A program made the translations under genes and the position numbers. From contig CABQHM010000001.1 in NCBI GenBank assembly GCA_902464015.1, forward strand, positions 91,244 through 155,243: a DNA stretch of 64,000 bases, written 5' to 3'. The notes beneath the pieces were generated by a model, which was given only the letters and a program-made list of their open reading frames with translations, made no database searches and was not told the origin of the DNA. Positions 1 through 64,000 of this stretch are shown here, one piece after another (the first letter of the stretch is position 1; the number at the start of each line of letters is the position of its first letter). The stretch comes from an uncultured Coriobacteriales bacterium. GTDB taxonomy: Bacteria > Actinomycetota > Coriobacteriia > Coriobacteriales > UMGS124.

Positions 1-1
1 G

Positions 2-415
2 AGGCGCGCGCTTGAGGTGAACGCCCCCGACGCAGACGACCCTCTCGACATGCTCGCAAAGCTGGGAGGCTTCGACATCGCAGGCCTTGTGGGACTCTAT
101 CTGGGGTGCGCTGTGCAGCGCATGCCCGTCGTCATCGACGGTTTCATCAGCTCGGTCGCAGCGCTTTTGGCCTGCCGCATCGCCCCTGCGAGCCGCGCCT
201 TCATGCTTGCCTCGCATCGCTCGGCCGAACCCGCGGCGGCGGCCGTGATGCGCGAGCTCGGCCTCTCCCCCATCATCGACGCTGGCATGCGCCTGGGCGA
301 GGGCACGGGGGCCGTGTGCCTCTTTCCCCTGCTCGACATGGCGTGCGCGCTTTACCGCGACGGCATGACGTTTGACGAGTACCACATGGACGCATACCAG
401 GAGCTGGGTAAATGA
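2..415 (+). CDS. cobT: Nicotinate-nucleotide--dimethylbenzimidazole phosphoribosyltransferase CobT, C-terminal part (5' end outside the window)
   Basis: The frame is open from base 2, so the GTG at 17 is only the first start-like codon. The sequence ...GGFDIAGLVGLYLGCA..PVVIDGFISSVAALLA..ASHRSAEPAAA..MRLGEGTGA matches the conserved CobT C-terminus. Its stop overlaps the next start (ATGA at 412). Confidence 0.8.
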   Translation, partial: RRALEVNAPDADDPLDMLAKLGGFDIAGLVGLYLGCAVQRMPVVIDGFISSVAALLACRIAPASRAFMLASHRSAEPAAAAVMRELGLSPIIDAGMRLGEGTGAVCLFPLLDMACALYRDGMTFDEYHMDAYQELGK

Positions 416-1125
416 TCTGCCTGGTGTGGGGTCCCTCGGCCAGCGGCAAGAGTGCCTGGGCCGAGACGCGGGCATGCGAGCTGGCGCAGGGCGCATCGAG
501 CGGGCAGGCGACGCCTGAGGCAGCGCCCGCCAACGGCGTGCGGCCCGCCCCAGATGAGACCGAGACGGCCGCCCCCGCGCGTCTCGCCTACTTCGCAACC
601 ATGCAGCGCGGCGGGCGCGAGGCTCAGGCGCGCATCGAAAAGCATCTGGCACAGCGGGCGGGAAAAGAATTCGTTACATATGAGACGCCCGTGCTTTCTG
701 CCCTAGCAGATACCCTGGTAGATGCGAGCGCGACCGTGCTTCTCGACGATTTGGGCAACCTTGTGGCCAACGAGATGTTCGGCGCGGAGACCCCGAACGC
801 AGACATCGAAGAACTTGCCGGGCGCATATGTGCGCGTTTGCTGGACCTCGCCGGACGCGTGCGCCACCTCGTGGTGGTAGCCGACGCCGTGGGCGAGGCG
901 GGCTGGCGGGGCGGCGGGCTCACCCTTGCGTGGATCGAGTGCTGTGAGACGTGCTGCTGCCTGCTTGCAAACGCCGCCGGCGAGGTCGTGGAGGTGCGCG
1001 GGGGCATCGCGCAAACGGTGAAGTCCCTGCGTCCGGCCCGCCTCGAGCAAATTGCCACAGAGACATTCACGAACCTGCCCACACATCCCTCACCACGAAA
1101 GGCCGCCCCATGCGACACCCGATAG
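412..1125 (+). CDS. cobU: Adenosylcobinamide kinase / adenosylcobinamide-phosphate guanylyltransferase (CobU/CobP family) with a low-complexity insert
   Basis: P-loop WGPSASGKSAWAE, an ARIEKHLAQR segment that contains a His, and LLDDLGNLVANE (CobU-like DClT.W..N). It sits between cobT and cobS. The C-terminal third is divergent and overlaps the cobS start by 16 nt. Confidence 0.7.
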   Translation: MICLVWGPSASGKSAWAETRACELAQGASSGQATPEAAPANGVRPAPDETETAAPARLAYFATMQRGGREAQARIEKHLAQRAGKEFVTYETPVLSALADTLVDASATVLLDDLGNLVANEMFGAETPNADIEELAGRICARLLDLAGRVRHLVVVADAVGEAGWRGGGLTLAWIECCETCCCLLANAAGEVVEVRGGIAQTVKSLRPARLEQIATETFTNLPTHPSPRKAAPCDTR

Positions 1126-1913
1126 AGAGCCTCCGTGCCGCCGGCCGCGCCGTGGCCATGGCGTTCTCCACGTTCTCTCGCATACCCATGCCCCAGATAT
1201 GCTGGGAAAAGGCCAACATGCGCTATCTTATGTGCGCCTTTGTGCTCGTGGGCGCGGTTGTGGGGGCGGCTCAGGTCGCCTGGCTTGCGCTTGCCGGCGC
1301 CTTGGGGCTCTCAAATCTTCTGCAAGGCGTGGGATACGTGCTTGTCGCCGTGGGCGTAACGGGCGGTATCCACCTCGACGGCCTCGCTGATGTGGCCGAC
1401 GCCCTTTCGAGCCACGCCGAACCCGCTCGCAAGGTTGAGATCATGAAGGACCCACACGCCGGCGCCTTTGCCCTCATCGCCCTTGTCTGCTACCTCATGG
1501 CGCAGGTGGCTCTTGCCGGCGAAGCAGGCATCTCGGGCGTGCGCGACCTCGTGGCGCTCGGCCTCATCCCCCTTGCCTCACGCTGTACAGCCGGCCTCGC
1601 CACACTTGTGCTGCCCAGCGCAAGCAAGCACGGCATGCAGCAGTCCTTCCGCGATGCGGGACGGACAGACACACGACCGCTTATACTGCTTGGCGCCGAG
1701 GGAGCCCTTGTGGCGTGCGCCATGGTGGCGGTGCGCCCTGTGTTCGGCCTGGTCGGCGTGGTCGTATGCGCTGCCTGCGCGGCACTCGCCGCCCGGCGTG
1801 CCCGCAAAGAATTCGGTGGCTTCAACGGCGACCAGGCGGGTTGTTTGCTCCAGACATGCGAGCTTGCGCTCCTCGCCCTGCTCGTGGTGGTCCAGAAGGC
1901 AGGACTTGCATGA
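1110..1913 (+). CDS. cobS: Adenosylcobinamide-GDP ribazoletransferase (cobalamin synthase) CobS
   Basis: Polytopic membrane protein. AMAFSTFSRIPMP and GGIHLDGLADVADAL are classic CobS motifs. I chose the internal ATG at 1110; the track ORF begins at 951 with an Arg-rich stretch that overlaps cobU. Confidence 0.85.
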   Translation: MRHPIESLRAAGRAVAMAFSTFSRIPMPQICWEKANMRYLMCAFVLVGAVVGAAQVAWLALAGALGLSNLLQGVGYVLVAVGVTGGIHLDGLADVADALSSHAEPARKVEIMKDPHAGAFALIALVCYLMAQVALAGEAGISGVRDLVALGLIPLASRCTAGLATLVLPSASKHGMQQSFRDAGRTDTRPLILLGAEGALVACAMVAVRPVFGLVGVVVCAACAALAARRARKEFGGFNGDQAGCLLQTCELALLALLVVVQKAGLA

Positions 1914-2311
1914 TTCTCATTGTGGGCGGGACAAGCTCGGGCAAGGCGACCTTTGCACGCAACCTCGCAGCACAGCATGGTTGGAGCGAGGACGACATCG
2001 CCTTCAACGTGGAAGAACTGCTGTGGGGGCAAGCCAAGGGCACCGACCAGATTACCCCGGCTGACGGCGATGCTGCCGACCATACCAGCAGCAAGGCCCT
2101 ATCGGCAACGCTCGAACTGCTTGAGCGGCTCGCGGCCAAAGAAATCGTCACCTGCTCTGAGGTGGGTGCAGGCATCGTGCCGCTCGACGCGCAGGAGCGC
2201 GCCTGGCGAGAGGCCGTGGGCCGCATGTCCTGCGAGCTGGCGAACCAAGCCGACGTCGTCGTGCGCATGGTCTGCGGCATCCCCGTCGTGCTCAAGGGAG
2301 AACTTGCATGA
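1910..2311 (+). CDS. Short CobU-like P-loop protein (133 aa), a truncated paralogue of adenosylcobinamide kinase
   Basis: ILIVGGTSSGKATFA P-loop plus a CobU-like C-terminus, SEVGAGIVPLD..R.WREAVGR..ELAN.ADVVV..VCGIPVVLKG. The central His-containing segment is missing. ATGA overlap with the cobS stop. Confidence 0.55.
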   Translation: MILIVGGTSSGKATFARNLAAQHGWSEDDIAFNVEELLWGQAKGTDQITPADGDAADHTSSKALSATLELLERLAAKEIVTCSEVGAGIVPLDAQERAWREAVGRMSCELANQADVVVRMVCGIPVVLKGELA

Positions 2312-3069
2312 ATGGCGCAGGTCGCACGGGATTGGCACCCAGCGCCCATGAACCCAGCCCCCTGCGCATCGCCCTCATCAGGCACGCGCCCACGCAGGGC
2401 AACCTGGAGGGACGCTATGTGGGCGCCACTGACGAGGACCTAGACGACCAGGGCCGCGCACGTGCCAGCGAGGCGGCCCCTGCGCTCTCCGGCCTGGCGC
2501 CCCGCCATCTCTTCACGAGCGGCATGCAGCGCTGCGACGAGACGGCGGTCATCCTCTTCCCAAAGCTGGTTCCTGCGCACCTGCCCGGCTTGGCCGAGAT
2601 GCACTTTGGAGCCTTTGAGGGCAAGACGTACGCCGAGATGGGCGAAGACGCGCGCTACCAGGCCTGGGTGGACTCGGGATGCACCGCGGCATGCCCCGGC
2701 GGCGAAGCGCAGGCAGAGTTTATCGCACGCGTGCGCACGGCGTTTGAGCAGGCACTCGACGACCTCGCAGGCGTGCAAGCAGGGAGCGGGAATCAGGGCT
2801 TGCAAGGCAGCGGGCGGCACGCAAACCGCGCAAGCCCGGATGCGCACAGGGACGCTCGCGCCATGGGAGCCGTAGACGCCGCTTTTCTTGTGCATGCAGG
2901 AACCATCATGGCGGCGATGTCGGAACTGGCAGAACCCAAGCGCAGCTACTGGGACTGGAAAACGACCTATTGTGCAGGCTTCGAGGCATGGGCACGGCAC
3001 GCGGAGAATGGCTGGCGACTCACAGATGTGCGGGAGCTGCCGCGTCGCATGGAGTATCATGGCGCCTGA
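2308..3069 (+). CDS. cobC: Alpha-ribazole phosphatase-like histidine phosphatase (CobC family)
   Basis: LRIALIRHAPTQGNLEGRYVGATDEDL (RHG-type phosphoglycerate-mutase-family motif) and FGAFEGKTYAEM. Located after cobS, with an ATGA overlap to the preceding gene. Contains a Gly/Gln-rich insert. Confidence 0.7.
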   Translation: MNGAGRTGLAPSAHEPSPLRIALIRHAPTQGNLEGRYVGATDEDLDDQGRARASEAAPALSGLAPRHLFTSGMQRCDETAVILFPKLVPAHLPGLAEMHFGAFEGKTYAEMGEDARYQAWVDSGCTAACPGGEAQAEFIARVRTAFEQALDDLAGVQAGSGNQGLQGSGRHANRASPDAHRDARAMGAVDAAFLVHAGTIMAAMSELAEPKRSYWDWKTTYCAGFEAWARHAENGWRLTDVRELPRRMEYHGA

Positions 3070-3084
3070 CCGTATCAAGCGCGA

Positions 3085-3275
3085 CACCCGGGGATTGTGC
3101 CTGGGTATTGCAGGGGGAACCGGGTGAGATTCCCGGACTAGGGACATAACTGTGAGGGCACGCGCCCGTAGTCAGATTACCCTGCCCGCCTGAGCGGCCA
3201 TCCCGCAAACGGGAGGCCGCGCACCGCATCCGCCCTGTGAACCCCGAGGCAGGTGCCTGCCAGAAGGCAACGCCG
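3085..3275 (+). promoter_or_regulatory. Cobalamin (B12) riboswitch
   Basis: Core elements read directly from the sequence: CAGGGGGAACCGGGTGAGATTCCCGG (3111-3136), ATAACTGTGAGG, and the B12 box GTAGTCAGATTACCCTGCC (3168-3186). It lies in the 265-nt gap upstream of the cbiK-like gene. The outer boundaries are approximate. Confidence 0.8.
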
Positions 3276-3334
3276 AGCCACACGTCCGGCGGGCCTTGGC
3301 GTGCGCGTACTCCACGAGAGAATTGGACACGCAC

Positions 3335-4237
3335 ATGTTCGAGACCGCACTTTCCCGTCGCACCGCCATCGCCGCAGGACTCACCGCCGCCGGCGCCAGC
3401 CTCGTCGCCCAGGCGGGCATCGCCCAGGCCGACGAGGCCAAGGCCCCCAAGCCCGTCATCCTCGTGGTGAGCTTCGGCACGAGCTACAACGACTCTCGCC
3501 ACATCACCATCGGTGCCATCGAGGACGCCATCCGCGAGGCCTACCCCGACTACGACGTGCGCCGCGCCTTCACCGCGCAGATCATCATCGACAAGCTCGC
3601 CGAGCGCGACGGCATCGTCATCGACAACTTCGAGCAGGCCATGGACAAGCTCGTGGAGGAGGGCGTGCAGAAGGTCATCGTGCAGCCCACCCACCTTATG
3701 GCCGGCTATGAGTACACCGACGTCCTCAACTCCCTGCAGAGCAATTACGCCGACAAGTTCGACGCCATCGTGCTGGGCGACCCGCTGCTCACGAGCGACG
3801 AGGACTATAGCGAGGTCGTTGAGGCCATCTGCGACGCCACGGCAGAATACGACGACGGTCAGACCGCCATCTGCTTCATGGGCCACGGCACCGAGGCCGA
3901 CTCCAACGGGGACTACACGCACCTGCAGCAGGTCCTGACCGACGCGGGCCACACGAGCTACTTCGTGGGCACCGTCGAGGCAACCCCCACGTTCGACGAC
4001 GTTGTCGAGGCCGCCCAGGCCGCCGGCTTCACCAAGGCCGTACTGCGCCCGCTCATGGTCGTCGCCGGCGACCACGCCAACAACGACATGGCCGACACCG
4101 AGGACCCCGACTCCTTTGCCAGCAAGTTCATCGCCGCTGGCTTTGAGGTCGAGTGCGTCGTCGAGGGCCTGGGCCAGCTCGTGGCCATCGACGACATCTA
4201 CGTGCGCCACGTGGCCGACGCCATCAACCAGCTCTAA
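3335..4237 (+). CDS. cbiK: CbiK-family sirohydrochlorin cobaltochelatase homologue with a twin-arginine signal peptide (predicted exported)
   Basis: MFETALSRRTAIAAGLTAAGASLVAQAGIAQA/DE is a Tat motif plus h-region plus AxA cleavage site. The mature part shows VILVVSFGTSY, VIVQPTHLMAGYEY and FMGHGTE, typical of CbiK. The track ORF starts at a TTG at 3296; I use the ATG at 3335. Confidence 0.8.
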   Translation: MFETALSRRTAIAAGLTAAGASLVAQAGIAQADEAKAPKPVILVVSFGTSYNDSRHITIGAIEDAIREAYPDYDVRRAFTAQIIIDKLAERDGIVIDNFEQAMDKLVEEGVQKVIVQPTHLMAGYEYTDVLNSLQSNYADKFDAIVLGDPLLTSDEDYSEVVEAICDATAEYDDGQTAICFMGHGTEADSNGDYTHLQQVLTDAGHTSYFVGTVEATPTFDDVVEAAQAAGFTKAVLRPLMVVAGDHANNDMADTEDPDSFASKFIAAGFEVECVVEGLGQLVAIDDIYVRHVADAINQL

Positions 4238-4267
4238 GCCTGCATAGCTTCCATATTTCAAGCAACA

Positions 4268-4319
4268 GGCCCCGCGTCGCACCGGCGTTTCCCCAGGCCG
4301 GCATGCATGGCGCGGGGCC
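4268..4319 (+). other. Intra-operon stem-loop (9-bp GC stem GGCCCCGCG / CGCGGGGCC); possible attenuator or processing site
   Basis: Inverted repeat 4268-4276 / 4311-4319 in the 97-nt gap between cbiK and the next gene, followed by CTTCCTCATTTCTGC. The loop is long (34 nt), so this is not a canonical terminator. Confidence 0.3.
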
Positions 4320-4334
4320 CTTCCTCATTTCTGC

Positions 4335-5264
4335 ATGAAGCGCATCATCCAAGGACAGCACATGACCTACAGCACACATCGCAACGCCATTGCACTCGCA
4401 GCGCTCAGTCTCACACTCCTCTGCGCGCCCCTGGCTTGGAACGCAGACCAGGCCCATGCTGCCGTGCGCATCCAGCCTGCCGCGACCCAGCAGGCTGGCG
4501 ATACCGGCAGTTCCTCCGACAAAGTAGCTCAGGGTGCGGCAGCGGCCCAGCAAGACCTGCCCGACACCAAGAAGCTCACCGCCGTGAAGGCCTCCGACCT
4601 TGAGGAGGGCACCTACACGATCGAAGTCGCCTCAAGCTCGAGCATGTTCCGCATCACCGAAGCAAAGCTCACCGTTGCTGACGGAAAAATGACCTGCGAG
4701 CTCACCATGAGCGGCAAAGGCTACGGCAAGCTTTTCATGGGCACGGGCGAGCAGGCCGCACAGGCCGACGAGAAGGACTGCATCCCCTACGTGGACAATG
4801 CGGGCGGCACGCACTCCTTCACGGTGCCGGTGGAGGCGCTCAACACCGAGATCGACTGCGCCGCGTGGAGCATCAAGAAAGAGTCCTGGTACGACCGCAC
4901 CCTGGTGTTCCTCGCCGACACGCTGAAGCCTGCCGAGGCCACGCTTGCCAACGGTACCTACACGGCCAGCGTGGCGCTTGAGGGCGGCACGGGCCGCGCG
5001 AGCGTAGAGACGCCCTGCACCCTCAAGGTGGAGAAGGGTGCCATGACCGCCACCGTGGTGTGGTCGAGCCCCAACTACGACCAGATGGTCGTGAACGGCA
5101 CGCAATACCTTCCCGTGAACAAGACCGGCAACTCGACGTTCGAGATCCCCGTGGCGGCGCTCGACACGCCCCTGGCCGTGCAGGCCGAGACGTGCGCGAT
5201 GAGCGAGCCGCACATGATTGACTACACGCTCACCTTCTCCGCACCCGTCGCGCAGAAGGGCTAG
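4335..5264 (+). CDS. Secreted protein with two tandem ~105-aa beta-rich domains; family unknown (candidate tetrapyrrole-binding surface protein)
   Basis: Signal peptide ...AIALAALSLTLLCAPLAWNADQAHA/AV (alternative start at ATG 4362). There is an internal repeat: aa 85-197 and aa 200-305 align (GTYT..V, [KT]L.V..G.MT, F..PV.AL.T, D.TL.F). I recognise no enzyme motif. Confidence 0.6.
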   Translation: MKRIIQGQHMTYSTHRNAIALAALSLTLLCAPLAWNADQAHAAVRIQPAATQQAGDTGSSSDKVAQGAAAAQQDLPDTKKLTAVKASDLEEGTYTIEVASSSSMFRITEAKLTVADGKMTCELTMSGKGYGKLFMGTGEQAAQADEKDCIPYVDNAGGTHSFTVPVEALNTEIDCAAWSIKKESWYDRTLVFLADTLKPAEATLANGTYTASVALEGGTGRASVETPCTLKVEKGAMTATVVWSSPNYDQMVVNGTQYLPVNKTGNSTFEIPVAALDTPLAVQAETCAMSEPHMIDYTLTFSAPVAQKG

Positions 5265-5268
5265 ACGG

Positions 5269-6567
5269 ATGACCCAGAGCCGCGAACGCACACGCACATG
5301 GCCTGCGAAAACCCTCACACGCAGGGATTTCATCGACTTAGCCGCTGCTGCTGGCGCAGGTGCGGCGTGCGTTGCGGCTCTGGGACTTGCGGGATGCTCT
5401 TGCGCCGACGACGGCGAGGTCGCAAACGGCGCGGCGACGTCGGCGAACCAGACGAGCGGCTCTGATGGGGACAACCCTGCGAGCGCCGAGCGTCCCTCGT
5501 GGAGCAACCCCGAGGTGGGAGGCAACCTTGTGCACACGGGCAGCCTCGACCTCGCCTGGGCCACAGGCTTCACCGTGGACCTCTACGAGGGAGACCGCGC
5601 CCTTGTCTGCATCGCCGACGGCACGCGCTACCTTTTTGTGCCCGCAGGCGATGCGTCCCAGGAAATCGCCGACGACATCACGGTGCTTGAGCGGCCCCTT
5701 TCGAACATCTACCTCGCAAGCTCCTCAACGCTGTGCCTCTTTGCGGCCCTCGACGCCGTGGATTGCGTGAGCCATGTGAGCGTCACGCAGGAAACTTGTA
5801 CGGTAGAGGCGTTTACGCAGGCCATCGCCTCGGGGGACATCGTCTACGGCGGCAAGTACAGCGCACCCGACTACGAGGCGTTTCTCAACGGCGGCTGCAG
5901 GCTCGCCGTGGAGAACACGATGATCTACCACACCCCCGAGGTGCGCGAGAAGCTCATGCAGCTCGGCGTTCCCGTCATCGTTGAACAATCGAGCCTGGAG
6001 AGCGCCCCGCTCGGCAGGCTCGAATGGATCATGCTGTGGGGCGCCATGCTCGACAAGGTGTCGGCGGCCCAAGAGGTTCTCGACAGGCAAGCCCAGCTTA
6101 TCGCAGACGTTGAGGCGCGTGTGGCAGCCCAGCCGCTCGACTGCACCGTCGCCTTCTTCTACATCAACGCCAACGGCGCGGCCGTGGTGCGAAAACCCGG
6201 CGACTACGTGGCGAAGATGATTGCCATGGCGGGCGGCACCTACGCGTTTGCCCAGCTCGCAGGCGCTGACGAGAACCGTTCCTCCTCCACCACGCTCGAG
6301 ATGGAGGCGTTCTACGCCCAGGCAAAAGACGCTGACGTCATCATCTACAACTCCACGGTGGCAGGCAGGCTCAAAGGACTCGACGAGCTTGTGGCGCTCA
6401 ACCCCTTGCTCGCTGACTTCAAGGCCGTCAAGAACCGCCGGGCCTGGTGCTGCGAGCAGAACGTCTACCAGCAGATGACTGCGACGGGCGAAGTGGTGGC
6501 CGACCTGCACGAGGCGATAGCCGACACCGAACGCGATGAGCTCACCTTCTTCTTCAGGCTCACATGA
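5269..6567 (+). CDS. ABC transporter substrate-binding lipoprotein, BtuF/FecB (periplasmic binding protein type 2) family, with Tat-type signal
   Basis: TRRDFIDLAAAAGAGAACVAALGLAGC is a twin-Arg motif plus a lipobox Cys. The body resembles cluster-A binding proteins (IYLASSS, PVIVEQS, WIMLWGAML, DVIIYNS). ATG at 5269; the track start at 5218 is Arg-rich and overlaps the previous gene. Confidence 0.8.
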   Translation: MTQSRERTRTWPAKTLTRRDFIDLAAAAGAGAACVAALGLAGCSCADDGEVANGAATSANQTSGSDGDNPASAERPSWSNPEVGGNLVHTGSLDLAWATGFTVDLYEGDRALVCIADGTRYLFVPAGDASQEIADDITVLERPLSNIYLASSSTLCLFAALDAVDCVSHVSVTQETCTVEAFTQAIASGDIVYGGKYSAPDYEAFLNGGCRLAVENTMIYHTPEVREKLMQLGVPVIVEQSSLESAPLGRLEWIMLWGAMLDKVSAAQEVLDRQAQLIADVEARVAAQPLDCTVAFFYINANGAAVVRKPGDYVAKMIAMAGGTYAFAQLAGADENRSSSTTLEMEAFYAQAKDADVIIYNSTVAGRLKGLDELVALNPLLADFKAVKNRRAWCCEQNVYQQMTATGEVVADLHEAIADTERDELTFFFRLT

Positions 6568-7622
6568 CACACGAAAGGCGCACGATGAGGCACACAGACA
6601 GCTGGCGAGACAGCAAGCGGCGATTCGTCGTGACCATGGTGCTGGCAAGCCTGGTGCTGGTGGCGCTTCTGTGCGCGAACCTGTGCATCGGGTCGGTGGG
6701 CATGAGCCCTGCCGAGCTGCTGGGAGCGCTCGCAGCAGGCCCGGGGGCAAGCGGCCTTGAAGCGAGCGTCATCTGGCAGATACGCCTGCCCCGCGCCGTG
6801 AGTGCCGCCATTCTCGGCGGGGCGCTTGCGTGCTCGGGCTTCTTGCTGCAGACCTTCTTCAACAACCCCATCGCGAGCCCCTACATCCTGGGCATCTCGG
6901 CAGGCGCCAAGTGCGCACTGGCCGCCGTGACGATCTGCGTCATCGGAGCAGGCGGGGCGCTTGCGTCCTGGCAGGTGGTGGGCGCGGCGTTTGTGGGCTC
7001 GCTGGCGGCAACCGCCCTGGTACTGGGCTTGTCAACAAAGATTCGCTCTATGAGCATGCTCATTGTCGCCGGCGTGATGGCAGGCTATGTCTTCAACGCG
7101 ATCACCGACTTCCTCGTGACCTTTGCAAGCGACCAGAACATCGTGAACCTGCACAACTGGGCCCTGGGCAGCTTCTCGGGGGCTACCTGGAGCCAGGTGG
7201 GCGTTGAGGCAGCCGTGTGCGCCGCGGGCTTCGCGGCCTCGATGGCGCTGGCAAAACCTATGGCGGCTTTCCAGCTCGGCGAGGGCTACGCCAAGAGCGT
7301 CGGCGTCAACGTGCGGCTCTTCCGCGCGGCGCTCATCGCCGTGGCAAGCCTTTTGGCCGCCTGCGTCACCGCTTATGCCGGCCCCGTGGGATTCGTGGGC
7401 ATCGCGGTGCCCTACCTGGCGCGTACGGCGCTTGCCTCCTCGAAGCCCGTGCGCGCAGTGCCGGCGTGCCTGGTGATGGGGGCTGCCTTCTGCCTTCTGT
7501 GCGACCTGGTGGCGCGCACGCTCTTCTCCCCCACCGAGCTCAACCTGGGCACGGTCACAGCCGTGTTCGGCGCACCGGTGGTCATCACGCTCATGATGCG
7601 CCGCACCCGGGAGGGACGTTAA
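6564..7622 (+). CDS. FecCD/BtuC-family ABC transporter permease
   Basis: About 10 hydrophobic helices. IRLPRAVSAAILGGALACSGFLLQ, NPIASPYILGISAGA and GPVGFVGIAVPYLAR are FecCD signatures. ATGA overlap with the binding-protein gene. Confidence 0.85.
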   Translation: MTHERRTMRHTDSWRDSKRRFVVTMVLASLVLVALLCANLCIGSVGMSPAELLGALAAGPGASGLEASVIWQIRLPRAVSAAILGGALACSGFLLQTFFNNPIASPYILGISAGAKCALAAVTICVIGAGGALASWQVVGAAFVGSLAATALVLGLSTKIRSMSMLIVAGVMAGYVFNAITDFLVTFASDQNIVNLHNWALGSFSGATWSQVGVEAAVCAAGFAASMALAKPMAAFQLGEGYAKSVGVNVRLFRAALIAVASLLAACVTAYAGPVGFVGIAVPYLARTALASSKPVRAVPACLVMGAAFCLLCDLVARTLFSPTELNLGTVTAVFGAPVVITLMMRRTREGR

Positions 7623-8846
7623 ATGATCAGGCAGATGGCGTTGCAGACGTACGGCCTCAATGTGGGATACGGGCGACGCTGCGTGGTGGGAGGCGTCACG
7701 CTCGACCTTGTGCCCGGCGAAGTGCTCTGCCTCGTGGGGCCCAACGGCTCGGGCAAGTCGACCCTGCTCAAGACAATCGCCGGCCAGATTGCGCCCCTAG
7801 GCGGCACCGTGCTGCTCGATGGGCGCGACGCGAGCTCCTTCAAGGCAGACGAGCTGGCCCGCAGCCTCTCGGTGATGCTCACGGGGCGCATGGCCTGCGA
7901 GATGCTGAGCTGCCTAGACGTGGTGGAGACGGGCCGCATCCCCTACACGAACGCCCTGGGCACACTGCGCGAGGCCGACCGCGAAGCGGTGAAGGGTGCC
8001 ATGCAGGCCGTGGGCGCCTGGGAGCTGCGCGAGCGCGACTTCATGCAGATAAGCGACGGCCAACGCCAGCGCGTGCTGCTGGCCCGCGCCATCGCCCAGG
8101 ACGCACCCGTGATGGCGCTCGACGAACCCACCTCCTACCTCGACATTCGCCATCAGCTGGAGCTGCTTGCCTGTGTGCGCGACCTTGCGCGCACGCGCGG
8201 GTGGACCTGCCTGCTGTCGCTGCACGAGCTCGCCTTGGCCCAGAAGGTTGCCGACCGGGTGGCCTGCGTGTGCGAGGGCGGCATATATGCGCAAGGTGCC
8301 CCCGAGGACGTGCTTGACGCGCCCACGGTGGCCCATGTGTTCGACTTGGGGCGCGCGGCTTGGAGCGCGGCGCTGGGATGCGTGGAGGATGCGCCGCTCG
8401 AAAGCGCGGCCCGCGTGTTTGTGCTTGGAGGCGCGGGCACAGCGGCAGCCTCGATGCGTGCGCTGCGCCGCGAGGGCGTGGGCTTCTGCGCAGGCGTGCT
8501 GCCTGAAAACGACGTGGATTGTGTGCTTGCACATAGGCTCACGGCCCACGTGGTGAGCACGTCGGCCTTTACTCTGCCCGGCAAGGAGACGATGGCGCTG
8601 GCCCGTGAGATGCTTGCGGGTTGCGAGGCACTTGTGGACTGCCTGAGCTCGATGGATGCGGGGCCTCTGGAGGCCTGCCGACGCGATATGCTCGCGTGCG
8701 CACAAGCGGCAGGGCTTCCCGTCCATGGGAGCGCAGTACAGTATTTGGAAGCGTTGCGCAATCAAAAAGCACACGAAGATGCAGGCAGAGAGGTATGTAT
8801 TTGCTGCGATGCCACGGCGGCGCGAGCAGAGGCGGTGAGGCCATGA
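7623..8846 (+). CDS. ABC transporter ATP-binding protein (BtuD/FecE-like) with a ~145-aa C-terminal extra domain
   Basis: Walker A GPNGSGKST, signature ISDGQRQR, Walker B VMALDEPT, H-loop LSLHE. Residues ~262-407 (VFVLGGAGTAAASMRALRREGVGF..) lie beyond a normal ATPase. The stop overlaps the cbiD start (ATGA at 8843). Confidence 0.85.
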   Translation: MIRQMALQTYGLNVGYGRRCVVGGVTLDLVPGEVLCLVGPNGSGKSTLLKTIAGQIAPLGGTVLLDGRDASSFKADELARSLSVMLTGRMACEMLSCLDVVETGRIPYTNALGTLREADREAVKGAMQAVGAWELRERDFMQISDGQRQRVLLARAIAQDAPVMALDEPTSYLDIRHQLELLACVRDLARTRGWTCLLSLHELALAQKVADRVACVCEGGIYAQGAPEDVLDAPTVAHVFDLGRAAWSAALGCVEDAPLESAARVFVLGGAGTAAASMRALRREGVGFCAGVLPENDVDCVLAHRLTAHVVSTSAFTLPGKETMALAREMLAGCEALVDCLSSMDAGPLEACRRDMLACAQAAGLPVHGSAVQYLEALRNQKAHEDAGREVCICCDATAARAEAVRP

Positions 8847-10057
8847 CGCTCGAGCACTATGTCGAGGTCGGCAAGAAGCGCCTGCGCTGCGGCTACACCA
8901 CGGGCACCTGCGCGGCCGCGGCGGCCCAGGCCTGCGGGCAGGCGCTTCTTGCGGGGAGCTTTCCCCACTCCCTGCGCATCGACACCCCGGCGGGCGTTGC
9001 TGTGGTAGTGGAACCCGAAGAGATGCATCGGGGCACCGATGCACAGGGCACCCCCTGGTCAAGCTGCGGGGTGCGCAAGGACGCAGGCGACGACGCGGAT
9101 GCCACCGACGACGCGCTGGTCGTGGTACGCGTGAGCCTCACGGACACTCCGGGCACAACAATTGAGGGTGGTGCCGGCGTGGGGCGCGTGACGCGCGCCG
9201 GGCTCGACCAGCCCGTGGGAGCCGCGGCCATCAACTCGGTACCCCGCGCCATGATTGCCTCCGAGCTCGAGCGGATTGCCCGCGAGCATGGCTGGCATGG
9301 CGGCTTTGCGGTGGAGGTGTCGGTGCCCGGCGGAGAAGAAATCGCACGCAAGACCTTCAACCCGCGCCTGGGCATTGAAGGGGGCATTTCGATTCTGGGA
9401 ACGTCGGGCATCGTGCGGCCCATGAGCGAGGAGGCCCTCGTCGAGTCCATCCGCCTGGAGATGCGCATGAGACGTGCGCAGGGACTGCGCGACCTTGTGC
9501 TCGTGCCGGGAAACTACGGCCAGGACTGGGCGCAAGACAGGGAAGGCGTCGACCCCACACATATCGTGAGCTGCTCGAACTTCCTGGGCGAGGCGCTTGA
9601 TTACGCTGGTGTGCTCGGCTTTGAGACGCTTGTGCTCGTGGGGCATATGGGCAAGCTCGCCAAGGTCGCAACGGGCGCCATGAACACCCACTCGCGCGTG
9701 GCCGACGGGCGCGCCGAGGCGTTCGCGGCACATGCAGCCCTGGCAGGTGCAGGGCGCGACGACATCGCCCGCCTTATGGAGTGCGCCACGACCGACGAGG
9801 CGCTTGAGGTGCTCGCGGGGCACGGCCCAGGCGAGACGGCCGTCTCAGATGAGCGAGAGTGCCTGCTCGCCACAACGCTGCGCGGCCTCACGCAGGCAAT
9901 TGCGTGGCACGTAAGCCGGCGAGGAGACCCCGTACGCTGCGAGGTCGTGGTGTTCTCGAAGGCATGGGGCGAGTTGGGACGATCGGGTGGGGCGCAGGAA
10001 CTCTTGGACAGGCACCGCGTGCGCGGCACGGCGGCAAGGAAGGAAGGCCGGATATGA
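8843..10057 (+). CDS. cbiD: Cobalt-precorrin-5B (C1)-methyltransferase CbiD
   Basis: LRCGYTTGTCAAAAA, GVGRVTRAGL, GISILGTSGIVRPMS and LVPGNYG are CbiD hallmarks. The internal ATG at 8843 was chosen. Confidence 0.9.
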   Translation: MTLEHYVEVGKKRLRCGYTTGTCAAAAAQACGQALLAGSFPHSLRIDTPAGVAVVVEPEEMHRGTDAQGTPWSSCGVRKDAGDDADATDDALVVVRVSLTDTPGTTIEGGAGVGRVTRAGLDQPVGAAAINSVPRAMIASELERIAREHGWHGGFAVEVSVPGGEEIARKTFNPRLGIEGGISILGTSGIVRPMSEEALVESIRLEMRMRRAQGLRDLVLVPGNYGQDWAQDREGVDPTHIVSCSNFLGEALDYAGVLGFETLVLVGHMGKLAKVATGAMNTHSRVADGRAEAFAAHAALAGAGRDDIARLMECATTDEALEVLAGHGPGETAVSDERECLLATTLRGLTQAIAWHVSRRGDPVRCEVVVFSKAWGELGRSGGAQELLDRHRVRGTAARKEGRI

Positions 10058-10935
10058 TCGACTTTGTGGGAGCGGGCCCGGGCGCCGTCGACCTCATAAC
10101 CGTGCGCGGCATGCATGCCCTGCAGCAGGCAGACGTCGTGGTGTACGCAGGCTCACTGGTAGATCCCGAGATGCTGTCGTATTGCCGTCCCGAGGTGAAA
10201 GTGCACGACTCGGCACATATGACGCTTGAGGAAGTCGTCGACGTGCTCGTGGCAAGCGACCGCGCAGGCAAGCACACCGTGCGCCTGCACACGGGAGACC
10301 CGGCCATGTACGGGGCCATCCGCGAGCAGATGGACCTGCTCGACGAGGCAGGCGTGACCTATCGGGTGATACCCGGCGTGTCGAGCGTGTTTGCCGCGGC
10401 AGCGGCCCTCAACTGCGAGTTCACCCTGCCCAGCGTGTCCCAGTCGCTCGTGCTCACACGCGTGGAGGGGCGCACGCCGGTGCCGAGCGGCGAGGAGCTG
10501 CGCACGTTTGCCGCCCATGGCTGCACCATCGCGCTCTTTCTCTCCTGCGGTCTGCTCGAACGCGCCCGTGAGGAGCTGCTTACAGGAGACCTGTCGCCCC
10601 AGACCCCGGCGGCCCTTGTGTATCGTGCAAGCTGGCCCGATGAGAAAATCGTGCGCTGCGATGTAGGGAGCCTGCCCGAAGCGGCCCGCGAGGCAGGACT
10701 CAGCAGGCAGGCAATCGTGCTCGTGGGAGACGCCCTAGCCGGCAGCCTTAAAGCCGCCCACGCCGAGCGGTCGCTGCTCTACGACCCGAGCTTCACGCAC
10801 GGCTACCGCGTGGGAACGGGTGGAGACGAAACGCTGGCAGGCAGCGCGGATGCGGGCCCGGCGGCGCAGGATGACACGCAAGGTATGCAGGGCACGCAGG
10901 ACCTACGCGACCCGCACGACGAGGCGCACGCATGA
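10054..10935 (+). CDS. cbiF: Cobalt-precorrin-4 C11-methyltransferase CbiF
   Basis: IDFVGAGPGAVDLITVRG, VVVYAGSLV, RLHTGDPAMYGAIREQ, IPGVSSVFAAAAAL and LTRVEGRTPVP. ATGA overlap with cbiD. Has a ~45-aa low-complexity C-terminal tail. Confidence 0.9.
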   Translation: MIDFVGAGPGAVDLITVRGMHALQQADVVVYAGSLVDPEMLSYCRPEVKVHDSAHMTLEEVVDVLVASDRAGKHTVRLHTGDPAMYGAIREQMDLLDEAGVTYRVIPGVSSVFAAAAALNCEFTLPSVSQSLVLTRVEGRTPVPSGEELRTFAAHGCTIALFLSCGLLERAREELLTGDLSPQTPAALVYRASWPDEKIVRCDVGSLPEAAREAGLSRQAIVLVGDALAGSLKAAHAERSLLYDPSFTHGYRVGTGGDETLAGSADAGPAAQDDTQGMQGTQDLRDPHDEAHA

Positions 10936-12089
10936 GCCAGATTGCCATCGCGGGGTTCACGACAAGCGGCTGCGTTCTGGCCCAAAAGATAGTCAGCGAA
11001 CTGGAAGGCGCCCGTGCCTGGGCACCGCACCGCATCTCCGAAGAAGTGGGCCTACCCGGCTTCGACAGTGTCGGGGCATGGGCAGGCGAGGCTTTTGCGC
11101 ACGGCTGCGACGGCATCGTCTTCGTGGGAGCGTGCGGCATCGCCGTGCGCGCCATAGCCCCGTATGTGACCAGCAAGATGCACGACCCCGCTGTCGTGTG
11201 CGTGGACGAGGCCGGCACTTGGGCAATATCCCTGCTCAGCGGCCATGTGGGCGGCGCAAACGACCTTGCGCGCCACATCGCGCGCATCGTGGGGGCCACG
11301 CCTGTCGTCACCACGGCCACCGACGTGCGCGGCGCCTTCGCCATCGACGAGTGGGCGGCACGGCAAGGCCTCGTCATCGCAAATCCCCAGCTCATCAAGC
11401 ATGTTTCAGGCGCACTGCTCGAGGGTGGGCACGTTGGGGTGCGCGTGGGACGGCAGGTGTCCCTGACAGGCGAGCTTCCCGCGGGGTTCGTGCGCGAGGA
11501 GTGCGCAGGCGACACGAGCAGCGCAAGCGACACGAACGACACTGGCGACATCCGCAAGCCCTGCCCCGCAGGAGCCGCCCCCGACTCAGCGGATGCATCT
11601 CACGTTCTTCACGCGCACGTCCACATCGGGCCCGAGCTGCCCTGTGAAAACGACCCCGACACGCTGCATCTCATCACGCGCAACGCAGTGGTGGGCGTCG
11701 GGTGCAGGCGCGGTTGCGAGCCGGCAATCCTGCAAGACTGCGTCGAGGCAGCGCTGGTCGGCCTTGGTTTGGCGCCGGAATCAGTGCGCGCTCTGGCCAC
11801 CATCGACCTCAAGGCCGCAGAGCCCGCCGTGGTCGAGCTTGCCGCAAAGCACGGCTGGCTCCTGCGCACCTTTAGCGCCCAGGCACTCGCCGCGCAAAGC
11901 GGTGACTTCGCATCGTCGGAGTTCGTGCGGGCCCACGTGGGCGTGGACAACGTGTGCGAGCGGGCCCTTGCCTGCTGCGGGGCCACGCGCATCCTCAGCA
12001 AGCAGGCCCATCAGGGAACGACCGTGGCCGTGGGCCTTGTGCCCAAGGCGCTCAGCTTTGATATGAAGGAAGGAAGCGACCATGCCTAA
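10932..12089 (+). CDS. cbiG: Cobalt-precorrin-5A hydrolase CbiG
   Basis: GIVFVGACGIAVRAIAPYV, PAVVCVDEAG, SLLSGHVGGANDLA and the C-terminal CbiG domain (VVGVGCRRG...LATIDLKA.EPA). ATGA overlap with cbiF. Confidence 0.85.
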   Translation: MSQIAIAGFTTSGCVLAQKIVSELEGARAWAPHRISEEVGLPGFDSVGAWAGEAFAHGCDGIVFVGACGIAVRAIAPYVTSKMHDPAVVCVDEAGTWAISLLSGHVGGANDLARHIARIVGATPVVTTATDVRGAFAIDEWAARQGLVIANPQLIKHVSGALLEGGHVGVRVGRQVSLTGELPAGFVREECAGDTSSASDTNDTGDIRKPCPAGAAPDSADASHVLHAHVHIGPELPCENDPDTLHLITRNAVVGVGCRRGCEPAILQDCVEAALVGLGLAPESVRALATIDLKAAEPAVVELAAKHGWLLRTFSAQALAAQSGDFASSEFVRAHVGVDNVCERALACCGATRILSKQAHQGTTVAVGLVPKALSFDMKEGSDHA

Positions 12090-12825
12090 GCTCTACGTTG
12101 TGGGCCTGGGACCCGGAGCGGGAGCCGACCTCACCCAGCGTGCCCGCGCGGCGCTCGAAGAAAGCCAGGTCATAGCCGGATACACGACCTACGTCAACCT
12201 TGTGCGCGATGCCTTTCCCGAAAAAGAGCTGCTCGTAAGCGGCATGCGCGGCGAGGTTCAGCGCTGTCGGGCGGCCCTGGAGCATGCGGCAGGAGGGGCG
12301 ACGGTGGCTCTCGTGTGCTCGGGCGATCCGGGCGTCTACGGCATGGCGGGCCTCGTGCTCGAACTCGCCCAGGACATGGGCCTGGCAGACGCAGTCGAGG
12401 TTGAGGTCGTGGCCGGTGTCACCGCCGCCACGGGAGGAGCGGCGCTTTTGGGCGCGCCCCTCATGCACGACTTCTGCCTCGTGTCGCTTTCCGACCTGCT
12501 CACACCCTGGGATGCCATCGAGGCGAGGCTGCGTGCGGCAGCGCGTGCCGGCTTTGTCATCTGCCTCTACAACCCCTGCTCCCACGGCAGGCCCGACCAC
12601 CTGGCACACGCGACGCAGATCCTGCTTGAGGAGCTGCCGGCGAGCTGCGTGTGTGGCATCGCACATAACGTGGGCAGACCCGGCGAAAGCGCGCGCGTGC
12701 TCACCTTGGGCGAACTCGCGGATGCCCCGGCCGACATGACGAGCGTTGTCTACGTGGGCAACGCCACAACGCGCGAAATCGCCGGCCGCATGGTGACGCC
12801 GCGCGGCTACCAGGTGAGGCAGTAG
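12082..12825 (+). CDS. cbiH: Cobalt-precorrin-3B C17-methyltransferase CbiH
   Basis: LYVVGLGPGAGADLT, VIAGYTTYV, VCSGDPGVYGMAG and LSDLLTPW. 8-nt overlap with cbiG. Confidence 0.9.
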   Translation: MPKLYVVGLGPGAGADLTQRARAALEESQVIAGYTTYVNLVRDAFPEKELLVSGMRGEVQRCRAALEHAAGGATVALVCSGDPGVYGMAGLVLELAQDMGLADAVEVEVVAGVTAATGGAALLGAPLMHDFCLVSLSDLLTPWDAIEARLRAAARAGFVICLYNPCSHGRPDHLAHATQILLEELPASCVCGIAHNVGRPGESARVLTLGELADAPADMTSVVYVGNATTREIAGRMVTPRGYQVRQ

Positions 12826-13599
12826 ATGGCAGGCGGCTCTCAGGCATGCCGCGTCCTCGTGTTCGCCGGAACCACAGAGGGCCGCGAGCTGGCATCATGG
12901 CTGAGCACGCAAGACGGCGTGGAAACGTGCGTGTCGTGCGCGACCGACTTCGGGGCGCACCTTCTAGGGGCGCTCCCCCACACTCGCGTCTTGGCACAGC
13001 GTCTGGACGAGGTGGGCATGGAACACCTCATGGCACAGGGCGCGTTTGATGTGGTGGTTGACTGCACGCACCCCTACGCAAGCGTTGTCACCGCGAATGC
13101 CCGCGCGGCAGCCCTGGCGCAGGGATGCGAGTACCTGCGCGTTGTGCGCGAGGGGGAGCCCGTTGGCGATTGGATTCGGGCGGAGTCGCCGGCGCATGCC
13201 GCCGAACTGCTGGCCGGCCTTCCCGGAGACATCCTGCTCACCACGGGCACGAAGGACATCGCCGCCTACTGCTCGCAACCCGGCCTTCGTGAGCGCATCT
13301 GGGTACGCTGCCTTCCCAACGAGGCATCGGTTCAGGCGGCGCGGCAAGCGGGCATCCCGCCCGAGCGCATCGTGGGTGCCATGGGACCGTTCTCCCTGGA
13401 AGACAACGTGGCGCTCATCAGACACAGCGGCGCGCGCATCCTCGTGACAAAGGCCTCGGGCACGACGGGCGGTTTTTGGGAGAAAGTGCAGGCAGCACGA
13501 AAGACGAGGTGCACGCTTGTCGTCATTGGGCGGCCGACGAAAGAAGAGGGCCTCACGCTTGAGGAGGCCAAGGCACAGCTGGCAAGGAGGTTTGGATGA
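12826..13599 (+). CDS. cbiJ: Cobalt-precorrin-6A reductase CbiJ
   Basis: VLVFAGTTEGRELA, VVDCTHPYA, LLTTGTKD and LVTKASGTTGG. Position in the cbi string supports the call. Confidence 0.85.
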   Translation: MAGGSQACRVLVFAGTTEGRELASWLSTQDGVETCVSCATDFGAHLLGALPHTRVLAQRLDEVGMEHLMAQGAFDVVVDCTHPYASVVTANARAAALAQGCEYLRVVREGEPVGDWIRAESPAHAAELLAGLPGDILLTTGTKDIAAYCSQPGLRERIWVRCLPNEASVQAARQAGIPPERIVGAMGPFSLEDNVALIRHSGARILVTKASGTTGGFWEKVQAARKTRCTLVVIGRPTKEEGLTLEEAKAQLARRFG

Positions 13600-14837
13600 G
13601 GGTCGACATCGTAGGCGCAGGACCCGCAGGTCGGGAAGGCATGACCCTTGGCGGCATGCAAGCACTCGAAGAGGCGCAGCTCGTCATCGGAGCCGCCCGC
13701 GTCTTGCAAGAGCTCGCCCTGGAGACAGATGCCCGCCAAGTGGCCCTGGTGAGTCCCTCGGACATCGCCGAGGTGCTGGCCGGCCAAGCCCAAGCAGGCA
13801 TCGAGCGCGCGGCCGTGGCAGTCTCGGGCGACGTGGGGCTCTACAGCCTCGCCGCCCCCCTGCGTGCCACTCTGGCAAGCATGCCGAACATCGAGCTCCA
13901 CGAGCACCCGGGCGTCTCCTCCCTGCAATGCCTGTGCGCGAGGCTCCATATGCCCTGGCAGGATGCCCATGTGCTCTCGGCTCACGGGCGGGCGTGCGAT
14001 GTGGCCGGAGCCGCCCAATGCCACCGGCTCACCTTCGCGCTCACGGGCGGGGCGATTCGCGCCCACAACGTGTGCGCCGACCTCACAAGCCGCGGCATGG
14101 GCGACCTCACCGTGCACGTGGGCGAAAACCTCTGCAGCCCCCGCGAGCGCGTGCTGAGCGGCACGGCCACCGAACTCGCCCGCGAGACGTTTGAAGACCT
14201 TGCCTGTATGCTCGTTGAGAATCCCTCGCCTGTCGAGCGCGCCTGGCAGGCACCAGGCCTGCGCGACACCGACCTCACGCGCGGCGACGCTCCCATGACA
14301 AAGGAAGAGGTGCGCCAGGCCATCGTGTGCAAGCTGCGCCTCGTGGCCGACGCCTGCGTGTGGGACATCGGCGCAGGTACGGGCTCGGTGAGCGTGGAAT
14401 GCGGCCTGGCGGCATGCGCCGGGCGCGTGTACGCCGTGGAGGAAGTACCCGAGCGCGTCGACCTCATCGCCGAGAACGCCCGCAAGCTCGGGGCGCTCAA
14501 CGTCTTCACCGTCGAGGGGAAGGCGCCCGCAGCGCTTGACGGCCTGCCCGCCCCCACGCACGCCTTCATCGGGGGCTCGGCAGGCTCGTTTGCCCAGATC
14601 GCAGACGCGGTGCTCGCCGCCAACCCTGAGGCGCGCATGGTGGCAAGCGCCGTCACCATCGAGACGCTCTACCAGGCGCTTCAGGCATTTCAGGCACACG
14701 ACATGGCCAACGTCGAGGTCGCGCAGCTCGGTGTGGCGAAGGCGCGCGATCTCGGCGGATTGCACCTCATGGCCGCCCAGAACCCCGTGTGGATCGTAAG
14801 CGGCCAAGGCGTGCGAAACGAGGGTGCCTCATGCTGA
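13596..14837 (+). CDS. cbiET: Fused cobalt-precorrin-7 C5-methyltransferase / cobalt-precorrin-6B C15-methyltransferase (decarboxylating) CbiE-CbiT
   Basis: N-terminal tetrapyrrole-methylase fold (VDIVGAGPAG..SGDVGLYS). C-terminal SAM-MTase (MTKEEVRQAIVCKLRL..VWDIGAGTGSVSVE). ATGA overlap with cbiJ. Confidence 0.85.
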   Translation: MRVDIVGAGPAGREGMTLGGMQALEEAQLVIGAARVLQELALETDARQVALVSPSDIAEVLAGQAQAGIERAAVAVSGDVGLYSLAAPLRATLASMPNIELHEHPGVSSLQCLCARLHMPWQDAHVLSAHGRACDVAGAAQCHRLTFALTGGAIRAHNVCADLTSRGMGDLTVHVGENLCSPRERVLSGTATELARETFEDLACMLVENPSPVERAWQAPGLRDTDLTRGDAPMTKEEVRQAIVCKLRLVADACVWDIGAGTGSVSVECGLAACAGRVYAVEEVPERVDLIAENARKLGALNVFTVEGKAPAALDGLPAPTHAFIGGSAGSFAQIADAVLAANPEARMVASAVTIETLYQALQAFQAHDMANVEVAQLGVAKARDLGGLHLMAAQNPVWIVSGQGVRNEGASC

Positions 14838-16237
14838 CACCGCTGCCGCGCATCCTCATCACGGCGCCCAAAAGCGGCGCGGGCAAGACGACACTCACCT
14901 GCGCGCTCATGGGGGCCCTGCGCGAGCGTGGCCTGCGCATGCTGGCATGCAAGTGCGGCCCCGACTACGTGGACCCCACCTTCCATGAACGGCTGGGCGC
15001 CGTGCGCCGCCTCAACCTCGACGCGTTCTTTCAGTCCGAGACCCTCATGCGCGACCTTCTCGCCCACGCCGGGCGCGATTGTGACATCGTCTGCATCGAG
15101 GGCGCCATGGGATATTACGACGGCGTGGGGACAACAACCAAGGCCAGTGCCTGGGACGTTGCCTGCATCACCGACACGCCCGCCTTGCTTGTACTCGACG
15201 CACGCGGGGCATGTGCCTCGCTTGCCGCACAGGTGCTCGGCTTTGTCGCCATGCGCACGCCCAGTCATGTGGCGGGCGTCGTGCTCGACCACGCGAGCGC
15301 CGCACTTGCCGACAAGGTGGCGCCCGTCATTGAGCGGGAGTGCGGCGTGCCCGTGCTGGGCTATCTTCCCCACGACGAGGCGATTGCGCTTCCCAGCAGG
15401 CATCTCGGCCTCGTTTTGGCCCAGGACCTGCCTGACCTCGACGAGAAGCTCGCCCGCCTGGCCTCGCTGGCGCAGGATTGCCTCGACGTCGACGCGATCC
15501 TCGCGCTTGCCCAGGCGGCCCCGCAGCTCAGCTCCAGCGGCGCATGGCCCCTTCCGCCCTGCCTGGATGCACACGAATCCGCCCCCGTTATCGCCGTTGC
15601 CCGCGACGAGGCATTTTGCTTCTACTACGCCGAGGAGCTCGAGCTTTTGGAGGACCTGGGGGCCAAGCTTGCCTTCTTTTCTCCCCTACACGACGAGAAC
15701 CTGCCCGAGGGAGCAAGCGGGCTCTTTTTGGGCGGAGGCTACCCCGAGCTGCACGTGCGCGAGCTTTCCTCCAATACCGCCATGCGCGAGGCCGTGCGCG
15801 CGGCACTGGCACAGGGCATGCCTGCGATTGCAGAGTGCGGAGGGTTCCTCTACCTGCTCGAACGCCTGACCGACGACGATGGCACAGCCTGGCCGCTCGT
15901 GGGCGCATGCCCAGGCGGGGCCGAGCGCAAGAAGCATGGGCGTTTTGGCTACACCGAGCTTGAGACACAGGGCGCAGGGCTTCTTGGACCCACCGGCACC
16001 GCACTGCGCGGGCACGAGTTCCATCGCTGGGAGGCCGATTACACCGACGCTGACGTGCTCGTTCGCAAACCCGAAAGCGAGCGCTTTTGGCATGCAGGGC
16101 ACCACACCCCCAGCCTCTATGCGGGATTTCCCCATCTCTACCTGCCTGGATCTGTCGACGTTGCACGCAGGTTTGTGCATGCGTGTGCCGCATGGGGCGC
16201 GCAGAGAAAGGACGCGACGTGTACCTGCACCTTGTAA
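14831..16237 (+). CDS. cbiA: Cobyrinate a,c-diamide synthase CbiA
   Basis: RILITAPKSGAGKTTLT, CKCGPDYVDP, IEGAMGYYDG and GATase CGGFLYL..GHEFH. The internal ATG at 14831 overlaps the cbiET stop. Confidence 0.9.
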   Translation: MLTPLPRILITAPKSGAGKTTLTCALMGALRERGLRMLACKCGPDYVDPTFHERLGAVRRLNLDAFFQSETLMRDLLAHAGRDCDIVCIEGAMGYYDGVGTTTKASAWDVACITDTPALLVLDARGACASLAAQVLGFVAMRTPSHVAGVVLDHASAALADKVAPVIERECGVPVLGYLPHDEAIALPSRHLGLVLAQDLPDLDEKLARLASLAQDCLDVDAILALAQAAPQLSSSGAWPLPPCLDAHESAPVIAVARDEAFCFYYAEELELLEDLGAKLAFFSPLHDENLPEGASGLFLGGGYPELHVRELSSNTAMREAVRAALAQGMPAIAECGGFLYLLERLTDDDGTAWPLVGACPGGAERKKHGRFGYTELETQGAGLLGPTGTALRGHEFHRWEADYTDADVLVRKPESERFWHAGHHTPSLYAGFPHLYLPGSVDVARRFVHACAAWGAQRKDATCTCTL

Positions 16238-17205
16238 GCCTGGCCGCAGGCTATGTAGCCGACCTCGCTCTGGGCGACCCACACGGCTGGCCCCACCCCG
16301 TGCGCTGGATGGGCTCCCTCATCGCTCGGCTCGAGCCTGCCCTGCGCCGTACCTTCCCCGACACACCGCGCGGCAAGCGGGCTGCGGGCGCAGCGCTTGT
16401 GTGCCTGGTCACGGGCATCAGCGGTGGTGCGTGCGCGGCCGCGCTCGCCCTGGCGGGAGCCGTCAGTCCCTATCTATCCTGCGCGGTAGGGGCGCTTGTA
16501 AGTTACTGGATGCTTGCGACCAAATCGCTCAAGGACGAGAGCATGGCCGTGCTCGACGCCCTGGAACACGCGGGCCTGCCCGAGGCGCGCATGCGCGTCT
16601 CCATGATCGTAGGCCGCGACACGGCAGCGCTCACCGAAGAGGGCGTCACGAAGGCCGCGGTGGAGACGGTAGCCGAAAACGCCTCGGACGGCGTCATCGC
16701 TCCCCTTTTCTACCTGGCGCTGTTGGGACCAGTGGGCGGGGTCGTCTACAAGGCGATCAACACCATGGACTCGATGGTGGGTTACAAAAACGACCGCTAC
16801 CTCGACTTCGGCCGCGCAGCCGCCAAGCTCGACGACGCGGTGAACTTTATCCCCGCTCGCCTGGCCGGCGCTCTCATGTGCCTGGCCGCCCCCCTTGCAG
16901 GCTTTGACGGCAAGCGCGCCTGGCGCACCTTTCGGCGCGACCGGCTCGCCCACACCTCGCCCAACTCCGCCCACACCGAGGCGGCCTGCGCGGGAGCCCT
17001 GGGCATACAGCTGGCCGGACCCAACTACTATGGCGGCGTGCTGGTGGAGAAACCCACGCTGGGCGAGGCATGCCGTGCGGTGGAACCCGCCGACATCCGC
17101 CGAGCAAACAGGCTGCTCTATGCCACAAGCCTGCTGGCACTGCCCGTATGCGCAGGACTCGGGACTCTTGTGTGGACGCTTGTGAGAGCGGCGGCGGGAC
17201 TATGA
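16192..17205 (+). CDS. cbiB: Adenosylcobinamide-phosphate synthase CbiB
   Basis: DLALGDPHGWPHPVRWMG, VGRDT..L, ENASDGVIAPLFY and SPNSAHTEAA. The start is uncertain: ATG 16192 or GTG 16219, and both overlap the cbiA 3' end. Confidence 0.85.
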   Translation: MGRAEKGRDVYLHLVSLAAGYVADLALGDPHGWPHPVRWMGSLIARLEPALRRTFPDTPRGKRAAGAALVCLVTGISGGACAAALALAGAVSPYLSCAVGALVSYWMLATKSLKDESMAVLDALEHAGLPEARMRVSMIVGRDTAALTEEGVTKAAVETVAENASDGVIAPLFYLALLGPVGGVVYKAINTMDSMVGYKNDRYLDFGRAAAKLDDAVNFIPARLAGALMCLAAPLAGFDGKRAWRTFRRDRLAHTSPNSAHTEAACAGALGIQLAGPNYYGGVLVEKPTLGEACRAVEPADIRRANRLLYATSLLALPVCAGLGTLVWTLVRAAAGL

Positions 17206-17263
17206 GAAGACATGTTTGGATGAAGCCGCGCACACGTGCGGCACAGCGAACGGGAGGAGCGGC

Positions 17264-18889
17264 ATGACCAACAAGCGCGCCAAGGCGATTATGGTGCAGG
17301 GCACAATGTCGGGCGCAGGCAAGAGCCTCATCGCCGCAGGTCTATGCCGCATCTTTGCCCAGGACGACCTTGCGGTGGCCCCTTTCAAGTCGCAGAACAT
17401 GTCGCTCAACTCGGCCGTCACGCCACATGGCTTTGAGATTGGACGCGCCCAGGCGTTGCAGGCGCAGGCCTGCGGCATCCCCGCCGAGCCCGCGATGAAC
17501 CCCATTCTGCTCAAACCCACAACCGACGTGGGGTCGCAGGTCGTTGTCATGGGCAAACCCGTGGCGAACATGGCGGCCCGCGACTACTTCAAATATAAGA
17601 CGAGTCTCATTCCCACCGTGCAAGCAGCCTATGACGACCTGGCCTCGCGCCATGACGTCGTGGTCATCGAAGGCGCGGGCAGTCCGGCCGAGATCAACCT
17701 CAAGCACAACGACATCGTGAACATGGGTATGGCCAAAATGGCGGCCTCACCTGTGCTGCTTGTGGGCAACATCGACTGCGGCGGCGTGTTCGCCCAGCTT
17801 GTGGGCACGCATGCCCTGCTTGAGGACGACGAGCGGCGCATGCTCAAGGCTTGCGTTATCAACAAGTTCCGCGGCGATGTGACCCTTTTGCAGCCCGGCC
17901 TCGACGAGCTTGAGCGGCGCATGGGGATACCGGTGGCCGGCGTGGTGCCCTACACACCCCTTGACCTCGACGACGAGGACGGCTTCTCCGCCATACAGGG
18001 GTCGGGCGCAGCAAACGCCCTGCTCGACATCGCCGTCGTACGTCTGCCCCACATCTCGAACTTCACCGACCTCGACGCCCTCACCGCCCTGCCCGAGGTG
18101 CGCGTGCGCTATGTGAGCCATGCCGAGGAGCTGGGCCAGCCCGACCTTGTCGTGGTCCCCGGCACCAAGGCCACCCTGGGCGACCTCGCCTGGGTGCGCG
18201 CATACAACCTGGATGCCGCGCTGCGCCAGCATGCCGAGGCAGGTTGCCTCGTCTTGGGCATCTGCGGCGGGTACCAGATGCTGGGCCTGGAGATACACGA
18301 CCCCCTGGGGGTGGAAGGCGGCGGGTGCCAAGAGGGTCTGGGGTTGCTGCCCGTACGCACCGCGTTCACCCAAGAAAAGACGCTTTGCAGCAGTGCGGGC
18401 ACGACGTTGCAGCTTGAGGAGCCCTTTGCGGACCTGTCGAACCTGGACGTTGCGGGATACCAGATCCACATGGGACAGACGATGCTCGAGGGCGGCATGC
18501 CGTTCTGCCTGCTTGCAGATAACGGCGATGCAGCGGGCAATACCGCACAAGCATACGCATGCGTCAACGACAACGATACGGCCTATGACCAGCGAGGATG
18601 TATGCCCAGCAACGGCAGGCCCAGTGACGACGCGGGGCAGTCCACCTACGAGGATGGCTGCGTTGCAGGCACCGTGATGGGCACGTACCTGCATGGCCTC
18701 TTCGACTCCGTGCCCTTCACGCAAGCGCTTATCGACATGCTCCTCGCGCGCAAGGGAATCTCCGGCACGCGCATCAACGCGCAAGACCGCGCCACCCGCA
18801 GGGAACAGCAGCTCAATATACTTGCCGACACACTGCGAACCAGCCTCGACATGGACCTCGTCTATCGAATCTTGGAGGAAGGCATATGA
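17264..18889 (+). CDS. cobQ: Cobyric acid synthase CobQ/CbiP
   Basis: IMVQGTMSGAGKSLI, FKSQNMSLNS, IEGAGSPAEINL and GATase ICGGYQMLG. Carries a ~45-aa low-complexity insert (NGDAAGNTAQ...STYEDG) before GTYLHG. Confidence 0.9.
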   Translation: MTNKRAKAIMVQGTMSGAGKSLIAAGLCRIFAQDDLAVAPFKSQNMSLNSAVTPHGFEIGRAQALQAQACGIPAEPAMNPILLKPTTDVGSQVVVMGKPVANMAARDYFKYKTSLIPTVQAAYDDLASRHDVVVIEGAGSPAEINLKHNDIVNMGMAKMAASPVLLVGNIDCGGVFAQLVGTHALLEDDERRMLKACVINKFRGDVTLLQPGLDELERRMGIPVAGVVPYTPLDLDDEDGFSAIQGSGAANALLDIAVVRLPHISNFTDLDALTALPEVRVRYVSHAEELGQPDLVVVPGTKATLGDLAWVRAYNLDAALRQHAEAGCLVLGICGGYQMLGLEIHDPLGVEGGGCQEGLGLLPVRTAFTQEKTLCSSAGTTLQLEEPFADLSNLDVAGYQIHMGQTMLEGGMPFCLLADNGDAAGNTAQAYACVNDNDTAYDQRGCMPSNGRPSDDAGQSTYEDGCVAGTVMGTYLHGLFDSVPFTQALIDMLLARKGISGTRINAQDRATRREQQLNILADTLRTSLDMDLVYRILEEGI

Positions 18890-19554
18890 GTGCAACCACC
18901 CTGGGCACGCTCGAGCATGTGAAGCCCGGTGACATCGAGACGCGCTCGTTTGAAATCATTACCGAAGAGCTCCGCCAGCGCGGCGTCAGCCTCGACCCCG
19001 CGACGGCGCCTGTCATCATGCGCGCCATCCACACGACGGCCGACTTCGACTATGCCGAGAACCTGCTCTTCTCCCCTGGTGCGATGCAGGCGGGAGTGGA
19101 GGCGCTCAAGGCGGGGGCATCCGTGGTGACCGACACCACCATGGCGCAGTCGGGCATCAACAAGCGCGCCCTGGCACGCCTGGGCGGCGAGGCCCTCAAC
19201 TTCATCCGCGACCCCGAGGTCATGCAAGAGGCACGCGACAAGGGCGTCACGCGTTCCGCCATGGCCATGGAGAAGGCCGCCGGGTTGGGGCGCCCCCTCA
19301 TCTACGCCGTGGGCAACGCCCCCACCGCCCTCGTGCAGCTGCGCGAGCTCATTGACAAGGGAATGGACATACCACCTGCGCTTATCATCGGTGTGCCAGT
19401 CGGCTTTGTAAACGTGACAGAATCAAAAGAGCTCATCATGGGGCTCAAGGACGTACCTTGGATCGTGGCGCAGGGCCGCAAGGGTGGCAGCAACGTGGCG
19501 GCCGCAATCGTCAATGCGCTGCTGTATGTGGCAACTGATAATGTGAGGGAGTGA
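18886..19554 (+). CDS. cbiC: Cobalt-precorrin-8 methylmutase CbiC
   Basis: IETRSFEII, RAIHTTADFDY, GNAPTAL and GVPVGFVNV. ATGA overlap with cobQ. Last gene of the operon. Confidence 0.9.
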   Translation: MSATTLGTLEHVKPGDIETRSFEIITEELRQRGVSLDPATAPVIMRAIHTTADFDYAENLLFSPGAMQAGVEALKAGASVVTDTTMAQSGINKRALARLGGEALNFIRDPEVMQEARDKGVTRSAMAMEKAAGLGRPLIYAVGNAPTALVQLRELIDKGMDIPPALIIGVPVGFVNVTESKELIMGLKDVPWIVAQGRKGGSNVAAAIVNALLYVATDNVRE

Positions 19555-19560
19555 GTTGGG

Positions 19561-19834
19561 GGCCTGAGGGGGTTTGTTTCTCGCTGGTCCTCGCCGCAAA
19601 AATCGCGGCTGCGGATTCGCTCGAAACAAGCCCCCTCAGGCCCGCACGCGCCATGCTGACCTGGCGCAAAGCGCGGGGATTGCGGGCTGGGGGGATCAAG
19701 GGAAATGCAAAGCGTCCCCCTGATCCCCCTGCCAGGTACGGGCCCGATACAGCAGGGGCCCACGTCTGCCATCGAGCGAATCCGCAGCCGCGCTGTGCGC
19801 GGCGAGGACCAGCGAGATGACAGACGTGGGCCCC
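19561..19834. repeat. Block of nested palindromes containing a 43-bp module in two inverted copies
   Basis: The module TCGCTGGTCCTCGCCGC-N6-CGCGGCTGCGGATTCGCTCG occurs at 19581-19623 and as its reverse complement at 19773-19815, identical outside the 6-nt centre. Each copy is enclosed by its own outer stem (19561-19580/19623-19642, 20 bp with 1 mismatch; 19755-19768/19821-19834, 14 bp). Further hairpins lie between them. Confidence 0.7.
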
Positions 19835-19861
19835 GTCCGGGATGTATCGTGCCCTAGCTGC

Positions 19862-21091
19862 CTAGATGCTTTCCATCTCCCCCAACACGGCGTAGTACCA
19901 CTCCTCGCCGGGGTCGCAGTAGGTGTTGGCAGCATCCATGGTGAGCTTGCCACCGTACATGTAGCCGAGGTACTCAACGTGAGCCCAGATGGCCTCTTCC
20001 CAGCTTGAGAAGCTGTGGCCCATCCAGCCCCAGGCGTTGTACGGCCTGAAGCAGTACGCGCCCATCGTCGACTCGATGCAGGAAATGGCCGGCGACCAGC
20101 GGGGATCGACACCGTAGGCAAGGGCAGCCTGGGCAAAAACGCGACCGTATCCCGACAGCGTGGAGCCGGCGAGGTAAGCGTCGATGCGGGCAGCCCATGC
20201 GTCGACAGTGGAATCGCCGGAGGTGGAGTTGTCGGGCTGGGAGGGTTCAGGCTCGGGCTCGGGAGTCGGGGCAGGTTCCGACCCGTTCGACTCAGAGGAA
20301 GACCCCTGGTTGGCATTTTGGTTCGAGTTGATGATCTCGTCGGCGCGGTCCTCGTCCACGCGCTCGGTGGTTCCGTCGGGCTTCGTCTCGATGAAGATGG
20401 TCTCGCCTGTGGACGGATCAGTCTCGGTCGTCACCGTGGACTGATCGCGCGACGCGGCAACCTGTGCAGCAAGCGCGGCCTGCCTGGCAGCCTCTTCCTC
20501 GGCAACGCGCGCCTCAGCCTCATCGGCAGCTGCCTGCACCTGGGCAAGCGCCTCAGCAGCCTCGTCCTCGGCCTGCTGGGCCTCGACGAGCAGGCTCTCT
20601 AGGTTCGCCTGTTCCTGCTCAAGTTCATCTTGGAGCTCGAGCAAGCCCTCAAGCTGGCCAGACGTGTAGGTTTGCACCGTATTGAGATAGGTCAGCGTGG
20701 CAACAAAGTTCTCAAAGCCATCCGAAGACAGAATGACGTTCAAAAGGCCGGCGGAATTCTGCGAGAACTTGTACTGCGTGACCATGGCCGAAGCGGCCTT
20801 TTCCTGCGCACCGGGTATACGGGCCTCGATGTCGGCAATGCGCGCACGGCAATCTTCGACATCAGCCTGAGCCTGAGCGGTGGCCTCCATGGCCTCGTTG
20901 TATGCCTGACTCTTTGCAGAGACCTCTTGCCGCAGCTGAGCCAGGGTCTCCCTGGAGTCGGCATGGGCGTCACCAATGGTCGGGCCCAGCGCCCAAGCAC
21001 CGCCAACCGTTATTGCAAGCCCCAGGGCCACGGCCGCAATTGCGCGGCCATACGGCCTAGAGCAGGCTTTGCTTTCATCTGAAAGCGCCAT
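19862..21091 (-). CDS. Membrane-anchored/secreted coiled-coil protein with a C-terminal lysozyme-like (glucosaminidase/SLT-type) domain; putative peptidoglycan hydrolase (PcsB/CwlO-style architecture)
   Basis: ATG at 21091 preceded by AGGAGG. N-terminal TM/signal AIAAVALGLAITVGGAWA. About 200 aa of heptad-like A/E/Q-rich sequence. C-terminus GVDPRWSPAISCIESTMG..NAWGW has an E-S catalytic-type motif. Confidence 0.5.
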   Translation of the reverse strand: MALSDESKACSRPYGRAIAAVALGLAITVGGAWALGPTIGDAHADSRETLAQLRQEVSAKSQAYNEAMEATAQAQADVEDCRARIADIEARIPGAQEKAASAMVTQYKFSQNSAGLLNVILSSDGFENFVATLTYLNTVQTYTSGQLEGLLELQDELEQEQANLESLLVEAQQAEDEAAEALAQVQAAADEAEARVAEEEAARQAALAAQVAASRDQSTVTTETDPSTGETIFIETKPDGTTERVDEDRADEIINSNQNANQGSSSESNGSEPAPTPEPEPEPSQPDNSTSGDSTVDAWAARIDAYLAGSTLSGYGRVFAQAALAYGVDPRWSPAISCIESTMGAYCFRPYNAWGWMGHSFSSWEEAIWAHVEYLGYMYGGKLTMDAANTYCDPGEEWYYAVLGEMESI

Positions 21092-21167
21092 ACGTTTCCT
21101 CCTGAAAGGGGTAGGGATCATGGCGTATAGCGCTCTATTGTAATATAAGAATGTGTGCATAGAAAGA

Positions 21168-21226
21168 AGCCGGGTTCTGCGCTTCGTTTCAGGTGCTTGA
21201 ATAACCCCTGATGGCAGAACCCGGCT
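21168..21226 (-). terminator. Candidate terminator hairpin downstream of iaaA
   Basis: 13-bp inverted repeat AGCCGGGTTCTGC / GCAGAACCCGGCT. On the minus strand it is followed by TCTTTCT. The loop is long (33 nt), hence the low confidence. Confidence 0.35.
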
Positions 21227-21251
21227 CTGTATACACGCTGTACGAAAAGAC

Positions 21252-22187
21252 CTAGTTGTGGGTCACGCGGACGTCACCGAATGCATAACCCCAGTCCATC
21301 TGAGCGCAGGCGTTGTGAGCGACGACTGCTTCGCCCTCAACGGGAATGCAGATGAGGCCACCGTCGCCGCCGCGGTCTTCCACGGCCTCAAGCACGGCCT
21401 TCGCCGCGTCGCTGGGAGTCTGGCCCGCCCACAGCACGCGGGCATGCAGCTGGTAGCCGGCGCTTTCCTGGATGAAGCGCTCACCCGTGCCCGTGCATGA
21501 AACAGCCAGCGTCTGCTGGTTGGCGTACGTGCCTGCGCCGGCAATGGGAGAGTCGCCCACACGACCCGGCTGCTGGTTGGTCACACCACCCGTGGAGGTA
21601 CCTGCCGCAATGTTGCCTGCAGCGTCACGTGCGACGACGCCGATGGTGCCGTGGCCGGGCTTGTCCCAACCGCCGTCAGGCAGAGCCTGAAGCTCGGCGA
21701 GTTGCTTGACGCGCTCGGGCAGAATGAAGTACGACTGCGGGGCAGTCTCGACGCCCCAGGCCTCGCACTGGGCCTCGGTGGGCTCCACCATGAGGACGTG
21801 CGGAGTCTTCTCCATGACGGCGCGGGCAGCGTCGATGGGGTTGCGCACGCAATCGGCACCCGCGACGGCGCCGCAGCGGCCGTCGCCGGTCATGACGCAG
21901 CTGTCCATCTCCGCCCTGCCCTCGCTCGTGAGAGCCGCACCGCGGCCCGCGTTGAACTCGGGGGCGTCCTCCATCACATGCACGCCGGCAACAACGGCAT
22001 CGAGGGCGCTACCGCCTGCGTCGAGCACCGCCATGGCGGCGTCGAGGGCGCGCTTGATGTCTGCAGCGGCCTGCTGCTCGCGCTCGGGCGTGAAGGGGTG
22101 ACGGCGACGGCCGGCACCGCCGTGGACAACGACGACCGGCTTGCCGGCAGCGCCTTCAGTGGAATAAACGATAGGAGTCTCAGCCAT
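21252..22187 (-). CDS. iaaA: Isoaspartyl peptidase / L-asparaginase (Ntn-hydrolase, IaaA family)
   Basis: VVVHGGAG, NAGRGAALT, HGTIGVVARD (autoprocessing Thr) and AAGTSTGG. Start at ATG 22187. The 166-aa N-terminal part of the 477-aa track ORF is S/T/R-rich and was rejected. Confidence 0.85.
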   Translation of the reverse strand: MAETPIVYSTEGAAGKPVVVVHGGAGRRRHPFTPEREQQAAADIKRALDAAMAVLDAGGSALDAVVAGVHVMEDAPEFNAGRGAALTSEGRAEMDSCVMTGDGRCGAVAGADCVRNPIDAARAVMEKTPHVLMVEPTEAQCEAWGVETAPQSYFILPERVKQLAELQALPDGGWDKPGHGTIGVVARDAAGNIAAGTSTGGVTNQQPGRVGDSPIAGAGTYANQQTLAVSCTGTGERFIQESAGYQLHARVLWAGQTPSDAAKAVLEAVEDRGGDGGLICIPVEGEAVVAHNACAQMDWGYAFGDVRVTHN

Positions 22188-22374
22188 TTGAGCGACCTTT
22201 CGTGTGACATGGGCAATGGGCAAAAACAGCCCCGCGGGCGCTTCCCGCATGGGTGTGAGCAGTGTAATCCACCTTGATGCAGCATGCTTGTGCAAATCGC
22301 TAAAGATAGATGTCTTGAAAGGTGCAGTTGCCCTCAAATGGTAGAGTCTTTTCGCACATGCGAAGGGAGACGTG

Positions 22375-23148
22375 ATGGAAAGAAGCGAGCTGCTCGCGCT
22401 TTTGGACGAGGTTTCACAAGGTCGCGTGCCTGCCGAAGAGGCGGCACGGCGCATCGGCACAGCCGACGTGGCCAAACTCGAATACGCCACCCTCGACCTA
22501 CAGCGCGGCGCACGCCAGGGCGTGTCGGAAGTTGTGTACGGCGCAGGAAAGACCGCCGAGCAAATTGCCGGCATCGTAGGCGCCCTCGTGCAATCCGGCC
22601 AGGCCCGCGTCATGGTGACGCGCCTTGACCAGGAAAAAGCCGCCGAAGTCCAGTCTCTCTTAGAAAACGGTACACAATCAGACATTACTCTCGCCTACCA
22701 TGAGCAGGCTCGCATGGGCATCGTAGGCGATAAGCCCGCAGCGGATAGCGAGGGGACGATTCTCGTCGTATGCGCAGGTACGAGCGACCTTCCCGTGGCC
22801 GAAGAGGCGGCCCTTACCGCCGAGATGCTCGGCAACCGCGTCGTGCGCGCCTGGGACGTGGGCGTGGCCGGCATCCATCGCCTCCTTCGCCATGCCGACG
22901 ACATCGCAGACGCAAGTGTCATCGTCGCCGTCGCCGGCATGGAGGGGGCGCTTCCCAGCGTCGTCGCAGGCCTGGCGAGCTGCCCCGTCATCGCCGTGCC
23001 CACAAGCGTGGGTTACGGGGCGAGCTTTGGCGGAGTCACCGCCCTGCTGGCCATGCTCAACAGCTGCGCCAGCGGCGTGAGCGTCGTCAACATCGACAAC
23101 GGCTTTGGGGCCGGCTACCAGGCGAGCCTCATCAACCACCGCCGCTAG
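22375..23148 (+). CDS. larB: Nickel-pincer cofactor biosynthesis protein LarB (PurE-like carboxylase/hydrolase)
   Basis: LDLQRGARQGVSEVVYGAGKT, ILVVCAGTSDLPVAEEA, AVAGMEGALPSVVAG and PVIAVPTSVGYG. The track start at 22372 is a GTG; the adjacent ATG at 22375 has better spacing to GGGAGA. Confidence 0.85.
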   Translation: MERSELLALLDEVSQGRVPAEEAARRIGTADVAKLEYATLDLQRGARQGVSEVVYGAGKTAEQIAGIVGALVQSGQARVMVTRLDQEKAAEVQSLLENGTQSDITLAYHEQARMGIVGDKPAADSEGTILVVCAGTSDLPVAEEAALTAEMLGNRVVRAWDVGVAGIHRLLRHADDIADASVIVAVAGMEGALPSVVAGLASCPVIAVPTSVGYGASFGGVTALLAMLNSCASGVSVVNIDNGFGAGYQASLINHRR

Positions 23149-23183
23149 CGGCACGTCATCCCGCCGCCGGAAAGGATGATCTC

Positions 23184-24566
23184 ATGAGAAAGACCCTCTA
23201 TCTCGAATGCGCGTCGGGCATCAGCGGCGACATGGTCGTCGCATCCCTGCTCGATTTGGGGGCCGATGAGCAGCGCCTGCGCAAGACGCTCGCAAGTCTG
23301 CCGCTCACGGGGTACGAGGTCGTCGTGAGCGAGGTGGCGAAGAACGGTGTGCGCGCCCGCGACTTCGACGTGCGACTCCAGGCCGAGCTGGAAAACCACG
23401 ACCACGACATGGCGTGGCTCTACGGCCATCTTGAAGGTGATGCCACGTGCGCCCATGCGCACGAGCATGGGCAGGCCGAAAATTCCAGGCACGACCACGA
23501 TCACTCCCATGCGCATGAGGGTGAGCATTCCCACGAGGGCGCGCACCACCACCATGAGCATCGCAGTCTGGCCGATGTTCTTGCCATCATCGACGCCGGC
23601 ACGTTGACCCAACGCGCAAGGTGCACGGCCCAGCGCGTATTCGAGGTCCTGGCCCAGGCGGAGGCGCAGGCGCACGGCACTACGCCGGAAATGGTCCACT
23701 TCCACGAGGTGGGTGCCGTCGACTCCATCGTCGACATAGTATCGGCGGCCGTGTGTCTCGATGCGCTCGACATCGACGAGGTCGTGGTCCCCTTTCTTTG
23801 CGAGGGAAGCGGAACCGTGCGCTGCGCGCATGGCATACTGCCCGTGCCCGTGCCTGCTGTATGCGCCACGGTGGCTCAGCACGGCATCGCCCTGCATGTA
23901 CTGCCTGTCCAGGGCGAACTCGTCACGCCCACAGGTGCAGCCATCGTGGCTGCAACGCGCACACAGGACAAGCTGCCCGCCGCTTTCCGCATCATCGCGA
24001 CCGGCGTGGGGGCCGGCAAGCGCGACAACAAGGGAACAAGCGGCATCCTACGCGCGCACCTCATTGAAACGGATGCACCGCAGCACAGCGACGCGCAAGA
24101 AGACACCACGCCTCGCGAAATCTGGAAGCTCGAGTGTGATGTGGACGACTGCACGGGAGAAGCGCTCGGCTATTGCATGGAAGCGTTGCTCGCAGCGGGT
24201 GCAAAAGAGGCCCACTTCGTCCCCGTCTTTACAAAGAAAAACCGCCCCGCGTGGCAGATTCAAGTCATCTGCGACGAGGGGCGGCGCGAGTGCTGCGAGA
24301 ATATTCTCTTCTTGAACACGACCACCATCGGCGTGAGGCGTCAGCGCATGGAGCGCACGGTGCTTGTACGCAGGTCCTGCAAGGTGGCGACCCCGCTTGG
24401 CACAGTAGAAGCCAAGACGGTGGAGCTTCCCGGCGGGCAGACGCGCACAATGCCCGAGCACGACAGCCTTGCAGCCCTTGCGCACGCAAGCGGCAAGGGC
24501 TACCAGGAAGTTTTGCGCATCGCGCTTGCTAGCATGCTGCCTGAATCACCTTGCGGGCAAGCATAG
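23184..24566 (+). CDS. larC: Nickel insertion protein LarC (pyridinium-3,5-bisthiocarboxylic acid mononucleotide nickel chelatase)
   Basis: LYLECASGISGDM, His-rich tract HAHEHGQ..HDHDHSHAHEGEHSHEGAHHHHEH, FHEVGAVDSIVDIV and a C-terminal LarC domain. ATG at 23184, inside a longer Arg-rich track ORF. Confidence 0.85.
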   Translation: MRKTLYLECASGISGDMVVASLLDLGADEQRLRKTLASLPLTGYEVVVSEVAKNGVRARDFDVRLQAELENHDHDMAWLYGHLEGDATCAHAHEHGQAENSRHDHDHSHAHEGEHSHEGAHHHHEHRSLADVLAIIDAGTLTQRARCTAQRVFEVLAQAEAQAHGTTPEMVHFHEVGAVDSIVDIVSAAVCLDALDIDEVVVPFLCEGSGTVRCAHGILPVPVPAVCATVAQHGIALHVLPVQGELVTPTGAAIVAATRTQDKLPAAFRIIATGVGAGKRDNKGTSGILRAHLIETDAPQHSDAQEDTTPREIWKLECDVDDCTGEALGYCMEALLAAGAKEAHFVPVFTKKNRPAWQIQVICDEGRRECCENILFLNTTTIGVRRQRMERTVLVRRSCKVATPLGTVEAKTVELPGGQTRTMPEHDSLAALAHASGKGYQEVLRIALASMLPESPCGQA

Positions 24567-25098
24567 AGGCCTCGCCCTTTCCACTCTGGGCATCAAACGC
24601 GAGACGATCGATAATTGCCTGGCGCACGGCAGGGTCGATATCGACCTGGACAAACTCAACGAGCGCCTGAAGCATCTCAGGGTACTCCTCGTCGCCATGC
24701 ATGCACTGGATGGCCTCGTCCATGAGCGGCCATGCCTTGCTCGACCACTCCGGGCCGCACATGCCCAGGCTCACGAAATAGAGGAACGCATTGAGGCGCA
24801 CGAGGCCCGACTCTTCCTCGAACAGGCAGTCTTCGGCACTCGTAAATGCCTCGGCGACGGCCTCGGGCGCATAGGGCGCGATGTGGGCAAGCGCGTCAAG
24901 CGACTCCCACCGCGTCTGGGCCTCGGGGCGCCCGACGGCGCTCACGAGAACGTCGGCATAGGCGGCAACCTTTTCGGGAACAGAAACGCTGGCCACGGCA
25001 AAGGCGTGGGCGGCAATCTGACGCTCCTTACGGCTGCGGCCAGAAAGGGCCTGCTGCCACAACTGCATTACCTGCTCTTCGGCTGACATGTCGCTCAT
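24529..25098 (-). CDS. Hypothetical helical-repeat (HEAT-like) protein, 189 aa
   Basis: ATG at 25098 with AGGGGG upstream. The amino-acid composition is protein-like, unlike the opposite-strand ORF. No motif I can name. Its 3' end overlaps the larC 3' end convergently by 38 nt. Confidence 0.5.
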   Translation of the reverse strand: MSDMSAEEQVMQLWQQALSGRSRKERQIAAHAFAVASVSVPEKVAAYADVLVSAVGRPEAQTRWESLDALAHIAPYAPEAVAEAFTSAEDCLFEEESGLVRLNAFLYFVSLGMCGPEWSSKAWPLMDEAIQCMHGDEEYPEMLQALVEFVQVDIDPAVRQAIIDRLAFDAQSGKGEASMLARKVIQAAC

Positions 25099-25154
25099 AG
25101 CTGCCCCCTGATTGACTTGGTTGATGTAGACCTCCCATTTTAGTCAAAAGGGCA

Positions 25155-25216
25155 GGAAAAAGGCACCTCGCCGCTGGCCCTTGTCTCAAAAACCAAACAA
25201 ACGGCCAGCGGCGAGG
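25155..25216 (-). terminator. Rho-independent terminator after rlmKL
   Basis: 14-bp perfect stem CCTCGCCGCTGGCC (25166-25179) / GGCCAGCGGCGAGG (25203-25216). On the minus strand it is followed by TGCCTTTTTCCTGCCCTTTT. Confidence 0.6.
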
Positions 25217-25224
25217 ATGCAAAC

Positions 25225-27588
25225 TTAGCGAACGCGACGAGCCAGATAGCAGTGATGGATGCGAGCGTTGCGCTCGAAGTCGCGCGGAATGGTGGAGGCG
25301 GTCACATCCTCGAGCTCGATGCCGGCCTTGTCGAGCTTCTCAAGGTCGGGCTCAAAACCGCGCAGGTTGCACGAGAAGATGATCGAGCCGGTGCGCGTGA
25401 GAAGGCGCGATGCGCCGATGATGAGCTCGGAGTGGTCGACCTGCACGTCAAAGCCGCGCTTGTGCATGCGCGCGGAGTTGGAGAACGTCGGCGGGTCGAT
25501 GTAGATGAGGTCCCAGCGGTTGCCGGTGCGGCGCTGCTGCGAGATCCACGGCATGACGTCGGCCTGCACGTACTCGTGCATGGGGCCGGAGAAGCCGTTC
25601 TGCTCCATGTTGCGCTGCGCCCACGCCAGATAGGTCTTGCTCATGTCCACCGTGGTGGTCTGATATGCGTCACCCGCAGCCGCATAACAGCTGGCAGCGC
25701 CGGTGTAGGCAAACAGGTTGAGGAACCGCACGCGGCTCGAGCGCTCGGCGATCATCGAGCGCACGATGCGGTGGTCGAGGAAGAGACCGGTGTCGAGGTA
25801 GTCGGAGAAGTTGACCTCAAAGAGCAGGCCGCCCTCCTCGACAAGGGCCGTGCGGCCCTGACGGACGCGCTCGGAGTACTGCGAGCCGCCCTTGGAGTGG
25901 CGGCGCACCTTGAGGAAGACGTTCTCGGGATCGACGCCGAGCACGCGCGGCGTGATGGCGAGCGCGTCGGCCAAACGGCGCTGGGCCAGGTTCTGGTCGA
26001 TGCCGCGAGGAGCGGCGTACTCGCTCATGACAACCCAACGACCAGGCGTGATGTCGCTTCCCTGGTAGAGGTCGATGCTCACCGCGTAATCGGGCAGATC
26101 GGCGTCATAGATGCGGTAGCAGCTGATGTTCTCCCTGCGGGCCCACTTGCCTGCAGCCTTGGCGGCCTTGTGCAGGCGCGCCGCAAACTGGTCGGAAGCA
26201 GGCACGAGCACGTCGATCTGGCCGGCGTCACCGGGAAGGTCGATGGTATGGAAGAGCTGCGGGGCAGGTGCGGCCTGGGCGGCACGGGAACCCTCGAGGG
26301 CCTCGCCCTCAGACTGGGAAGCGTCCTCGTCCTTGGCGCCGGCCGCGGCCTTCTGCACCATGGCGCGGGCAGCCTGGGCGGCGCTGGGGAAGACGAGGAT
26401 GGAGGCGTCGTCCTTGCCGTTGATGACGTTGCACACAACCTCGGGCTCGATGGAGAGCGTGCGCTGGAGGATGTCGGTGGTGACGAGGGCCGCAAGGGGC
26501 GCCTCGGCCAGCTGCTCGCCACGGGTGAGGGCCGCCATGGCCGCCAGGCGGGCAGGCAGGTCGCCCATGAGGCCCACGATGCCCTCGTCGGGCAGGGCAC
26601 ACACCACGACGGGGTCGCTCAGGCGCTCCTCCCCCAGGTCGAGCACGGCGGGGCCACAGGCCTGGACGTCGAGCAGGCCGTCGACACCGGCGCGCTTGGC
26701 CATGTCGGCGAGCTCCACGCGTGCCGCGGGGTCGGTGCAGGCAACGCTCACGCGCACGCCGCATGCGCGCCCCGCCTCAAAGCGGGCCTGGGCGTCGCGC
26801 AGGATCTCGTCCCATGCCTGGGCGTCATGGCCGAGCCAGCCGGTGAAGCCCCAGTAGCGCTTTACGAGGCGCGGAGCGCGGTCGGCGGCGATGCATGCGG
26901 CCTCGACGTCGAGCGCGGGCGAGGTGCCGAGCGGGTCGACGAGATGGGCGCGGTTGTTGCGACGGCAGACCTTGGTCCAATCTGCCAGGCTGAGCAGCAG
27001 GTCGGCCATGTCCTCGCGCACGAAACCCGCACGGCCAGAGGCGACGCGGCCGCGGGAAGGCACGCGATACCCATGGTCGATGAGCGAGCCGCCGCCCAGG
27101 TCGAGCGAGAAGAGCGTCTTGTTGGCACGCACGGTGGCCACAATGCGCACATCGGGACGGTCGACGTCAACGAAGGGGCGGCTGCCGCGCAGCTCGCGCA
27201 GACGGTCGCAGATGGCATCCTTCACGCGCAGGGTCGCAAAGCGCATGTCGCGCACGCCGTCGTTGCCGCCGCGCGCCTCAACGGCGATGGTGGCGTTCTC
27301 GCCGACGTGGCGCTCCCACGGGAACGCCTTTGCGGCCTCGTACAGCTCGTCGATGCTTGCCACGGGGTAGCGCCCCAAGACGAGCGTGACACGGCTTGCC
27401 AAGCGCGCCCACAGGCATACCCGATACGCGCAGGCAAGATCGCCGTAAAACGAGACGCTGCCGCGCAGGGGCCTGATGCGACGCGCACCCAGCCCATGGA
27501 GCTCCTGGGCGAGCGGCTCCTCGAAGCCTGCGGGACACAGTGCCGCGAACTCAAGCTCGGCGGCGGTATTGTCGATGTCGGTGCCCAT
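25225..27588 (-). CDS. rlmL: Bifunctional 23S rRNA methyltransferase RlmKL-like (THUMP + two SAM-MTase domains)
   Basis: N-terminal THUMP-type region (LCPAGFEEPLAQEL..RV..) and C-terminal LNLFAYTGAASCYAA..DLIYIDPPTF (class I MTase with DPP[FY] motif). The 787-aa length is typical. Confidence 0.8.
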   Translation of the reverse strand: MGTDIDNTAAELEFAALCPAGFEEPLAQELHGLGARRIRPLRGSVSFYGDLACAYRVCLWARLASRVTLVLGRYPVASIDELYEAAKAFPWERHVGENATIAVEARGGNDGVRDMRFATLRVKDAICDRLRELRGSRPFVDVDRPDVRIVATVRANKTLFSLDLGGGSLIDHGYRVPSRGRVASGRAGFVREDMADLLLSLADWTKVCRRNNRAHLVDPLGTSPALDVEAACIAADRAPRLVKRYWGFTGWLGHDAQAWDEILRDAQARFEAGRACGVRVSVACTDPAARVELADMAKRAGVDGLLDVQACGPAVLDLGEERLSDPVVVCALPDEGIVGLMGDLPARLAAMAALTRGEQLAEAPLAALVTTDILQRTLSIEPEVVCNVINGKDDASILVFPSAAQAARAMVQKAAAGAKDEDASQSEGEALEGSRAAQAAPAPQLFHTIDLPGDAGQIDVLVPASDQFAARLHKAAKAAGKWARRENISCYRIYDADLPDYAVSIDLYQGSDITPGRWVVMSEYAAPRGIDQNLAQRRLADALAITPRVLGVDPENVFLKVRRHSKGGSQYSERVRQGRTALVEEGGLLFEVNFSDYLDTGLFLDHRIVRSMIAERSSRVRFLNLFAYTGAASCYAAAGDAYQTTTVDMSKTYLAWAQRNMEQNGFSGPMHEYVQADVMPWISQQRRTGNRWDLIYIDPPTFSNSARMHKRGFDVQVDHSELIIGASRLLTRTGSIIFSCNLRGFEPDLEKLDKAGIELEDVTASTIPRDFERNARIHHCYLARRVR

Positions 27589-27605
27589 AAGCGTAGGGTC
27601 CTTCC

Positions 27606-28718
27606 TTACTCTCGAGACCCGGACGGGTCGTAGAAACTCTCCAGGCCATAGGCCTGGGCAAAATCAAAGTCTTCAAAATCCTCGTCGTCATCATCGGCGT
27701 CATGGACCTGGTTGCAAGCGTTGTCATGATCGTGGTTATGGCCGCAACCGCATGCATCGCCACCCGCGTGTCCATGCTCCTCGTCCTCGTCAAAATCAGA
27801 GGTACCCAGGGCCGACCAGTCCAGGCCATGGCTGGCACAGGTCTGCTCGTCCTCATACATGAGGGCAACAGCCTGCGTGCCGAGTTTGCCTGCACCGATC
27901 GCGGAAAGCACGCCATAGAGGTCGCGAGCCGTGTCAACACCAGGAAGCGTGAGTTCCATGGACTCGGCTGCCTGCTCGATAAGGTCGATGTCCTTCACGT
28001 AGTGGTCGACGGTGAAGCCGGGCGCATAGTCACCCGCGAGCACCTTGGGCCCAAAGGTCGAAAGCGCCTTGGAATCGGCCATGCCACCAGCGAGGGCGTC
28101 GAGGGTCTGAGCGAGGTCAAGGCCGGCCTGCTTAGCAAAGGCGAGACCCTCGGCAAAGCCTACCATTGCGCCGGCGAGCGCCGTCTGGTTGGCGAGCTTG
28201 GCAAGCTGACCCTTGCCAGCCGCACCAAAACACACGATTTTCGAGCCCATGCAGGCAAGCACGTCGCGCACGCCGGCGAGCGTCTCGGCGTCGGTGCCAC
28301 AGAAGATGGTGAGCGTGCCTGCCGCCGCACCCTGGGGGCCGCCCGTGACAGGGGCGTCGAAGGCATGCTTGCCGGAGAGCTCGGCGACCTCGGAGATGTC
28401 GCGTGCGAGCTGCGGGGAGGACGTGGTCATGTCGATGAGGTAGGCGCCGGGCGCACTGACCTCGAGAATGCCGTCGTGACTCAGGTAGAGGTCCTCAACA
28501 TCGGAGGGAGTGCCCACCATGGTGATGACGACGTCGGCATCGCGCACGGCAGAGGCGACGTCGGGGGCAAGCTGGGCCCCGCGGGCAACGAGGGGGGTGC
28601 ACTTTTCGGGAGTGCGATTGAATACGCGCAGCTCATGGCCAGCGTCGATGAGGTGGCCCGCCATAGCGGCCCCCATCGTGCCGCAGCCGATGAAAGCTAT
28701 CGTGCGCTTTGAGGTCAT
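27606..28718 (-). CDS. NAD(P)-dependent 3-hydroxyisobutyrate/2-hydroxy-3-oxopropionate-reductase-family dehydrogenase with an ~80-aa His/Cys/Asp-rich C-terminal tail
   Basis: IAFIGCGTMGAAMAGHL Rossmann motif, DAPVTGG, GAAGKGQLAKLANQ. Tail: EHGHAGGDACGCGHNHDHDNACNQVHDADDDDEDFEDFDF. ATG at 28718. Confidence 0.75.
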   Translation of the reverse strand: MTSKRTIAFIGCGTMGAAMAGHLIDAGHELRVFNRTPEKCTPLVARGAQLAPDVASAVRDADVVITMVGTPSDVEDLYLSHDGILEVSAPGAYLIDMTTSSPQLARDISEVAELSGKHAFDAPVTGGPQGAAAGTLTIFCGTDAETLAGVRDVLACMGSKIVCFGAAGKGQLAKLANQTALAGAMVGFAEGLAFAKQAGLDLAQTLDALAGGMADSKALSTFGPKVLAGDYAPGFTVDHYVKDIDLIEQAAESMELTLPGVDTARDLYGVLSAIGAGKLGTQAVALMYEDEQTCASHGLDWSALGTSDFDEDEEHGHAGGDACGCGHNHDHDNACNQVHDADDDDEDFEDFDFAQAYGLESFYDPSGSRE

Positions 28719-28772
28719 GGATGTCCTTTCACAGTCGAGGCGCCCGCAGGCGCCCCGTCGAAACAACGTGTG

Positions 28773-29711
28773 TTATCGCTTGGATGCCCGCGCGTCCTGC
28801 GCACGGTCGGTGCCCCAGAAGGCCAAGGCCACCATTCCGGGACCGACATGGCCGCCGATAGTGGGGTCGAGCGTGAAGCGCTGTATGGAGGGGCAGGCAT
28901 CGCCCAGCTCGGCGCGTACCATCTCCTCGACCGCTTCGGCCGCCTCGGTATCGTCGGCGTCGACGATACCGATCATGTGCTCGGCATCACCGCGATAGAA
29001 CTCCTTGAACTTCTTCACGAGACCCTTGAGCGCCTTCTTGCGACCGCGCGACACGCCCGTCAGTGTGAGCGAGCCGTCGAGGCCATACGTAAGGTCGGCC
29101 TTCATGTCGAGCACAGCGGAGACGGACGCAGCCGCCTTGGGCACGCGGCCGCCGGCAACGAGCCAATCGAGCGACTCGAGGGTGAAGTAGCCGTGGATGC
29201 GATGCTTGTTGGCCTCAACCCACTCGACGATCTCGCACATCGTCTTGCCCTCGTCGCGCAGCTTGCATGCCGCTTGGCACAGAAGGGTCGCCGTGAGGGA
29301 AGGAGCGCAGGAGTCAATGACCGCAAGGTCGAAATCCGGGTGCTCGTCCTTCAAAAGGTACGCGGCCTGGCGAGCGTCGTTCACCGAGCTCGAAAGGCCA
29401 CCGGTAAGCGAAAGGTACATCGTGGGCACGCCGTCTTCGGCGCAGGCGCGGAAGATTTCCACGAACTCGCCCGTGGGCACGGCGCTCGTCAAGACGCGCT
29501 CGCCGGCGCGCATCCTATCGTAGAACTCCTTGACCCCTATCGACTTGTACTGGTCATCCCAATGCTGGCCGTCGGCCATGACAAAGGGGAACTCCACCAC
29601 ATCGACGCCCATGCGCTCGGCAAGCTCATCGGTGACAGCGGAGGTGGAGTCGAGGATGATGCGACAGGCGGGATGGGTCGAGAACGTCTTGAAGTGCGAC
29701 ACAGCTGCCAT
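28773..29711 (-). CDS. DegV-family fatty-acid-binding protein
   Basis: ILDSTSAVTDEL, LTSAVPTGEF, YLSLTGGLSSS and IGGHVGPG. The start is ATG 29711 or ATG 29732. Confidence 0.8.
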   Translation of the reverse strand: MAAVSHFKTFSTHPACRIILDSTSAVTDELAERMGVDVVEFPFVMADGQHWDDQYKSIGVKEFYDRMRAGERVLTSAVPTGEFVEIFRACAEDGVPTMYLSLTGGLSSSVNDARQAAYLLKDEHPDFDLAVIDSCAPSLTATLLCQAACKLRDEGKTMCEIVEWVEANKHRIHGYFTLESLDWLVAGGRVPKAAASVSAVLDMKADLTYGLDGSLTLTGVSRGRKKALKGLVKKFKEFYRGDAEHMIGIVDADDTEAAEAVEEMVRAELGDACPSIQRFTLDPTIGGHVGPGMVALAFWGTDRAQDARASKR

Positions 29712-29783
29712 AGGGCACCTTTCATGAAACAAGGCGGGGCGACCACGCAGGCCGCCCCGCCCGAAACTCGATTGACTTGCCTG

Positions 29784-30377
29784 TTACTGAGCCATCGCGG
29801 GCGCGGGGGCAATCGGCTTCAGGATACCGAAGCCGCCGTCCTTGCGACGGTAGATGACGTTGACGTCGCCCGTGTCCTTGTTGGTGAACACGAAGAAGTC
29901 GTGGCCGAGCAGATCGGTCTGGAGCAGGGCCTGGTCGACGGAGAGCTCGGTGAACTCGATGAGCTTCTCGCGCAGAATCTCCTCGGAGTCCTCCTCAACC
30001 GCGGGCTCAGCAGGCTGCTCGATGAGGTCGGCAAGGTCAACCTCGCTGGCGGGCGCAGGAGCGGCGCCGCGCTGACGACGGTCGACGACGCGCGTCTTGT
30101 ACTTGCGCAGCTGGCGGGAAACGCGGTCGGCTGCAAGGTCGATGGCGGCGTACATGTCCACAGCGGCCTCGCTGACACGCACGACGGCGCCCTTCACACG
30201 CACGGTGACCTCAACGACCTGGGGAACCGGGTTGGACGGGTTGTGCTCGACGCGCAGCACGGTCTCGGCTTCCATAGGCATATCAAGCACGTTGGTGGCA
30301 GCCTGGAGCTTTTCCTCGACGTAAGAACGCATGGCAGCGGTGACTTCGATGCCACGACCGGTGACGGTGATGTTCAT
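29784..30377 (-). CDS. hpf: Ribosome hibernation-promoting factor (long HPF)
   Basis: MNITVTGRGIEVTAAMRSYVEEKL, AAIDLAADRVSRQLRKYK and C-terminal dimerisation domain DFFVFTNKDTGDVNVIYRRKDGGFGIL. ATG at 30377. Confidence 0.9.
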   Translation of the reverse strand: MNITVTGRGIEVTAAMRSYVEEKLQAATNVLDMPMEAETVLRVEHNPSNPVPQVVEVTVRVKGAVVRVSEAAVDMYAAIDLAADRVSRQLRKYKTRVVDRRQRGAAPAPASEVDLADLIEQPAEPAVEEDSEEILREKLIEFTELSVDQALLQTDLLGHDFFVFTNKDTGDVNVIYRRKDGGFGILKPIAPAPAMAQ

Positions 30378-30499
30378 ACTCGCTCCTATCTCTCGACTTA
30401 CTGGATGGCCAAAGCATACCCCATCTTTGACAGAATATGTTCGTGACTGCGGCAAATGGTGGCAGATAGAAAGCGGCCGTTTTGTCACCAGGGGCGCGA

Positions 30500-31450
30500 T
30501 TACTCCTCGCCCTCGCCCTCCTGGGACTCCTCGGCCGCAGCCGCATCGGCAGCCGCCTGCGCGGCCTGGGCGTCGGCGTACTGCTGGGCAACGCCGTTGA
30601 TGACGAGCTGGTTGGACGAGGAGATGGTGGCGAGGTCGCCGACCCAACGCTTGCGGATGGCGCTGAGCTCACCGGAAGAGGTAAGCGCGTCGAACGCCGA
30701 GGTAACCGCGGAGGGCAGGCTCGTGTTGGTGGCGGCGATGGCCACACCGCGCGCATCGGCCAGGTAGAAGGCAGCGGCCAGGCTGATGTCGGAATAGCCC
30801 ATGGCCAAATAGCCGCCCATGAACGAGTCGCACGCCACATAGGCCACACCGCCCGACTCAAGCGCCGCAAAGGCGTCGTTGAGCGTGGAGAAGCCGCTGA
30901 GCTGGGCGCCGGGGGCCGCCTGCTGGGTGGCGCGGGCGCTCGCGGAGTCGTTCTGCACGCCGACCGTGGCACCCTCGAGGTCGGTGTCAGAAAGCGTCCC
31001 GGAGAAGTTGCGGGCAAAGACGGCAGGTGCCGACTCGGCATAGTTGCCCACGAGGACCTCGCTGCCGGGCAGCGTGGAGGTGCTCACTCCCATGGCAATG
31101 TCGCACGTGCCGCCCGCGGCGCCGTTGTAGGTGGCGCCGACGTTGACGAACTTGACCTCGCAGCCCAGCTGCGTGCCCAGGGCAAGGGCCACGTCGACGT
31201 CGATGCCCTGTAGGCGGGTGCCGTCGGAAGTGGGCCAGCAATAAGGGGCGTTGGAGGTGTTGACGCCCACCGTGAGGACGCCCTGCTCAAGCGTTGCGCC
31301 CGCCGGCAGACTCGAGACCTGCTTGACGTTGCCCAGAGCCTCCTGGGTGGATGGGTAGTTTGCGCAACCCGTGCACAGGGCCGCCAGGCCCATCGCCGCA
31401 GCCGCACCCAACCCCGCCACAAAACGGCGGCGCGTCATCGTCTGGTACAT
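30500..31450 (-). CDS. ABC transporter substrate-binding lipoprotein, family 3 (polar amino acids), Tat-type signal, acidic C-terminal tail
   Basis: MTRRRFVAGLGAAAAMGLAALCTGC (twin-Arg + lipobox), LTVGVNTSNAPY, GIDVDVA. No cognate permease or ATPase is adjacent. Confidence 0.75.
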   Translation of the reverse strand: MYQTMTRRRFVAGLGAAAAMGLAALCTGCANYPSTQEALGNVKQVSSLPAGATLEQGVLTVGVNTSNAPYCWPTSDGTRLQGIDVDVALALGTQLGCEVKFVNVGATYNGAAGGTCDIAMGVSTSTLPGSEVLVGNYAESAPAVFARNFSGTLSDTDLEGATVGVQNDSASARATQQAAPGAQLSGFSTLNDAFAALESGGVAYVACDSFMGGYLAMGYSDISLAAAFYLADARGVAIAATNTSLPSAVTSAFDALTSSGELSAIRKRWVGDLATISSSNQLVINGVAQQYADAQAAQAAADAAAAEESQEGEGEE

Positions 31451-31831
31451 CTTCGCAGGCTCCTGCCTCATCAGGGGGCGCACCAGGCGCGCCCCAACTT
31501 GCTTGTCAAGCGTTCCCCTCGCCTGACCTGGTATTTGACCCCACACTCGCGTGCTGGGACTTTCGCTACGGACGCCACGGCGCCCTCACTGGAGGCCCTC
31601 TCGCCCGCGGGGCTGTTTGCCCTCAAAGTATACGGGCGGCACGACTTACTTCTAGGACGCGCCATGCTCACCCCCGCGCGCACGCGGGTGGCTTACGTGG
31701 ATCCTTTTGGCCGCGTTTGCCTTGGACTAAGGTTCGCCCCCGCAGGGGCTCCCCCGCAACCACAGACACGAGGAGAACCTGCTTAGCATACCAAAGCCCG
31801 ATGTGTCCTGCGCGCGTCGTATACTTACGGC

Positions 31832-33073
31832 ATGGAAAAGATTGCTTCGGACATACACACAACATGGCAGGGCAGAGCCGTGGGGCTTCTCGACCTCGAC
31901 GCGTTCTTCGCCTCAGTGGAGGTGCTCGACCACCCAGAGTGGCGGGGCCTCCCCCTCATTGTGGGCGGCGACGCCGACAAGCGCGGCGTCGTGTCCACAT
32001 GCTCTTACGAGGCGCGCGAGTTTGGCGTGCACTCGGCCATGCCCTCTGCGCAGGCAAAGCGCCTGTGCCCCGACGCCATTTGGGTGCAGGGCCGCCACAA
32101 ACGCTACAACGAGGTGTCCCGCCAGGTGATGGGCCTCATCCTCGACGAGACGCCCTACATGGAGCAGATGAGCGTGGACGAGGCATACTTCGACGTGACG
32201 CCGGGGCGTTTCTCGTGCACCGACCCGGTCGAGGTCTGCGCCCGCATCAGCGCGGCCGTGCAGCGCCTGGGCATCACATGCTCAATCGGGCTCTCCACCA
32301 GCAAGACGGTGAGCAAGATTGCAAGCGAACGCAACAAGCCCAACGGCACAACGGTGGTGTACCCCGGCTGCGAGGCCGACTTCTTGGCCCCCATGGGCGT
32401 GCGGGCCCTGCCGGGCGTGGGGCCGCAGACCGCCGCCACGCTCGAGCGGCTCGGCATACGCACGCTCGGAGCCCTGGCACAGGCCGACACGGCAACCCTG
32501 GCGCAACTGGGCAGCGTGGGCACATCGCTTGCCGCACGGGCGCGTGGCATCGACCCCTCCCCCGTGCAAGACTACTCCCTGCGCGCAGAAACCAAGAGCG
32601 TGTCGAGCGAGCGCACGTTTGTCCACGACCTCACAGGGGCCGAGGAGGTCCGCGACGCCCTGGCGTCGGTGTGCGCGCAGACAGCGCGTCGCCTTCGCGC
32701 AAAGGGACTCAAAGGCCGCTGCGTGTGCGTGAAATGCTGCCAGGAGTTCGGGCACACACGCACGGCGCAGCAGACACTGGAGCGACGTGTGGATGACGAG
32801 CACGACATCCTCCCCGTTGCCTGGGAGCTCCTGGGCCAGCTCTGGCGCCCCGGCGAGCACGTGAGACTTTTAGGTGTAGGGGTGTCAAACTGGCAGGAAA
32901 GTCTGCAGCAGGCAAGCCTCTTTGACGATGTGGAGCAGCTCGACCACGAACGCGAGCGACGCGAGAAGATTGCAGGCACAAAGGATGCACTGCGCGGAAA
33001 GTTCGGCGACGGGGTGCTCATGAGCGGCTCCGAGCTGCGGATGCGCCGAAGAACGCAAGACGGGCAGGCGTAG
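31832..33073 (+). CDS. dinB: DNA polymerase IV (Y-family)
   Basis: LLDLDAFFASVE, PLIVGG, VVSTCSYEAREFGV, MSVDEAYFD and SIGLSTSK. Confidence 0.9.
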   Translation: MEKIASDIHTTWQGRAVGLLDLDAFFASVEVLDHPEWRGLPLIVGGDADKRGVVSTCSYEAREFGVHSAMPSAQAKRLCPDAIWVQGRHKRYNEVSRQVMGLILDETPYMEQMSVDEAYFDVTPGRFSCTDPVEVCARISAAVQRLGITCSIGLSTSKTVSKIASERNKPNGTTVVYPGCEADFLAPMGVRALPGVGPQTAATLERLGIRTLGALAQADTATLAQLGSVGTSLAARARGIDPSPVQDYSLRAETKSVSSERTFVHDLTGAEEVRDALASVCAQTARRLRAKGLKGRCVCVKCCQEFGHTRTAQQTLERRVDDEHDILPVAWELLGQLWRPGEHVRLLGVGVSNWQESLQQASLFDDVEQLDHERERREKIAGTKDALRGKFGDGVLMSGSELRMRRRTQDGQA

Positions 33074-33093
33074 CGGTCGAGCAGCCCTGGGCT

Positions 33094-33180
33094 GGCTGGC
33101 CCGCCCAGGCGCGGGCGAAAACAGGGCGCCGGGGCGCCATCGGGCCGCAGGGCGGCTAGCCCGCCCAGGCGCGGGCGAAA
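33094..33180. repeat. 60-bp-spaced direct repeat duplicating the 3' end of comF
   Basis: GGCT[G/A]GCCCGCCCAGGCGCGGGCGAAA at 33094-33120 and 33154-33180, 27 bp with 1 mismatch. The mismatch creates the comF stop in the second copy. The repeat contains a GCCCGC/GCGGGC hairpin. Confidence 0.7.
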
Positions 33181-33968
33181 GTCAGGCCGAACACCCGCGC
33201 GGCGCCGCAGACCTTGAGGGCGCGCGCCGCCTCCCCCATGGTGGCGCCCGTCGTAAAGACATCGTCGACAAGCAGGATGGTTTGCCCATCGAGGTGATGG
33301 AGCACGGCAAACGTGCCCCGGACGTTCGCCGCTCGACCCAGGCGCCCCAGGTCACGCTGGTCCTTGAGGGACCGGCGCGCCAAAACGTCGTCAAGGGGGA
33401 CGCCGAGGAGGCCCGCAAGCTCTCGTGCCACCGCCTCCATGTGGTCAAAGCCGCGGCGGGCATATGCCTGCGGGGTACAGGGGACAAACGCGACGCAATC
33501 GAGCAAAGTGAGCTCCTGGGGCCAAGCCGCCCGCGCAGCCCGAGCCATCCCCTGCGCGATGAGCACGGCGAGCCGGCGCTCGCCGGCGTCCTTGTAGGCT
33601 CTCACCATGCGGTCGTGGGGCCACTCGAGCATAGCGTAGCTGCGCACACCGTCGAGCGAGGCGATGACGTCGGCGAGGCTTTCCTGGTCGGGCGCGGCGC
33701 CCCCTGCGTCCTCGTCGTCCTCGTCGTGCATCCGGCATGCGCATTCGGTGCACACGAGGCTGCCGAACGGCGCCCCGCACCGCGGGCATGCAAGGGCCTG
33801 GTCTATCTCCCAGAGGCGGGAGCGGCACTGGCTGCACAGGAGCTCCCCCATGGCATCGCATCCCACACACCGTGTGGGCCACAGCACCTCCTCCAACCCC
33901 GCACCGAGCGCTTTTGCTGCCGCGACCGCACCCGGGAAAAGGGCGCGTTTGCGCATACACCCGTCCAT
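33156..33968 (-). CDS. comF: ComF-family phosphoribosyltransferase-like protein (ComFC)
   Basis: Zinc-finger-like C..C pairs (CVGCDAMGELLCSQC, CPRCGAPFGSLVCTEC) and PRTase motif ILLVDDVFTTGAT. The start is uncertain (ATG 33968 or 33956). Confidence 0.7.
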   Translation of the reverse strand: MDGCMRKRALFPGAVAAAKALGAGLEEVLWPTRCVGCDAMGELLCSQCRSRLWEIDQALACPRCGAPFGSLVCTECACRMHDEDDEDAGGAAPDQESLADVIASLDGVRSYAMLEWPHDRMVRAYKDAGERRLAVLIAQGMARAARAAWPQELTLLDCVAFVPCTPQAYARRGFDHMEAVARELAGLLGVPLDDVLARRSLKDQRDLGRLGRAANVRGTFAVLHHLDGQTILLVDDVFTTGATMGEAARALKVCGAARVFGLTFARAWAG

Positions 33969-34246
33969 TCGCCTGCGGATGGGAACTCGCGTCTCCCATC
34001 TCCCCAACCTGACAAAGGGCATCGTATGCCGAGCAGGCGCCATGTGTCATGGAGCCCCCATGGATTTGAACCCAGAGGTCACGTAGACATAACAGGCCTG
34101 GTTAGATGGGCAAAATTAGGCTCTTCGGACAGGTGAAACTGACCCGCAAACAAGCGAACGGTGACACAAAGGCCCGCCCGGCACGTACATGCTCGAGCGG
34201 GCCAGACATTGACCGGCATATGTGCTGGGGTCGCACCGAGGCGACC

Positions 34247-36673
34247 TTACAGCTCCATGTTGGGCACCGCGTCGGCGGTGAGGGGCGCCGTCTCGCCGCG
34301 GTCGAACTTGCGGCGGGCGACGAGGGCAATCATTGCGGCGTTGTCGGTGCAGGCCGAAAGCGGCGGCAGGGTCACCCGCACATGGCGGCGGCCAAACGCC
34401 TGCTTGAAGGCCTCACGCAGCTCGGGGTTGGCTGTGACGCCGCCGCCGGCGCAGAAGTCGGTGACATGGCACTCGCGCACCGCCGTGACGGCCTTTGCCA
34501 CCTGCACGTCGACGACGGCAGCCTCGAAGCTTGCGGCAAGGTCGGGCAGGTTGATGGCACGACCGGCGGCGTTCTCGGCGTTGATGTAGGTGACGACGGC
34601 CGTCTTGAGGCCCGACAGCGAGAAGCGGTAGTCGTGGCTGTGCAGCATCGCGCGTGGGAAGTCGATGGCCTTGGGGTTGCCCGTCTTGGCAAGGCGGGAG
34701 ATGATGGGGCCGCCGGGATAGCCCAGACCGAGCGCCTTGGCCACCTTGTCGAACGCCTCGCCCACCGCGTCATCGAGCGTCTCGCCCAGAATGCGGTAGT
34801 CACCCCAGTCGCGCACGTGCACGAGCATGGTGTGGCCACCCGACAGCAGGCTCGCCACGAACGGCGGCTCGAGGTCAGGCGTCTCAAAGAGGTTGGCGAA
34901 GAGATGTCCCTCGAGGTGGTTCACGCACACGAGGGGCTTGTCAGCCGCCCAGGCAAGACCCTTGGCAAATGCCATGCCCACGACAAGCGCACCGACAAGA
35001 CCCGGACCCTGCGTGACGGCAACGGCGGCCAGGTCGTGCGGGGAAAGCATGGCGCCCAAGCCGAGCGCCTCGCCTGCCTGCTCCATGGTCTCCAGGTAGA
35101 CGCCCACAACGGCCTCGGTGTGTTTGCGCGAGGCAATCTCGGGCACGACGCCGCCGAAGCGGGCGTGAAAGTCAATCTGAGTGGCAACGACGTTGGCGAT
35201 GATCTTGCCCGCGCCGTCGATGACGGCCATGGCCGTCTCGTCGCAGCTGCTCTCAACCGCCAAAATGAGCTCGCCGGCCGCCTTGAGAGCCTCGGCCTGC
35301 TCGGGCGTGCGCTCAGGATAGACGGGCGGCCACGCGCAGGAGCACGCCTGGGGGCCGGGCTCGACATCGGGGTTGGGGGCGGTGTCTTTGAGCGGAAGCT
35401 GCGCGGCCATGATGCGCGCACCCACGCCCGGAGCGTAGTAGTTGGGGCGAATGCCCTGCTCAACATAGCCAAGACGCTCGTAGAGACGCTCGGCGGGGGC
35501 GTTGCCCACCTCAACCTCGAGCGTTGAGGTTGTAACGCCGAGCATCTGGGCGTCGTAGGCAACGCGGCCCATGAGGCGCGCGGCGATGCGCTCGCCTCGA
35601 CGCTCGGGGGCAACGGCGACGTTTGCAATCTGCAGCTCGCCGTCCACGACGGTGCCGCCCGCATAGCCCACGATGGTGCCGCGGTCATGCGCCACCCACC
35701 AGATATGGCCGGGAAGGGCAACGTCGTCGTAGAACACGCTCTCAGGCCAGGGCGTGTGGTGGGCATCGGCGAAGACAGCCGCCTCGAGCGCTGCCACGGC
35801 AGCGACGTCATTGACGCTCATGGGGCGCAGCTGCAGGTGGATGTCGCCCAGGGCGTCGTCGACGCCGCTCACGCGCACGCTTTCGGGCTCGGGCATGCCC
35901 AGGCGGATGCGCTCGTTTTCCTCGGCGTCGGACAGGCGCGTGTAGACAGGCAGGACAAGCGCGGGGTCGCCAGTCTCGGCTGCATCGAAGCGCTGCGCCG
36001 CCAGGCTTGCGCGCAAAAGGCCCTCGCCACTGGGGTACCAGGCCTCTTCGGGGGCAAAGCGAGCAAAACCCGCCTCCGCGTAGAGCGCGCGGTACTTGGC
36101 GATGCCGTCACCGGCAAGCACGATGTCGCCGGCGTCGGCACGACCGGCCCACAGGGCCACGGCGTCGGGGACCTTCATCACCGACTCGCTGGCAAACAGG
36201 CGATGTGCGCCCTCGTCGTCGACGCGATAGAGGCCGGGGTAGACCTCCTTGCGCATGGCATCGCCCACGACGCCCACTAGGCCGCGCACACCGCGGCGCC
36301 ACACGCCCCAGGCCACGGCGTCGAGCGTGGAGGTGCCGTGCAGCGCGACCTCAAGGCCACATGCCACGCCCTTGGCAGTCGCCACGCCGATGCGCACGCC
36401 CGTGAAGGAGCCCGGGCCCGTGCCCGTGAGCACCGCGTCGACCTCGTCGCGCTTCATGCCGCACTGGGCAAGCATGCCGTCAATCACGCTCACGAGCTGT
36501 TCGTTTGCGTGTCGGCGGCACATCTGGTCGGCGCTGGCGATCATCTCCAAGCCACAGGGGCTTCCCGCCTCGTCGACCTCCATGCGGCCCAAAGCGCAAG
36601 CCAGCATGTCGGTCGAGGTGTCAACGGCCAGAATGTTCCATGCGCACGGGGCGCCTTGCTTTACAGCATTCAC
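34247..36673 (-). CDS. tsaD: Triple-fusion protein TsaB - RimI - TsaD (t6A threonylcarbamoyl-transfer dimerisation partner, ribosomal-protein-alanine N-acetyltransferase, tRNA N6-adenosine threonylcarbamoyltransferase)
   Basis: A single 808-codon frame starting at a GTG. aa 12-250: ILAVDTST..GTGPGSFTGVRIG (TsaB). aa ~278-425: GNAT motif IANVAVAPERRGERIAARLM (RimI). aa ~468-808: LAVESSCDET..GGVVPEIASRKH..SGGHT..GYPGGP (TsaD). Confidence 0.8.
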   Translation of the reverse strand: MNAVKQGAPCAWNILAVDTSTDMLACALGRMEVDEAGSPCGLEMIASADQMCRRHANEQLVSVIDGMLAQCGMKRDEVDAVLTGTGPGSFTGVRIGVATAKGVACGLEVALHGTSTLDAVAWGVWRRGVRGLVGVVGDAMRKEVYPGLYRVDDEGAHRLFASESVMKVPDAVALWAGRADAGDIVLAGDGIAKYRALYAEAGFARFAPEEAWYPSGEGLLRASLAAQRFDAAETGDPALVLPVYTRLSDAEENERIRLGMPEPESVRVSGVDDALGDIHLQLRPMSVNDVAAVAALEAAVFADAHHTPWPESVFYDDVALPGHIWWVAHDRGTIVGYAGGTVVDGELQIANVAVAPERRGERIAARLMGRVAYDAQMLGVTTSTLEVEVGNAPAERLYERLGYVEQGIRPNYYAPGVGARIMAAQLPLKDTAPNPDVEPGPQACSCAWPPVYPERTPEQAEALKAAGELILAVESSCDETAMAVIDGAGKIIANVVATQIDFHARFGGVVPEIASRKHTEAVVGVYLETMEQAGEALGLGAMLSPHDLAAVAVTQGPGLVGALVVGMAFAKGLAWAADKPLVCVNHLEGHLFANLFETPDLEPPFVASLLSGGHTMLVHVRDWGDYRILGETLDDAVGEAFDKVAKALGLGYPGGPIISRLAKTGNPKAIDFPRAMLHSHDYRFSLSGLKTAVVTYINAENAAGRAINLPDLAASFEAAVVDVQVAKAVTAVRECHVTDFCAGGGVTANPELREAFKQAFGRRHVRVTLPPLSACTDNAAMIALVARRKFDRGETAPLTADAVPNMEL

Positions 36674-36741
36674 GTTCGATGCGTGCCTTTCGTCTTCGTC
36701 TTACCGCAGCGCCCGATGGCGCCGAGCCTTGTATCCCAAGC

Positions 36742-37266
36742 TTACAGGGAAAGCGCGTTGCGCTCAAACGCATGGGCAAGCTGGGCTGCCCTCTCCCCTG
36801 CTGCCGACAGTTCCACCACGCGCGCGGGCTCGGCGGCATCGGCACCCACGGGCTCGCGCGTGATGCGCACCTCAAGATGCTCGTCGCCCAATTCCTCGGC
36901 AAACATTTCCGCCCACTCTATGAGGCAGGCGCCGTCGTCCTCGAGGGCCTCGAACACGCCCACATCCTCAAGCTGGTCTGCGCTCTCGAGCCTGTAGAGG
37001 TCGAAGTGGAACAGCGGCATGCGCCCGGCGTCATGGACGCACATGATTTGAAACGTCGGGCTTGTGACAGGGCCCGCGTCGCCCAACCCGGCCGCCACGC
37101 CTCCCGTGAAGCACGTCTTGCCCGCGCCGAGGTCGCCGGTGAGAAAGACGACGTCGCCGGGCTCAAGGGCGCGGCCCAGCGCCTCGCCAAGGACACGCAT
37201 GGCTTGTGAGCTGGCACAACGGAAGCGACCGGGGCCCAGGACCTCAGGGGTTTCTTGCTGACTCAC
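36742..37266 (-). CDS. tsaE: tRNA t6A biosynthesis ATPase TsaE
   Basis: LTGDLGAGKTCF P-loop, SPTFQIM, FHFDLYRL. GTG start overlapping the udg stop (GTGA). Confidence 0.85.
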   Translation of the reverse strand: MSQQETPEVLGPGRFRCASSQAMRVLGEALGRALEPGDVVFLTGDLGAGKTCFTGGVAAGLGDAGPVTSPTFQIMCVHDAGRMPLFHFDLYRLESADQLEDVGVFEALEDDGACLIEWAEMFAEELGDEHLEVRITREPVGADAAEPARVVELSAAGERAAQLAHAFERNALSL

Positions 37267-37910
37267 CGAGCTTGCTCCTTTCCGGGGGCGGCAAGGCCCT
37301 CGGGCCTCACTTCGCCGCGCACAATCTGGCCCATGAGCCTAAAGTCGGCCTCAAGCGCCTCCATCTTGAACGGGTCGCGCAACACGGCCGCCGGGTGGAA
37401 CGTGGGCAGCACGTAGAAATGGCCCGTCTTGAACACCTTGCCGCGCAGGTGCGTGATGCCCGCCTCGGTGCGCAAGATAAAGCGCGTCGCCGGGTTGCCC
37501 ATCGGCATGATGACGTCGGGCCAGATGCTGCGAATCTGCTCACGTAGATAGGGCGAGCAGAGCTGGACCTCGTCGGGCCGGGGGTCGCGGTTGCCCGGTG
37601 GGCGGCACTTGAGGACGTTGGCGATGTAGACGTCCTCGCGGGGCATGAGCGCGGCCTGCGCAAGCATGCGGTCGAGCAACTCGCCGGCACGGCCCACGAA
37701 CGGCAGGCCCTGCTCGTCCTCGTTGGCACCCGGTGCCTCTCCCACAAGAACCACCCGGGCGTCTTGAGACCCCGTTCCAAAGACGATGTTGCGCCGCGTC
37801 TCGCACAACGGGCACAAGCGGCAGTCACCCAGCGCCGAGCGAATCTCCTCCAGCTTGACCTCACGGGCGTGAGGCGACGGATGACCAGGTATCTTCAAGA
37901 CGCAAGGCAT
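37263..37910 (-). CDS. udg: Uracil-DNA glycosylase, family 4
   Basis: C.LC..R (CRLCPLCETRRNIVFG), VLVGEAPGANEDEQGLPFVGRAG, NVLKCRPPGNR and HPAAVLR. Confidence 0.85.
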   Translation of the reverse strand: MPCVLKIPGHPSPHAREVKLEEIRSALGDCRLCPLCETRRNIVFGTGSQDARVVLVGEAPGANEDEQGLPFVGRAGELLDRMLAQAALMPREDVYIANVLKCRPPGNRDPRPDEVQLCSPYLREQIRSIWPDVIMPMGNPATRFILRTEAGITHLRGKVFKTGHFYVLPTFHPAAVLRDPFKMEALEADFRLMGQIVRGEVRPEGLAAPGKEQAR

Positions 37911-37973
37911 GGTTGCACGACCTTTTCCCTGTTCAGGTGCCCAAGGGCCGCCGTTGCGACGGCCCCGGGAACG

Positions 37974-39140
37974 CTAGACGTACACCTTGGGCAGACGGAT
38001 GTCGAAAAGACAGGCAACCTCGTAGTTGATGGTGCCCATCTTCTCGGCAAGCTCCTCGATGCTCACAAACTCGTCGCCGTCGGAACCCACCAAGGTCACG
38101 ACGTCGCCCTCCTCAACGGGCTTGAAGCCGTCGGCGCCCGCCGCAAGCTCGGGCGGGACCTCAAACATGCACTGGTCCATGCAGATGTTGCCCACCTGGC
38201 GCAGGCGACGACCCTGGCAGAGCACCGAGAGGTTGTTGCTGTACACGCGCGACAGGCCGTCGGCATAGCCCACAGGGATGGTGCAGACCTGTGTGCCCTC
38301 ATGGGCGATGCGGTACGTCATGCCGTAGCCCACGCCCTCCCCCACGTTGGGCTGCACGGCACGGGTCACGCGGGCGCGCACGCTCATGGCCTGGGTGAGC
38401 TCGAGCTTGTCGCGCGTGGTGTCGGCCGGATGCAGGCCGTAGAGACCCACGCCCACGCGCACCATGTCGAAATGGTACTCGGGATGTAGCACCGTGGTGG
38501 GCGTGTTTGCGCAGTGCACGATGCCCGGGTCGATCCCTGCGGCGCGGATGGATGCCACCGCGTCCTGGAAGCGTCGCGCCTGGACGGTGAAGTCCCAGTC
38601 GGTGATGCGGTCGGCCGTGGCAAAGTGCGTGAACGTGCCGTCGACCTCGACGCCGAGCAGCTTGTCGGCCATGCGCATGAACTCGGCCGCGCAGTCAGGC
38701 GCGACGCCGATGCGGTCCATGCCCGTGTCGATGGCAAGGTGATAGCGGGCCTTCGTGCCCTGGGCAAGGGCCTCCTCGGAGAGCCTGCCCAGAAACTCGA
38801 GGTCATAGACGGCAGGCATGATACGGTGCTCGACAAGGGTGCCCACCGAGGAGATCGGGGGCTGGGCCAGCATGATGATGGGTTCGGTGATGCCGCCCTC
38901 GCGCAGGCGCACGCCTTCGGCGACCGTGGCGACGGCGAACATGTCCACACCCACGCTGCGCAGCGCCTGGGCGACGCGCACGGAACCATGACCATAGGCG
39001 TTGGCCTTCACGACCGCGCAGAAACGCGTGGGAGGCTGCGTGAACGACTTCCACGCACGGGCGTTCTTCTTTATGGCCTCCAGGTCGACCTCGACCCAAG
39101 CCCAACGGTCCTGTGGAAGCAGACGCTCATCTGGTAACAC
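37974..39140 (-). CDS. alr: Alanine racemase
   Basis: AVVKANAYGHG (PLP Lys), RIGVGLYG-type segment VGVGLYGL, GYADG. GTG start with GAGGAGG 4-5 nt upstream. Confidence 0.9.
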   Translation of the reverse strand: MLPDERLLPQDRWAWVEVDLEAIKKNARAWKSFTQPPTRFCAVVKANAYGHGSVRVAQALRSVGVDMFAVATVAEGVRLREGGITEPIIMLAQPPISSVGTLVEHRIMPAVYDLEFLGRLSEEALAQGTKARYHLAIDTGMDRIGVAPDCAAEFMRMADKLLGVEVDGTFTHFATADRITDWDFTVQARRFQDAVASIRAAGIDPGIVHCANTPTTVLHPEYHFDMVRVGVGLYGLHPADTTRDKLELTQAMSVRARVTRAVQPNVGEGVGYGMTYRIAHEGTQVCTIPVGYADGLSRVYSNNLSVLCQGRRLRQVGNICMDQCMFEVPPELAAGADGFKPVEEGDVVTLVGSDGDEFVSIEELAEKMGTINYEVACLFDIRLPKVYV

Positions 39141-39219
39141 GGTTCCTCCTCACTGGCGCGTCGTCGTTGGCGTGCGCGCGAATGCAAAACTGCAAATCGG
39201 ACAGTATAGCGCGCGGTCG

Positions 39220-41781
39220 TTACTTCTTGCGGCGAACACGATGGGCGCGAGGACGTTCCTGCACGGGCGTCACCTCATCTTCGCCGGCGCGCATCGTGGC
39301 ACGCTCATGAAACTCCTCCAGACGCGTCCGGCTTTCCTGACGCTGCCTGACATCGGGGCTCAAGTGCTCGGAGGAATCCGATACGGCCTGCTCGGACTCG
39401 CGCGCGGTGGCTGCCTGCGCCGTGGCACGGGCAATGTCTTCCAACGTGAGTGCGGGCATGACCGTAGTGGCGCATGCCGACGCAGGCATGGGCTTGGCCT
39501 GCGAGGAGGACGCCACTTGGCTCAGGAAAGCAGGGACGCCTGCGGGAGCCACCGGGGCCTGTTGCTCGACGGCACCCGCTTCAGCAGCGGAGGCCGCGTC
39601 GTTTGCACGTGCTTCCTTGTCGCTCCCCTCATCGGCCTTCGCCCTCTCGACCTTGGCAAGGAAGGCCGGGACGGCGCCCGTCTGAGCCGCCTTGGGGGCG
39701 GCGGGAACGACGGGCTTGGACAAGGACGGATCCTCGCCGGCCTGGACGACCTGGGCGGGGCGCTTGGGGGCAACGGTGGCACCGATGGCGGCAAGGAACG
39801 ACGGGATGCCCGCCGAAAGCTTCGCCGCCTTGGGCGCACTGGCTGTGGGGGCGTCGCCTTCCTCGACCGTCTCGCAGGCGACGGGCTTCTCGTCAGGCTC
39901 AGGCTCGCCCATCTCGCCGGCCTGCTCGGAGGCGTCCTCGACGTCTTCGACGTCCTCGGAATCCTCCTGCTCGGAGGCGTCCTCGTCGACGTCGTCGAGC
40001 TCGGGCTCGTCGAGATCTCCCTCGTAGGCGTGCACCTCGCCGGGAACCACAGGCTTGCGCACGGCGGCCTCGGCGGTGATCGAGTCGGTCACCTCGGGGG
40101 CGAGCGCAAGCTTCGGCTCGTCGTCAAGCTCGTCGTCGCCAGCCGCGGGGTCGGCATTGGCCGCAAGCACCGCGTGGGCGTACACGTCGTCGAACGCCAC
40201 GCCCACGAGGTCGATGAGGTCGGTCGCGATGACGCCGCGGGTGCCCACGCGCTTCACGGCCGCATCGGCCGCACGGGCCTGGATGCGCAGGGCCGCCGCA
40301 AGCATGAGCGCCAAGTCGGCCGAACCAACCTCGTCAGCGCCGAGGTCGCTCACCTGCTGGGAAAGAAGGCCAGCCACGATACCGGCGAGCACGTCGCCCG
40401 TACCTGCGGTGCCCAGGGCCGAGGGGCCGGCCTTGGGCACAAGCGTGGTCTCAATGCACGACACACAGCTCGTGGCGGCCTTTGCAACGACGGCGAAGTT
40501 GGACGAGCCCACCGCCCAGGCAAGGCTTTGGGCGGCATCCATCAGGTCGGTCAGGCAGCAGATGGAGCCCGTCTCCTTGCCGAGCAGGCGCGCCAGCTCG
40601 CGGGCATGGGGCGTGAGCACGAGCGGGGCCTCGCGGCGAAGGGCGTTGGGATGCACGTCGGCGTTGCCCAGGCAGATGCTGGCAGCGACGTTGAGCGCGT
40701 CGGCGTCGAGCACGAGGGGCGCCGACGATGCAATGAGGGCGCGCACGACCTCGCCGGCGCCAAACGAGGTGCCCATGCCGGGACCTGCGAGAACGCAGTC
40801 GGCCTTGGCGGCAAGATCGGACAGCTCCTGTGCGGCCGCGGCCTCAAACGTGCCGTCTTGCGCGGCAGGCAGGCCCACCACGGGAATGCTGAGGAGATGT
40901 GCCTGCGCAATGGGCACCACGGGCGCGGGAACGGCAAGCGTCACGTAGCCGGCGCCGCTGCGAGCCGCGGCCTTGGCCGCCATGATGGCCGCGCCGGGGA
41001 ACCGCGTCGAGCCCGCCACGACAAGGACGCGGCCGTGGCCGTACTTGTCGGCAAACTCGTCGCGCTCCGGCAGGGCGTCGAGGTAGTCGGCCTCGCCGAG
41101 CAGGTAGGCGCCCGCGGTGTCGGCAAGCTCCTCGGAGCCCTCGTCGTCGCCCACAAGGCTCGCCACCACAAGCTGGCCGGACGCCTGCTTGCCGAGGCCG
41201 GCGATGAGACCGGGCTTAAGGGCGAACATGGTGAGCGTCGTGTCAGCCTGGAAGAAGGGGCCTTCCGCCTCGCCCGTCGCGGCGTTGATGCCGCTGGGGA
41301 CGTCGACCGAGAGCACCATGCCCTCGAAATAGTCGTCGACGACCTCGACCCACATGTCGAACGGCTCGGACATCGCGCCCTTGAAACCCGTGCCGAACAC
41401 CGCGTCGATGACGACGTCGGCCTCCACCAGCAGGGCCGCGAGCTCCTCGTAGTCGGGTGCCACATGGACGGGGATACCGACGGTGCAGGCGCGCTGGGCT
41501 GCCTGGTGCGCCGCGGCGCTGCGGATGAGCGAGGGCTCGGCGGCAGTGACGACGTTGACCTCGAGACCGTGTCCGGCCAGGTAGTCAGCCGCCACCCAGC
41601 CGTCGCCGCCGTTGTTGCCTGGGCCGCAGAGCACAACGACGGCGCCCTGGTCGACCTCGCGCATGGCCTGCTGGGCGACGACCGTGCCCGCTCGGCGCAT
41701 GAGCTCGGCAGCATCGACGCCGCGCTGCTCAATGGCGGCCTCGAGTCCGGGTACATCGCGCACGTTCAGAACCGGCTGCAT
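39220..41781 (-). CDS. nnr: Bifunctional NAD(P)H-hydrate repair enzyme Nnr (epimerase + ADP-dependent dehydratase) with a ~330-aa low-complexity C-terminal extension
   Basis: LCGPGNNGGDG (YjeF_N), YGHGRVLVVAGS..GAAIMAA.. and TAGTGDVLAG (YjeF_C). A normal enzyme ends near aa 520. aa 545-853 are acidic and Ala/Pro-rich and carry three [IV]P[SA]FL motifs. Confidence 0.85.
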   Translation of the reverse strand: MQPVLNVRDVPGLEAAIEQRGVDAAELMRRAGTVVAQQAMREVDQGAVVVLCGPGNNGGDGWVAADYLAGHGLEVNVVTAAEPSLIRSAAAHQAAQRACTVGIPVHVAPDYEELAALLVEADVVIDAVFGTGFKGAMSEPFDMWVEVVDDYFEGMVLSVDVPSGINAATGEAEGPFFQADTTLTMFALKPGLIAGLGKQASGQLVVASLVGDDEGSEELADTAGAYLLGEADYLDALPERDEFADKYGHGRVLVVAGSTRFPGAAIMAAKAAARSGAGYVTLAVPAPVVPIAQAHLLSIPVVGLPAAQDGTFEAAAAQELSDLAAKADCVLAGPGMGTSFGAGEVVRALIASSAPLVLDADALNVAASICLGNADVHPNALRREAPLVLTPHARELARLLGKETGSICCLTDLMDAAQSLAWAVGSSNFAVVAKAATSCVSCIETTLVPKAGPSALGTAGTGDVLAGIVAGLLSQQVSDLGADEVGSADLALMLAAALRIQARAADAAVKRVGTRGVIATDLIDLVGVAFDDVYAHAVLAANADPAAGDDELDDEPKLALAPEVTDSITAEAAVRKPVVPGEVHAYEGDLDEPELDDVDEDASEQEDSEDVEDVEDASEQAGEMGEPEPDEKPVACETVEEGDAPTASAPKAAKLSAGIPSFLAAIGATVAPKRPAQVVQAGEDPSLSKPVVPAAPKAAQTGAVPAFLAKVERAKADEGSDKEARANDAASAAEAGAVEQQAPVAPAGVPAFLSQVASSSQAKPMPASACATTVMPALTLEDIARATAQAATARESEQAVSDSSEHLSPDVRQRQESRTRLEEFHERATMRAGEDEVTPVQERPRAHRVRRKK

Positions 41782-41791
41782 TGCATCACTC

Positions 41792-42271
41792 TCATTCTTG
41801 TGTGTCGAGCTCGTCCAAAAGCGAACGAACCTGCTTGAACTGCTGCGCTATCTGCGCTTTCTCGTCTTTCACATCGCGGGGGCGGGGCGGTTGGGACTCC
41901 TCGTCGGCCGCGAGGGCGTTGGCAATTGCAAGCCCGCCGGTGTGGGAGATGGAAAGGAAGACCTCGCTTATACCCTGGCTGGCGGCCGCTTCCTTGGCAC
42001 CACCCTCCAGGCGCGCCACGGGGCGGCCCTTGGAATCGTGGTCGACCCACACGTCGGCAAAGCCCACGCCCGAACCAAAGCCGGTGCCGAGCGCCTTGAG
42101 CACCGCCTCGCGGGCAGCGAAGAAACCCGCATAGGTCACGAACGGGTCACGGCGCCTGCTCGCCCACTCGCGTTCCTTCGGGGTAAAGACGCGCTCCTCA
42201 AAACGAGGCGTACGTTGAAGGATCTGTTTGATACGGTCAATCTCGACGATGTCGACGCCGATACCTGCCAC
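41792..42271 (-). CDS. acpS: Holo-[acyl-carrier-protein] synthase
   Basis: GIGVDIVEIDRI, FTPKE, EAVLKALG and SISHT. I prefer the GTG at 42271, which has 6-nt spacing to AGAGGA; the track start is the GTG at 42277. Has a ~35-aa C-terminal extension. Confidence 0.85.
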   Translation of the reverse strand: MAGIGVDIVEIDRIKQILQRTPRFEERVFTPKEREWASRRRDPFVTYAGFFAAREAVLKALGTGFGSGVGFADVWVDHDSKGRPVARLEGGAKEAAASQGISEVFLSISHTGGLAIANALAADEESQPPRPRDVKDEKAQIAQQFKQVRSLLDELDTQE

Positions 42272-42281
42272 GTACACTCCT

Positions 42282-44111
42282 CTACTCAGTCGTCACGGAC
42301 TTGGCAAGGTTGCGCGGCTTGTCAATGTCACAGCCACGCGCAAGGGCAACCTCGCGGGCAAGCTGCTGCAGTGCCACGGCAACGCTCACCGGATAAGCCC
42401 ACTCGGGTGCGGGCGGGACCCACATCATGCGGTCGGCAAGGGCAGCGACCTCGTCGTCGCCCTCGGTCGCAACCGCGCACACCGTAGCCCCGCGCGCCTT
42501 GATCTCGGCGATGTTGGAGACTGTCTTGGCGCGCACCGAATCGTCGGGCACAACCACGAGTACGGGGAAGCCGGGTTCAAGCAGGGCGATGGGCCCGTGC
42601 TTCATCTCGCCGGCGGCATAGGCCTCGGCATGCAGGTAGCTGACCTCCTTGAGCTTGAGGGCACCTTCCTCGGCGCTTGCGGCATTGAAGCCGCGACCCA
42701 GGAAGAGCGCACTTGCGGCGTTCTCGAAAGCGCCGGCGCACACGTTTGCCTGGTGCTTGCGGTCAAGCATCGCACGCAGCTGCCCGGGGATGGCTCGCAA
42801 GGCCGCCGCGCGCTCGCCGAAGTCGCGGCCCGTGAGGTTGCCGCGCGCCTGGGCGAGGAAGAGTGCCACAAGCGCCATGGCCACAAGCTGGGCGGTGTAG
42901 GCCTTGGTGGAGGCAACGGAAACCTCGGGGCCCGCTTGCAGGTAGATGGTGGCGTCGGCCTCGCGGGCGGCGGTGGAGCCCAGGACATTGGTCACCGCAA
43001 GCACCTTGGCACCGGCGGCCTTCATCTTGCGCGCCGCCATGAGCGTGTCGGCCGTCTCGCCCGACTGCGTGATGACGATGCACAGGGTGCGCTCGTTGAC
43101 GAGCACGTCGCGGTAGTTGAACTCGCTTGCAACATCAACCTCGACACGCAGGCGCGCCCACGACTCGATGAGGCGCTTGGCGTAGAGGCCCGCATGGTAG
43201 GAGGTGCCGCAGGCAACGATGTAGACCTGGTCGAGACCGGCGAGCTCCTCGTCGGTGATGTCAAGCTCGTCAAGCGTGACGCCCTGCGGCGTAAGTCTGC
43301 CCTCGAGCAAGCGCTCGATGGCCTGGGGCTGCTCGGAGATCTCCTTGGCCATGAAGTCGGGCCAACCGCCCAGACTCGCCGAAGAGGCGTCCCAGTCGAC
43401 ATGGAGGACCTCAGGGGTGACAGGGGCGCCCTGGGCATCGACAAGCTCAATGGTGCCATCGGCGCGCATGCGGCCGACCTGGCCATCTGCCAGCATAATC
43501 ATGTCATGCGTCATGCCGAGGAGCACCGTGAGGTCAGAGGCGCACGCGCAGCAGCCTTCTGTGCTCGCAAGCACCAAAGGAGATCCCTTGCGCGCGACGA
43601 CGACCTCACCCGGAAGCTCGGCACATACGACGGCGAGCGCGTAGGCGCCTTCGACCTGCGAGACCGCCTGCTGCACAGCGGCCATGAGGTCGCCCTCGTA
43701 GGCTGCCTCGACAAGGTGAACGACCACCTCGGTGTCGGTGTCGCTCGTAAAGCAATGGCCCTCGCTCACGAGACGCTCGCGCAGCTGGGCGTGGTTTTCG
43801 ATGATGCCGTTGTGCACGACGGCAAAGTTGCCCGAGCAGTCACGGAAGGGATGGGCGTTGCGCTCGGACGGAATGCCGTGCGTGGCCCAACGCGTATGGG
43901 CGATGCCGGTGCAGCCCGGCATGGGATCTGCCTGAGCCGCCTCCTCAAGCACCTTCACGCGACCCTTGCGGCGAATGCTGCGAAGAACCTTGTCTTGCGA
44001 GACGACGGCCAAACCCGCCGAGTCGTACCCGCGATACTCAAGTGCCTCAAGACCCTGGAGAAGAAACGGTTGAGCCTGATCATGGCCTACATATCCGACA
44101 ATGCCGCACAT
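42282..44111 (-). CDS. glmS: Glutamine--fructose-6-phosphate aminotransferase (isomerising)
   Basis: MCGIVGYVG (N-terminal Cys nucleophile), two SIS domains, C-terminal KPRNLAKSVTTE. Confidence 0.95.
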   Translation of the reverse strand: MCGIVGYVGHDQAQPFLLQGLEALEYRGYDSAGLAVVSQDKVLRSIRRKGRVKVLEEAAQADPMPGCTGIAHTRWATHGIPSERNAHPFRDCSGNFAVVHNGIIENHAQLRERLVSEGHCFTSDTDTEVVVHLVEAAYEGDLMAAVQQAVSQVEGAYALAVVCAELPGEVVVARKGSPLVLASTEGCCACASDLTVLLGMTHDMIMLADGQVGRMRADGTIELVDAQGAPVTPEVLHVDWDASSASLGGWPDFMAKEISEQPQAIERLLEGRLTPQGVTLDELDITDEELAGLDQVYIVACGTSYHAGLYAKRLIESWARLRVEVDVASEFNYRDVLVNERTLCIVITQSGETADTLMAARKMKAAGAKVLAVTNVLGSTAAREADATIYLQAGPEVSVASTKAYTAQLVAMALVALFLAQARGNLTGRDFGERAAALRAIPGQLRAMLDRKHQANVCAGAFENAASALFLGRGFNAASAEEGALKLKEVSYLHAEAYAAGEMKHGPIALLEPGFPVLVVVPDDSVRAKTVSNIAEIKARGATVCAVATEGDDEVAALADRMMWVPPAPEWAYPVSVAVALQQLAREVALARGCDIDKPRNLAKSVTTE

Positions 44112-44261
44112 GGGGCACCTCCTTTAGAGCGTGCGCGTTGCATACAAACAGGATGGCGAAACAGACGCCATAACTGACTGATTGTATCAGCCCAACGCAA
44201 ACCGCCCACCGACTATGGGGCGAGTACACGCCACTTCGACGTGGATGACCCGAGCAGGAAA

Positions 44262-44293
44262 CAAAAAAGGAGCCCCACACAAGGTGAGGCTCC
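44262..44293 (-). terminator. Rho-independent terminator after rpsI
   Basis: Minus-strand GGAGCCTCAC-CTTGT-GTGGGGCTCC stem followed by TTTTTTG. Lies 29 nt after the rpsI stop. Confidence 0.7.
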
Positions 44294-44321
44294 TCTTGTA
44301 CACAAAAGCTGGAGGTAAAGC

Positions 44322-44714
44322 TTAGCGCTTGGAGAACTGCGGGCGCTTACGAGCCTTCTTGAGGCCGTACTTCTTACGCTCGACCACGCGGGCGTCGCGG
44401 GTGAGGTAGCCAGCCTTCTTGAGGACGGGACGGTAGTCGCCAGCCTCGAGAAGGGCGCGGGCAATGCCCAGACGCAGAGCGCCGGCCTGACCGGAGATGC
44501 CGCCGCCGTCGCACAGGGCGATGACGTCGAAGTGGCCCTCGGTCTCGGTGACCTTGAGGGGCATCAGGGCCATGTCGACGAGCTGCTGACGGCCGAAGTA
44601 CTCGACAGCGTCGCGCTTGTTGACGGTGACCTTACCGGTGCCGGGAACGATGTGAACACGGGCGACGGCGTTCTTACGACGGCCGGTGCCCCAGTAAATG
44701 GCTTCGTTGCTCAT
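44322..44714 (-). CDS. rpsI: 30S ribosomal protein S9
   Basis: [22 protein letters not shown] and C-terminal [12 protein letters not shown]. Confidence 0.95.
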
Positions 44715-44717
44715 CGG

Positions 44718-45170
44718 TTACGCCTCCACGGAAATCTTGCGAGGGTTCTGGGCCTGGTGGGGATGCTCGGGGCCAGCGTACACCTTGAGCTTGGTGAACT
44801 GCTTGCGGCCGAGGGAGCTGTGGGGGAGCATGCCCTTGACAGCGCGCTCAACAATGCGCTCGGGGTGCTTCTCCATGGCCTCCTTCCAGGTCTCCTTCTT
44901 GAGGCCACCGATGTAACCGGTGTAACGGTACCAGACCTTTTCCTCTTCCTTGTTGCCAGAGAGGCGCACCTTGTCGGCGTTGACGATGACAACGAAGTCA
45001 CCCGTGTCGACATGGGGGGTAAAGGTCGGCTTGTGCTTGCCGCGCAGGATAGCAGCAACCTGGGCGGCCAGACGACCGAGAATCATGCCGCCATTCTTGC
45101 CCTCGGCAGCGTCAATGAGCAGCCACTCGCGCTCGACTTCACCGGGCTTGGCGTAGTACGTGGTCTTCAC
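44718..45170 (-). CDS. rplM: 50S ribosomal protein L13
   Basis: [42 protein letters not shown]. The GTG at 45170 has GGAGGAG 6 nt upstream; the track ATG at 45185 lies over that SD. Confidence 0.95.
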
Positions 45171-45253
45171 GTAAAACTCCTCCAACTCATACTCGCATAG
45201 GATTTGTCACTGAAACAGAGGTTTCACGGGGCTCTGCGAAAGTGAACTAAAAG

Positions 45254-45282
45254 AGTCTATGAGGAAGGCTCCTGAGTGTCAA
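45254..45282 (-). promoter_or_regulatory. Sigma-70-type promoter for rplM-rpsI
   Basis: The minus strand reads TTGACA (45282-45277), a 17-nt spacer, then TAGACT (45259-45254). It is followed by a ~75-nt leader with GTTCAC/GTGAAC and GAAAC/GTTTC hairpins. Confidence 0.5.
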
Positions 45283-45355
45283 TGCGAAATGACCCTCGCG
45301 CGGGGCTTTCCTACTCTTACTCCACAAATCACAGGACAGGAAACCTTGAGGCCGA

Positions 45356-46210
45356 CTACGCCTTGAGCGAAAGTACGGTAAGGGTCGCCGTGCCGAAATA
45401 CTCGTTGGTATAGGACTGCCAGGCGCTGTACTGGGCAGAGGAAGCCTGGCCGTACAGCTGGGAGGCAACGCTATATGCCGCAAAGGCCATCTGGTAGTTT
45501 GCCAGCTCACCATTGAAGTCGTAGGCCTCAAGAGCGCTTGCATAGGGGCTGCCGTCGGCCCACGTCTTGTTCTCAGCGTCCCAATCACTGCCGGCAAGCT
45601 CCACGATGTAGGCGGCATAGTCGGCATTGGCGGCAGAGTTGTCGCCGTCGGCAGGAGACTCAGGCGCCTGGGGAGACGAACCGATCGAGCCGCTCACCGT
45701 GTCGCGCAGCTTGGCCACTGCGGCACCCTCGGTGATGATGGTCTTGGCCTTTTCCTCATCGAGACCGTAGTAGTTGGCCACCGTGGCGAAGTCCTGAGCT
45801 CCCAAGGTGTTCTGCATGTAGGCAGAGACCTCGTCATCGCTCACTTCAATGCCGTTGGCCTGCACAAGGGTGCGCAGGATCTCGTTGCGCACGTAGGTAA
45901 GGATGTCCTCGGTGCTGGGAGTGGAGTAGGTGCCGTCGTCGTTCTTGCGCTGCTCGATGTTCGTGGCGTCCTCGATGACCATGCGCGCCGTGATCTCGGT
46001 GGCCTTGCCATCGTAGGTGTAGGCGGCAATGGCGTCGTCGAGCTGGTCTTCCGTGAGGTTCACCGGGCAGGCGACAAGCTTGGAGACCGTGTCGGCGAGC
46101 GATTCAGACTTCGCCTCGTCGGCAAAGGCCGATGCGGTTCCCGCGCAAGCAAGGGCCATCAGGCCGCCGGCAAGCATCTCACGGCGCGACATTGACGTGA
46201 TCATGGTCAT
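45356..46210 (-). CDS. Tat-signal secreted protein with a SurA-N-terminal-like chaperone region (no parvulin domain seen); paralogue of 61272-62300
   Basis: MSRREMLAGGLMALACAGTASAFA signal. ILTYVRNEILRTLVQANGIEVSDDEVSAYM resembles the SurA/PrsA N-domain. Collinear similarity to the 61272-62300 product through to the C-terminus (..TLTVLSLKA vs ..AIVIYTLRA). Confidence 0.5.
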   Translation of the reverse strand: MTMITSMSRREMLAGGLMALACAGTASAFADEAKSESLADTVSKLVACPVNLTEDQLDDAIAAYTYDGKATEITARMVIEDATNIEQRKNDDGTYSTPSTEDILTYVRNEILRTLVQANGIEVSDDEVSAYMQNTLGAQDFATVANYYGLDEEKAKTIITEGAAVAKLRDTVSGSIGSSPQAPESPADGDNSAANADYAAYIVELAGSDWDAENKTWADGSPYASALEAYDFNGELANYQMAFAAYSVASQLYGQASSAQYSAWQSYTNEYFGTATLTVLSLKA

Positions 46211-46398
46211 ACCCCTTTCGCACAGCACGGGGCAGACGACAGGTCCACCCCGCACACAGACGTTTGCATCATCATCCCTCAAAGCGAACGACTCACGAGG
46301 GCTGGGCGCCCACATCGCACAACAAGGGCATCCCTGAAGCGGGCACAAACAAAAAAAGCCCGCAGCGCATGCGCGTTGCGGGCTTTCTAAGAGACAAA

Positions 46399-46475
46399 TG
46401 GTGCCCCCAGCGGGGTTCGAACCCGCGATCTTCGCCTTGAAAGGGCGACGTCCTAGGCCGCTAGACGATGGGGAC
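46399..46475 (-). tRNA. tRNA-Glu (anticodon TTC), CCA encoded
   Basis: Reverse complement GTCCCCATCGTCTAGCGGCCTAGGACGTCGCCCTTTCAAGGCGAAGATCGCGGGTTCGAACCCCGCTGGGGGCACCA. It has a 7-bp acceptor stem, anticodon loop CTTTCAA, GTTCGAA T-loop, and is 77 nt long. Confidence 0.9.
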
Positions 46476-46531
46476 AGCGGACGTACATTATGCACAATCA
46501 CTTGCAGCTGTGCAAGACCATCAGCGATTCT

Positions 46532-48223
46532 TTACAACTCGAGTCGCTCCGACAAAGCCTTGTTCACAATCTTGAGTGCCTTGACGCGCGCATAGCGCTT
46601 GTCGTCGGACTGTATGATGTGCCACGGCGCATAGGGAGTGGACGTAAGACGCACCATGTCGTCGACGCACTCGTAGTACAGGTCGTTCTTGGCGCGGTTG
46701 CGCCAATCGTCGGGCGTGATCTTCCAGCGGCGAGCAGGATCGGCCTGGCGCGACTCGAAGCGTGCAAGCTGCTCGGCCGAACTCACGTCGATCCAGAACT
46801 TCACGAGCACGGCACCCCAGATACGCAGGTCATCCTCGAACTCGTTGATCTCGTCGTAGGCGCGGCGCCACTCGTCCTTGGTCGCAAACCCCTCGATGCG
46901 CTCCACAAGCACGCGACCATACCAGGTGCGATCGAAGATGGCGGTGTGACCCGAGCGCGGCAGGCGGTTCCAGAAGCGCCACAAGAAAGGACGGGCAAGC
47001 TCGTCGCGCGAGGCCGGGCCAATGGGGTTCACACGATACCCGCGCGCATCCATTGCGGCGGTGAGGCGCTTGATGTTGCCGCCCTTGCCGGCGGCGTCCC
47101 ACCCCTCGTAAGCCACGATGAGAGGAACCCTATGGCGGTACATCTCAAGCGACAGACGCGCCAGCTTCTCCTGCTCGCGCTTCAGCTCATGGTGGTACTC
47201 GTCGTCGCTGTCCATCTCGTGGGGCTTACGGCGCGAGCGGGCCAAGTCGGGCACCGTCTCCAACTCGAACCTCGAGGTAAGCTTGCTCGCGTCTCCCATA
47301 CGGCGCTTGGCCTTCTTTACCTCGCGGGCAAGGATCTCGGGCTCGCTGAGAATCTCGACGGGCTCTTCAGGTGCAGCAGACGGAGCTGCGGCAGCGCCGC
47401 CGGCGGGCGTCTCAAGCGCCTCGCCCTGGCCGATGGGCTGGTCGGGGTCGATGCCGCGGGCGCGCAGGCCTTCGTCCATGCGCCGGACGAGCTCCTCCAT
47501 AATCAAGATGTTGGAGTTGCGGCGAAACTCCGCCGGCACCAGGCACCACTGGTCCTTGGCCGAATCGCTCGTAAGCCAGCGCTCGTAGACCTGCACATAC
47601 TCGTCGTAGTGCTGAATCTGACGAATGTCGGACTGGTCGACCTTCCAGGCGCTCGCCTCGTCACCCATGAGCTCCATGAGCCGACGCGACTGCATCTTGC
47701 GGGTGATGTGCAGGAAGAACTTCACGATGATGAAGCCGTCGTCGGTGAGCTGGCGCTCAAAAGCGCGGGCGGACCTGATGTGCTCGCGCACCCGCTGGTC
47801 TGCCCGGGCTGCCATTTGCACGCGCGCGGCGCTGTCTTGACTCGGGTCTCCCTGCAGGCGTACGTCCTCCACCCAGGCGCGCGACAGTTCGTCGTAGTAG
47901 GCCTGGTCAAAGATGGTCATGGTGCCCCGCTTGCCCAAGCGCATCCAATAGCGCGCCATAAAGGGCAGGCGTCCCTCGTAGCCCACGGGCTCTTCCATCG
48001 TGTGCACGCTGTAGGCGCGCGAGTCAAGGTCAACCACGAGGTCGGAAATGCGGCTTCCCTTGCCTGAAGCGCCCCAACCCTCAAAGAGGATGACCGTGCC
48101 CATGTTTGCCTTGATGGCATGTTGCTGGAGAAGCGCCAGGCGCGTCTTCAGCTCCTCGCGCCGAGCCCGGTACTCATCGCGGCCCATCTCGGCGGGAAAC
48201 ACCATGTCCTTGAGTACGCCCAT
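46532..48223 (-). CDS. ppk2: Two-domain polyphosphate kinase 2 (PPK2; polyphosphate:AMP/ADP phosphotransferase type)
   Basis: Two PPK2 modules: ILFEGWGASGKGSRI..FDQAYY, and IVAYEGWDAAGKGGNI..FDRTWYGRVLVERIEG..PWHII. ATG at 48223 with AGGAGG upstream, 6 nt after the ccmD-like stop. Confidence 0.85.
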   Translation of the reverse strand: MGVLKDMVFPAEMGRDEYRARREELKTRLALLQQHAIKANMGTVILFEGWGASGKGSRISDLVVDLDSRAYSVHTMEEPVGYEGRLPFMARYWMRLGKRGTMTIFDQAYYDELSRAWVEDVRLQGDPSQDSAARVQMAARADQRVREHIRSARAFERQLTDDGFIIVKFFLHITRKMQSRRLMELMGDEASAWKVDQSDIRQIQHYDEYVQVYERWLTSDSAKDQWCLVPAEFRRNSNILIMEELVRRMDEGLRARGIDPDQPIGQGEALETPAGGAAAAPSAAPEEPVEILSEPEILAREVKKAKRRMGDASKLTSRFELETVPDLARSRRKPHEMDSDDEYHHELKREQEKLARLSLEMYRHRVPLIVAYEGWDAAGKGGNIKRLTAAMDARGYRVNPIGPASRDELARPFLWRFWNRLPRSGHTAIFDRTWYGRVLVERIEGFATKDEWRRAYDEINEFEDDLRIWGAVLVKFWIDVSSAEQLARFESRQADPARRWKITPDDWRNRAKNDLYYECVDDMVRLTSTPYAPWHIIQSDDKRYARVKALKIVNKALSERLEL

Positions 48224-48228
48224 ACGCT

Positions 48229-48417
48229 CTATTCCTCCTTGCGCTCGCGACGCTCGATGGCCTCCCTCAGGGCGTCGATGTCCTTCTGAGTCTTCTTCGT
48301 GCGGCTCAGCATCACGATGGCGAACACGAGAAGGATAACCCAAATGAGCGCGTAGCCGGCGATGAGATACGGGGCGGCGTCGATATTGGTGTAAAGCTCG
48401 GCAAGAACGGGATCCAT
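48229..48417 (-). CDS. ccmD: Small single-TM protein, CcmD-like (haem exporter subunit D), assigned by position
   Basis: 62 aa with one TM (YLIAGYALIWVILLVFAIVML) followed by a basic/acidic tail. It lies directly after ccmC, as ccmD does in System I operons. I have no sequence motif to verify the call. Confidence 0.5.
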   Translation of the reverse strand: MDPVLAELYTNIDAAPYLIAGYALIWVILLVFAIVMLSRTKKTQKDIDALREAIERRERKEE

Positions 48418-48465
48418 GGTTGGCTCCTTTGCTAGATACGACGAAACGACAGGCGACGGCCAAGA

Positions 48466-49233
48466 TTAGCGGGAAAGGTCTTCCCAGCGTTGCTTGAGCT
48501 CGGCAAGCTCCTCGGACTGCTCGGCAGTCCTCAGCGCCAGATGATAGAGGCCAAAAGCCACGAACATCATGCCGAAGATGCCGCAGATGAACGGGATGAG
48601 CATGGCAGGCTCAAGGCCGGAGTACGAGATCACCGGATGCAACGAGGAGGGCACCATGCGCGTGATGAAGTACGAGATAGGCGCATCGATGGCAGCGAGG
48701 ATGGAGAAGACACCCGACAGACGCGCGCGGCGCTCGGGGTCGTCGATGGCGGCACGCAGGATGAAGTAGGCCAGCGTGAGCATCGTGAGGATGAAGTACG
48801 TGGTGAGGCGCGGATCCCAAGTCCACCACACACCCCACTCGGCGCGGGTCCATGTGTCGCCCGAAACCATGGTGGCGCAGATGAAGACGAGGGCGATAAC
48901 CATGCAGGTCTTGCTGCGCAGGTCGTAGCGGGCCTCCTTCTTCACCAGGTAGAGCACGGCATAGACTGCCGCTACGATAATGAAGATGAACGAGACGATG
49001 GCAACAGGCACGTGGAAGTAGAAGATCTTCTGCGTGAGGACCTGCATGTGGTCGATGACGACGCCGCCAATGACATAGGTCTGGCTGAGCTCGAGGTCGC
49101 CGTTGACCATGGGTGCCTTGAGAAGCGCCCAGAGGAAATCGAACGTCGTGAGCAGAAGTCCCACGACCAGGGAGACGACGCCGGCCGTTCCCCAGTCGAA
49201 GCGCCTCTTCACCTTCGCTTCGGTTTGTGCCAT
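48466..49233 (-). CDS. ccmC: Haem exporter protein CcmC
   Basis: Trp-rich WWD-type motif WGVWWTWDPRLT and a polytopic membrane profile. ATG at 49233. Confidence 0.9.
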   Translation of the reverse strand: MAQTEAKVKRRFDWGTAGVVSLVVGLLLTTFDFLWALLKAPMVNGDLELSQTYVIGGVVIDHMQVLTQKIFYFHVPVAIVSFIFIIVAAVYAVLYLVKKEARYDLRSKTCMVIALVFICATMVSGDTWTRAEWGVWWTWDPRLTTYFILTMLTLAYFILRAAIDDPERRARLSGVFSILAAIDAPISYFITRMVPSSLHPVISYSGLEPAMLIPFICGIFGMMFVAFGLYHLALRTAEQSEELAELKQRWEDLSR

Positions 49234-49310
49234 GACAAGGTTCCTTTCTATAAGACATGCCGCCACGGCGCACATGGCAGCGGACACCGACCAAAAGGGC
49301 TGGCAGATGT

Positions 49311-50060
49311 CTAGGAGTTGACGATAAACTCGTAGAGGCCCCAGGCTGCGGCAACCATGATGACGTCGTAACCGCCCGCCAGTATAAGGCTGCGCCAGAA
49401 CGTGACCATCTGCCCCTCCACGCCAAGCAGCGCGACGGAGGTGGCGCTCACGCACGCGTAGAGCAGCGGGAAGATGACCGGGATGAAGAGAATCGCGAGC
49501 AGCACGTCCTTGCCGCGCGTGTCCATCGTCATCGTGGACAGAAACGTGCCGACGCCGGCGATGCCGATGGAACCCACGAGCAGCGGCAGCACGATGTAGG
49601 GAGTCGTATCGGCGAGCACAGCCCCCGAGAGGAAGAACACGAAGAACAACGGCACGGCGATGAGCTCCACCACGCAGAGGAACAACAGGTTGGAGGTCAT
49701 CTTGGCCAGGTAGATAGCGGCGCGGGAGACGGGGGCGAGCAACACGCCCTCAAGGCAGCCGTTCTCCACCTCGTTGGCGAAGGAACGGTTGAGGCCCAGA
49801 AGCGAAGTGAAGACGATCATCGCCCACAGCAGGCCCGCCGCCACGGACAAGATGTCGAAGGCGTCGCCGGTCTGGGACATCGTCGCGCCGTAAACCGTGA
49901 GCACAAGCAGCGCGTAGACGCCCATGGAGACGATCATGTCGCGTGTGCGCAGCTCCATGCGCACGTCTTTGATGAGTAGTGCCTTGTACTGAGCCCAGAA
50001 GCTCACGCGAGGAAGGGCGGCCCCACTAGCCTGGCCAGCAGAAGAGCAGTTGGAAGCCAT
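49311..50060 (-). CDS. ccmB: Haem exporter permease CcmB
   Basis: Six-helix profile, FANEVENGCLEGVLLAP (CcmB-like E..G.LE.L..P). Located between ccmA and ccmC. ATG at 50060. Confidence 0.85.
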   Translation of the reverse strand: MASNCSSAGQASGAALPRVSFWAQYKALLIKDVRMELRTRDMIVSMGVYALLVLTVYGATMSQTGDAFDILSVAAGLLWAMIVFTSLLGLNRSFANEVENGCLEGVLLAPVSRAAIYLAKMTSNLLFLCVVELIAVPLFFVFFLSGAVLADTTPYIVLPLLVGSIGIAGVGTFLSTMTMDTRGKDVLLAILFIPVIFPLLYACVSATSVALLGVEGQMVTFWRSLILAGGYDVIMVAAAWGLYEFIVNS

Positions 50061-50064
50061 AGTC

Positions 50065-50784
50065 TTAAGCCACCCCCATTCCGACGGTAGACAGATACAG
50101 CTTGCGGAACGCCTCGCGCTCGAGCGCGGCCTTCTCGTCGAAGCACACCACGCGGCCCGCAGCCAGGATGAGGGCGTGCGATGCCAGCTCATAGCCCTTG
50201 TCAAGGTCATGAGAGACCATGACGAAGGTGCGGCCCCGACGAACGCGCGCGATGAGCTCGTCGAAGAGCTGCATGGCATGCGGGTCCAGGCCCGAGTACG
50301 GCTCGTCGAGCAGCACGATGGCCGGGTCGTTGATAAGGGCGCGCGCAATGGAGAGGCGCTGGGTCATGCCGCGGGAGAACGTGCGGGCCGCATCGTTTCG
50401 CCTGTGGTCGAGCTCGACGAGCTCAAGCAGGTCAAGGATGCGGTTGCGGGCATCGGGCACGCCGTAGAGCTTGGCGAAGAACTCAAGGTTCTCCATGGCC
50501 GTGAGGTCGCCGTACACCATGGGCTTGTGCGAGATGAGCCCGATGCGGCCGCGCAGCTCCTCGGGGTTCTCGAGCGCGTCGATGCCAAGCATGGTGAGAC
50601 TGCCGGCAGTGGGACGGCTCACAGTGGACAGGATGCGCAAAAGCGTCGTCTTGCCTGCACCGTTGGGCCCGAAGATGGAAAGGAACGCACCCTGCGGGAG
50701 GTCGAACGAGACGCCGTCGAGCGCGCGACGGGTCCCGAACGCCTTCTTGATGTCGTGCACCGCAAGCGCGGGGGTCTCCACCAT
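50065..50784 (-). CDS. ccmA: Haem ABC exporter ATP-binding protein CcmA
   Basis: Walker A GPNGAGKTT, signature FSRGMTQR, Walker B VLLDEPYSGLD. Confidence 0.85.
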   Translation of the reverse strand: MVETPALAVHDIKKAFGTRRALDGVSFDLPQGAFLSIFGPNGAGKTTLLRILSTVSRPTAGSLTMLGIDALENPEELRGRIGLISHKPMVYGDLTAMENLEFFAKLYGVPDARNRILDLLELVELDHRRNDAARTFSRGMTQRLSIARALINDPAIVLLDEPYSGLDPHAMQLFDELIARVRRGRTFVMVSHDLDKGYELASHALILAAGRVVCFDEKAALEREAFRKLYLSTVGMGVA

Positions 50785-50788
50785 GGGG

Positions 50789-53008
50789 CTACTCCTTCGG
50801 CTCGGCAGGCTCGGCCGCGCCCTGCTCGCCGGCGCCGCCGGGCAGAACCTCGAGCTGGTCCTTGATCGAGGAGCGCTTGGGGGCGGCAGCGCAGACGATG
50901 CCGATGGTCATGACGATGAAGCCCGCCCACACAAGCGAGATCATGGGGTTGATGCGCGCGTTGACGATGTAGCCCGAGGAGCTGTAGCCCTGGTAGGACA
51001 CGAAGAGGTCCTCGAAGGGGTTGGAGACGGTGCAGGCGGTGACGAAGGTCTGGCCGTAGTAGCTCTTGGCCGTCCACTCCGCGGGGTTCAGGGTGTCGAT
51101 GACCTGCCCGCCCTTGGAGACCTCGACGGTCACGTCGGAAAGGCGGTTGTTCTGCTCGTCGTAGTGAGCCTCGGTGGCGTCGGTGAGCTTGAGCGTGTAG
51201 GCACCCACGCGGGCCGTGTCGCCCTCGTTGAAGATGTAGGTGCGGTCGGTGATGTACATGGCCGAGCCCACCAGGCCGATGAGCACGATGCCCAGGCCCA
51301 GGTGCGTGAGGTAACCACCCGTCTGAGCAGGGGTCTTGGTCACGATGCCGGCAATCGCGCGGGGCAGGCTCTCGCCCTTGTTGTTCATGCGGGCACGCAC
51401 GCCGCGCACGACCAGGTAGGCGGAGTCGGCGACAAGAAGCGAGCCCACGAGCATGGCGATGACCGCAAGGCCGTTGTAATACCAGGCAGGACCCATGTTC
51501 TGCAGGTCGGCGGCGGCGACGGTGTCGGCCTGGGAGAGGTTGGCCTCATAGGCGGGCAGCAAGTTGAAGGCCCAGTGGCCGATGAGCGCCACAGCGAGCA
51601 CGGCCGCGATGATGAGGGGCAGGCGCATGTTGGACCAGAACTGCTTGCCGTCGGTCTTCTTCCACATGAGGAAGGGGCACACGGCAGCCAGGGCGCACAG
51701 GATGACGCCCAGAGGACGGGCGACCGTCTCGTAGGCACCCGTGCCGATGGTGAGGCCACCGGCGGGCAGCCAACTAGGCAGGGCGCTCGACACCGTGAGG
51801 TAGGCAAGCAGGATGCCGGCGAACACCATGACGAGGTTCGTGAGGTAGTACGAACCGTTCTTGGAGACGACCTTCTCGATGTCGTCGGAGCTCTGGAAGC
51901 TCTGGCGACGCATGATCCAGGCAACGAGCAGGACGATCAGGGCGCCGAGCATGACGGCGAGGAACAGGTAGAGCGACACGGGGTCGTTGTCGAAGGCATG
52001 GACCGACTCGACGAGGCCCGAGCGGGTGATGAACGTGCCGAGCACGACAAAGACGAACGTGAGGGTGGCGGTGAAGACGGCCCAGCCCTTCATCATGTTG
52101 CGACGACGGTACACGGTGAAGGTGTGAATCATAGCGACGGCGACAAGCCAGGAGAGAAGCGAGGCGTTCTCGACCGGGTCCCAGCCCCAATAGCCGCCCC
52201 AACCCAGGCAGACGTAAGCCCACACGGCACCCAGACCGATGCCGGCGGTGAGGAAGATGAAGGAGAACAGGGCGATGCGCTGGCAAAGCTCAACCCAGCG
52301 CTTGGAGGGGTCGTTGCACACGAGGGCCGCGATGGCATAGGCGAACGGCACAGTCATGCCGGCGTAGCCGATGAACAGCGTCGGCGGATGGATGGCCATG
52401 GCCCAGTGCTGCAGCAGCGGGTTCATGCCCCAGGCAGTTGCCTGGCCGACAAGGGCGCCGGTGGTCTCGTCGATGTAGGCGCGGTCAGTGAGAATGAAGG
52501 GGTTGTTGCCCGAGCTGAACAGCATGACGGCAATGAAGAGCAGAAGGACGGACATGATGACGACGAGCGCGACATCGGAAAGGTGCTCGGGGTGCCTGTG
52601 ACGACGCCAAGCAACGTAGCCAGCAAAGGCGCTGATGAGAAACGCCCAGGTGAGAAGCGAGCCGGCGCGTCCCGCCCACAGGCCGGCGAGCTGGTAGAAC
52701 CAGAAGAGCGAGCCCGTGTCGGTGGGATACTGGGTGGCGACGTAATACAGGGCGACGTTATGCGTGAAGAAGCCCTCGACGATGATGCCGCAGGCCAGAA
52801 GCAGGGCGAACATGGCGACGAAAACGCAGATGCGACCCACGCGCAGGGAAGCGGCGTCCTTCGACGCGCCGGCCTTGGCCACGCCTTTACCAGCGGGCTT
52901 GCCGGCCTTGAGGTGACCTGCAATCAGCAAGACGATGGCACCGATGGTGGCCGCGAAGGCAACCCACAGCGCCCCCGCGCCAATGGCGCCCATAGCATAC
53001 GAAACCAT
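50789..53008 (-). CDS. ccmF: Cytochrome c-type biogenesis protein CcmF (haem lyase/haem handling)
   Basis: WGGYWGWDPVENASL WWD motif and about 15 TM helices. ATG at 53008 with AAGGAGAGG 7 nt upstream; the track start is a TTG at 53014. Confidence 0.9.
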   Translation of the reverse strand: MVSYAMGAIGAGALWVAFAATIGAIVLLIAGHLKAGKPAGKGVAKAGASKDAASLRVGRICVFVAMFALLLACGIIVEGFFTHNVALYYVATQYPTDTGSLFWFYQLAGLWAGRAGSLLTWAFLISAFAGYVAWRRHRHPEHLSDVALVVIMSVLLLFIAVMLFSSGNNPFILTDRAYIDETTGALVGQATAWGMNPLLQHWAMAIHPPTLFIGYAGMTVPFAYAIAALVCNDPSKRWVELCQRIALFSFIFLTAGIGLGAVWAYVCLGWGGYWGWDPVENASLLSWLVAVAMIHTFTVYRRRNMMKGWAVFTATLTFVFVVLGTFITRSGLVESVHAFDNDPVSLYLFLAVMLGALIVLLVAWIMRRQSFQSSDDIEKVVSKNGSYYLTNLVMVFAGILLAYLTVSSALPSWLPAGGLTIGTGAYETVARPLGVILCALAAVCPFLMWKKTDGKQFWSNMRLPLIIAAVLAVALIGHWAFNLLPAYEANLSQADTVAAADLQNMGPAWYYNGLAVIAMLVGSLLVADSAYLVVRGVRARMNNKGESLPRAIAGIVTKTPAQTGGYLTHLGLGIVLIGLVGSAMYITDRTYIFNEGDTARVGAYTLKLTDATEAHYDEQNNRLSDVTVEVSKGGQVIDTLNPAEWTAKSYYGQTFVTACTVSNPFEDLFVSYQGYSSSGYIVNARINPMISLVWAGFIVMTIGIVCAAAPKRSSIKDQLEVLPGGAGEQGAAEPAEPKE

Positions 53009-53029
53009 CTTCAAACCTCTCCTTATGAG

Positions 53030-53704
53030 TTACTCGGACTGCACGGAAGCGTCGAGCGCGACATCGGTGGCGACGAACGTCTCGCCGTCGGCGTCCAGAG
53101 CGCCGCTCACCACGACCGCGCTGCCATCCTCCATGCCTTCGGGCAGAGCATCCTTATAGTTGACATTGAGACTTGAACCCTGGGAGTTCACGACGAAACG
53201 CACGTCCTGGGACGCGGCGGCGATGGAGCCCTCGGTGACGTAGCCGGCAAGCTTGACGTCGACACCGACGTAGCTTGCGGGAGAAGCGGCGATGACGGCA
53301 GCCGTGACCGCGCCCTCGGCGCTTTCGTACTTGGAGGGACACTTGGTGGCAAGCTCGGAGCACAGCAGCGTGCCGTCCTGCAGGGTGCCCGTGCAGATGG
53401 CAGTCACGCCCGTGCCGAACGAGGAGGGCATGCCCTTGCCGTAGATGACCTCGAGCTCGGCATTGGAGCCTTCCTCGGAGCCGGCAATCTTAAAGATGCA
53501 GTTCGTTCCCTCGGTGGCGTACGAGTCCTTGACGACAGGGCCGGACACCTGGATCTTCTTGCCCTCGTAATCGCCCGAGACAGCCTGCTCCACCGTGAGC
53601 GTGGCGGCAGCCGCACCGCCTCCCAGCACAGCGAACAGCGCGAGGGCGACAACGACGATCACGAGTCCCACAACGATGAGGCGTTTTTTGGCTGCTTTGT
53701 TCAT
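53030..53704 (-). CDS. ccmE: Haem chaperone CcmE, tandem-OB variant with a Cys-type (CxxxY) haem-binding motif
   Basis: N-terminal TM anchor. OB domain 1 GKKIQVSGPVVKDS..LEVIYGKGMPSSFGTGVTAICTGTL ends in KCPSKY (TGTCCCTCCAAGTAC at 53341-53327). A second OB-like copy, GVDVKLAGYVTEGS..LNVNYKDALPEGMEDGSAVVVSGAL, lacks a haem motif. Confidence 0.8.
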   Translation of the reverse strand: MNKAAKKRLIVVGLVIVVVALALFAVLGGGAAAATLTVEQAVSGDYEGKKIQVSGPVVKDSYATEGTNCIFKIAGSEEGSNAELEVIYGKGMPSSFGTGVTAICTGTLQDGTLLCSELATKCPSKYESAEGAVTAAVIAASPASYVGVDVKLAGYVTEGSIAAASQDVRFVVNSQGSSLNVNYKDALPEGMEDGSAVVVSGALDADGETFVATDVALDASVQSE

Positions 53705-53869
53705 ATGAAAAAGCCCTCCCTCTCCACGTAGAGCAGATACATGCATTCAAAACAGCATGGTACCTGCCCGCCATGGGAAGGAAAGGCTTGAAAGGCTTTG
53801 TTGTGAAAATGCAACTTTTAAAACGATGAGCTACTCAGCTGCGAGAAATGGGCAACGAGCTGCGGATTC

Positions 53870-54475
53870 CTAACGCGCGGCAATGGAAGGGATGGCAGCG
53901 CGCAGGGCCCAGGCAACCAGCACGGCGGCAACGCACTTGAGCACGTCGGGCAGGATGAAGGGAACGACGCAGACGCCCAGCACATAGCCGAGCTCGACCG
54001 AGGTGCCGGCCAGGGCGCTCACCGCGATGAAGTGAGCGGTGCCGATGGCGTAGCACACGACAACGGTGGCCACGCAGGCAACGACGTCAGAGGCGATGCG
54101 GCGCGGCTTGCCGGCGCGGGCGGGATCGCCCAGAACCAGACGGCGCAGCAAGGCGCCCAGAAACGCCGAGACGACGAAGCCGTAGAGGTAGCCGCCTGTG
54201 ACACCGCAGAGCTTGGCAAAGCCGCCGGCGGCACCGGAGAACACCGGCAGGCCCACAAGGCCGAGGAGGATGTAGCCGGCAAGGGCGATAAAAGCCTGGC
54301 GCGGGGTGAAGATGAGCGAGGCGAGCACCACGACGAGCAGCTGCAGGGTGAAGGGAACTGGGCCAATGGCCACGATGACCTGGGCCGCCACCGCAATGAG
54401 CGCGATGACGACACCGCACTGGGCGATGTCGAGCGTGGAGATGCCGGGCTTGGATACGGCGGCCGTCTGATTCAT
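53870..54475 (-). CDS. bioY: Biotin transporter BioY (ECF S-component)
   Basis: VPFTLQLLVVVLA, LLGLVGLPVFSGAAGG and GGYLYGF. ATG at 54475. Confidence 0.85.
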   Translation of the reverse strand: MNQTAAVSKPGISTLDIAQCGVVIALIAVAAQVIVAIGPVPFTLQLLVVVLASLIFTPRQAFIALAGYILLGLVGLPVFSGAAGGFAKLCGVTGGYLYGFVVSAFLGALLRRLVLGDPARAGKPRRIASDVVACVATVVVCYAIGTAHFIAVSALAGTSVELGYVLGVCVVPFILPDVLKCVAAVLVAWALRAAIPSIAAR

Positions 54476-54541
54476 GCGGGTGCTCCCTCTTCTCATATGG
54501 ACAAACCTCAACGATGCGCTCATGCGCAGGCGTGGAGTCTA

Positions 54542-55387
54542 CTACTCGGGGCGCAGCGAGACCATTTCGGACGTGTAAACAACCTCGACGCCATCGTCGC
54601 GCCTGACAGTGGCGCGGCCCCAGCAGTCCAGGCCGGCGAAGTACCCCGTGCAGACCAGCTCGCCTTCGGGAGAAAGTGCCCTCAAACGGTGACCCAGCAG
54701 GGGGCAGCAGTCGAAGTACTCGTTGAGGATGGGGGCGAGGGGGCCGGCCTGGGCCCTCCCCTGCCGACACGCAAGGTCCCAGGCATCCACACGCGCCACA
54801 ATGCGGCGGCGCAGGAGCTCGGCGACATCCTCGAAGGCAGGAAGCTTCGAGGGGTCTTCAACCAATTCCTCCAGGCACGTACGCGCCAGGGCCTCGGGGC
54901 TCGGGACGGCATCCGTCTCGGGGGTCGCTTGGGCCTGAGGGGCGCTGTCAGCCATGGCGGGGGCCACGTTGACGCCGACGCCGCACACGGCAAAGGTACC
55001 CATGGCAGAAGAGCCAGCCTCGACGAGGATGCCGGCAAGCTTGGAAGGGCCCGCGATGATGTCGTTGGGCCACTTGAGCGCCGCTTGGGCGATGCCGAGG
55101 TCGTCGCGCAGGCAGTCGAGCACGCCCAGGGCGCACACCGCAGGCAGGCCGGTGAAGAAGTGCATGGGCACGCTGGGCCTCAAGACGCATGAGAGATAGA
55201 GGCTGCCGCGCGGCGACTCCCACACGTGGCCACGCCTGCCGCGACCCGCCGTCTGCACACGGGCAGCGACGGCAGAGCCGTGCGGAGCCCCCTCGCGGGC
55301 CGCCTCGCGGGCGTCGTCATTGGTGGAAGTGGTCACATCTACGACCCTGAGCAGGTCGTTTGTCTCGAATTGCGACAAGGTGCTCAT
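54542..55387 (-). CDS. birA: Biotin--[acetyl-CoA-carboxylase] ligase (group I, no HTH domain)
   Basis: QTAGRGRRGHVWESPRGSLYLS (GRGRxGR.W motif), KWPNDI, GILVE. Confidence 0.85.
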   Translation of the reverse strand: MSTLSQFETNDLLRVVDVTTSTNDDAREAAREGAPHGSAVAARVQTAGRGRRGHVWESPRGSLYLSCVLRPSVPMHFFTGLPAVCALGVLDCLRDDLGIAQAALKWPNDIIAGPSKLAGILVEAGSSAMGTFAVCGVGVNVAPAMADSAPQAQATPETDAVPSPEALARTCLEELVEDPSKLPAFEDVAELLRRRIVARVDAWDLACRQGRAQAGPLAPILNEYFDCCPLLGHRLRALSPEGELVCTGYFAGLDCWGRATVRRDDGVEVVYTSEMVSLRPE

Positions 55388-55440
55388 GGGAGCCGCCTTT
55401 CAGGATAAAGTTCGAGTTGAAGGTACAGGTAAGCTCGAAT

Positions 55441-56793
55441 CTAGGCGAGGTTGCCCAGGACGCGCTCGATGTGGCCCACCCGCTGCTCGGCCGGCACGCA
55501 TGCGATGCCCTCACGGGCGCAAAACGCCTCGACGTCGCCCACGAGGTCGCCGAGGGGCACAAGCACAAAGTCGCGCTCGCCGATGAGGGGATGCGGGCAG
55601 GTAAGGCGCGGGCCCGCATGGCGCTCGCCTTCCATCCACAGCAGGTCGACGTCGAGGCAGCGGGGGCCGTTTTTCACCGTGCGCACCCGTCCCGCAGCAT
55701 CCTCGATGCCGAGAAGCGCCTCGATGAGGGCGCGGGGGTGCAGACGGGTAGAGACCTCGACCACGGCGTTGGCGAACAGGTCCTGGTCGCCCAGGTAGGC
55801 AGGCTCGGTCTCGTAGACCCTGCTTGCGGCGACCACTCTGGTCTGAGGCAGAGCGTCGAGAGCGGAGCAGGCGGCCTTGAGCGAGGCCAGGCGGTCGCCC
55901 ATGTTGCCGCCCAGGGCGATGAAGGCACGACGGGCGGGAGCGATGCCCACGCATGCCTCCAGGCAACGCAGGGCCTGAGCGCTGGTGCGCACGTCGTGGA
56001 CACGCACGATGCGGGCACCTGCCAAGGCTGCCGCACACACCACACCGGCCGTTGCCGCATCGCGGGCAACCGCGGGGTTGGACCCGGAGACGGCGCCGAC
56101 AAAGCGCTTGCGCGAGGGGGCACACAGATAGGGATAGCCCAGGCGCGTCATGGCCGAGGTGGCCGCCTGCACGGCAAGGTCCTCGTCGGCGTTCGTGCCA
56201 AAGCCAGGACCTGGGTCAATGCAGATGGAAGAGGGGTCAACGCCTGCTTGCTCAAGCACGTGCGCTTGATGCAGCAGGTACGCCTCGACCTCACGCGCGA
56301 AGCCCTCGGGGTCCTTGCCCGCGTCGGCTCGCGCCTGGCCTGCCAGATAACCCTTGCAGGCGTGCATGGCCACAACACCGCAGCCATACTCAGCGGCAAC
56401 CCGCACCATCTCGGGGTCCTCGAAGCCCGAGACGTCGTTGAGGATGTGCGCGCCTGCGTCAAGCGCGGCTCGCGCGACACCTGGATGGCGCGTGTCCACC
56501 GAGACGAGCACGCCGCGTGCCGCAAGGGCCTCGACCACAGGGACGACGCGGGCAATCTCCTCGTCCTGCCCCACCGGCGTAAAACCGGGGCGGGTGGACT
56601 CGCCGCCCACGTCGATGAGATCGGCACCGTCGTCGAGCATCTTGTCGGCCCAGGCGAGCGCCTCGGCAAGGGAGTCGTGCGCGCCGCCGTCGCTGAAGGA
56701 GTCGGGCGTCACGTTGAGCACTCCCATGATGCGGGTGCGCCCCAAGTCAAGCACGCGACTGCCACAGCGCCACTCTTGTGCCAGCTCAGCCAT
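55441..56793 (-). CDS. folP: Fused dihydropteroate synthase / 6-hydroxymethyl-dihydropterin pyrophosphokinase (FolP-FolK)
   Basis: N-terminus: IMGVLNVTPDSFSDGG, DVGGESTRPG, DPGPGFG. C-terminus: AFIALGGNMGDR, YETEPAY, GPRCLDVDLL and HPLIGERDFVLVPL. Confidence 0.85.
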   Translation of the reverse strand: MAELAQEWRCGSRVLDLGRTRIMGVLNVTPDSFSDGGAHDSLAEALAWADKMLDDGADLIDVGGESTRPGFTPVGQDEEIARVVPVVEALAARGVLVSVDTRHPGVARAALDAGAHILNDVSGFEDPEMVRVAAEYGCGVVAMHACKGYLAGQARADAGKDPEGFAREVEAYLLHQAHVLEQAGVDPSSICIDPGPGFGTNADEDLAVQAATSAMTRLGYPYLCAPSRKRFVGAVSGSNPAVARDAATAGVVCAAALAGARIVRVHDVRTSAQALRCLEACVGIAPARRAFIALGGNMGDRLASLKAACSALDALPQTRVVAASRVYETEPAYLGDQDLFANAVVEVSTRLHPRALIEALLGIEDAAGRVRTVKNGPRCLDVDLLWMEGERHAGPRLTCPHPLIGERDFVLVPLGDLVGDVEAFCAREGIACVPAEQRVGHIERVLGNLA

Positions 56794-56807
56794 ATCGCAG
56801 CCCTCCC

Positions 56808-57365
56808 CTAGTCGAGAAGCGAGAGGGCGCGGGCCGCAAGGGCGGCGTCATCGGCGAAGACACCACGCGTCGCCAGGGTCACCGTGTGCGAGCCGGGCTT
56901 GGAGACGCCGCGCATCGTCATGCACATGTGCTCGGCGCTCATCTTGACGATGACACCCTGAGGGGCAAGGTTGTCCATCACCGCGTCAGCCACCTGCGAG
57001 GTGAGACGCTCCTGAAGCTGCAGGCGACGCGCAAAGAGCTCCACCGTGCGGGCAAGCTTACTGATGCCGCAGACACGACCCTGCGCACTGGGCAGGTAGG
57101 CAACGTGGGCCACACCGTAGAACGGCAGCAGGTGGTGCTCGCACATGGAGAAGAACTCGATGTCGCGCACGATAACGATCTCGTGGTGGTCGGCCTCAAA
57201 CATCGTGGTGAAGAGTTGGGCCGCGTCCTGCCCCATGCCGCCAAGAAGCTCCGTGCAGGCGCGTGCCACGCGGGCGGGCGTGTCGAGCAGGCCTTCCCGC
57301 GCGGGGTCCTCCCCCATTCCCTCAAGAATCAGGCGGACTCCCTGCTCGATCTTGTTCGAATCCAT
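56808..57365 (-). CDS. folE: GTP cyclohydrolase I
   Basis: [37 protein letters not shown] at 57365. Confidence 0.9.
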
Positions 57366-57561
57366 CAAGTGACGACCTCCCAGACGGGCCATGCAGCCGG
57401 CGCGTTTGACGCCTTCCAGCAATTCTCAGCAGAAATGTGCGCCCAATTGTAGCAGTCATGGCCGAGGTCCCCGCCCCGCCAAGGGCTGCTATCATGGCCT
57501 GCGCACACCCAGGGTGCCCTCGCAGCAGCGCGGGGCACGACGAGGAAGGAACGCCCGGGCA

Positions 57562-58344
57562 ATGGAGACACAGAACAAGCCGCTGCGCTTTGTGAGCTGG
57601 AATGTGAACGGCCTGCGTGCCGTGATGAAGAAGGGGTTCGCCGAGCTTTTCGACAGCTTCGACGCTGACGTGGTGGCTCTGCAGGAGACGAAGCTTCAAG
57701 AGCCTGACCAGGAGAAACTCTGCTTCAGGCCCGAGGGCTACCATCAGGTGTGGAACTACGCCGAGAAGAAGGGCTACTCGGGCACGGCCGTGTTCAGCCG
57801 CGAGGAGCCCCGCAGCGTGCGCATGGGGTTCGCCGACGACCCCGACAACGAGGGACGCATCTGTGCGCTCGAGTTCGATCGGTATTGGTTCGTGGACGTC
57901 TACACGCCCAACGCCCAGGAGGGGCTGGCGCGCATCGACTACCGCATGGCGTGGGACAGGCGCTACCGCGAGTTCCTCAAAGACCTTGAGGCCACCAAAC
58001 CCGTGGTCACCTGCGGCGACTTCAACGTTGCGCACAACGAGATCGACCTGAAGAACCCCGGTCCCAACAGGGGCAAGGCAGGCTTTTCCGACCAGGAGCG
58101 CGCAGCGTTCACCGAGCTGCTCGACGCCGGCTTCGTCGACACCTTCCGCATGCTCCACCCCAGCCTCACCGGGGCCTACAGCTGGTGGAGCTACCGCTTC
58201 AAGGCCCGCGAGAAGAACGCCGGCTGGCGCATCGACTACTTCCTCGTAAGCGAGGCCCTGGCAGGCAGAGTGGCCGACGCCTCCATCCTCAGTGACGTCT
58301 ACGGCTCAGACCACTGCCCGGTAAGCCTGGACCTCATGCTGTAG
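57562..58344 (+). CDS. xthA: Exodeoxyribonuclease III
   Basis: LRFVSWNVNGLR, ALQETK, CGDFNVAHNEIDL, WWSYR and GSDHCPV. ATG at 57562. Confidence 0.9.
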   Translation: METQNKPLRFVSWNVNGLRAVMKKGFAELFDSFDADVVALQETKLQEPDQEKLCFRPEGYHQVWNYAEKKGYSGTAVFSREEPRSVRMGFADDPDNEGRICALEFDRYWFVDVYTPNAQEGLARIDYRMAWDRRYREFLKDLEATKPVVTCGDFNVAHNEIDLKNPGPNRGKAGFSDQERAAFTELLDAGFVDTFRMLHPSLTGAYSWWSYRFKAREKNAGWRIDYFLVSEALAGRVADASILSDVYGSDHCPVSLDLML

Positions 58345-58385
58345 GGTCATATTCGCCAAGCACGCACGCCTGCACCATATATACA

Positions 58386-58437
58386 AAGAGGGGCCGACCC
58401 AGCCTTGCGACACGCGCAGGCTCGGCCGGCCCCTCTT
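58386..58437. terminator. Candidate bidirectional terminator between convergent xthA and fbp
   Basis: 11-bp stem AAGAGGGGCCG (58386-58396) / CGGCCCCTCTT (58427-58437) with a partly self-pairing 30-nt interior. Modest T-runs on both flanks. Confidence 0.45.
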
Positions 58438-58461
58438 GTGTGTTTGGCAATTCCCTGGAGC

Positions 58462-60030
58462 TTAGAGCGCCTGGGCGGTATGGCCCATGTCGACGCAAGA
58501 AGTGCGCACGGCATCCAGGCCGGGGAAATCGGCATGGCTCACCAGCGTGAGCTCGTCGCCCTTGCGCACGAGCGTGTAGCCAGCAATGCCCGTGGTCTTG
58601 CGATAGGCCTGGCAGAGGCCTCCATCGATCACGAGGCGGCGGCCCTCGGCACGCACGGGATTCTCGCCCTTGGGCAGCTTCACCGGCGTGTGGCCGTTCA
58701 CGATGCGGCCGTGCACGGGGTCGACCCCGAACTCGGCAAGCACCGACTGGGCCGCATGCGCATCTTCGCGCGTGAGGGCATAGTAGGGATCCTCAGGCTC
58801 GGTCCAGGTGGACTTGTCCTCAAGGTAGGTGCGCTCGAACGTCTTGACGACGCGGCCCGCAAACGTGGACTGCCAGCCGCACCAGAGGTACCCCATCCAG
58901 TCGAGGTCGGTCTGGCGGCGCTCCTCCCAGGCGCGACGACACAGGGCGTCGACCCAATCAAGCAGGAGCCTGCCGGAGCGCGCCACACCAGAGCCGCAGT
59001 CTACCTGGGCAAGCGTGCCGTCCTCGTTCATGGGGACGCAGCCGTGGAAGAGCAGCAGGTCGCCGTCGACCTTGTAGACCGAACCGTGGTCGTAGAGCCA
59101 CTGCACCTGCGACTGCAGCCTCTCGCTCGACAGGAACGCCTCGACGAGCCCATCGAGCACCTCCTGCTCGCGAGCCGTGAGCGCAAAGGGGTCGGCCACG
59201 TCGAACGTGGGGAAGTCGCGCGTCTTGAGCGGATAGAGGGCGTCGCCGATTCGCACCTGGCCGGCTTCCAGGTCCATTGCGGCCCACAGGAGACGCTCGT
59301 CCATGTGCCACTCGGGGTGACGGCGCACGGCCTGGCCCTCGCACTTGAACAGGATGGCGTTCATGGCCTTGAGGCACGGCGTGAGCGAGCCCTCTTCGGT
59401 GTAGGTGTCTTCGGCGAACGTGAAGAGGGGCTCCAGATCGATGTCGTAGCCCTCTTCGAACTGCTCGACGTTCATGTACTTGATGTTGTTGCGCAGAAGC
59501 GTCGCGATGCACACGGGGTCGCCGGCAGCGGCGCCCATCCAGCACACGTCGTGATTACCCCACTGCACATCGACGCGAGGGGTGGAGATGAGGGTCGCCA
59601 TGACCTCGTCGCCACGCGGGCCGCGATCCCAAATATCACCGATCAGGTGGAAGGCCCCCGTGCAACGCTGGCGCACATCTTCGGCCAGGTCAACGAGGTC
59701 GTCGACGTCGAGGCCCTCGCACGCGCGCTCCCACTCGTCCTCGTAGGCAAACTCAGGGTAGTAGAGCAGCGTACACACGCAGTCGAGCTCCTCGGAGGAG
59801 AAGCCCTCACCCAAAGTCTGCTCAACAAAGCGACGCACCTGGCCCGAGGCGGAACGCACAAGATGGTCGAACGCCAGCGAGTCGCCGTGGATGTCGCTCA
59901 TGAGCTGCTCGTCAACGGGCGTGCATGCCGCAAGCGCCGCATGCACGCACACAATCGCCTCGGCAAGGCGGTCGGGAGCGATGCAGACAGAACGCTGTGC
60001 GTCGTACGGTTTGAAGGCGGCCTCTTCCAT
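58462..60030 (-). CDS. fbp: Fructose-1,6-bisphosphatase class 3 (Firmicute-type Fbp)
   Basis: HLIGDIWDRGP, QWGNHDVCWMGAA, LLRNNIKY, LLFHGCVP and IVNGHTPVK (metallophosphoesterase core). ATG at 60030 with AAAGGAG upstream. Shorter at the N-terminus than the versions I remember. Confidence 0.75.
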   Translation of the reverse strand: MEEAAFKPYDAQRSVCIAPDRLAEAIVCVHAALAACTPVDEQLMSDIHGDSLAFDHLVRSASGQVRRFVEQTLGEGFSSEELDCVCTLLYYPEFAYEDEWERACEGLDVDDLVDLAEDVRQRCTGAFHLIGDIWDRGPRGDEVMATLISTPRVDVQWGNHDVCWMGAAAGDPVCIATLLRNNIKYMNVEQFEEGYDIDLEPLFTFAEDTYTEEGSLTPCLKAMNAILFKCEGQAVRRHPEWHMDERLLWAAMDLEAGQVRIGDALYPLKTRDFPTFDVADPFALTAREQEVLDGLVEAFLSSERLQSQVQWLYDHGSVYKVDGDLLLFHGCVPMNEDGTLAQVDCGSGVARSGRLLLDWVDALCRRAWEERRQTDLDWMGYLWCGWQSTFAGRVVKTFERTYLEDKSTWTEPEDPYYALTREDAHAAQSVLAEFGVDPVHGRIVNGHTPVKLPKGENPVRAEGRRLVIDGGLCQAYRKTTGIAGYTLVRKGDELTLVSHADFPGLDAVRTSCVDMGHTAQAL

Positions 60031-60035
60031 GGTCG

Positions 60036-61211
60036 TTACTCCTTTCCCTGTGCAACTGATTCGGGCACGTCGGTGGCCATCGGGCAGCCAGAAAGCGAAG
60101 TGATGTCGCGAGGCAGGCCGTCGGGGCCAAGCTCCCAGCCTTCCTCGCGCGCCTCGCGTGCCACGACTGCCTTCATCGCGGCGATGGCGCACTCAAGGTG
60201 GCAGGTATCGGGCTCGTTGGTGGTGATGAGCTGCATGGCCATACCCGGGGCAAGCACGATCTTCACCAGAGGGTTGTCGGGATGCTGGCCGGCCCAGCGC
60301 ACGGTGACCTCATAGGAAAGGCCCGCCACAATCGGCAGCAAGACGATGCGGGTGAGAAGCACCACCAGGAAGCGCCCCACGCCGCCCTCGAGGCCCAGGG
60401 CCTCCACGAGCATGTCGGTGGGGAACACGGTGAACACGATGATGGACACGATGAGCACCATGATGATGAACGCGGTGCCACAGCGCACATGCTGGCGGGA
60501 GAACGCCATGCAGTTCTCGGGCGTGAGTGGGAGGCCATGCTCCAGGCAGTGGATTGTCTTGTGCTCCGCGCCGTGGTAGCGGTACATCTTCCTGATGTCA
60601 GGCATGAGGGCGATGAGCCACATGTACAGCACGAAGATGGCGGCGCGCAGCACGCCGTCGAGCAGGTTCCACGCAACCATGTTGTCATGGGAGTAATCGC
60701 CCACGACGAGGTTGGTCACAAAGGCAGGCACGAAGATGAAGAGGGCCACACCCAGCAGCACGCCCAGGGCCATGGAAACGGCCATCCAGCCGGCCATGCC
60801 CTTCTCCTCGGCTTCCTCGCTGGCCTGTCGCTGCTCCTCGGCAATCTGCTCGGCCGCCTCGGCGCGCGCCGCCTGCTTCTCAGCCTCGCTTTTGCCCTCG
60901 AGCTTCTTGGCCTGCTCCTCGTCCTCGTCGAAGTCATAGGCGTGGGCGGCGGTGATGCCCATGGCCTTGTACTGCAGCACGAGCGACTCAACCATGGCCA
61001 CGCAACCGCGCACGAGCGGCCACTTGCGCCAGGGCTGCTTCTTGCCGTAGCCGGGAACGTCGTGCTCCTCCACGTAGATGCCGCCCTCGGGCTCACGCAC
61101 GGCAACGGCCCAGGAATAGCGACCGCGCATCATGACGCCCTCGAGCATGGCGGCACCACCGATGTGGGTCTGGAAGAGCTCCCCGGTGTTTTGGTCCTTA
61201 GTGTCAGCCAT
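60036..61211 (-). CDS. DUF1385-family membrane protein (YqhQ-like)
   Basis: IGGAAMLEGVMMRG..WAVAVREPEGGI, HGAEHKTIHCLE and multiple TM helices. Contains an acidic coiled insert (DEDEEQAKKLEGKSEAEKQAA..). Confidence 0.75.
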   Translation of the reverse strand: MADTKDQNTGELFQTHIGGAAMLEGVMMRGRYSWAVAVREPEGGIYVEEHDVPGYGKKQPWRKWPLVRGCVAMVESLVLQYKAMGITAAHAYDFDEDEEQAKKLEGKSEAEKQAARAEAAEQIAEEQRQASEEAEEKGMAGWMAVSMALGVLLGVALFIFVPAFVTNLVVGDYSHDNMVAWNLLDGVLRAAIFVLYMWLIALMPDIRKMYRYHGAEHKTIHCLEHGLPLTPENCMAFSRQHVRCGTAFIIMVLIVSIIVFTVFPTDMLVEALGLEGGVGRFLVVLLTRIVLLPIVAGLSYEVTVRWAGQHPDNPLVKIVLAPGMAMQLITTNEPDTCHLECAIAAMKAVVAREAREEGWELGPDGLPRDITSLSGCPMATDVPESVAQGKE

Positions 61212-61271
61212 TGTGGTTCGAGAATCCTTCCCGTCGGCCCCGCGCATGCCAGGCCGCCCTCGCCGCAGCCC

Positions 61272-62300
61272 TTAGGCGCGCAGCGTGTAGATGACGATAG
61301 CGGCCTTGTCGAGGTAGGTGTTGACGTAATCGGTCCAGGCAGCCGACGAATCGCCCGCTGTGCCGCCGGCTTGCTGGTATGCCACGTTATACGCAAGCAT
61401 TGCAGCATTGTAGCTGGCAGAACCCTGCGCGAAAACCTGGTCTTTGAGCACGGCATAGTAGGCGTTGTCGGTGTTGGCCCACGACTGGGTGGCTGCGTCC
61501 CAGTTGGCGCCGAGCAGGCCGATGATGTAGTCGGCGTATTCGGGATGGCCCAGCTCGGTGTTCCCGTCGGAGGGCCACACAGGCTCCTGAAGCGTCTGGG
61601 CAGAGGCGGGGCATACGCTGTCCTTGAGCTTGGAGATGGCGCACGCCTGCTGCAGGGCCGCCTGAGCCTGGTCGACATCCATGTGCAGGTAGGCAGCTGC
61701 CTGGGTGATGTCGGTTGTGCCCACGAGCTGCTGCATGTAGGCATTCACCTCGTCGGCGCTCGCCGTGATGCCGGCGTCGGCGGCGATTTGGGCAAGCACC
61801 TGGTTGCGGGCATACGCAAGGACCATGTCCGAGGAGGGTGCGTCGTACGTGCCGTCGGCGTTGAGCGAGTACGAGAGAGACTGCGTGCCCTCGATGGCCT
61901 CGCGTGCCGTGATATCGAACGTCTCGCCGTTGTAGGTGTAGGTGCCCACCACGCAGGAGAGCTCGGTGTCGGCCAAGGCGGGCGCAACGGGATCGAGCTT
62001 CGTCGTGCCCCAGCCAAAGACAAACCTGGCCAGGACGATTGCGGCGAGCACGCCTACCGCGAGGCCGATGAGCGCCGTGACAGCCGCCGTGCGGTGCGAC
62101 TTCGCGCGAGCCTGCTGCTGTACGTCGTCGATGCCCTTCTGCAGCATGGCCATCTGCTGTTGCTGCCAGGCAACGACCTGGGCACGAGAGTAAACGGGCA
62201 CGTTGTCGGCCTGCTGATATTGACCCTGAGGCGTCTGCTGGTACTGACCCTGGGGGTTCTGCTGGTTGCCGTACGGATTGCCGTCCTGGTACTGGGACAT
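61272..62300 (-). CDS. Membrane-anchored protein with a Gln/Pro/Tyr-rich cytoplasmic N-terminus and a SurA-N-like extracytoplasmic region; paralogue of 45356-46210
   Basis: MSQYQDGNPYGNQQNPQGQYQQ.., TM AAVTALIGLAVGVLAAIVLA, then MVLAYARNQVLAQIAADAGITASADEVNAYM. ATG at 62300 with AGGAGA upstream. Confidence 0.5.
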   Translation of the reverse strand: MSQYQDGNPYGNQQNPQGQYQQTPQGQYQQADNVPVYSRAQVVAWQQQQMAMLQKGIDDVQQQARAKSHRTAAVTALIGLAVGVLAAIVLARFVFGWGTTKLDPVAPALADTELSCVVGTYTYNGETFDITAREAIEGTQSLSYSLNADGTYDAPSSDMVLAYARNQVLAQIAADAGITASADEVNAYMQQLVGTTDITQAAAYLHMDVDQAQAALQQACAISKLKDSVCPASAQTLQEPVWPSDGNTELGHPEYADYIIGLLGANWDAATQSWANTDNAYYAVLKDQVFAQGSASYNAAMLAYNVAYQQAGGTAGDSSAAWTDYVNTYLDKAAIVIYTLRA

Positions 62301-62322
62301 GACACGCTCTCCTGAAGTTTGA

Positions 62323-63003
62323 TTACAGTTCGGCCGGACGCGGATAGGGGTTGCCACAGCACATCTTGCCCTCCGGGCATGCCCCACGCATGCAGCCCGG
62401 GCCCGCCGTGCGGAAAATGAAGGGGGCCGTGGGCCTTACAAGCTCGAGCATCTTCCAGGCAAGCTCGCGAATCTCCCACTGCGCGCGGTTGCAGCAGCGG
62501 TTGGAGAAGAAGTGCATGAGCTCGCGGATGTTCATGGTCACGACGATCTTGGTCTCGCAGGCGTTGGGCAGGATATAGCGCGCATCCTCGGCAGGAACGC
62601 CAGCCTGCACGAGCTTGTCGTAAGCCTGCCAGCACGCATCGATGGCCTCGTCAAAGGCCTGGGCGGCCTCGGGATTGGTGTCGACGCTGGCGGGACGCAC
62701 GATAGGCGGCTCTTCCTTGAACTTGACGTAGCGCTGCGACTGCTGGTTGTAGCTCGCAAGACGATGGCGCACAAGCTGATGGGTGAGCGCACGGCTCACA
62801 CCCTCAACGGCAAACGTGTAGCTGGCATGCTCAAGCGTGGAGAAGTGACCGCTCGACATGATGGTGGTGAGAACCTTGCGGATCTTCTCGTCGGTCAGGC
62901 TCTCCATGAGCTCGCGGCCGCCCACGGGGGCATAGCAAAGGCGGGCAGCAGTCGCCACGGCGCGCTCGGGTTCAGGCGTGTGGTAGAGAAGCGTAACGTC
63001 CAT
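62323..63003 (-). CDS. thyX: FAD-dependent thymidylate synthase ThyX
   Basis: ThyX motif RHRLASYNQQSQRY, plus HFSTLEH. ATG at 63003 with GGGAGGA upstream. Confidence 0.9.
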   Translation of the reverse strand: MDVTLLYHTPEPERAVATAARLCYAPVGGRELMESLTDEKIRKVLTTIMSSGHFSTLEHASYTFAVEGVSRALTHQLVRHRLASYNQQSQRYVKFKEEPPIVRPASVDTNPEAAQAFDEAIDACWQAYDKLVQAGVPAEDARYILPNACETKIVVTMNIRELMHFFSNRCCNRAQWEIRELAWKMLELVRPTAPFIFRTAGPGCMRGACPEGKMCCGNPYPRPAEL

Positions 63004-63027
63004 GGAATCCTCCCAATCCTTCGGTAC

Positions 63028-63068
63028 GAAAAAAGCCGGCCCCTCGGTATGACTCGAAGGGCCGGCTT
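63028..63068 (-). terminator. Rho-independent terminator after rpmE
   Basis: Minus-strand AGCCGGCCCTTCG..CGAGGGGCCGGCT stem followed by TTTTTTCG. Confidence 0.7.
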
Positions 63069-63106
63069 AAAGAACGTGCTGGTGCCTTGCGTGGCAGGGC
63101 TAAAGG

Positions 63107-63505
63107 CTACTCGGCCTCGGGAGCCTCGGCCTCAGCGGCAGGAGCCTCGACGGGGTCGTTGGCGTGAGCAGCAGCGTACTCAGCGGCGCGCTTGGCCTTC
63201 TCGGCGGCCTTCTTCTCGCGCTCAATCTTAGCAGCGGCCTCGGCCTCGGCGGCCTTGGCAGCGCGGGCAGCCTTCTCAGCGGCCTGCTTCTCGGCCAGAG
63301 CGGCAGCGGCGCCACCGAACTTGCTGGCGAAGCGCTGGACGCGACCGGCGTTGTCAACGAACTTCTGCTGGCCAGTGTAGAAGGGGTGGCAAGCGTTGCA
63401 AAGCTCGACGGTGAGCTCAGAAACGGTCGAGTGGGTCTTGAAGGTGTTGCCGCAGGTGCAACGGACGGTGCACTCGACGTACTCGGGGTGGATACCCTGC
63501 TTCAT
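63107..63505 (-). CDS. rpmE: 50S ribosomal protein L31 (Zn-ribbon type A) with a ~60-aa Ala/Lys/Glu-rich C-terminal tail
   Basis: [11 protein letters not shown]..(CTCGN) and [13 protein letters not shown] at 63505 with AAGGAG upstream. Tail: [39 protein letters not shown]... Confidence 0.9.
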
Positions 63506-63727
63506 GATAAAACTCCTTATGGTAGATGACGGACGCTGGTTTCCGACCAGGCGCCCCGTGAGCTGAGGAAGCATACCAAACTTGAGGGCCCTCATGCCAG
63601 TGAATCACGAAGGGAACATGAGATTGCGCGTCTTGCAAGGAGGTCCGTCGCAGACCCGTGCGAGAACAGGCGCCGCGGGGCATATACTGGGCTGAAAGCA
63701 CCAGGCACTCACCACAAGGAGGCAAGC

Positions 63728-64000
63728 ATGGACCGGATGGACATCGCGATTGTCGGCACGGGACCGGCGGGCGTATCGGCTGCCGTGACGGCCAAGCTGC
63801 GCAACAAGAAGGTGGCGCTTTTTGGAAGCGCCGAGCTGAGCGCCAAGATGAGCAAGGCGCACGACATACGCAACTACACGGGCCTGCCCGACGTCGGCGG
63901 CGCGGAGTTGGCAGCGCACATGCGTGCCCACCTCGACGCGATGGACGTGGCAGTGACGCCCGAGCAAATCGTGGCCGTCTACCCCATGGGCGACTACTTC
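63728..64000 (+). CDS. FAD-dependent pyridine-nucleotide-disulfide oxidoreductase, thioredoxin-reductase-like (3' end outside the window)
   Basis: My own translation from ATG 63728 (AAGGAGG 7 nt upstream): MDRMDIAIVGTGPAGVSAAVTA..IRNYTGLPDVGGAELAAHM. It has a GxGxxG dinucleotide fold and the NYPG-like segment seen in TrxB. The frame is open to the window end and is absent from the ORF track. Confidence 0.6.
   Translation, partial: MDRMDIAIVGTGPAGVSAAVTAKLRNKKVALFGSAELSAKMSKAHDIRNYTGLPDVGGAELAAHMRAHLDAMDVAVTPEQIVAVYPMGDYF

Follow-up and report, generated by a model that had tools for sequence, protein, structure and literature searches.

About even are the chances, in our judgement, that the products of five co-directional, tightly packed genes in the window (the whole 64-kb stretch of DNA analysed) work together to capture a cobalt tetrapyrrole outside the cytoplasm and import it, and that the operon encoding them is B12-repressed. 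The most likely cargo would be cobamides or incomplete corrinoids. The cassette has nucleotide-loop genes on its 5' side, from which a 265-nt leader separates it, and corrin-ring genes on its 3' side (Table 1). ATGA stop/start overlaps are found between the binding protein and permease genes (6564-6567) and between the ATPase gene and cbiD (8843-8846), and through the latter the corrin-ring operon is predicted to be translationally coupled to the ATPase gene. Both overlaps had been described in an earlier note on this DNA and are real in the sequence; on identical contigs, however, gene callers place the permease start at 6585 rather than at the ATG at 6564 that overlaps the preceding stop. 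The same note had the genes running from cbiD onward to cbiC. The operon does reach cbiC, but its order is cbiD-F-G-H-J-ET-A-B-cobQ-cbiC, so that the gene after cbiD is cbiF and cbiC comes last. In the 64-kb window cbiL, cobA and a cobalt transporter were all absent, no second CbiK was found by tblastn and no second chelatase was present. Cytochrome c maturation (Ccm) genes lie at about 49-54 kb.

Table 1. Coordinates of the cassette, its leader and the flanking B12 genes in the window
Feature	Position	Strand	Basis or remark
cobT (3' end), cobU, cobS, short cobU-like ORF, cobC (nucleotide-loop genes)	17..3069	+	upstream
Cobalamin-clan-like aptamer	3087..3196	+	Rfam sub-threshold match, leader alignment
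Leader / expression platform	3197..3334	+	sequence, alignment, consensus fold
Five-gene cassette	3335-8846	+	co-directional genes, tightly packed
P1, exported CbiK-type class II chelatase homologue	3335..4237	+	PF06180, 270 bits
Intergenic gap	4238..4361	+	read from sequence
P2, secreted protein with tandem NEAT fold	4362..5264	+	PF05031, AlphaFold2, Foldseek
P3, class III substrate-binding lipoprotein (Peripla_BP_2)	5269..6567	+	PF01497, 94 bits
FecCD/BtuC-type permease	6564..7622	+	PF01032, 256 bits
ABC ATPase with C-terminal PF27219 (MJ0874) domain, ~150 aa	7623..8846	+	PF00005, 96 bits
Anaerobic corrin-ring operon	8843..19554	+	overlap of ATPase gene and cbiD
cbiD	8843-10057	+	TIGR00312, 384 bits
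cbiF	10054-10935	+	
cbiG	10932-12089	+	
cbiH	12082-12825	+	
cbiJ	12826-13599	+	
cbiET	13596-14837	+	
cbiA	14831-16237	+	
cbiB	about 16192-17205	+	
cobQ/cbiP	17216-18889	+	
cbiC	18886-19554	+	last gene of operon

That all five products act at or outside the membrane is borne out by gene content, export signals and domain matches. The first is indeed a CbiK homologue with a Tat signal. Its twin-arginine signal occupies aa 1-32 (MFETALSRRTAIAAG...AQA/DE as read from the sequence) and its chelatase domain aa 42-297, and SRR is kept in the Coriobacteriia relatives. The NCBIfam equivalog score is 221, under the cut-off of 400, and sequence matches in the PDB include CbiK (1qgo, E=9e-45), FetB/IhtB (9b86, E=4e-40) and CbiK(P) (2xvx, E=9e-37). 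The His/Glu/His active site (H120, H184, E215) and a GDHANNDMA motif are at least 97% conserved among 82 cassette CbiKs, and by these residues the exported chelatase-like protein looks active. Firmicutes orthologues start MKK...LAGCG, a lipoprotein signal; such signals, with long acidic linkers, occur in CbiK orthologues from dozens of genera (60 of 77 by regular expression, a lower bound). Downstream of the gene, the intergenic gap holds a GC hairpin (GGCCCCGCG...CGCGGGGCC, about 4269-4318) followed by CUUCCUCAUUUCUG. This hairpin was not called in the terminator scan and may be an attenuator that sets the ratio of CbiK to the downstream protein.

The second product had been taken for a secreted two-domain protein of unknown family. 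Secretion and the two domains stand, and the structural model now identifies the family: a tandem NEAT fold, which is a tetrapyrrole-binding fold. The protein has a Sec-type signal (a hydrophobic segment, then AHA/A), a low-complexity linker and domains at about aa 75-190 and 191-300 that share 30% identity (E=9e-7); translation could also start at 4335. The match to PF05031 is marginal, at 34.1 bits with no single domain passing. The AlphaFold2 model (mean pLDDT 78; domains above 85) was matched by Foldseek in the PDB to NEAT domains of IsdH, IsdB, IsdX1, IsdC and Hbp2, at a probability of 1.0 (target-normalised TM 0.6-0.7). The canonical NEAT haem-ligand motif, YxxxY, was not evident in either domain. 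The protein has more than 4212 homologue clusters and is annotated as hypothetical in RefSeq and UniProt; its counterparts in most other lineages are lipid-anchored. A natural in-frame CbiK-NEAT fusion (P0052) supports a putative physical partnership of the two proteins.

In the binding protein, the expected Tat and lipobox elements can be read directly (TLTRRDFI...GLAGC, with TRRDFI as the twin-arginine motif and LAGC as the lipobox), and its orthologues carry lipoboxes. The NCBIfam search gave no match for it and no informative solved relative was found, the best profile match being 5joq (E=7e-4). The permease is of the FecCD type, as claimed, and its best NCBIfam match is BtuC PRK03784 (202 bits, under the 334 cut-off); that of the ATPase is PRK09536, 'corrinoid ABC transporter ATPase' (237 bits, under the 537 cut-off). 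Both score above haem models on B12 and corrinoid models. The extra domain noticed earlier on the ATPase does exist as a C-terminal extension, but Pfam already lists it, as PF27219, and precomputed annotations place this domain on identical and orthologous proteins alike. The PRK09536 alignment runs through aa 338 and takes in part of this extension, which the model of archaeal corrinoid ABC ATPases also contains.

The NEAT-like protein is encoded in at least 564 anaerobe species genomes. A gene-neighbourhood check, set beforehand as a refutation test, was run over 80 loci and found the block conserved in relatives. In nearly all loci CbiK is directly upstream of the NEAT-like gene and the importer downstream, and the order CbiK, NEAT-like, binding protein, FecCD, ABC is kept across phyla. 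Orthologues of all three soluble parts have export signals (lipoprotein or Sec/Tat), and neither haem oxygenase nor sortase was found in the gene-called loci. Bona fide, gathering-level cobalamin-clan riboswitches lie upstream on the same strand in 69 of the 76 species-level orthologous loci having upstream sequence, high-GC Actinobacteria included; 66 riboswitches found by home-made models end 129-722 nt before the conserved CbiK domain. B12 control of the cassette as a family is thus strongly supported by sequence. Mostly the cassette is found in Clostridia as a unit by itself, with about 67 of the 80 standing away from cbi genes, and it is not special to this Coriobacteriia lineage. The cbiD-joined arrangement is a minority (13/80, with cbiD downstream on the same strand in 8 of those 13). 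Among the variants, an ATPase-CbiD fusion ORF occurs in Anaerotignum, and in the L006/L021 lineage a plain BtuFCD, likewise under a riboswitch, lies 2 kb from the cassette. Locus L051/L096 has CbiK and the NEAT protein before cbiD without an importer, and in L096 the lipoprotein CbiK is the only chelatase of an 11-gene cbi operon.

A cobalamin riboswitch had also been claimed ahead of the genes in the window itself. No such riboswitch reached gathering score in the Rfam scan of the whole window; in a permissive 2.2-kb search the best match was AdoCbl-II (RF01689) at 3099-3190, with 23.3 bits (E=0.023) where the gathering score is 36.5. The orthologous L008 leader matches RF00174 at 17.6 bits against 31.5, and covariance models built from riboswitches of orthologous cassettes missed the window leader. 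The folding z-score was -0.65 (not significant) for the aptamer alone and -2.28 for the whole leader. Nevertheless, the leader appears to be a functional RNA. Its core (about 3104-3190) is invariant across species whose proteins are 60-80% identical, while the flanks diverge, and is broken only by a variable P6-like loop. Among seven Coriobacteriia leaders the hairpins covary, with compensatory changes in the 5' hairpin, and the P6-like hairpin differs in length. The core motif is single-copy in the window and occupies the same pre-cassette position in 6/6 relatives with upstream sequence. The aptamer begins with a hairpin at 3087-3105. Next come a GGGAA junction and the P4 hairpin (CCGGG-UGAGAUU-CCCGG), and then a P6-like hairpin, which is short, and a B12 box of atypical sequence (AGUCAGAUUACCCUGCC). 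It shares with the cobalamin riboswitch clan CL00101 (RF00174, RF01482, RF01689) the GGGAA junction, the UGAGAUU loop of P4, the general order of the helices and a 3' strand resembling the B12 box, and it stands where orthologous cassettes have true RF00174 elements. It differs in falling under the gathering threshold of every family, in its L5 region (CUAGGGACAUAAC), in its B12 box (the clan consensus is about AGCCAGGAGACCUGCC) and in its very short P6 extension. The expression platform has a strong hairpin (GCGGCC-A-UCCCG-CAAA-CGGGA-GGCCGC) and a start-codon-proximal stem (GUGCG...CGCAC-AUG), and no U-tract terminator was found within it. We infer that the leader responds to B12 and that its mode of regulation is probably translational.

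According to the preferred reading, the leader RNA would allow expression when cellular B12 falls. The secreted tandem-NEAT protein would take up the ligand outside the cell, and the exported CbiK-fold protein would be its partner, either holding the macrocycle in the chelatase cleft or performing metal chemistry on it. The ligand would then be handed to the lipoprotein binding protein and imported by the BtuCD-type permease and ATPase, the PF27219 domain probably regulating transport. For this lineage of Coriobacteriia, a single transcript would run on from the cassette into cbiD through cbiC, and scavenging and ring synthesis would thus be switched on together. The unit of B12-repressed capture and synthesis proposed earlier is consistent with the co-directional, overlap-coupled genes, the exported parts and the riboswitches of the family, but the riboswitch of the window is itself sub-threshold. 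Importer type favours a corrinoid, since BtuC is the nearest match of the permease and the corrinoid ABC model that of the ATPase. The position of the cassette among B12 genes and the analogous diderm loci of P. gingivalis and Desulfovibrio, which are under B12 riboswitches, also speak for the preferred reading. On the other hand, haem is the ligand reported for all characterised NEAT domains and for two exported relatives of CbiK, IhtB/FetB and CbiK(P) (PMC12094164). The conserved metal triad of CbiK hints at cobalt chemistry, since a pure binding protein would not need it. The preferred reading is also opposed by the importer-less pair of L051/L096, by the leader score and by a binding protein whose characterised relatives are uninformative.

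Rather unlikely, though the strongest competitor, is that the cassette supplies de novo synthesis with cobalt or an early intermediate, the exported CbiK being at work outside the membrane as an enzyme or a metallochaperone. CbiK would bind Co2+ or insert it into a scavenged metal-free macrocycle (e.g. sirohydrochlorin) held by the NEAT protein, and the ABC system would import the cobalt chelate for the cytoplasmic Cbi enzymes. This would suit the conserved active site and GDHANNDMA motif, the lack of a second chelatase, cbiL or cobalt transporter in the window, the cbi operon of L096, the 13 cbiD-adjoining loci and the Anaerotignum fusion. The separate BtuFCD of L006/L021 also points this way, so that the cargo may be other than finished cobamides. 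Moreover, B12 riboswitches commonly govern cobalt importers (PMC7689651), and no cobalt transporter is known from the Desulfovibrio species that have cbiK (PMC545781). Most cassettes, however, stand away from cbi genes. Bulky chelates, not free ions, are the usual cargo of FecCD-type importers that work with class III binding proteins, and we know of no documentation of sirohydrochlorin free in the environment. The early genes cbiK, cbiL and cobA are commonly in a separate hem cluster, and their absence from 64 kb therefore proves little.

Haem or iron uptake of the Isd or Iht kind, in which NEAT captures haem, the CbiK-like protein either holds the haem or strips out its iron and the ABC system imports haem or iron, is improbable. 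The top structural matches of P2 are all haem-binding NEAT domains, PDB 9b86 was deposited as 'Heme-binding protein FetB' and IhtB is a proposed haem dechelatase (PMC12094164, PMC11681262); the organism, having Ccm genes in the window, needs haem, and import could supply that maturation system. Yet the cassette is embedded here among B12 genes, B12 riboswitches and not iron or haem regulators control 69 of the 76 loci, haem oxygenase, sortase and an evident YxxxY are missing from the loci and domains searched, and the importer matches B12 and corrinoid models better than haem models. We give very little credence to an artefact, in which CbiK would be a cytoplasmic biosynthetic cobaltochelatase with a mis-called start or non-functional extension for a signal, and the leader a decayed, functionless relic. 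CbiK is the sole chelatase seen with the cbi genes here, and the riboswitch score and aptamer z-score are low. Such an explanation is countered by the unambiguous lipoprotein signals and acidic linkers of orthologues (at least 60/77), the SRR of Coriobacteriia, the export of the NEAT partner and binding protein, the CbiK-NEAT fusion, and the invariant leader core amid diverged flanks with compensatory hairpin changes.

The capture-and-import reading places the cassette beside several known systems. Porphyromonas gingivalis ihtABCDE has an upstream B12 riboswitch, a BtuB homologue as receptor (IhtA), a surface-exposed CbiK-fold lipoprotein (IhtB, or FetB) and an ABC importer (PMC3764172, PMC12094164). 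Like the cassette, it couples a binding lipoprotein to a FecCD-type permease with its ATPase, and both haem/iron and corrinoid have been proposed as its cargo. It belongs to a diderm with a TonB-dependent receptor, where our cassette has the tandem NEAT protein in that gene-order position; it is not joined to corrin-ring genes, and no C-terminal extension of IhtE such as the window ATPase has is mentioned in the Iht papers cited here. In Desulfovibrio vulgaris, which makes B12 de novo, a B12 element controls cbiK-cbiL and btuCDF (PMC545781). The exported paralogue CbiK(P) has an adjacent BtuCDF-like transporter and keeps the chelatase residues, but is periplasmic in a diderm, lacks a NEAT partner and coexists with a cytoplasmic CbiK(C). 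As Romao et al. reportedly found in 2011, it binds haem via a histidine between subunits; this position aligns with Thr in P1.

The Isd, Hal, IsdX and Hbp systems of Firmicutes share the NEAT beta-sandwich, often in tandem, and from their surface or secreted receptors a tetrapyrrole goes on to a class III binding protein and a FecCD-type importer. They are under Fur, whereas the cassette is under a B12 riboswitch, lacks LPXTG motif, sortase and haem oxygenase, has only marginal PF05031 similarity with no evident YxxxY, and always pairs its NEAT protein with a CbiK-fold protein. Bacteroides BtuFCD loci with BtuG, BtuH and BtuJ are likewise riboswitch-controlled capture relays of an importer and extra extracellular binders (PMC13616437, PMC8941943, PMC10404256), but these binders differ in fold (beta-propeller and DUF4465 among others) and centre on a BtuB receptor. 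A 2026 review calls the roles of accessory binders in Gram-positives 'entirely uncharacterized' (PMC13616437), and the cassette appears to have no earlier characterisation in these bacteria. The combination had been thought not to be a described system; its NEAT-containing form is new, but Iht and the Desulfovibrio analogue are described, and it is therefore a variation on a known kind. By analogy, the cassette is best read as a monoderm variant of the Iht and CbiK(P)-BtuCDF systems, in which NEAT proteins would replace the TonB receptor.

The five-gene cassette under study (P1 to P5) lies within a run of same-strand cobalamin genes, between a group ending in cobC and the corrin-ring operon (see table). 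The window has a GC content of about 65%; its nearest relatives are metagenome-assembled genomes of uncultured Coriobacteriaceae/Coriobacteriales from the human gut, with 92-97% protein identity, and metagenome contigs of 64-127 kb carry proteins identical to its own. The ATGA overlaps reported earlier at 6564 and 8843 were both found in the sequence. Gene calls on the identical contigs place the start of the permease at 6585, as opposed to the ATG at 6564. The earlier note had coupled the cassette to cbiD and onward to cbiC. The overlap at 8843 bears out the first step, but cbiF directly follows cbiD, and cbiC is the final gene of the operon. Neither cbiL, cobA, a second chelatase nor a recognisable cobalt transporter was found within the 64-kb window, and a second CbiK was not found in any of the 16-20 kb orthologous loci.

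Several other features of the window were observed. Two CobU-like ORFs stand on either side of cobS, both with PF02283 matches in the precomputed annotation of an identical contig; they may represent a split or duplicated cobinamide kinase. Inside the 124-nt gap between the genes for P1 and P2 is a GC-rich hairpin (GGCCCCGCG...CGCGGGGCC) with a pyrimidine/U-rich stretch 3' to it, which may attenuate transcription internally. A raiA motif RNA of full length (RF03072, 155.5 bits, E=7e-39) slightly overlaps an SBP_bac_3 ORF at the ORF's 5' end. Two long ORFs have no Pfam match at E<=1e-5.

Coordinates of features in the window
Feature	Position	Strand	Remark
cobT 3' end, cobU, cobS, short cobU-like ORF, cobC	17-3069	+
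CobU-like ORF	412-1125	+	237 aa
CobU-like ORF	1920-2351	+	~133-143 aa
Leader	3070-3334	+	265 nt
Five cassette genes P1-P5	3335-8846	+
P1, CbiK-like	3335-4237	+
Hairpin	4269-4318	+
P2, tandem NEAT-fold	4362-5264	+
P3, binding protein	5269-6567	+
P4, FecCD permease	6564 or 6585 to 7622	+
P5, ABC ATPase	7623-8846	+
cbiD, F, G, H, J, ET, A, B, cobQ, cbiC	after cassette, to 19554	+
Long ORF	25252-27633	+	793 aa
SBP_bac_3 ORF	30500-31546	-
raiA motif RNA	31514-31776	-
Long ORF	39001-41838	+	945 aa
Cytochrome c maturation System I cluster	49311-53746	-
CcmB-like	49311-50348	-
CcmA-like ATPase	50149-50784	-
CcmF	50789-53014	-
CcmE	53030-53746	-

P1 has the CbiK fold of class II chelatases (PF06180, 270 bits). 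Among solved structures it matches S. enterica CbiK (E=9e-45), P. gingivalis FetB/IhtB (4e-40) and the periplasmic CbiK(P) of D. vulgaris (9e-37), but its 220.8 bits against the NF047852 equivalog model, for which the cut-off is 400, place it far under the score of the biosynthetic enzyme. The residues aligned to the metal-binding and catalytic ones of CbiK (the H of PTH, the E of VE and the H of MGHG) are kept, and across 82 cassette CbiKs the conservation of H120, H184 and E215 (window numbering), and of a GDHANNDMA motif, is at least 97%. The N-terminus, MFETALSRRTAIAAGLTAAGASLVAQAGIAQA followed by DE, has a twin-arginine motif and AxA sites, with a core that is mildly hydrophobic; of the biosynthetic enzyme, a cytoplasmic location would be expected. 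This Tat form of the signal is specific to Coriobacteriia; orthologues from Firmicutes and from other actinobacteria begin with classical lipoprotein signals (MKK...LAGCG) followed by an acidic linker, and a few orthologues have Sec type I signals. By a crude regular-expression count, lipoboxes are present in 60 of 77 orthologues. A start-codon artefact was considered as the source of the P1 signal peptide and ruled out by the lipoprotein signals of the orthologues. Taken together, the conserved triad and the export signals suggest that this CbiK family retains a full chelatase site outside the cell. In Firmicute CbiKs an acidic motif, EENY(D/E)TGDASLDNxRNQD(E/D)IGExEL, is often present between the linker and the chelatase domain (for example at 8935-9200 of locus L005); it is absent from the Coriobacteriia proteins. 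One orthologous locus (L085, 6232-7836) encodes a tandem CbiK-CbiK lipoprotein.

P2, previously described as a two-domain protein of unknown family, is identified here as a tandem NEAT fold. A Sec-type signal and a low-complexity linker precede two homologous domains (30% identical, E=9e-7). At the sequence level the match to PF05031 is marginal, with 34.1 bits for the whole protein against a gathering score of 32.8 and no single stretch that passes; precomputed matches to this family are flagged 'faint'. An AlphaFold2 model built with 19 homologues has pLDDT >85 in both domains, and Foldseek matched it to IsdX1, IsdC, Hbp2 and IsdH-N3 with a probability of 1.0 and target-normalised TM scores of 0.6-0.7; tandem matches were to IsdH-N2N3 and IsdB. 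As modelled, P2 is thus a divergent tandem-NEAT protein. At the presumed counterpart of the last hairpin, where NEAT domains carry the haem-ligating YxxxY motif, domain 1 has an invariant W176-Y177 with L at +4, and domain 2 has P283-H284-x-x-x-Y288. No LPXTG motif is present in P2. Homologues are named 'hypothetical protein' in RefSeq and UniProt, and the source name 'major membrane immunogen' was set aside as not meaningful. An FMN-binding, PplA-like assignment was also rejected: the NCBIfam match reaches 18 bits where 325 are required, it falls in the linker, and the fold is that of NEAT. Among the homologues, one (P0052) is an in-frame fusion of CbiK with a tandem NEAT, which would predict an interface between P1 and P2, and another (P0028) has three NEAT-like domains.

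The remaining three genes encode an ABC importer in one operon: a Peripla_BP_2 binding protein (P3; PF01497, 94 bits), a FecCD permease (P4; PF01032, 256 bits) and an ABC ATPase (P5; PF00005, 96 bits). P3 carries a TRRDFI motif and an LAGC lipobox; it has no NCBIfam match, and sequence and profile searches of the PDB found nothing closer than Lmo2184 (E=7e-4). P4 is closest to the BtuC model PRK03784 (202 against a cut-off of 334). The best NCBIfam match of P5 is to the archaeal-type 'corrinoid ABC transporter ATPase' PRK09536, with 237 against a cut-off of 537 and an alignment through residue 338. No equivalog-level match to BtuC, BtuD or BtuF was found in P3 to P5 with NCBIfam. The extra domain that had been noticed in the ATPase is indeed present as a C-terminal extension, but it is already catalogued as Pfam PF27219 (MJ0874).

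Homologues of P2 form more than 4212 clusters and, in a scan of one genome per species, are encoded by at least 564 species genomes, among them Lachnospiraceae, Oscillospiraceae and other Clostridia, Coriobacteriia, Gaiellales/Thermoleophilia and Syntrophomonas. The window's own form of the locus is carried by MAGs of UMGS124, UMGS1780, CAKUAI01 and CAKUFZ01, and candidate culturable carriers of the cassette are Enterocloster lavalensis, [Clostridium] asparagiforme, Anaerotignum lactatifermentans and Roseburia. Neighbourhoods and riboswitches were counted in the best 80 loci from these genomes. In every one of these loci with upstream sequence, CbiK is directly upstream of P2, and in all but two of the untruncated loci the binding protein, permease and ATPase follow, so that the block proved to be conserved in relatives as had been expected. 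Adjacency to cbiD was seen in only 13 of the 80 loci (8 downstream on the same strand, 5 divergent), the others standing alone, so that only a minority of cassettes are welded to the ring operon.

A cobalamin-clan riboswitch at gathering level is found upstream on the same strand in 69 of the 76 loci with upstream sequence. Our own models, trained on riboswitches of the orthologous cassettes, found 66 of these, which end 129-722 nt ahead of the conserved CbiK domain, and even the nine weakest were confirmed by Rfam (43-105 bits); three further ones came from Rfam directly. The seven loci with no gathering-level match are five from Coriobacteriia, L021 and L042. In an Anaerotignum MAG (L066, 1117-1265, + strand) the cassette lies behind RF01482 (AdoCbl) and not RF00174, which indicates that the cassette recruits differing members of the riboswitch clan; L042 is the locus of a sister isolate.

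Individual loci show further variation. In L051/L096 (8963-20216) a riboswitch is followed by a lipoprotein CbiK, a NEAT-like gene, a 72-aa ORF, cbiD, F, GH, a J-methylase, T, A, cobD and cbiC, with no importer, cbiL or other chelatase in the operon. In L006 (16261-19412) and L021 (14099 onward), the cassette is followed after only about 2 kb by a second cobalamin riboswitch (RF00174, 96 bits) and a plain importer of the BtuFCD type with no extra domain in its ATPase, which suggests that the two importers are non-redundant. In Anaerotignum lactatifermentans An390 (L042, 10931-12853) a 640-aa ORF joins the cassette ATPase, without PF27219, to CbiD (junction ...YRAYYGQERLEHYIETGGKRLRCGYTTG...), and may be either a genuine, working fusion or the result of a frameshift where the genes overlap in the ATGA manner. 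Two loci are probably on mis-binned contigs: L014, labelled Acutalibacteraceae, is syntenic with the Coriobacteriia locus and ~70-80% identical to it, and L034, labelled Paludibacteraceae, shares the Clostridium-type cassette of L033 and L035 and has almost the same CbiK N-terminus.

The claim of a riboswitch ahead of the cassette in the window stood in part. A scan of the whole window found no cobalamin riboswitch at the Rfam gathering score, and a permissive scan of 2.2 kb gave RF01689 (AdoCbl-II) at 3099-3190 with 23.3 bits against a gathering score of 36.5 (E=0.023). The leader of L008, a locus whose P2 is ~71% identical, scores 17.6 bits with RF00174 against 31.5, and Rfam scans of the relatives L011, L013 and L014 found no gathering-level cobalamin-clan match. 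What is present is a conserved element resembling the clan, the core of which we took as a GGGAA junction, a P4 hairpin with a GNGAAAUUCC-like loop and a B12 box. The junction (as GGGGGAA) and the canonical P4 hairpin CCGGG-UGAGAUU-CCCGG are unchanged in seven Coriobacteriia leaders; the B12 box and L5 region of the window's leader are off the clan consensus at several positions, and its P6-like hairpin, by eye, is short and varies in length among these leaders. When the seven were aligned, the core at about 3104-3190 was invariant except for the P6-like loop, in contrast to the diverging flanks and proteins, and the pairing of a 5' hairpin is kept through differing sequences.

Our covariance models (R1 and R2) did not detect the Coriobacteriia leaders, although they found 66 loci, and the leader thus cannot be assigned to a family by score. 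When metagenomes were scanned for the atypical core ACTAGGGACATAACTGTGA, the matches were this locus, from four close relatives, and two chance occurrences, which added neither new gene contexts nor diversity for covariation. Folding of the aptamer alone gave z = -0.65, which is uninformative at 65% GC. The leader does occupy the position at which the riboswitch stands in the orthologous cassettes, and B12 control as a property of the cassette across loci is the strongest indirect support for a riboswitch in the window. Judged from sequence and position, the leader is a conserved and probably functional RNA, similar to a cobalamin riboswitch though below the membership score, and we think it rather likely that it senses a corrinoid. 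The Coriobacteriia leader would then be an outlier of the cobalamin clan, strongly conserved but missed by the models in current use.

Control by B12 riboswitches across the family shows a need for the cassette at times of cobamide shortage, and points to the supply of a corrinoid or of cobalt rather than of haem or iron. Tetrapyrroles fit both the NEAT fold and the chelatase cleft, and class III binding proteins with FecCD permeases carry large chelates, among them B12, haem and siderophores. In the model that we favor, a surface relay would capture cobamides or incomplete corrinoids and feed them to a BtuFCD-type importer; we give it about an even chance of being correct. The chief rival, to which we attach a lower but still appreciable likelihood, is that an active extracellular chelatase supplies cobalt or an early cobalt-tetrapyrrole. 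This would be consistent with the conserved catalytic site of the cassette CbiKs, with the linkage to cbi genes, with visible operons that lack a cytoplasmic chelatase, cbiL and a cobalt transporter, and with the separate plain BtuFCD, itself under a riboswitch, that one lineage has next to the cassette. To our knowledge, NEAT-fold proteins have so far been known solely as haem receptors. Unlikely, but far-reaching, is a combined scheme in which the NEAT proteins would bind corrinoids or metal-free or cobalt tetrapyrroles, CbiK would be active outside the membrane and insert cobalt into captured sirohydrochlorin or another B12 precursor, and the product would be imported. Hundreds of gut anaerobe species would then run a late 'de novo' pathway without the early steps or a cytoplasmic chelatase, and the old puzzle posed by the corrin pathway of P. 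gingivalis and its Iht locus would be accounted for in the same way.

Uptake of haem or iron would agree with the in vitro activity of characterised relatives of both soluble proteins, and the Ccm cluster in the window indicates that the organism needs haem; it fits poorly with the regulation and the genomic context, however, and we consider it improbable. Mis-annotation of the cassette is hardly credible, as the comparative signal-peptide data exclude it.

Gut communities are shaped by competition for B12 and its precursors, and we know of detailed descriptions of extracellular B12 capture machinery for Bacteroides alone. The Gram-positive side was called 'entirely uncharacterized' in a 2026 review (PMC13616437). 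The cassette is a widespread Gram-positive candidate, with a clear regulatory signature and three soluble proteins that can be purified. Should the NEAT-like protein prove to bind corrinoids, a well-studied fold associated with virulence would be known for a wider range of ligands than before, and if the exported CbiK is catalytically active, it might represent a new class of extracytoplasmic tetrapyrrole chemistry.

Literature searches for CbiK with a NEAT domain, or for a NEAT domain with a cobalamin riboswitch, found nothing; other literature gave only diderm analogues. In P. gingivalis, ihtABCDE has a B12 riboswitch and encodes a BtuB-like receptor (IhtA), a CbiK-like lipoprotein (IhtB/FetB) and an ABC importer (PMC3764172, PMC12094164, PMC11681262), and in Desulfovibrio cbiK-cbiL and btuCDF are under one B12 element (PMC545781). 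An exported CbiK, an adjacent class III importer and a B12 element, sub-threshold in the window, are common to these arrangements and the cassette family. Iht has a TonB-dependent receptor, whereas the cassette, in the window and in the other gene-called loci, lacks one and carries a NEAT-fold protein after CbiK. Haem uptake by Isd involves sortase, haem oxygenase and iron control; the gene-called cassette loci, in contrast, have no sortase or IsdG-like gene, and B12 riboswitches instead. The cassette thus offers a monoderm system for the haem-versus-B12 question of IhtB and CbiK(P). By analogy, it is the monoderm counterpart of the Iht and Desulfovibrio arrangements, with the predicted tandem-NEAT protein in the place of the TonB-dependent receptor.

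Follow-up and report, generated by a model that had tools for sequence, protein, structure and literature searches.

A predicted exported CbiK chelatase leads a conserved importer cassette associated with cobalamin riboswitches

The window (the whole stretch of 64,000 nucleotides analysed here, from an uncultured Coriobacteriales bacterium) contains a cbiK gene whose product is predicted to be exported. Sequence comparison shows this product to be a class-II chelatase whose catalytic residues are intact and whose export signal is conserved. The gene leads a five-gene cassette that appears, on the same grounds, to be conserved and controlled by cobalamin riboswitches, the leader in the window itself scoring below threshold. 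Much the best reading of these comparisons is an extracytoplasmic role for the window CbiK. We favour, with a probability of about 45%, a function in which a planar tetrapyrrole would be metalated at the cell surface, relayed and then imported, for the supply of cobalt or B12.

The cbiK gene is followed by genes for a NEAT-fold protein, a Tat-lipoprotein binding protein, a FecCD permease and an ABC ATPase. An earlier note on this DNA overlooked these four importer and NEAT genes, and also the cobalamin-riboswitch-like leader. The region comprises these features:

17..3069, + strand: upstream nucleotide-loop genes cobT (partial), cobU, cobS, a cobU C-terminal fragment and cobC (Pfam, NCBIfam).
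3065..3202, + strand: cobalamin-riboswitch-like leader within the 265 nt that separate cobC from cbiK (sub-threshold Rfam matches).
3335-4237, + strand: cbiK open reading frame, ATG start, 300 amino acids.
3335..3430, + strand: predicted twin-arginine signal peptide of CbiK, residues 1-32, predicted cleavage AQA/DE (direct reading).
3431..4237, + strand: mature class-II chelatase (CbiK) domain, Pfam PF06180, catalytic H184, E215 and H247.
4268..4320, + strand: GC-rich hairpin without a U-tract, between cbiK and the NEAT gene.
4362..5264, + strand: predicted secreted tandem NEAT-fold protein with two domains (about residues 83-190 and 198-293) and a Sec-type signal, MTYSTHRNAIALAALSLTLLCAPLAWNADQAHA.
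5269..6567, + strand: substrate-binding lipoprotein (Peripla_BP_2) with a Tat motif and a lipobox, TRRDFIDLAAAAGAGAACVAALGLAGC (Pfam, translation).
6585..7622, + strand: FecCD-family type II ABC importer permease (Pfam FecCD, E = 5e-76).
7623..8846, + strand: ABC ATPase with a C-terminal MJ0874-type domain (Pfam ABC_tran, PF27219).
8843..19554, + strand: corrin-ring and amidation genes cbiD, cbiF, cbiG, cbiH, cbiJ, cbiET, cbiA, cbiB, cbiP and cbiC (Pfam, NCBIfam).

Translated directly from its open reading frame, the N-terminus of CbiK reads MFETALSRRTAIAAGLTAAGASLVAQAGIAQA/DEAKAPKPVILVVSFGTSY. The S-R-R-T-A-I stretch (SRRTAIA) matches the Tat core S/T-R-R-x-F-L(-K), the h-region is rich in Ala, Gly and Thr, and the predicted cleavage site is A-Q-A. 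The call is a reading of the motif combined with comparison with orthologues, and the localisation is a prediction. These elements, together with the orthologue signals, bear out the Tat signal and AxA site described in the earlier note. That note had also raised the prospect of a true start downstream of the signal. Among the in-frame downstream starts checked, none spares strand β1 (KPVILVVSFGTS), and none leaves the domain intact. We reject a mis-called start, as all downstream starts break the domain and the signals are kept in orthologues. Initiation at an in-frame TTG further upstream, at 3296, would lengthen the protein by 13 residues and retain the signal; some gene callers give a length of 313 amino acids for this protein.

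The chelatase body assigned to this reading frame proved to be a full-length domain with the complete His/Glu/His set. Pfam CbiK (PF06180) matches the protein with E = 2e-80, residues 42-297 covering model positions 3-261 of 262. The relatives in the PDB are Salmonella CbiK (9e-45), P. gingivalis FetB (4e-40) and D. vulgaris CbiK(P) (9e-37). The best solved one is CbiK of Salmonella enterica (PDB 1QGO), with the same bilobal fold, and its catalytic H145, E175 and H207 align with H184, E215 and H247. The role of these residues in the Salmonella-type enzyme has been described (PMC7689651). They are invariant in our alignment (A2) and 88-91% conserved in 58 exported representatives, which matches the cytoplasmic ones. 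Likewise, no residue columns were found that separate these 58 from the cytoplasmic members. With the NCBIfam equivalog for sirohydrochlorin cobaltochelatase (NF047852), the window CbiK scores 220.8 bits, below the cut-off of 400.

Salmonella CbiK is a leaderless, cytoplasmic sirohydrochlorin cobaltochelatase, encoded next to cbiL and the cobalt transporter genes cbiMNQO. In contrast, the window CbiK carries a 32-residue Tat signal and has a predicted location outside the membrane. It is, on these comparisons, not the conventional cytoplasmic enzyme of the anaerobic B12 pathway.

Conservation in other genomes points in the same direction. An exported-type CbiK was found in 80 of 80 related genome loci among the matches listed, and transporter genes and gene order are kept in nearly all listed loci of adequate length. 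The carriers are Collinsella, Eggerthellaceae-type MAGs, Lachnospiraceae and Oscillospiraceae. All complete orthologues with a readable N-terminus in these 80 loci have a Tat or a Sec/lipoprotein signal. In Collinsella, the N-terminus is MSDQMSRRGFMGAAATGAVALAGVALAGCS. The RR motif and h-region are retained in Coriobacteriia and in some Oscillospiraceae; elsewhere the signals are of the Sec/lipobox type. Orthologues with conserved export signals are only 55-70% identical to the window CbiK. The signal thus alternates between Tat and Sec/lipobox, which suggests selection for export itself. The proposal that Tat lets CbiK leave the cell folded and loaded loses weight, because the Firmicutes orthologues have Sec-type lipoprotein signals. 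The window substrate-binding protein bears a Tat signal too, so the use of Tat looks like a lineage habit and not a functional need.

Exported forms make up at least 58 of the 128 CbiK family representatives, some of them with SLH, choline-binding, fn3 or NEAT domains. In a neighbour-joining tree, exported and cytoplasmic CbiKs form big blocks, with some mixing. Fusions of CbiK to NEAT were found on several contigs (P0142, P0141, P0153 and L088). Other relatives (P0149/P0502) have a leaderless CbiK joined to the ATPase. At L088/L089, the order is riboswitch, lipoprotein CbiK-NEAT, binding protein, permease and ATPase-leaderless CbiK fusion, an arrangement that would place a chelatase on either side of the importer. 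Both kinds of fusion suggest that the parts of the cassette are functionally coupled.

The NEAT-fold protein matches Pfam NEAT with 34.1 bits, barely above the cut-off of 32.8. Its AlphaFold model has a pLDDT of 82. With this model, Foldseek retrieved the haem NEAT domains of IsdH-N2N3, IsdB, IsdX1/X2, IsdC and Hbp2, at a target TM-score of 0.64-0.69 for single domains. The NEAT profile had no significant match among PDB sequences, and single-sequence PDB searches with this protein and with the binding protein gave no matches. The canonical Y-x3-Y haem motif of Isd proteins is absent from the last NEAT strand. It is replaced by Tyr177-x3-Leu181 in domain A and His284-x3-Tyr288 in domain B. In the model, Tyr177 and His284-x3-Tyr288 would lie at the canonical location of this motif, and an invariant Met95 would lie in the loop equivalent to the haem-binding lip; these placements follow the strand order of the predicted model, not a residue-level superposition. 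As for a wall anchor, the protein has no LPXTG/NPQTN and no hydrophobic tail, and it ends in ...LTFSAPVAQKG. Between cbiK and this gene (4238-4345), the RNA folds with -42.1 kcal/mol (z = -2.0) and is not terminator-like.

The binding-protein profile matches Listeria Lmo2184 (1.9e-8) and IsdE (2.7e-3) in the PDB, as well as siderophore-binding proteins, and no BtuF at E <= 1. The best NCBIfam match of the permease is BtuC (201.6 bits, cut-off 334). That of the ATPase is the archaeal corrinoid ABC ATPase PRK09536 (236.6 bits, cut-off 537). So, as a BtuFCD system, the permease and ATPase fall below the BtuC/BtuD equivalog cut-offs and the binding protein is not BtuF-like.

The leader of the window scores 19.3 bits with the full RF00174 model (gathering score 31.5) and 23.3 bits with AdoCbl-II RF01689 in a local search (E = 0.005; gathering score 36.5). 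Its core GGGAAnCnGGTGnGAnTCCnGnnCnAGGGnCATnACTGT and the downstream TGTGAACCCCGAGG are kept in the leaders of Collinsella, which are likewise sub-threshold. Between the window and Collinsella, a P4-like hairpin has two compensatory pairs, in a comparison of only three diverged sequences. Of the 16 related loci tested, 13, from Firmicutes relatives, have an Rfam Cobalamin riboswitch (37-116 bits) immediately ahead of the cassette. These include all eight stand-alone cassettes without cbi neighbours. A scan of 2900-5400 for promoters and terminators found no site. The start of cbiD overlaps the 3' end of the ATPase gene, and the cbi genes probably share an operon with the cassette. The window leader may govern the entire downstream cbi operon and not the cassette alone.

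The window was also searched for other chelatases. The Pfam scan found no second CbiK or CbiX among the 50 window genes it covered. Of all 588 six-frame ORFs that reach 60 amino acids, a CbiK-family HMM matched cbiK only (E = 2e-118; next best E > 4), in a search where a very divergent small CbiX could go undetected. Both results bear out, across the 64 kb, the earlier observation that the cobalamin block has no other CbiK/CbiX. Identical metagenome contigs show no chelatase in the 6.7 kb upstream of the window either. The argument from this for a chelatase encoded elsewhere is weakened, since the block misses other early steps too. By Pfam and NCBIfam, it has no CbiL, uroporphyrinogen methyltransferase, SirC or hem gene, so the early steps are encoded elsewhere or absent. 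Other parts of the genome may well encode a cytoplasmic CbiX/CbiK, CbiL and a cobalt transporter. Either a second chelatase is encoded there, or the chelation step itself is extracytoplasmic. Further along, the window holds a Ccm cytochrome c maturation locus (48466-53746), and it follows that the organism uses haem.

The related loci present a similar picture. Most of the 36 diverse (non-Collinsella) listed loci have the cassette inside or beside cbi/cob genes, and the examined flanks of eight of the 36 showed neither cbi nor cob genes. Within 10 kb of related cassettes, the cassette CbiK is the only chelatase. Several cassette-bearing clusters include CbiL. No recurrent cbiMNQO, CbiX or hem genes were found near the cassettes (150 ORFs from about 30 loci; single-occurrence families not all listed). 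In Coriobacteriia, cytoplasmic CbiK paralogues of the leaderless P0170 type are rare, and the nearest relatives are exported forms. P0170 itself was seen in one context only, by folate genes at a contig end, which is uninformative.

The cassette appears to be a Gram-positive variant of known exported CbiK systems, the closest being Desulfovibrio CbiK(P) and Porphyromonas FetB/IhtB. The window presents both an export signal on the CbiK domain and importer genes (5269-8846), as expected of an extracytoplasmic CbiK. The periplasmic CbiK(P) of D. vulgaris (PDB 2XVX) is likewise an exported CbiK with an intact active site. Its gene, too, neighbours those of a FecCD/BtuCD-type ABC importer and is subject to a B12 element, which in Desulfovibrio controls cbiK-cbiL and btuCDF (PMC545781). 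However, CbiK(P) resides in a Gram-negative periplasm and has no NEAT partner, whereas the window cassette would serve a monoderm surface and has one. In CbiK(P), His96 aligns to Thr128 of the window CbiK, if SEQRES indices are taken as residue numbers. This histidine is the haem ligand of CbiK(P), as Romao and co-workers reportedly found in 2011, and the ligand would be absent from the window protein. Lobo and co-workers are said to have described, in 2008, a second, cytoplasmic CbiK(C) in D. vulgaris. Complementation of a cbiK/cysG mutant by CbiK(P) reportedly needs a signal-less construct.

FetB/IhtB of P. gingivalis (PDB 9B86, ihtABCDE) is a surface lipoprotein with the CbiK fold, and its operon also codes for a binding protein, a permease and an ATPase. 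In vitro, FetB inserts Co and Mn into porphyrin (PMC13065792), and iht operon transcript levels are unaffected by starvation for iron or haem (PMC12094164). Unlike the window cassette, this system has an outer-membrane lipoprotein with a TonB-dependent receptor and no NEAT protein. Its setting in the literature is that of haem, PPIX and the Mn-PPIX pigment. CbiK(P) and FetB are both discussed there as haem/iron proteins, which counts against our main model.

Two further systems resemble the cassette in part. The Isd/Hbp NEAT relay of Firmicutes (IsdB/H/C to IsdE to IsdF; Listeria Hbp2-Lmo2184) has the same logic and folds, running from surface NEAT domains through a Peripla_BP_2 lipoprotein to a FecCD permease. 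It is Fur-controlled, whereas cassettes of the window type are riboswitch-controlled and include a chelatase; the window NEAT protein has no sortase signal. The Bacteroides proteins BtuG, BtuH and BtuJ are accessory surface proteins of riboswitch-controlled B12 uptake loci in gut bacteria. However, they have unrelated folds and no enzyme active site, and belong to Gram-negative TonB-dependent systems.

In the main model, CbiK would exchange metal outside the membrane on a planar sirohydrochlorin- or porphyrin-like tetrapyrrole, with Co2+ insertion as the likeliest reaction. The NEAT domains would hold the metallated macrocycle and hand it on to the binding protein, in the way that haem passes from Isd NEAT proteins to IsdE. 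The type II importer would then take it into the cell, where imported cobalt-sirohydrochlorin could enter the pathway at CbiL. Plentiful adenosylcobalamin would lower expression of the cassette. Such a response suggests that the role of the cassette is to supply corrin synthesis with cobalt and/or tetrapyrrole. The haem-type NEAT fold and the Isd-type matches to Lmo2184/IsdE without BtuF point to a planar tetrapyrrole rather than a corrinoid. Likewise, B12 regulation and the usual embedding in cbi genes point to the B12 or cobalt economy. This weakens the term "non-biosynthetic" that the earlier note had attached to the role of CbiK. The extracytoplasmic location it had proposed gains support from the predicted export signal, and its candidate activities (metal insertion or removal on scavenged tetrapyrroles, haem or corrinoid binding) are all still in play.

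A wider version of the model is a tentative one. In many Gram-positive gut anaerobes, cobalt might be inserted or acquired outside the cell. There, a surface CbiK would load Co2+ on a sirohydrochlorin-type macrocycle, either salvaged or released by the cell itself as a "cobaltophore". A NEAT relay and riboswitch-controlled import would bring it to CbiL, and the cell could then do without both a cytoplasmic chelatase and a dedicated cobalt transporter. Some points count against the main model. We know of no extracellular sirohydrochlorin and of no exporter for it. The choice of cobalt by CbiK rests on buffered cytoplasmic metal availabilities (PMC7689651), so Zn, Ni, Cu or Fe could compete outside the cell. 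The proximity of the permease and ATPase to BtuC and the corrinoid ATPase, although below both cut-offs, also counts against it and fits plain corrinoid import.

The cassette could instead capture corrinoids, which we consider possible but rather unlikely. It would be a BtuFCD-type cobamide/cobinamide importer, with CbiK and the NEAT protein as surface corrinoid binders, equivalent in Gram-positives to BtuG/BtuH of Bacteroides. B12 is ordinarily taken up by ABC importers of this class under riboswitch control. The riboswitches upstream of 13 of 16 related cassettes, the NCBIfam matches of permease and ATPase, and the cassettes that stand alone with no cbi genes in the examined flanks all agree with this. 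Here, the histidines would ligate cobalt, and the catalytic ones could equally do so in a bound corrinoid. However, the catalytic site is fully conserved without any class-specific change, which, with the Co/Mn chelatase activity of FetB, argues for an enzyme. The binding-protein profile matches haem-type proteins and no BtuF, and NEAT pockets are suited to planar porphyrins. A leaderless CbiK fused to the ATPase is hard to square with a capture protein on the outside, and most diverse loci tie the cassette to de novo ring-synthesis genes. In favour of capture, surface B12-binding accessories are common in gut Bacteroides (PMC6143338, PMC10404256).

Acquisition of haem or iron is improbable. 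In that case, an Isd-like uptake system (NEAT relay, IsdE-like binding protein, IsdF-like permease) would include a CbiK that binds haem or strips iron. The NEAT fold, the IsdE/Lmo2184-like binding protein, the published proposals for CbiK(P) and IhtB/FetB, and the use of haem indicated by the Ccm locus speak for it. But cobalamin riboswitches precede 13 of 16 related loci, stand-alone cassettes included (8/8), and the cassette is placed in cbi clusters, not in iron/haem regulons. It is also conserved in Collinsella and Lachnospiraceae, which to our knowledge have no c-type cytochromes. The window proteins lack the haem-ligating histidine (Thr128 instead of His96) and the canonical Y-x3-Y. FetB neither inserts Fe nor dechelates haemin (PMC13065792), and its operon is unresponsive to iron or haem starvation (PMC12094164). 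A conventional cytoplasmic sirohydrochlorin cobaltochelatase, whose signal is non-functional, whose start is mis-called or which acts as a Tat substrate before export, is very improbable. No alternative start spares the domain, and the signals persist and switch type among orthologues as divergent as those described. Moreover, the Sec-lipoprotein orthologues are unable to act in the cytoplasm, and exported family members are fused to NEAT, SLH and choline-binding surface modules. Its merits are the intact catalytic residues and the status of CbiK as only chelatase of the cluster, in the window and in relatives. Tat substrates fold prior to export, which also favours it. Finally, genome-based B12 predictions score such genes as a pathway step; C. 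aerofaciens is called a B12 producer by CbiK/X-or-CysG criteria (PMC4403557).

These producer calls for gut bacteria treat any CbiK/CbiX as cytoplasmic chelation. Given the predicted export of the window CbiK, a step counted as internal B12 synthesis may occur at the cell surface. If the sole CbiK of Collinsella, Eggerthellaceae-type and many Lachnospiraceae/Oscillospiraceae clusters is extracellular, their pathways would be incomplete and reliant on salvaged intermediates. Alternatively, an unrecognised extracellular step would couple cobalt capture to tetrapyrrole import. Our literature search found no paper joining NEAT domains with a cobaltochelatase, a riboswitch or B12. The cassette would extend NEAT domains beyond haem-iron into the context of vitamin B12. 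It also adds partners to the exported CbiK: a NEAT protein with tandem domains, joined in some species by a further chelatase in fusion with the transporter ATPase. Together with CbiK(P) and FetB/IhtB, it may give a shared, testable frame for exported CbiKs that adjoin BtuCD-like transporters.

The window carries one CbiK gene, and it opens a five-gene cassette.

3335-4237, plus strand: cbiK, ATG start, 300 aa
4362-5264, plus strand: NEAT-fold secreted protein, 300 aa, directly after cbiK
5269-6567, plus strand: Peripla_BP_2 binding protein
6585-7622, plus strand: FecCD permease
7623-8846, plus strand: ABC ATPase with an MJ0874-type C-terminal domain

The earlier note had described a Tat signal on a CbiK body. 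The translated ORF bears this out. Its N-terminus is MFETALSRRTAIAAGLTAAGASLVAQAGIAQA/DEAKAPKPVILVVSFGTSY (slash, predicted cleavage), and the Pfam CbiK domain covers residues 42-297, nearly the entire model (E = 2e-80). Among solved structures, the closest hits were CbiK of Salmonella (9e-45), FetB of P. gingivalis (4e-40), and the periplasmic CbiK(P) of D. vulgaris (9e-37). In the structure-hit alignments, H184, E215, and H247 align with Salmonella His145, Glu175, and His207, and the active site is intact. Cobalt insertion by the Salmonella enzyme depends on His145 and His207 (PMC7689651). The third-position GC of the gene (0.93) is the window maximum.

The same note had allowed for a true start downstream of the signal. 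The earliest in-frame starts there are GTG codons that fall inside strand beta-1, so a leaderless product is implausible. An in-frame TTG at 3296, upstream of the ATG, would just give a longer signal n-region.

Searched against all 588 six-frame ORFs of the window that reach 60 aa, a CbiK-family HMM from 128 representatives gave a single match (2e-118). It is the ORF at 3335-4237; the next-best ORF had E > 4. Likewise, Pfam scans found no CbiX among the 50 window genes. Within the reach of these searches, the claim that the cobalamin block holds no further CbiK or CbiX stands. By itself, this lack is uninformative, because CbiL, the next step after chelation, is likewise missing there. Domain and family scans of the block also found no uroporphyrinogen-III methyltransferase, SirC, hem genes, or cbiMNQO. 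On the plus strand, the order is cobT, cobU, cobS, a cobU C-terminal fragment, cobC, and a 265-nt gap before the cassette. After the ATPase come cbiD, cbiF, cbiG, cbiH, cbiJ, cbiET, cbiA, cbiB, cbiP, and cbiC. Upstream of cobT, identical metagenome contigs carry solely an HMA-domain gene, hisS, clpB, and ispD. Other parts of the genome may encode the missing steps in ordinary genes, which is a weak point of the model proposed below.

CobU-like ORFs lie on both sides of cobS (412-1125 and 1910-2311, plus strand). The second matches the C-terminal half of the family only (model positions 97-167) and is called as a distinct 133-aa gene in all related contigs. The HMA-domain protein (131-162 aa) is directly 5' of cobT in all contigs of the window's species (L001-L004, ~5155-5643). 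It could be a metal chaperone tied to the cluster. Past the end of the cobalamin block, at a distance of 3 kb, lies the gene of a LarC-type nickel insertion protein (22770-24566, plus strand; PF01969, E = 9e-125), another metal-insertion function near the cbi genes. Farther along, at 48466-53746 on the minus strand, there is a System I cytochrome c maturation locus.

48466-49455, minus strand: CcmC-like
50065-50784, minus strand: ABC ATPase of the locus
50789-53014, minus strand: CcmF
53030-53746, minus strand: CcmE

It follows that this organism produces c-type cytochromes and has to send haem to the outer face. This looks more Eggerthellaceae-like than Collinsella-like.

We scanned genomes with the CbiK alignment and mapped the window proteins by tblastn. 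Among the matches listed there were 80 loci, and all 80 have an exported-type CbiK. The binding protein, permease, and ATPase are present in nearly all of these loci that are long enough, and the NEAT gene in most; a few lack the NEAT gene and one lacks the transporter genes. The cassette is within or adjoining cbi/cob genes in most of them. Carriers include many Collinsella species (~70% identity), other Coriobacteriales, Oscillospiraceae, Lachnospiraceae, Roseburia, Ruminococcus, and a Gaiellales MAG; the layout in an Eggerthellaceae MAG is the same. Every complete CbiK orthologue with a readable N-terminus in these loci carries an export signal. In Collinsella, other Coriobacteriales, and some Oscillospiraceae, this signal pairs a Tat motif with a lipobox. 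Firmicutes orthologues are Sec-type lipoproteins, so the Tat signal is, on these sequences, the least special feature of the protein.

Up to 10 kb from the cassette, in about 30 diverse loci, neither cbiMNQO nor CbiX nor any hem gene recurred. CbiL is present in several cassette-bearing clusters. In one Collinsella genome (L045, 702-2699, minus strand), CbiD and CbiL form a single 666-aa ORF; its sister species have CbiL as a gene of its own or lack it in the cluster, so CbiL has no stable place within the group. A locus labelled Ellagibacter isourolithinifaciens DSM 104140 (L023) is nearly identical to Collinsella loci in sequence and gene order, including signal peptide and leader. This suggests contamination, mis-binning, or recent transfer.

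The leader in the cobC-cbiK gap gives sub-threshold Rfam matches to RF00174 (19.3 bits, 3065-3202) and AdoCbl-II (23.3 bits, 3099-3190). C. aerofaciens has a 16.2-bit match at the equivalent position. Both leaders have a common putative aptamer core and downstream TGTGAACCCCGAGG, with two compensatory pairs in one hairpin among three diverged sequences. In relatives the evidence is strong: bona fide Cobalamin riboswitches (37-116 bits) stand directly 5' of the cassette in four of the seven loci of a first set. The same holds for 8/8 loci with no cbi gene in the available flanks, and for L088. These elements make the cassette a predicted B12-repressed unit on its own, comparable to genes already known for B12 synthesis or for the transport of cobalt or corrinoids. 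In Desulfovibrio, one B12 element governs cbiK-cbiL and btuCDF (Rodionov et al., PMC545781). Elsewhere in the window, a full-length raiA RNA (31514-31776, minus strand; 155.5 bits, gathering score 101.3) lies directly 5' of an SBP_bac_3 solute-binding gene (30500-31546) and slightly overlaps its longest ORF.

The Pfam NEAT match of the 4362-5264 protein is marginal (34.1 bits). Its AlphaFold model, from 42 homologues, has two beta-sandwich domains (pLDDT 82). Foldseek matched the whole model to IsdH-N2N3 and IsdB, and the single domains to IsdX1, IsdX2-N5, IsdC, and Hbp2-N2 (target TM-scores 0.64-0.69). The canonical Y-x3-Y haem motif is absent from the last strand of both domains, which reads Tyr177-x3-Leu in domain A and His284-x3-Tyr288 in domain B. 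Ser-Ser-Ser-Ser-Met95-Phe is invariant in the homologues, in a loop past the first long strand. By predicted strand order rather than residue-level superposition, this loop would sit where canonical NEAT domains have their haem-binding lip. Because potential axial ligands are invariant, the model suggests a metal-containing macrocycle as ligand.

The binding protein has a Tat motif and lipobox (TRRDFIDLAAAAGAGAACVAALGLAGC; 5269-5400, plus strand) and is a predicted Tat-exported lipoprotein. Tat signals on envelope proteins thus seem a habit of this organism. Neither CbiK nor the NEAT protein of this species has an anchor, their sites being of the signal-peptidase I type; most orthologues are lipoproteins. 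The 124-nt cbiK-NEAT gap contains a strong GC-rich hairpin without a U-tract (4268-4320, plus strand; fold of 4238-4345, -42 kcal/mol, z = -2.0). It could determine how much CbiK is made relative to the downstream products.

We also surveyed the best 150 representatives of 50%-identity clusters; 128 have a full CbiK domain. At least 58 of these are exported, some as large surface proteins with SLH, choline-binding, fn3, or NEAT domains. One leaderless sequence, P0160, is 50% identical to the window CbiK and has lost the catalytic residues (FVDYGAEG for FMGHGTE; AADTAATT for AGDHANND). P0160 is one sequence from a 2-kb contig and could thus be a decayed copy.

Several proteins are fusions. P0142, found on several contigs, is a 574-aa lipoprotein with CbiK and both NEAT domains; P0141 and P0153 each join CbiK to one NEAT domain. 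P0149/P0502 join the importer ATPase to a leaderless CbiK with no intervening hydrophobic segment (at least 16 contigs). Both kinds meet in the L088/L089 operon (5357-11947). It consists of a cobalamin riboswitch (77.8 bits in L088), lipoprotein CbiK-NEAT, binding protein, permease, and ATPase-CbiK, isolated between housekeeping genes. These predicted chelatase domains on each side of the importer indicate that its cargo partakes in chelation, as metal or macrocycle. They are hard to explain if CbiK were purely an outside capture protein.

The export signal, the intact active site, the conserved cassette, and B12 control in relatives stand as shown; beyond these, we propose surface metalation, NEAT relay, and type II import as the function of the cassette, at a probability of roughly 0.45. 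At the cell surface, the exported CbiK would load a metal, most likely cobalt, onto a macrocycle resembling sirohydrochlorin or a porphyrin. The NEAT domains would hand it to the binding lipoprotein, the type II importer would bring it inside, and the product would feed the corrin pathway with cobalt, macrocycle, or both. As a weak point, we know of no source of extracellular sirohydrochlorin. The metal selectivity of CbiK beyond the buffered cytoplasm is also doubtful (PMC7689651 for metal buffering).

The cargo might be a planar tetrapyrrole. The NEAT fold, the fully kept catalytic triad with no exported-specific substitutions, and the Co/Mn chelatase activity measured for FetB (PMC13065792) favor it, and the ATPase-CbiK fusion is compatible. 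The binding-protein profile matches Listeria Lmo2184 (1.9e-8) and IsdE (2.7e-3), both from NEAT-based haem systems, and no BtuF in the PDB at E <= 1. Corrinoid capture, in favor of which the permease is nearest BtuC and the ATPase nearest an archaeal corrinoid ATPase (both under curated cut-offs), seems to us less likely. Haem or iron uptake is still less probable, given a cassette under a riboswitch and located in cbi clusters. The window CbiK has Thr128 at the position of His96, the reported haem ligand of CbiK(P). Moreover, FetB neither inserts nor removes iron (PMC13065792), and iht operon transcripts are unresponsive to iron or haem (PMC12094164). Leaderless forms are about 40 of the 128 full-domain representatives, some fused to CbiL, SirC, a HemC/D-like protein, CbiO, or a CobW-like GTPase, the company expected for a cytoplasmic pathway enzyme. 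That the window CbiK is such a conventional enzyme is very improbable.

D. vulgaris CbiK(P), presumably the CbiK under the Desulfovibrio B12 element, and P. gingivalis FetB/IhtB are known exported homologues, so the class is not new. In the literature searched, mostly outside subscription journals, we found no description of the NEAT-paired cassette. New is the Gram-positive form, in which a Tat or lipoprotein CbiK accompanies, or is fused to, a tandem NEAT protein alongside an Isd-like importer, under cobalamin riboswitches. This CbiK is the sole chelatase of these B12 clusters in gut Coriobacteriia and Clostridia, and these hosts are abundant gut bacteria.

Follow-up and report, generated by a model that had tools for sequence, protein, structure and literature searches.

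The window, i.e. the whole stretch of 64,000 nucleotides of DNA from an uncultured Coriobacteriales bacterium analysed here, contains a cassette of five genes on the forward (+) strand, which encode, in this order, an exported CbiK-type chelatase, a secreted tandem NEAT-fold protein (NEATx2), a class-III substrate-binding lipoprotein, a FecCD permease and an ATPase. In the window and in its relatives this cassette is embedded in a cob operon. Upstream of the cassette lies a compact, probable cobalamin-riboswitch-like element (3065..3202, +), which remains sub-threshold, scoring 19.3 bits (E 0.039) against a gathering cutoff of 31.5 with the whole Rfam RF00174 model, of which about 60 nt of peripheral sequence are missing from the element. 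Its core was recognised by a purpose-built model, R1, with 15.2 bits (E 3e-4), and this core of ~100 nt is nearly identical, at the same position, in the relative L085.

The first gene of the cassette (3296..4237, +; start probably ATG 3335) encodes a class II chelatase of the CbiK type (Pfam CbiK, 2.5e-80), whose N-terminus, SRRTAIAAG...AQA/DE, reads like a twin-arginine signal. Its catalytic residues H197/E228/H260 align to H145/E175/H207 of S. enterica CbiK, this H/E/H triad is also retained in 73-77 of 78 CbiK homologues, and its nearest solved structures are 1qgo, FetB (9b86) and the periplasmic CbiK of D. vulgaris (2xvx). Downstream of NEATx2, the substrate-binding lipoprotein (5218..6567, +; Peripla_BP_2, Pfam 1.1e-26; start probably ATG 5269) bears a TRRDFI twin-arginine motif and an LAGC lipobox; lipoprotein or twin-arginine signals are found on all three extracytoplasmic partners. 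When a profile of 22 cassette binding proteins was compared with the PDB, the top match was Lmo2184 (5joq, 5.8e-8), followed faintly by IsdE (0.47), and BtuF was not found at E<=1. Thus, the placement of the target between an exported CbiK and a BtuF-like protein in the original prediction is right for the former, but the binding protein is not BtuF-like by sequence. The FecCD-type permease (6564..7622, +; Pfam 4.7e-76) is equally close to BtuC (1e-41), FhuB (2e-41) and HmuU (4e-38) in the PDB, and the ABC ATPase (7623..8846, +; Pfam ABC_tran, 2.8e-27) carries a C-terminal extension of ~150 aa, at which its homologues show PF27219 MJ0874.

Architecture of the NEATx2 protein

The target ORF (4335..5264, +) has 309 codons and a GC3 of 0.85, which is usual for genuine genes in this window of 65% GC; an antisense ORF at 4632-5573 was rejected as a shadow of the high-GC coding strand. 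The more likely start is ATG 4362, since AAGGA lies 6 nt upstream of it and homologues begin at the equivalent Met. The protein would then begin with a Sec-type signal peptide (aa 10-42; 4362..4460, +), read as MTYSTHRN-AIALAALSLTLLCAPLAW-NADQAHA/AV, with the probable cleavage site placed by the AxA motif in AHA/AV. It is followed by an Ala/Gln-rich linker of ~42 aa (aa 43-84; 4461..4586, +), predicted to be disordered from its pLDDT (<50 to ~66), its composition and its variability in the alignment; in the AlphaFold model pLDDT is <50 for residues 1-54 and >90 in both of the domains that follow. A cleavable signal peptide and a Gln/Ala-rich linker had both been anticipated, and these observations agree with them. 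NEATx2 is secreted in the window and lipid-anchored in most of its Firmicute relatives, a lipobox Cys occupying the signal-peptide position in 58 of 80 cases, while a C-terminal membrane helix replaces the lipobox in some homologues (P0037); LPXTG is absent from the target sequence.

The rest of the protein consists of domain 1 (aa 85-199; 4587..4931, +) and domain 2 (aa 203-305; 4941..5249, +), which correspond to the two diverged repeats described in the original prediction. A single BLASTP comparison of aa 85-197 with aa 200-309 gave 30% identity and an E-value of 8e-7, and hhalign, run on one profile per half with 22 homologues in each, gave a probability of 97.9% (E 4e-13), so that, judged from sequence, the homology of the two domains of ~105-115 aa lies well beyond chance. 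The domain order is constant, i.e. domain 1, single or repeated, and then domain 2, in 226 + 33 of 282 proteins, and the number of domain-1 copies reaches 7 or more in some relatives, which are giant surface proteins.

Assignment to the NEAT fold

The Pfam NEAT family (PF05031) matches the target marginally, in 2 stretches, with 34.1 bits against a cutoff of 32.8 (E 4.3e-8), the top stretch covering aa 106-175 of domain 1. The same family is precomputed on many homologues, with 55 bits in P0123, and it spans domain 2 nearly end to end in P0127, P0167 and P0211. A Foldseek search with the confident AlphaFold model returned NEAT domains almost exclusively, with probability 1.0, among the 50 matches listed. 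The top matches were the two-domain IsdH and IsdB complexed with haemoglobin, and the TM-scores normalised to the target were 0.65 for IsdX1, 0.67 for Hbp2-N2 and 0.68 for IsdX2-N5. The predicted model of the domains is an eight-stranded immunoglobulin-like beta-sandwich, with the NEAT strand order noted for domain 1, and it can be superposed on the solved NEAT domains, to which the target is only 8-19% identical.

By sequence alone the NEAT fold is barely reachable. A search of the PDB with the whole protein found no match at E<=10, and of the per-domain profiles only that of domain 1 approached a NEAT structure (IsdX2-N5, E 0.3), that of domain 2 yielding nothing meaningful. Pairwise hhalign of each domain against IsdC (query sequence 100% identical to 2k78/2o6p), IsdX1 and IsdX2-N5 gave probabilities of only 27-52%, with a tentative beta8 register. 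The original prediction could name no family and offered NEAT, Shp-like haem domains and FMN_bind as possible relatives; at the fold or superfamily level a family can be named after all, and of the three it is the NEAT-like beta-sandwich that was recovered, FMN_bind and Shp not being the best matches. For the FMN_bind/PplA type of flavin lipoprotein, to which the legacy label 'major membrane immunogen' of some homologues also points, NF041941 PplA reached 18.3 bits against a cutoff of 325 with a match in the linker, no Pfam FMN_bind match was found, and no flavoprotein is named among the 50 Foldseek matches listed. Matches to Big_13, DUF4397, PEGA and BapA-type adhesins all fell far below their cutoffs and were rejected. 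As modelled, the target is a pair of diverged NEAT-fold copies and not a canonical haem NEAT protein.

Conserved residues and the candidate ligand pocket

The conserved residues of both domains appear to map to the haem-holding parts of NEAT domains: the lip that follows beta1, strand beta4 and the hairpin between beta7 and beta8. In domain 1, M104, F105, Y130, G136, W185 and Y186 are retained in 85-99% of 348 copies, M104 itself in 92%. M104 and F105 belong to the putative lip SSSSMF (4632-4649, +), which aligns to EISMMNQY, the haem-pocket lip of IsdX2-N5, and W185 and Y186 to the beta8 segment SWYDRTLVF (4884-4910, +). In domain 2, G217, G218, G220, S245, Y248, T286, M289 and Y297 are retained in 96-100% of 285 copies and H293 in 82% of them; the corresponding segments are the putative lip GGTGR (near 4983-4997, +), WSSPNYD (5061-5081, +) and the hairpin TCAMSEPHMIDY (5190-5225, +). 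Small polar residues abound at the conserved positions of both domains (SSSSMF, GGSGR, WSSPNYD, TxAMSxPH). In haem NEATs a Ser/Met-containing 3-10 lip covers the ligand, for which SSSSMF of domain 1 may be the counterpart; domain 2 has GGSGR at this place. It had also been proposed that Met residues at similar positions of each repeat might ligate a metal-tetrapyrrole axially; M104 is conserved, as are M135 and M251 (in >=90% of 46 close homologues), but the Met of 'GAMT' is not conserved in the homologue alignment.

The YxxxY iron-ligand motif of haem NEATs is absent from both domains in the alignment and in hhalign, in which the beta8 register is of low confidence. In this low-confidence register Y186 of domain 1 falls on the IsdC iron ligand Y132 and may match the first Tyr of YxxxY, the second position being an invariant Leu, and the beta8 of domain 2, PHMIDYTLTF, reads HxxxY with an offset of two. 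These observations bear on an Isd-type haem uptake, in which NEATx2 would pass haem to an IsdE-like binding protein and CbiK would remove or exchange its metal, and the control by a B12 riboswitch would be secondary, a cross-regulation between tetrapyrrole pathways. Every solved Foldseek neighbour among the matches listed is a haem- or haemoglobin-binding NEAT, and domain 1 retains the lip Met M104 together with Y186, a pair which we take to recall the Met/Tyr ligation of IsdB-N2. The lack of YxxxY speaks against this possibility, which is weighed further with the genomic context below.

The same structural matches raise the question of whether one or both domains bind a protein, e.g. a host or microbial B12 carrier, or serve as a structural or adhesive surface spacer. 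Such a role would have its analogy in the haemoglobin-binding NEATs IsdH-N1/N2 and IsdB-N1, and could be seen in the haemoglobin complexes at the top of the Foldseek matches, in the multiplication of domain 1 in giant surface proteins and in the weak Big_13, PEGA and adhesin-type matches, although the adhesin-type matches are those far below cutoffs. However, small polar residues, Met, Tyr and His are near-invariant at the NEAT pocket positions over hundreds of copies, and as this holds in both domains, a small conserved ligand fits better than diverse protein partners. The tight operon link to an importer and the fusions to its binding protein, described in the next section, also argue against it, and we regard protein binding or a spacer function as highly improbable.

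Genomic context across related genomes

The context of NEATx2 genes was compared among 80 species-representative genomes with flanks of 7-10 kb. The CbiK gene lies directly upstream of NEATx2 in 78 of them, and the genes of the binding protein, permease and ATPase follow downstream in nearly all uncut loci. NEATx2 is furthermore fused to CbiK in P0052, P0167, P0211, P0257 and L054, and to the binding protein in P0127, P0134, P0140, P0173, P0250 and L075, where it is domain 2 that directly adjoins the binding protein. A cobalamin riboswitch on the same strand was found upstream in 69/80 loci with model R1, cut contigs making up 4 of the other 11; the Rfam cobalamin riboswitch scored 82-117 bits in 10 of the 11 loci to which it was applied and, separately, 103 bits in L001, and cob/cbi biosynthesis genes are located <=7 kb away in 32/80 loci. 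The original prediction had spoken of a riboswitch operon, which is weakly shown in the window itself and is borne out by these related loci; the linkage to B12 genes in other genomes that it asked for is present, and its suggestion of a capture and hand-off role gains strong contextual support from the synteny, the riboswitches and the fusions to both partners.

The control by cobalamin riboswitches and the neighbouring cob/cbi genes count against haem as the cargo. An Isd-type locus would have sortase-anchored (LPXTG/NPQTN) NEATs, an IsdG/I haem oxygenase and an iron-regulated context; here the target has no LPXTG, the upstream element is a cobalamin riboswitch, and no haem oxygenase, sortase or iron-regulator family occurs among the Pfam-annotated neighbours in the four loci L001, L002, L085 and L087. 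Moreover, most of the hosts are strict gut anaerobes with little known haem demand. On the other side, Lmo2184 is the nearest match of the binding protein, with IsdE as a faint one, and haem or metalloporphyrins are ligands of the CbiK homologues FetB and CbiK-P of D. vulgaris. Taken together, we consider haem uptake of the Isd type unlikely.

Another possibility is that the cassette captures cobalt outside the cell, the exported CbiK inserting Co2+ into a tetrapyrrole presented by NEATx2 before its import, which would provide the anaerobic B12 pathway with cobalt or even with cobalt-sirohydrochlorin. It would be consistent with the retained H/E/H triad, with the Co and Mn chelatase activity on porphyrin of the surface homologue FetB, and with the finding that no second CbiK gene lies <=7 kb away in any locus, including those beside de novo cbi genes; in L087 a de novo cbi operon begins with the CbiK-NEATx2 pair, and no transporter accompanies it. 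B12 riboswitches commonly govern cobalt uptake, and type-II ABC importers carry chelates, not free ions. However, this route is without precedent and requires an extracellular tetrapyrrole acceptor for which no exporter or source is evident, and beyond the 7-10 kb flanks these genomes could encode cobalt transporters as well as a CbiX or CbiK chelatase of the cytoplasm. Extracellular cobalt insertion thus seems to us improbable.

A candidate tetrapyrrole receptor under B12 control

In the reading that we prefer, and hold to be somewhat more probable than its negation, NEATx2 is an extracytoplasmic tetrapyrrole receptor in a B12-repressed cassette, and a corrinoid is the likeliest cargo. At low B12 levels inside the cell the riboswitch would permit expression of the cassette, and the N-terminal domain-1 module would bind an extracellular cobalt tetrapyrrole; corrinoids are the likeliest candidates, e.g. 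a cobamide, cobinamide or a precursor resembling cobyric acid. The cargo may then be handed from domain 1 to the C-terminal domain 2, from which the binding protein would take it to the ABC importer of type II. The exported CbiK, which shares this compartment, would also bind the tetrapyrrole or process it. We favour a corrinoid over haem because of the B12-riboswitch control, the lack of YxxxY and the conserved positions rich in small polar residues.

Several observations weigh against a corrinoid. The pocket of a NEAT domain has the dimensions of a planar porphyrin, which a complete cobamide exceeds in bulk; the nearest solved relatives of the binding protein come from haem or iron systems (Lmo2184, and faintly IsdE); the exported CbiK homologues with solved structures, FetB and CbiK-P of D. 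vulgaris, are binders of metalloporphyrins or haem; and the riboswitch of the window is sub-threshold. In addition, at least one genome, L002, encodes a BtuFCD-like set of its own 5 kb from the cassette, likewise controlled by a riboswitch, so that the cassette may carry something else.

Comparison with known systems

NEATx2 has the beta-sandwich in common with the NEAT haem receptors and haemophores known from Gram-positive bacteria, including pathogens, i.e. IsdC, IsdA, IsdH and IsdB of S. aureus, IsdX1 and IsdX2 of B. anthracis and Hbp2 of Listeria, as well as the tandem or multi-domain build, the extracytoplasmic location and, putatively, the lip after beta1. In both cases the genes adjoin those of a class-III binding protein, a permease and an ATPase, from which we infer that the relay logic is the same. 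NEATx2 differs from these receptors in that it has neither YxxxY nor LPXTG but a lipobox, a C-terminal membrane helix or no anchor, and in that its genes are found with a cobalamin riboswitch and an exported CbiK partner and not in an iron or haem context. With a BtuFCD-type importer the cassette shares the cobalamin riboswitch upstream in related loci, whereas its binding protein is unlike BtuF.

An extracytoplasmic CbiK encoded with a binding protein, permease and ATPase is also known from P. gingivalis Iht (IhtA, IhtB/FetB, IhtCDE) and D. vulgaris CbiK/btuCDF, both of which are Gram-negative systems without a NEAT protein, Iht having a TonB-dependent receptor in its place. The Desulfovibrio operon with the exported CbiK is under B12-riboswitch control. 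FetB and CbiK-P are reported to bind metallated tetrapyrroles (for CbiK-P, as described by Lobo 2008), and removal or exchange of the metal has been proposed for IhtB/FetB. The physiological cargo of these systems is unsettled, with haem, iron and Mn-porphyrin under consideration. NEATx2 bears on the puzzle of why a cobaltochelatase homologue is exported and encoded alongside an ABC importer within B12 regulons, CbiK-P and FetB being examples, since a second tetrapyrrole-binding fold that is fused to both partners argues for a tetrapyrrole as the cargo.

The Bacteroides proteins BtuG, BtuH, BtuJ/DUF4465 and BtuK are described as surface lipoproteins from B12-riboswitch-controlled loci, which act with BtuB to bring corrinoids to the transporter. 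Their B12 binding has been demonstrated, whereas that of NEATx2 is predicted, and the likeness is a functional analogy only, the folds (beta-propeller, DUF4465 and others) being unrelated; no Pfam or NCBIfam match of the target to BtuG, BtuH or BtuJ/DUF4465 was found. According to a statement in a September 2026 review, extracellular capture in Gram-positive Firmicutes 'remains entirely uncharacterized'. We tentatively suggest, at somewhat less than even confidence, that the two domains are the first NEAT-fold domains to bind corrinoids or other cobalt tetrapyrroles in place of haem, and thus a Gram-positive counterpart of the Bacteroides BtuG/H/J relay. The same reading would extend to hundreds of gut Clostridia and Coriobacteriia, in which a surface chelatase may edit or load the metal outside the cell.

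Distribution and significance

A literature search returned no paper joining 'NEAT domain' with cobalamin and riboswitch, and none describing such a protein. The combination of 'NEAT domain' and 'vitamin B12' returned papers on haem systems, and the papers with 'CbiK' and 'NEAT' were irrelevant as judged by their titles, one of them using 'neat' in the sense of a pure solvent. Gut communities are shaped by competition for B12, and the NEATx2 cassette, present in at least 592 species representatives, offers a widespread and strong candidate for the surface receptor of B12-like cobalt tetrapyrroles in Gram-positive gut bacteria. If haem proves to be the ligand, the family would be a large unrecognised NEAT branch in commensal anaerobes under unexpected B12 control. 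At 50% identity the family forms 2607 clusters, and its members are deposited under names such as 'hypothetical protein', 'uncharacterized protein', 'major membrane immunogen' and 'predicted small lipoprotein YifL'.

The secreted repeat protein carries two NEAT-superfamily domains

The open reading frame at 4335-5264 (+) has a GC3 of 0.85, as in the other real genes of the window (G+C content 65%), and its start is more likely the ATG at 4362 than 4335, since AAGGA is found 6 nt upstream of the former and the homologues begin at the equivalent Met. Its product, NEATx2, which is 97% identical to that of locus L005 (uncultured Coriobacteriaceae bacterium, isolate UMGS1780), comprises a predicted Sec-type signal peptide ending in AHA/AV, an Ala/Gln-rich linker of ~42 residues that is disordered in the AlphaFold model, and two compact domains with pLDDT > 90, domain 1 (aa 85-199) and domain 2 (aa 203-305). 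The original prediction had described these domains as two diverged repeats, and the repeat is real: the halves share 30% identity (BLASTP, E 8e-7), and their profiles, built from 22 homologues each, align with a probability of 97.9% (hhalign, E 4e-13).

The protein can now be placed in a superfamily, whereas the original prediction could name no family for it. It scores 34.1 bits against Pfam NEAT (PF05031), barely over the 32.8-bit cutoff, and a Foldseek comparison of the model with the PDB gave 11 matches at E≤1e-3, every one of them a NEAT protein, among them IsdH and IsdB with haemoglobin, IsdX1, Hbp2-N2 and IsdX2-N5; the single-domain matches have a probability of 1.0 and target-normalised TM-scores of 0.65-0.69. 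As the best NEAT-model stretch of the window protein lies within domain 1, and the model spans domain 2 nearly end to end in homologues, both domains are members of the NEAT superfamily. The strands of the model follow the NEAT order (beta1, lip, beta2-beta4, short helix, beta6-beta8), and the SSSSMF stretch that had been singled out in the original prediction aligns to EISMMNQY, the lip of IsdX2-N5.

Distribution, architecture and anchoring of the family

A homologue search with the target protein returned 4212 proteins at E≤1e-3, and an exhaustive search with HMMER over 1.84 billion cluster representatives gave 2607 at E≤1e-3, of which 977 reach E≤1e-30; at least 592 loci were confirmed, counting one genome per species. 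Most of the hosts are Clostridia (Lachnospiraceae, Oscillospiraceae, Christensenellaceae, Peptococcaceae, Ruminococcus, Blautia, Roseburia), and the remainder include some Coriobacteriia. A typical Firmicute-type cassette was also found on a 7.7-kb contig binned as 'Prevotella sp.' (L079, CAVIPV010000132.1), which is probably a binning error and not an occurrence in Bacteroidota. Family members are named 'hypothetical', 'uncharacterized' or, misleadingly, 'major membrane immunogen' in the sources.

The architecture domain 1-domain 2 is found in 226 of 282 proteins, and most of the others, with lengths of up to 2538 aa, carry additional copies of domain 1 ahead of a single closing domain 2. Giant surface proteins, such as P0121 (1965 aa), P0122, P0125 and P0228 (2538 aa), have up to at least seven copies of domain 1, and nearly all end in domain 2. 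A lipobox Cys is present in most Firmicute members (58 of 80), and is replaced by a C-terminal membrane helix in some (e.g. P0037). The window protein has neither in its sequence, and is thus probably released into the wall zone.

Gene order and riboswitch linkage

In the window, cobT (cut), cobU, cobS, a second cobU fragment and cobC are followed by a riboswitch-like element, the cassette (exported cbiK, NEATx2, binding protein, permease and ATPase), and then cbiD, a methylase, cbiG, a methylase, cbiJ, cbiET, cbiA, cobQ and cbiC, all on the + strand. A relative with 71% identity (L085, L086) shares this order. The two CobU-family ORFs, at 412-1125 (+) and 1715-2311 (+), lie on either side of cobS, the second matching only positions 97-167, in the C-terminal part of the model; L085 and L086 show the same split, their genes encoding 202 aa and 114 aa.

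Synteny was examined in the best 80 of at least 592 species-representative loci; as these are the closest relatives (43-97% identity), the figures describe the family core. A CbiK gene lies directly upstream of NEATx2 in 78 of the 80 loci, one of the two exceptions being a cut contig, and the binding protein, permease and ATPase follow with few exceptions where the contig goes on. Genes of cob/cbi type occur within 7 kb of the cassette in 32 loci. In one Firmicute genome (L002, 14255-16864), a second Peripla_BP_2/FecCD/ABC set, controlled by a riboswitch of its own, is located 5 kb downstream of the cassette, which suggests that the two importers carry different cargo.

In 10 of 11 loci tested, Rfam detected a strong cobalamin riboswitch (82-117 bits) 5' of the cassette and in its orientation, and it did so in L001 too. 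With our own covariance model R1, which was built from 13 Rfam riboswitch matches and whose E-values are rough, one was found upstream in 69 of the 80 loci; four of the 11 loci lacking a match are cut contigs, and four others adjoin cob/cbi genes, like the window. In L024, which lacks CbiK, the riboswitch lies directly 5' of the NEATx2 gene. The window element at 3065-3202 (+) scores 19.3 bits with Rfam, below the gathering score, and 15.2 bits with R1, and its counterpart in L085 (8741-8900) scores 17.6 bits with Rfam, again below the gathering score. About 60 nt of the peripheral region are missing, and the core of ~100 nt, GGGAACCGGGUGAGAUUCCCGG ... ACUGU ... AGUCAGAUUACCCUGCC, is near-identical and at the same position in these two Coriobacteriia, although the flanking proteins are only ~71% identical. 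The window element is read here as a probable, though unproven, compact riboswitch variant, and may represent a reduced variant missed by standard annotation.

Partner proteins and fusions

The window CbiK has a twin-arginine-type signal, and its Firmicute counterparts have lipoprotein signals. By alignment, its catalytic triad H197, E228 and H260 corresponds to H145, E175 and H207 of the Salmonella enzyme, and motif counts find the triad in 73-77 of 78 CbiK homologues. The closest solved relatives include the exported chelatases FetB of P. gingivalis and periplasmic CbiK of D. vulgaris. FetB binds porphyrins, can load a porphyrin analogue with Co and Mn, and belongs to the Iht locus, which also encodes a TonB-dependent receptor and an ABC importer; in Desulfovibrio, cbiK-cbiL and btuCDF are under a B12 element. 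A bolder reading of the intact exported chelatase is that it inserts cobalt outside the cell and that the product is then imported. This would fit the observation that no second CbiK gene was found in the 7-kb flanks of any of the 80 loci, de novo cbi clusters included, as well as the arrangement in a Bacillota MAG (L087, 8963-10927, the same place as L019), but it requires an acceptor outside the cell. In L087, a de novo cbi operon (cbiD, methylases, cbiG, cbiJ, cbiA, cbiC) begins with a riboswitch-controlled CbiK-NEATx2 pair, both with lipoprotein signals, and there is no binding protein, permease or ATPase after the pair. A conserved acidic motif, ENY[DE]TGDA[SA]LDNxRNQDEIGExELL, lies between the lipobox and the chelatase domain in 20 of the 78 exported CbiK homologues (carriers include L006, L012-L014, L022, L023, L048, L050, L055, L056, L067, L073 and L079) and is absent from the window CbiK; the segment could serve in metal binding or docking.

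By its signals, the binding protein is a lipoprotein of the twin-arginine type. Its profile matched Lmo2184 best in the PDB (5.8e-8) and IsdE faintly, with no match to BtuF at E≤1, and the permease resembles BtuC, FhuB and HmuU to the same degree. The ATPase (7623-8846, +) has a C-terminal extension of ~150 aa; its homologues carry an annotation as PF27219 (MJ0874), a recent Pfam family, and the window C-terminus scanned alone gave no family match.

Fusions link the three extracytoplasmic proteins in the order of their genes: CbiK-NEATx2 in P0052, P0167, P0211, P0257 and an L054 ORF, and NEATx2-binding protein in P0127, P0134, P0140, P0173, P0250 and an L075 ORF, with the latter pattern in about ten further proteins of 640-760 aa (HMMER cluster search). 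A lone fusion in a metagenome assembly can be an artefact; the recurrence across many separate 50%-identity clusters argues against this. Taken together, fold, export, synteny, fusions and regulation show NEATx2 to be, by prediction, the surface part of a cassette for tetrapyrrole-type uptake, which B12 scarcity would switch on. The fixed order of domain 1, domain 2 and binding protein suggests a relay similar to that of Isd systems, in which outer capture modules (domain 1, sometimes multiplied) would pass the ligand to domain 2 as the delivery module, and domain 2 to the binding protein as the next stage.

Ligand-site residues and putative cargo

The YxxxY motif on beta8 that defines haem NEATs is absent from both domains, whose beta8 sequences are SWYDRTLVF (domain 1) and PHMIDYTLTF (domain 2). 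The register comes from alignment to IsdC, IsdX1 and IsdX2-N5, with their sequences checked against the PDB, and is tentative because this alignment is weak (27-52% probability): in it, Y186 of domain 1 takes the position of the IsdC iron ligand Y132 and an invariant Leu the second position, domain 2 has Ile and Leu at the two positions, and its H293 and Y297 lie on the same strand face two residues before them. The two domains have distinct signatures, as seen in 348 copies of domain 1 and 285 of domain 2 taken from 282 family members: M104 (92%), F105 (97%), Y130 (95%), G136 (99%), W185 (96%), Y186 (85%) and R188 (80%) in domain 1; G217/G218/G220 (98-100%), S245 (99%), Y248 (96%), T286 (99%), M289 (99%), H293 (82%) and Y297 (99%) in domain 2. 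These residues sit in the elements that make up the ligand pocket of NEAT domains: the lip, beta4 and the beta7-beta8 hairpin. The conserved positions are rich in small polar residues, whereas the haem pocket of NEAT domains is largely hydrophobic.

A corrinoid or another cobalt tetrapyrrole is favoured as the putative cargo, given the riboswitch, the neighbouring cob/cbi genes, the lost YxxxY motif and the polar nature of the conserved residues. Haem stays in play as the rival cargo: the NEAT fold has precedents for it, domain 1 has a Met/Tyr pair, the relatives of the binding protein are of haem type, and FetB and CbiK-P bind haem or porphyrin. The fold and the relay logic are already known; the regulon, the partner and the ligand-site residues are new, and the ligand is probably so. 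No paper linking NEAT domains with cobalamin, riboswitches or CbiK was found in a search that left out most subscription papers, and a prior description is possible; a review from September 2026 on the cobamide relay of Bacteroides calls extracellular capture in Gram-positive Firmicutes 'entirely uncharacterized' and mentions neither NEAT nor chelatases.

Other features of the window

The ORFs at 19862-21160 (-), 24529-25098 (-) and 45356-46501 (-) have gene-like codon bias and no Pfam family at E≤1e-5. A raiA RNA (RF03072) is located at 31514-31776 (-), with 155 bits, far over the gathering score.
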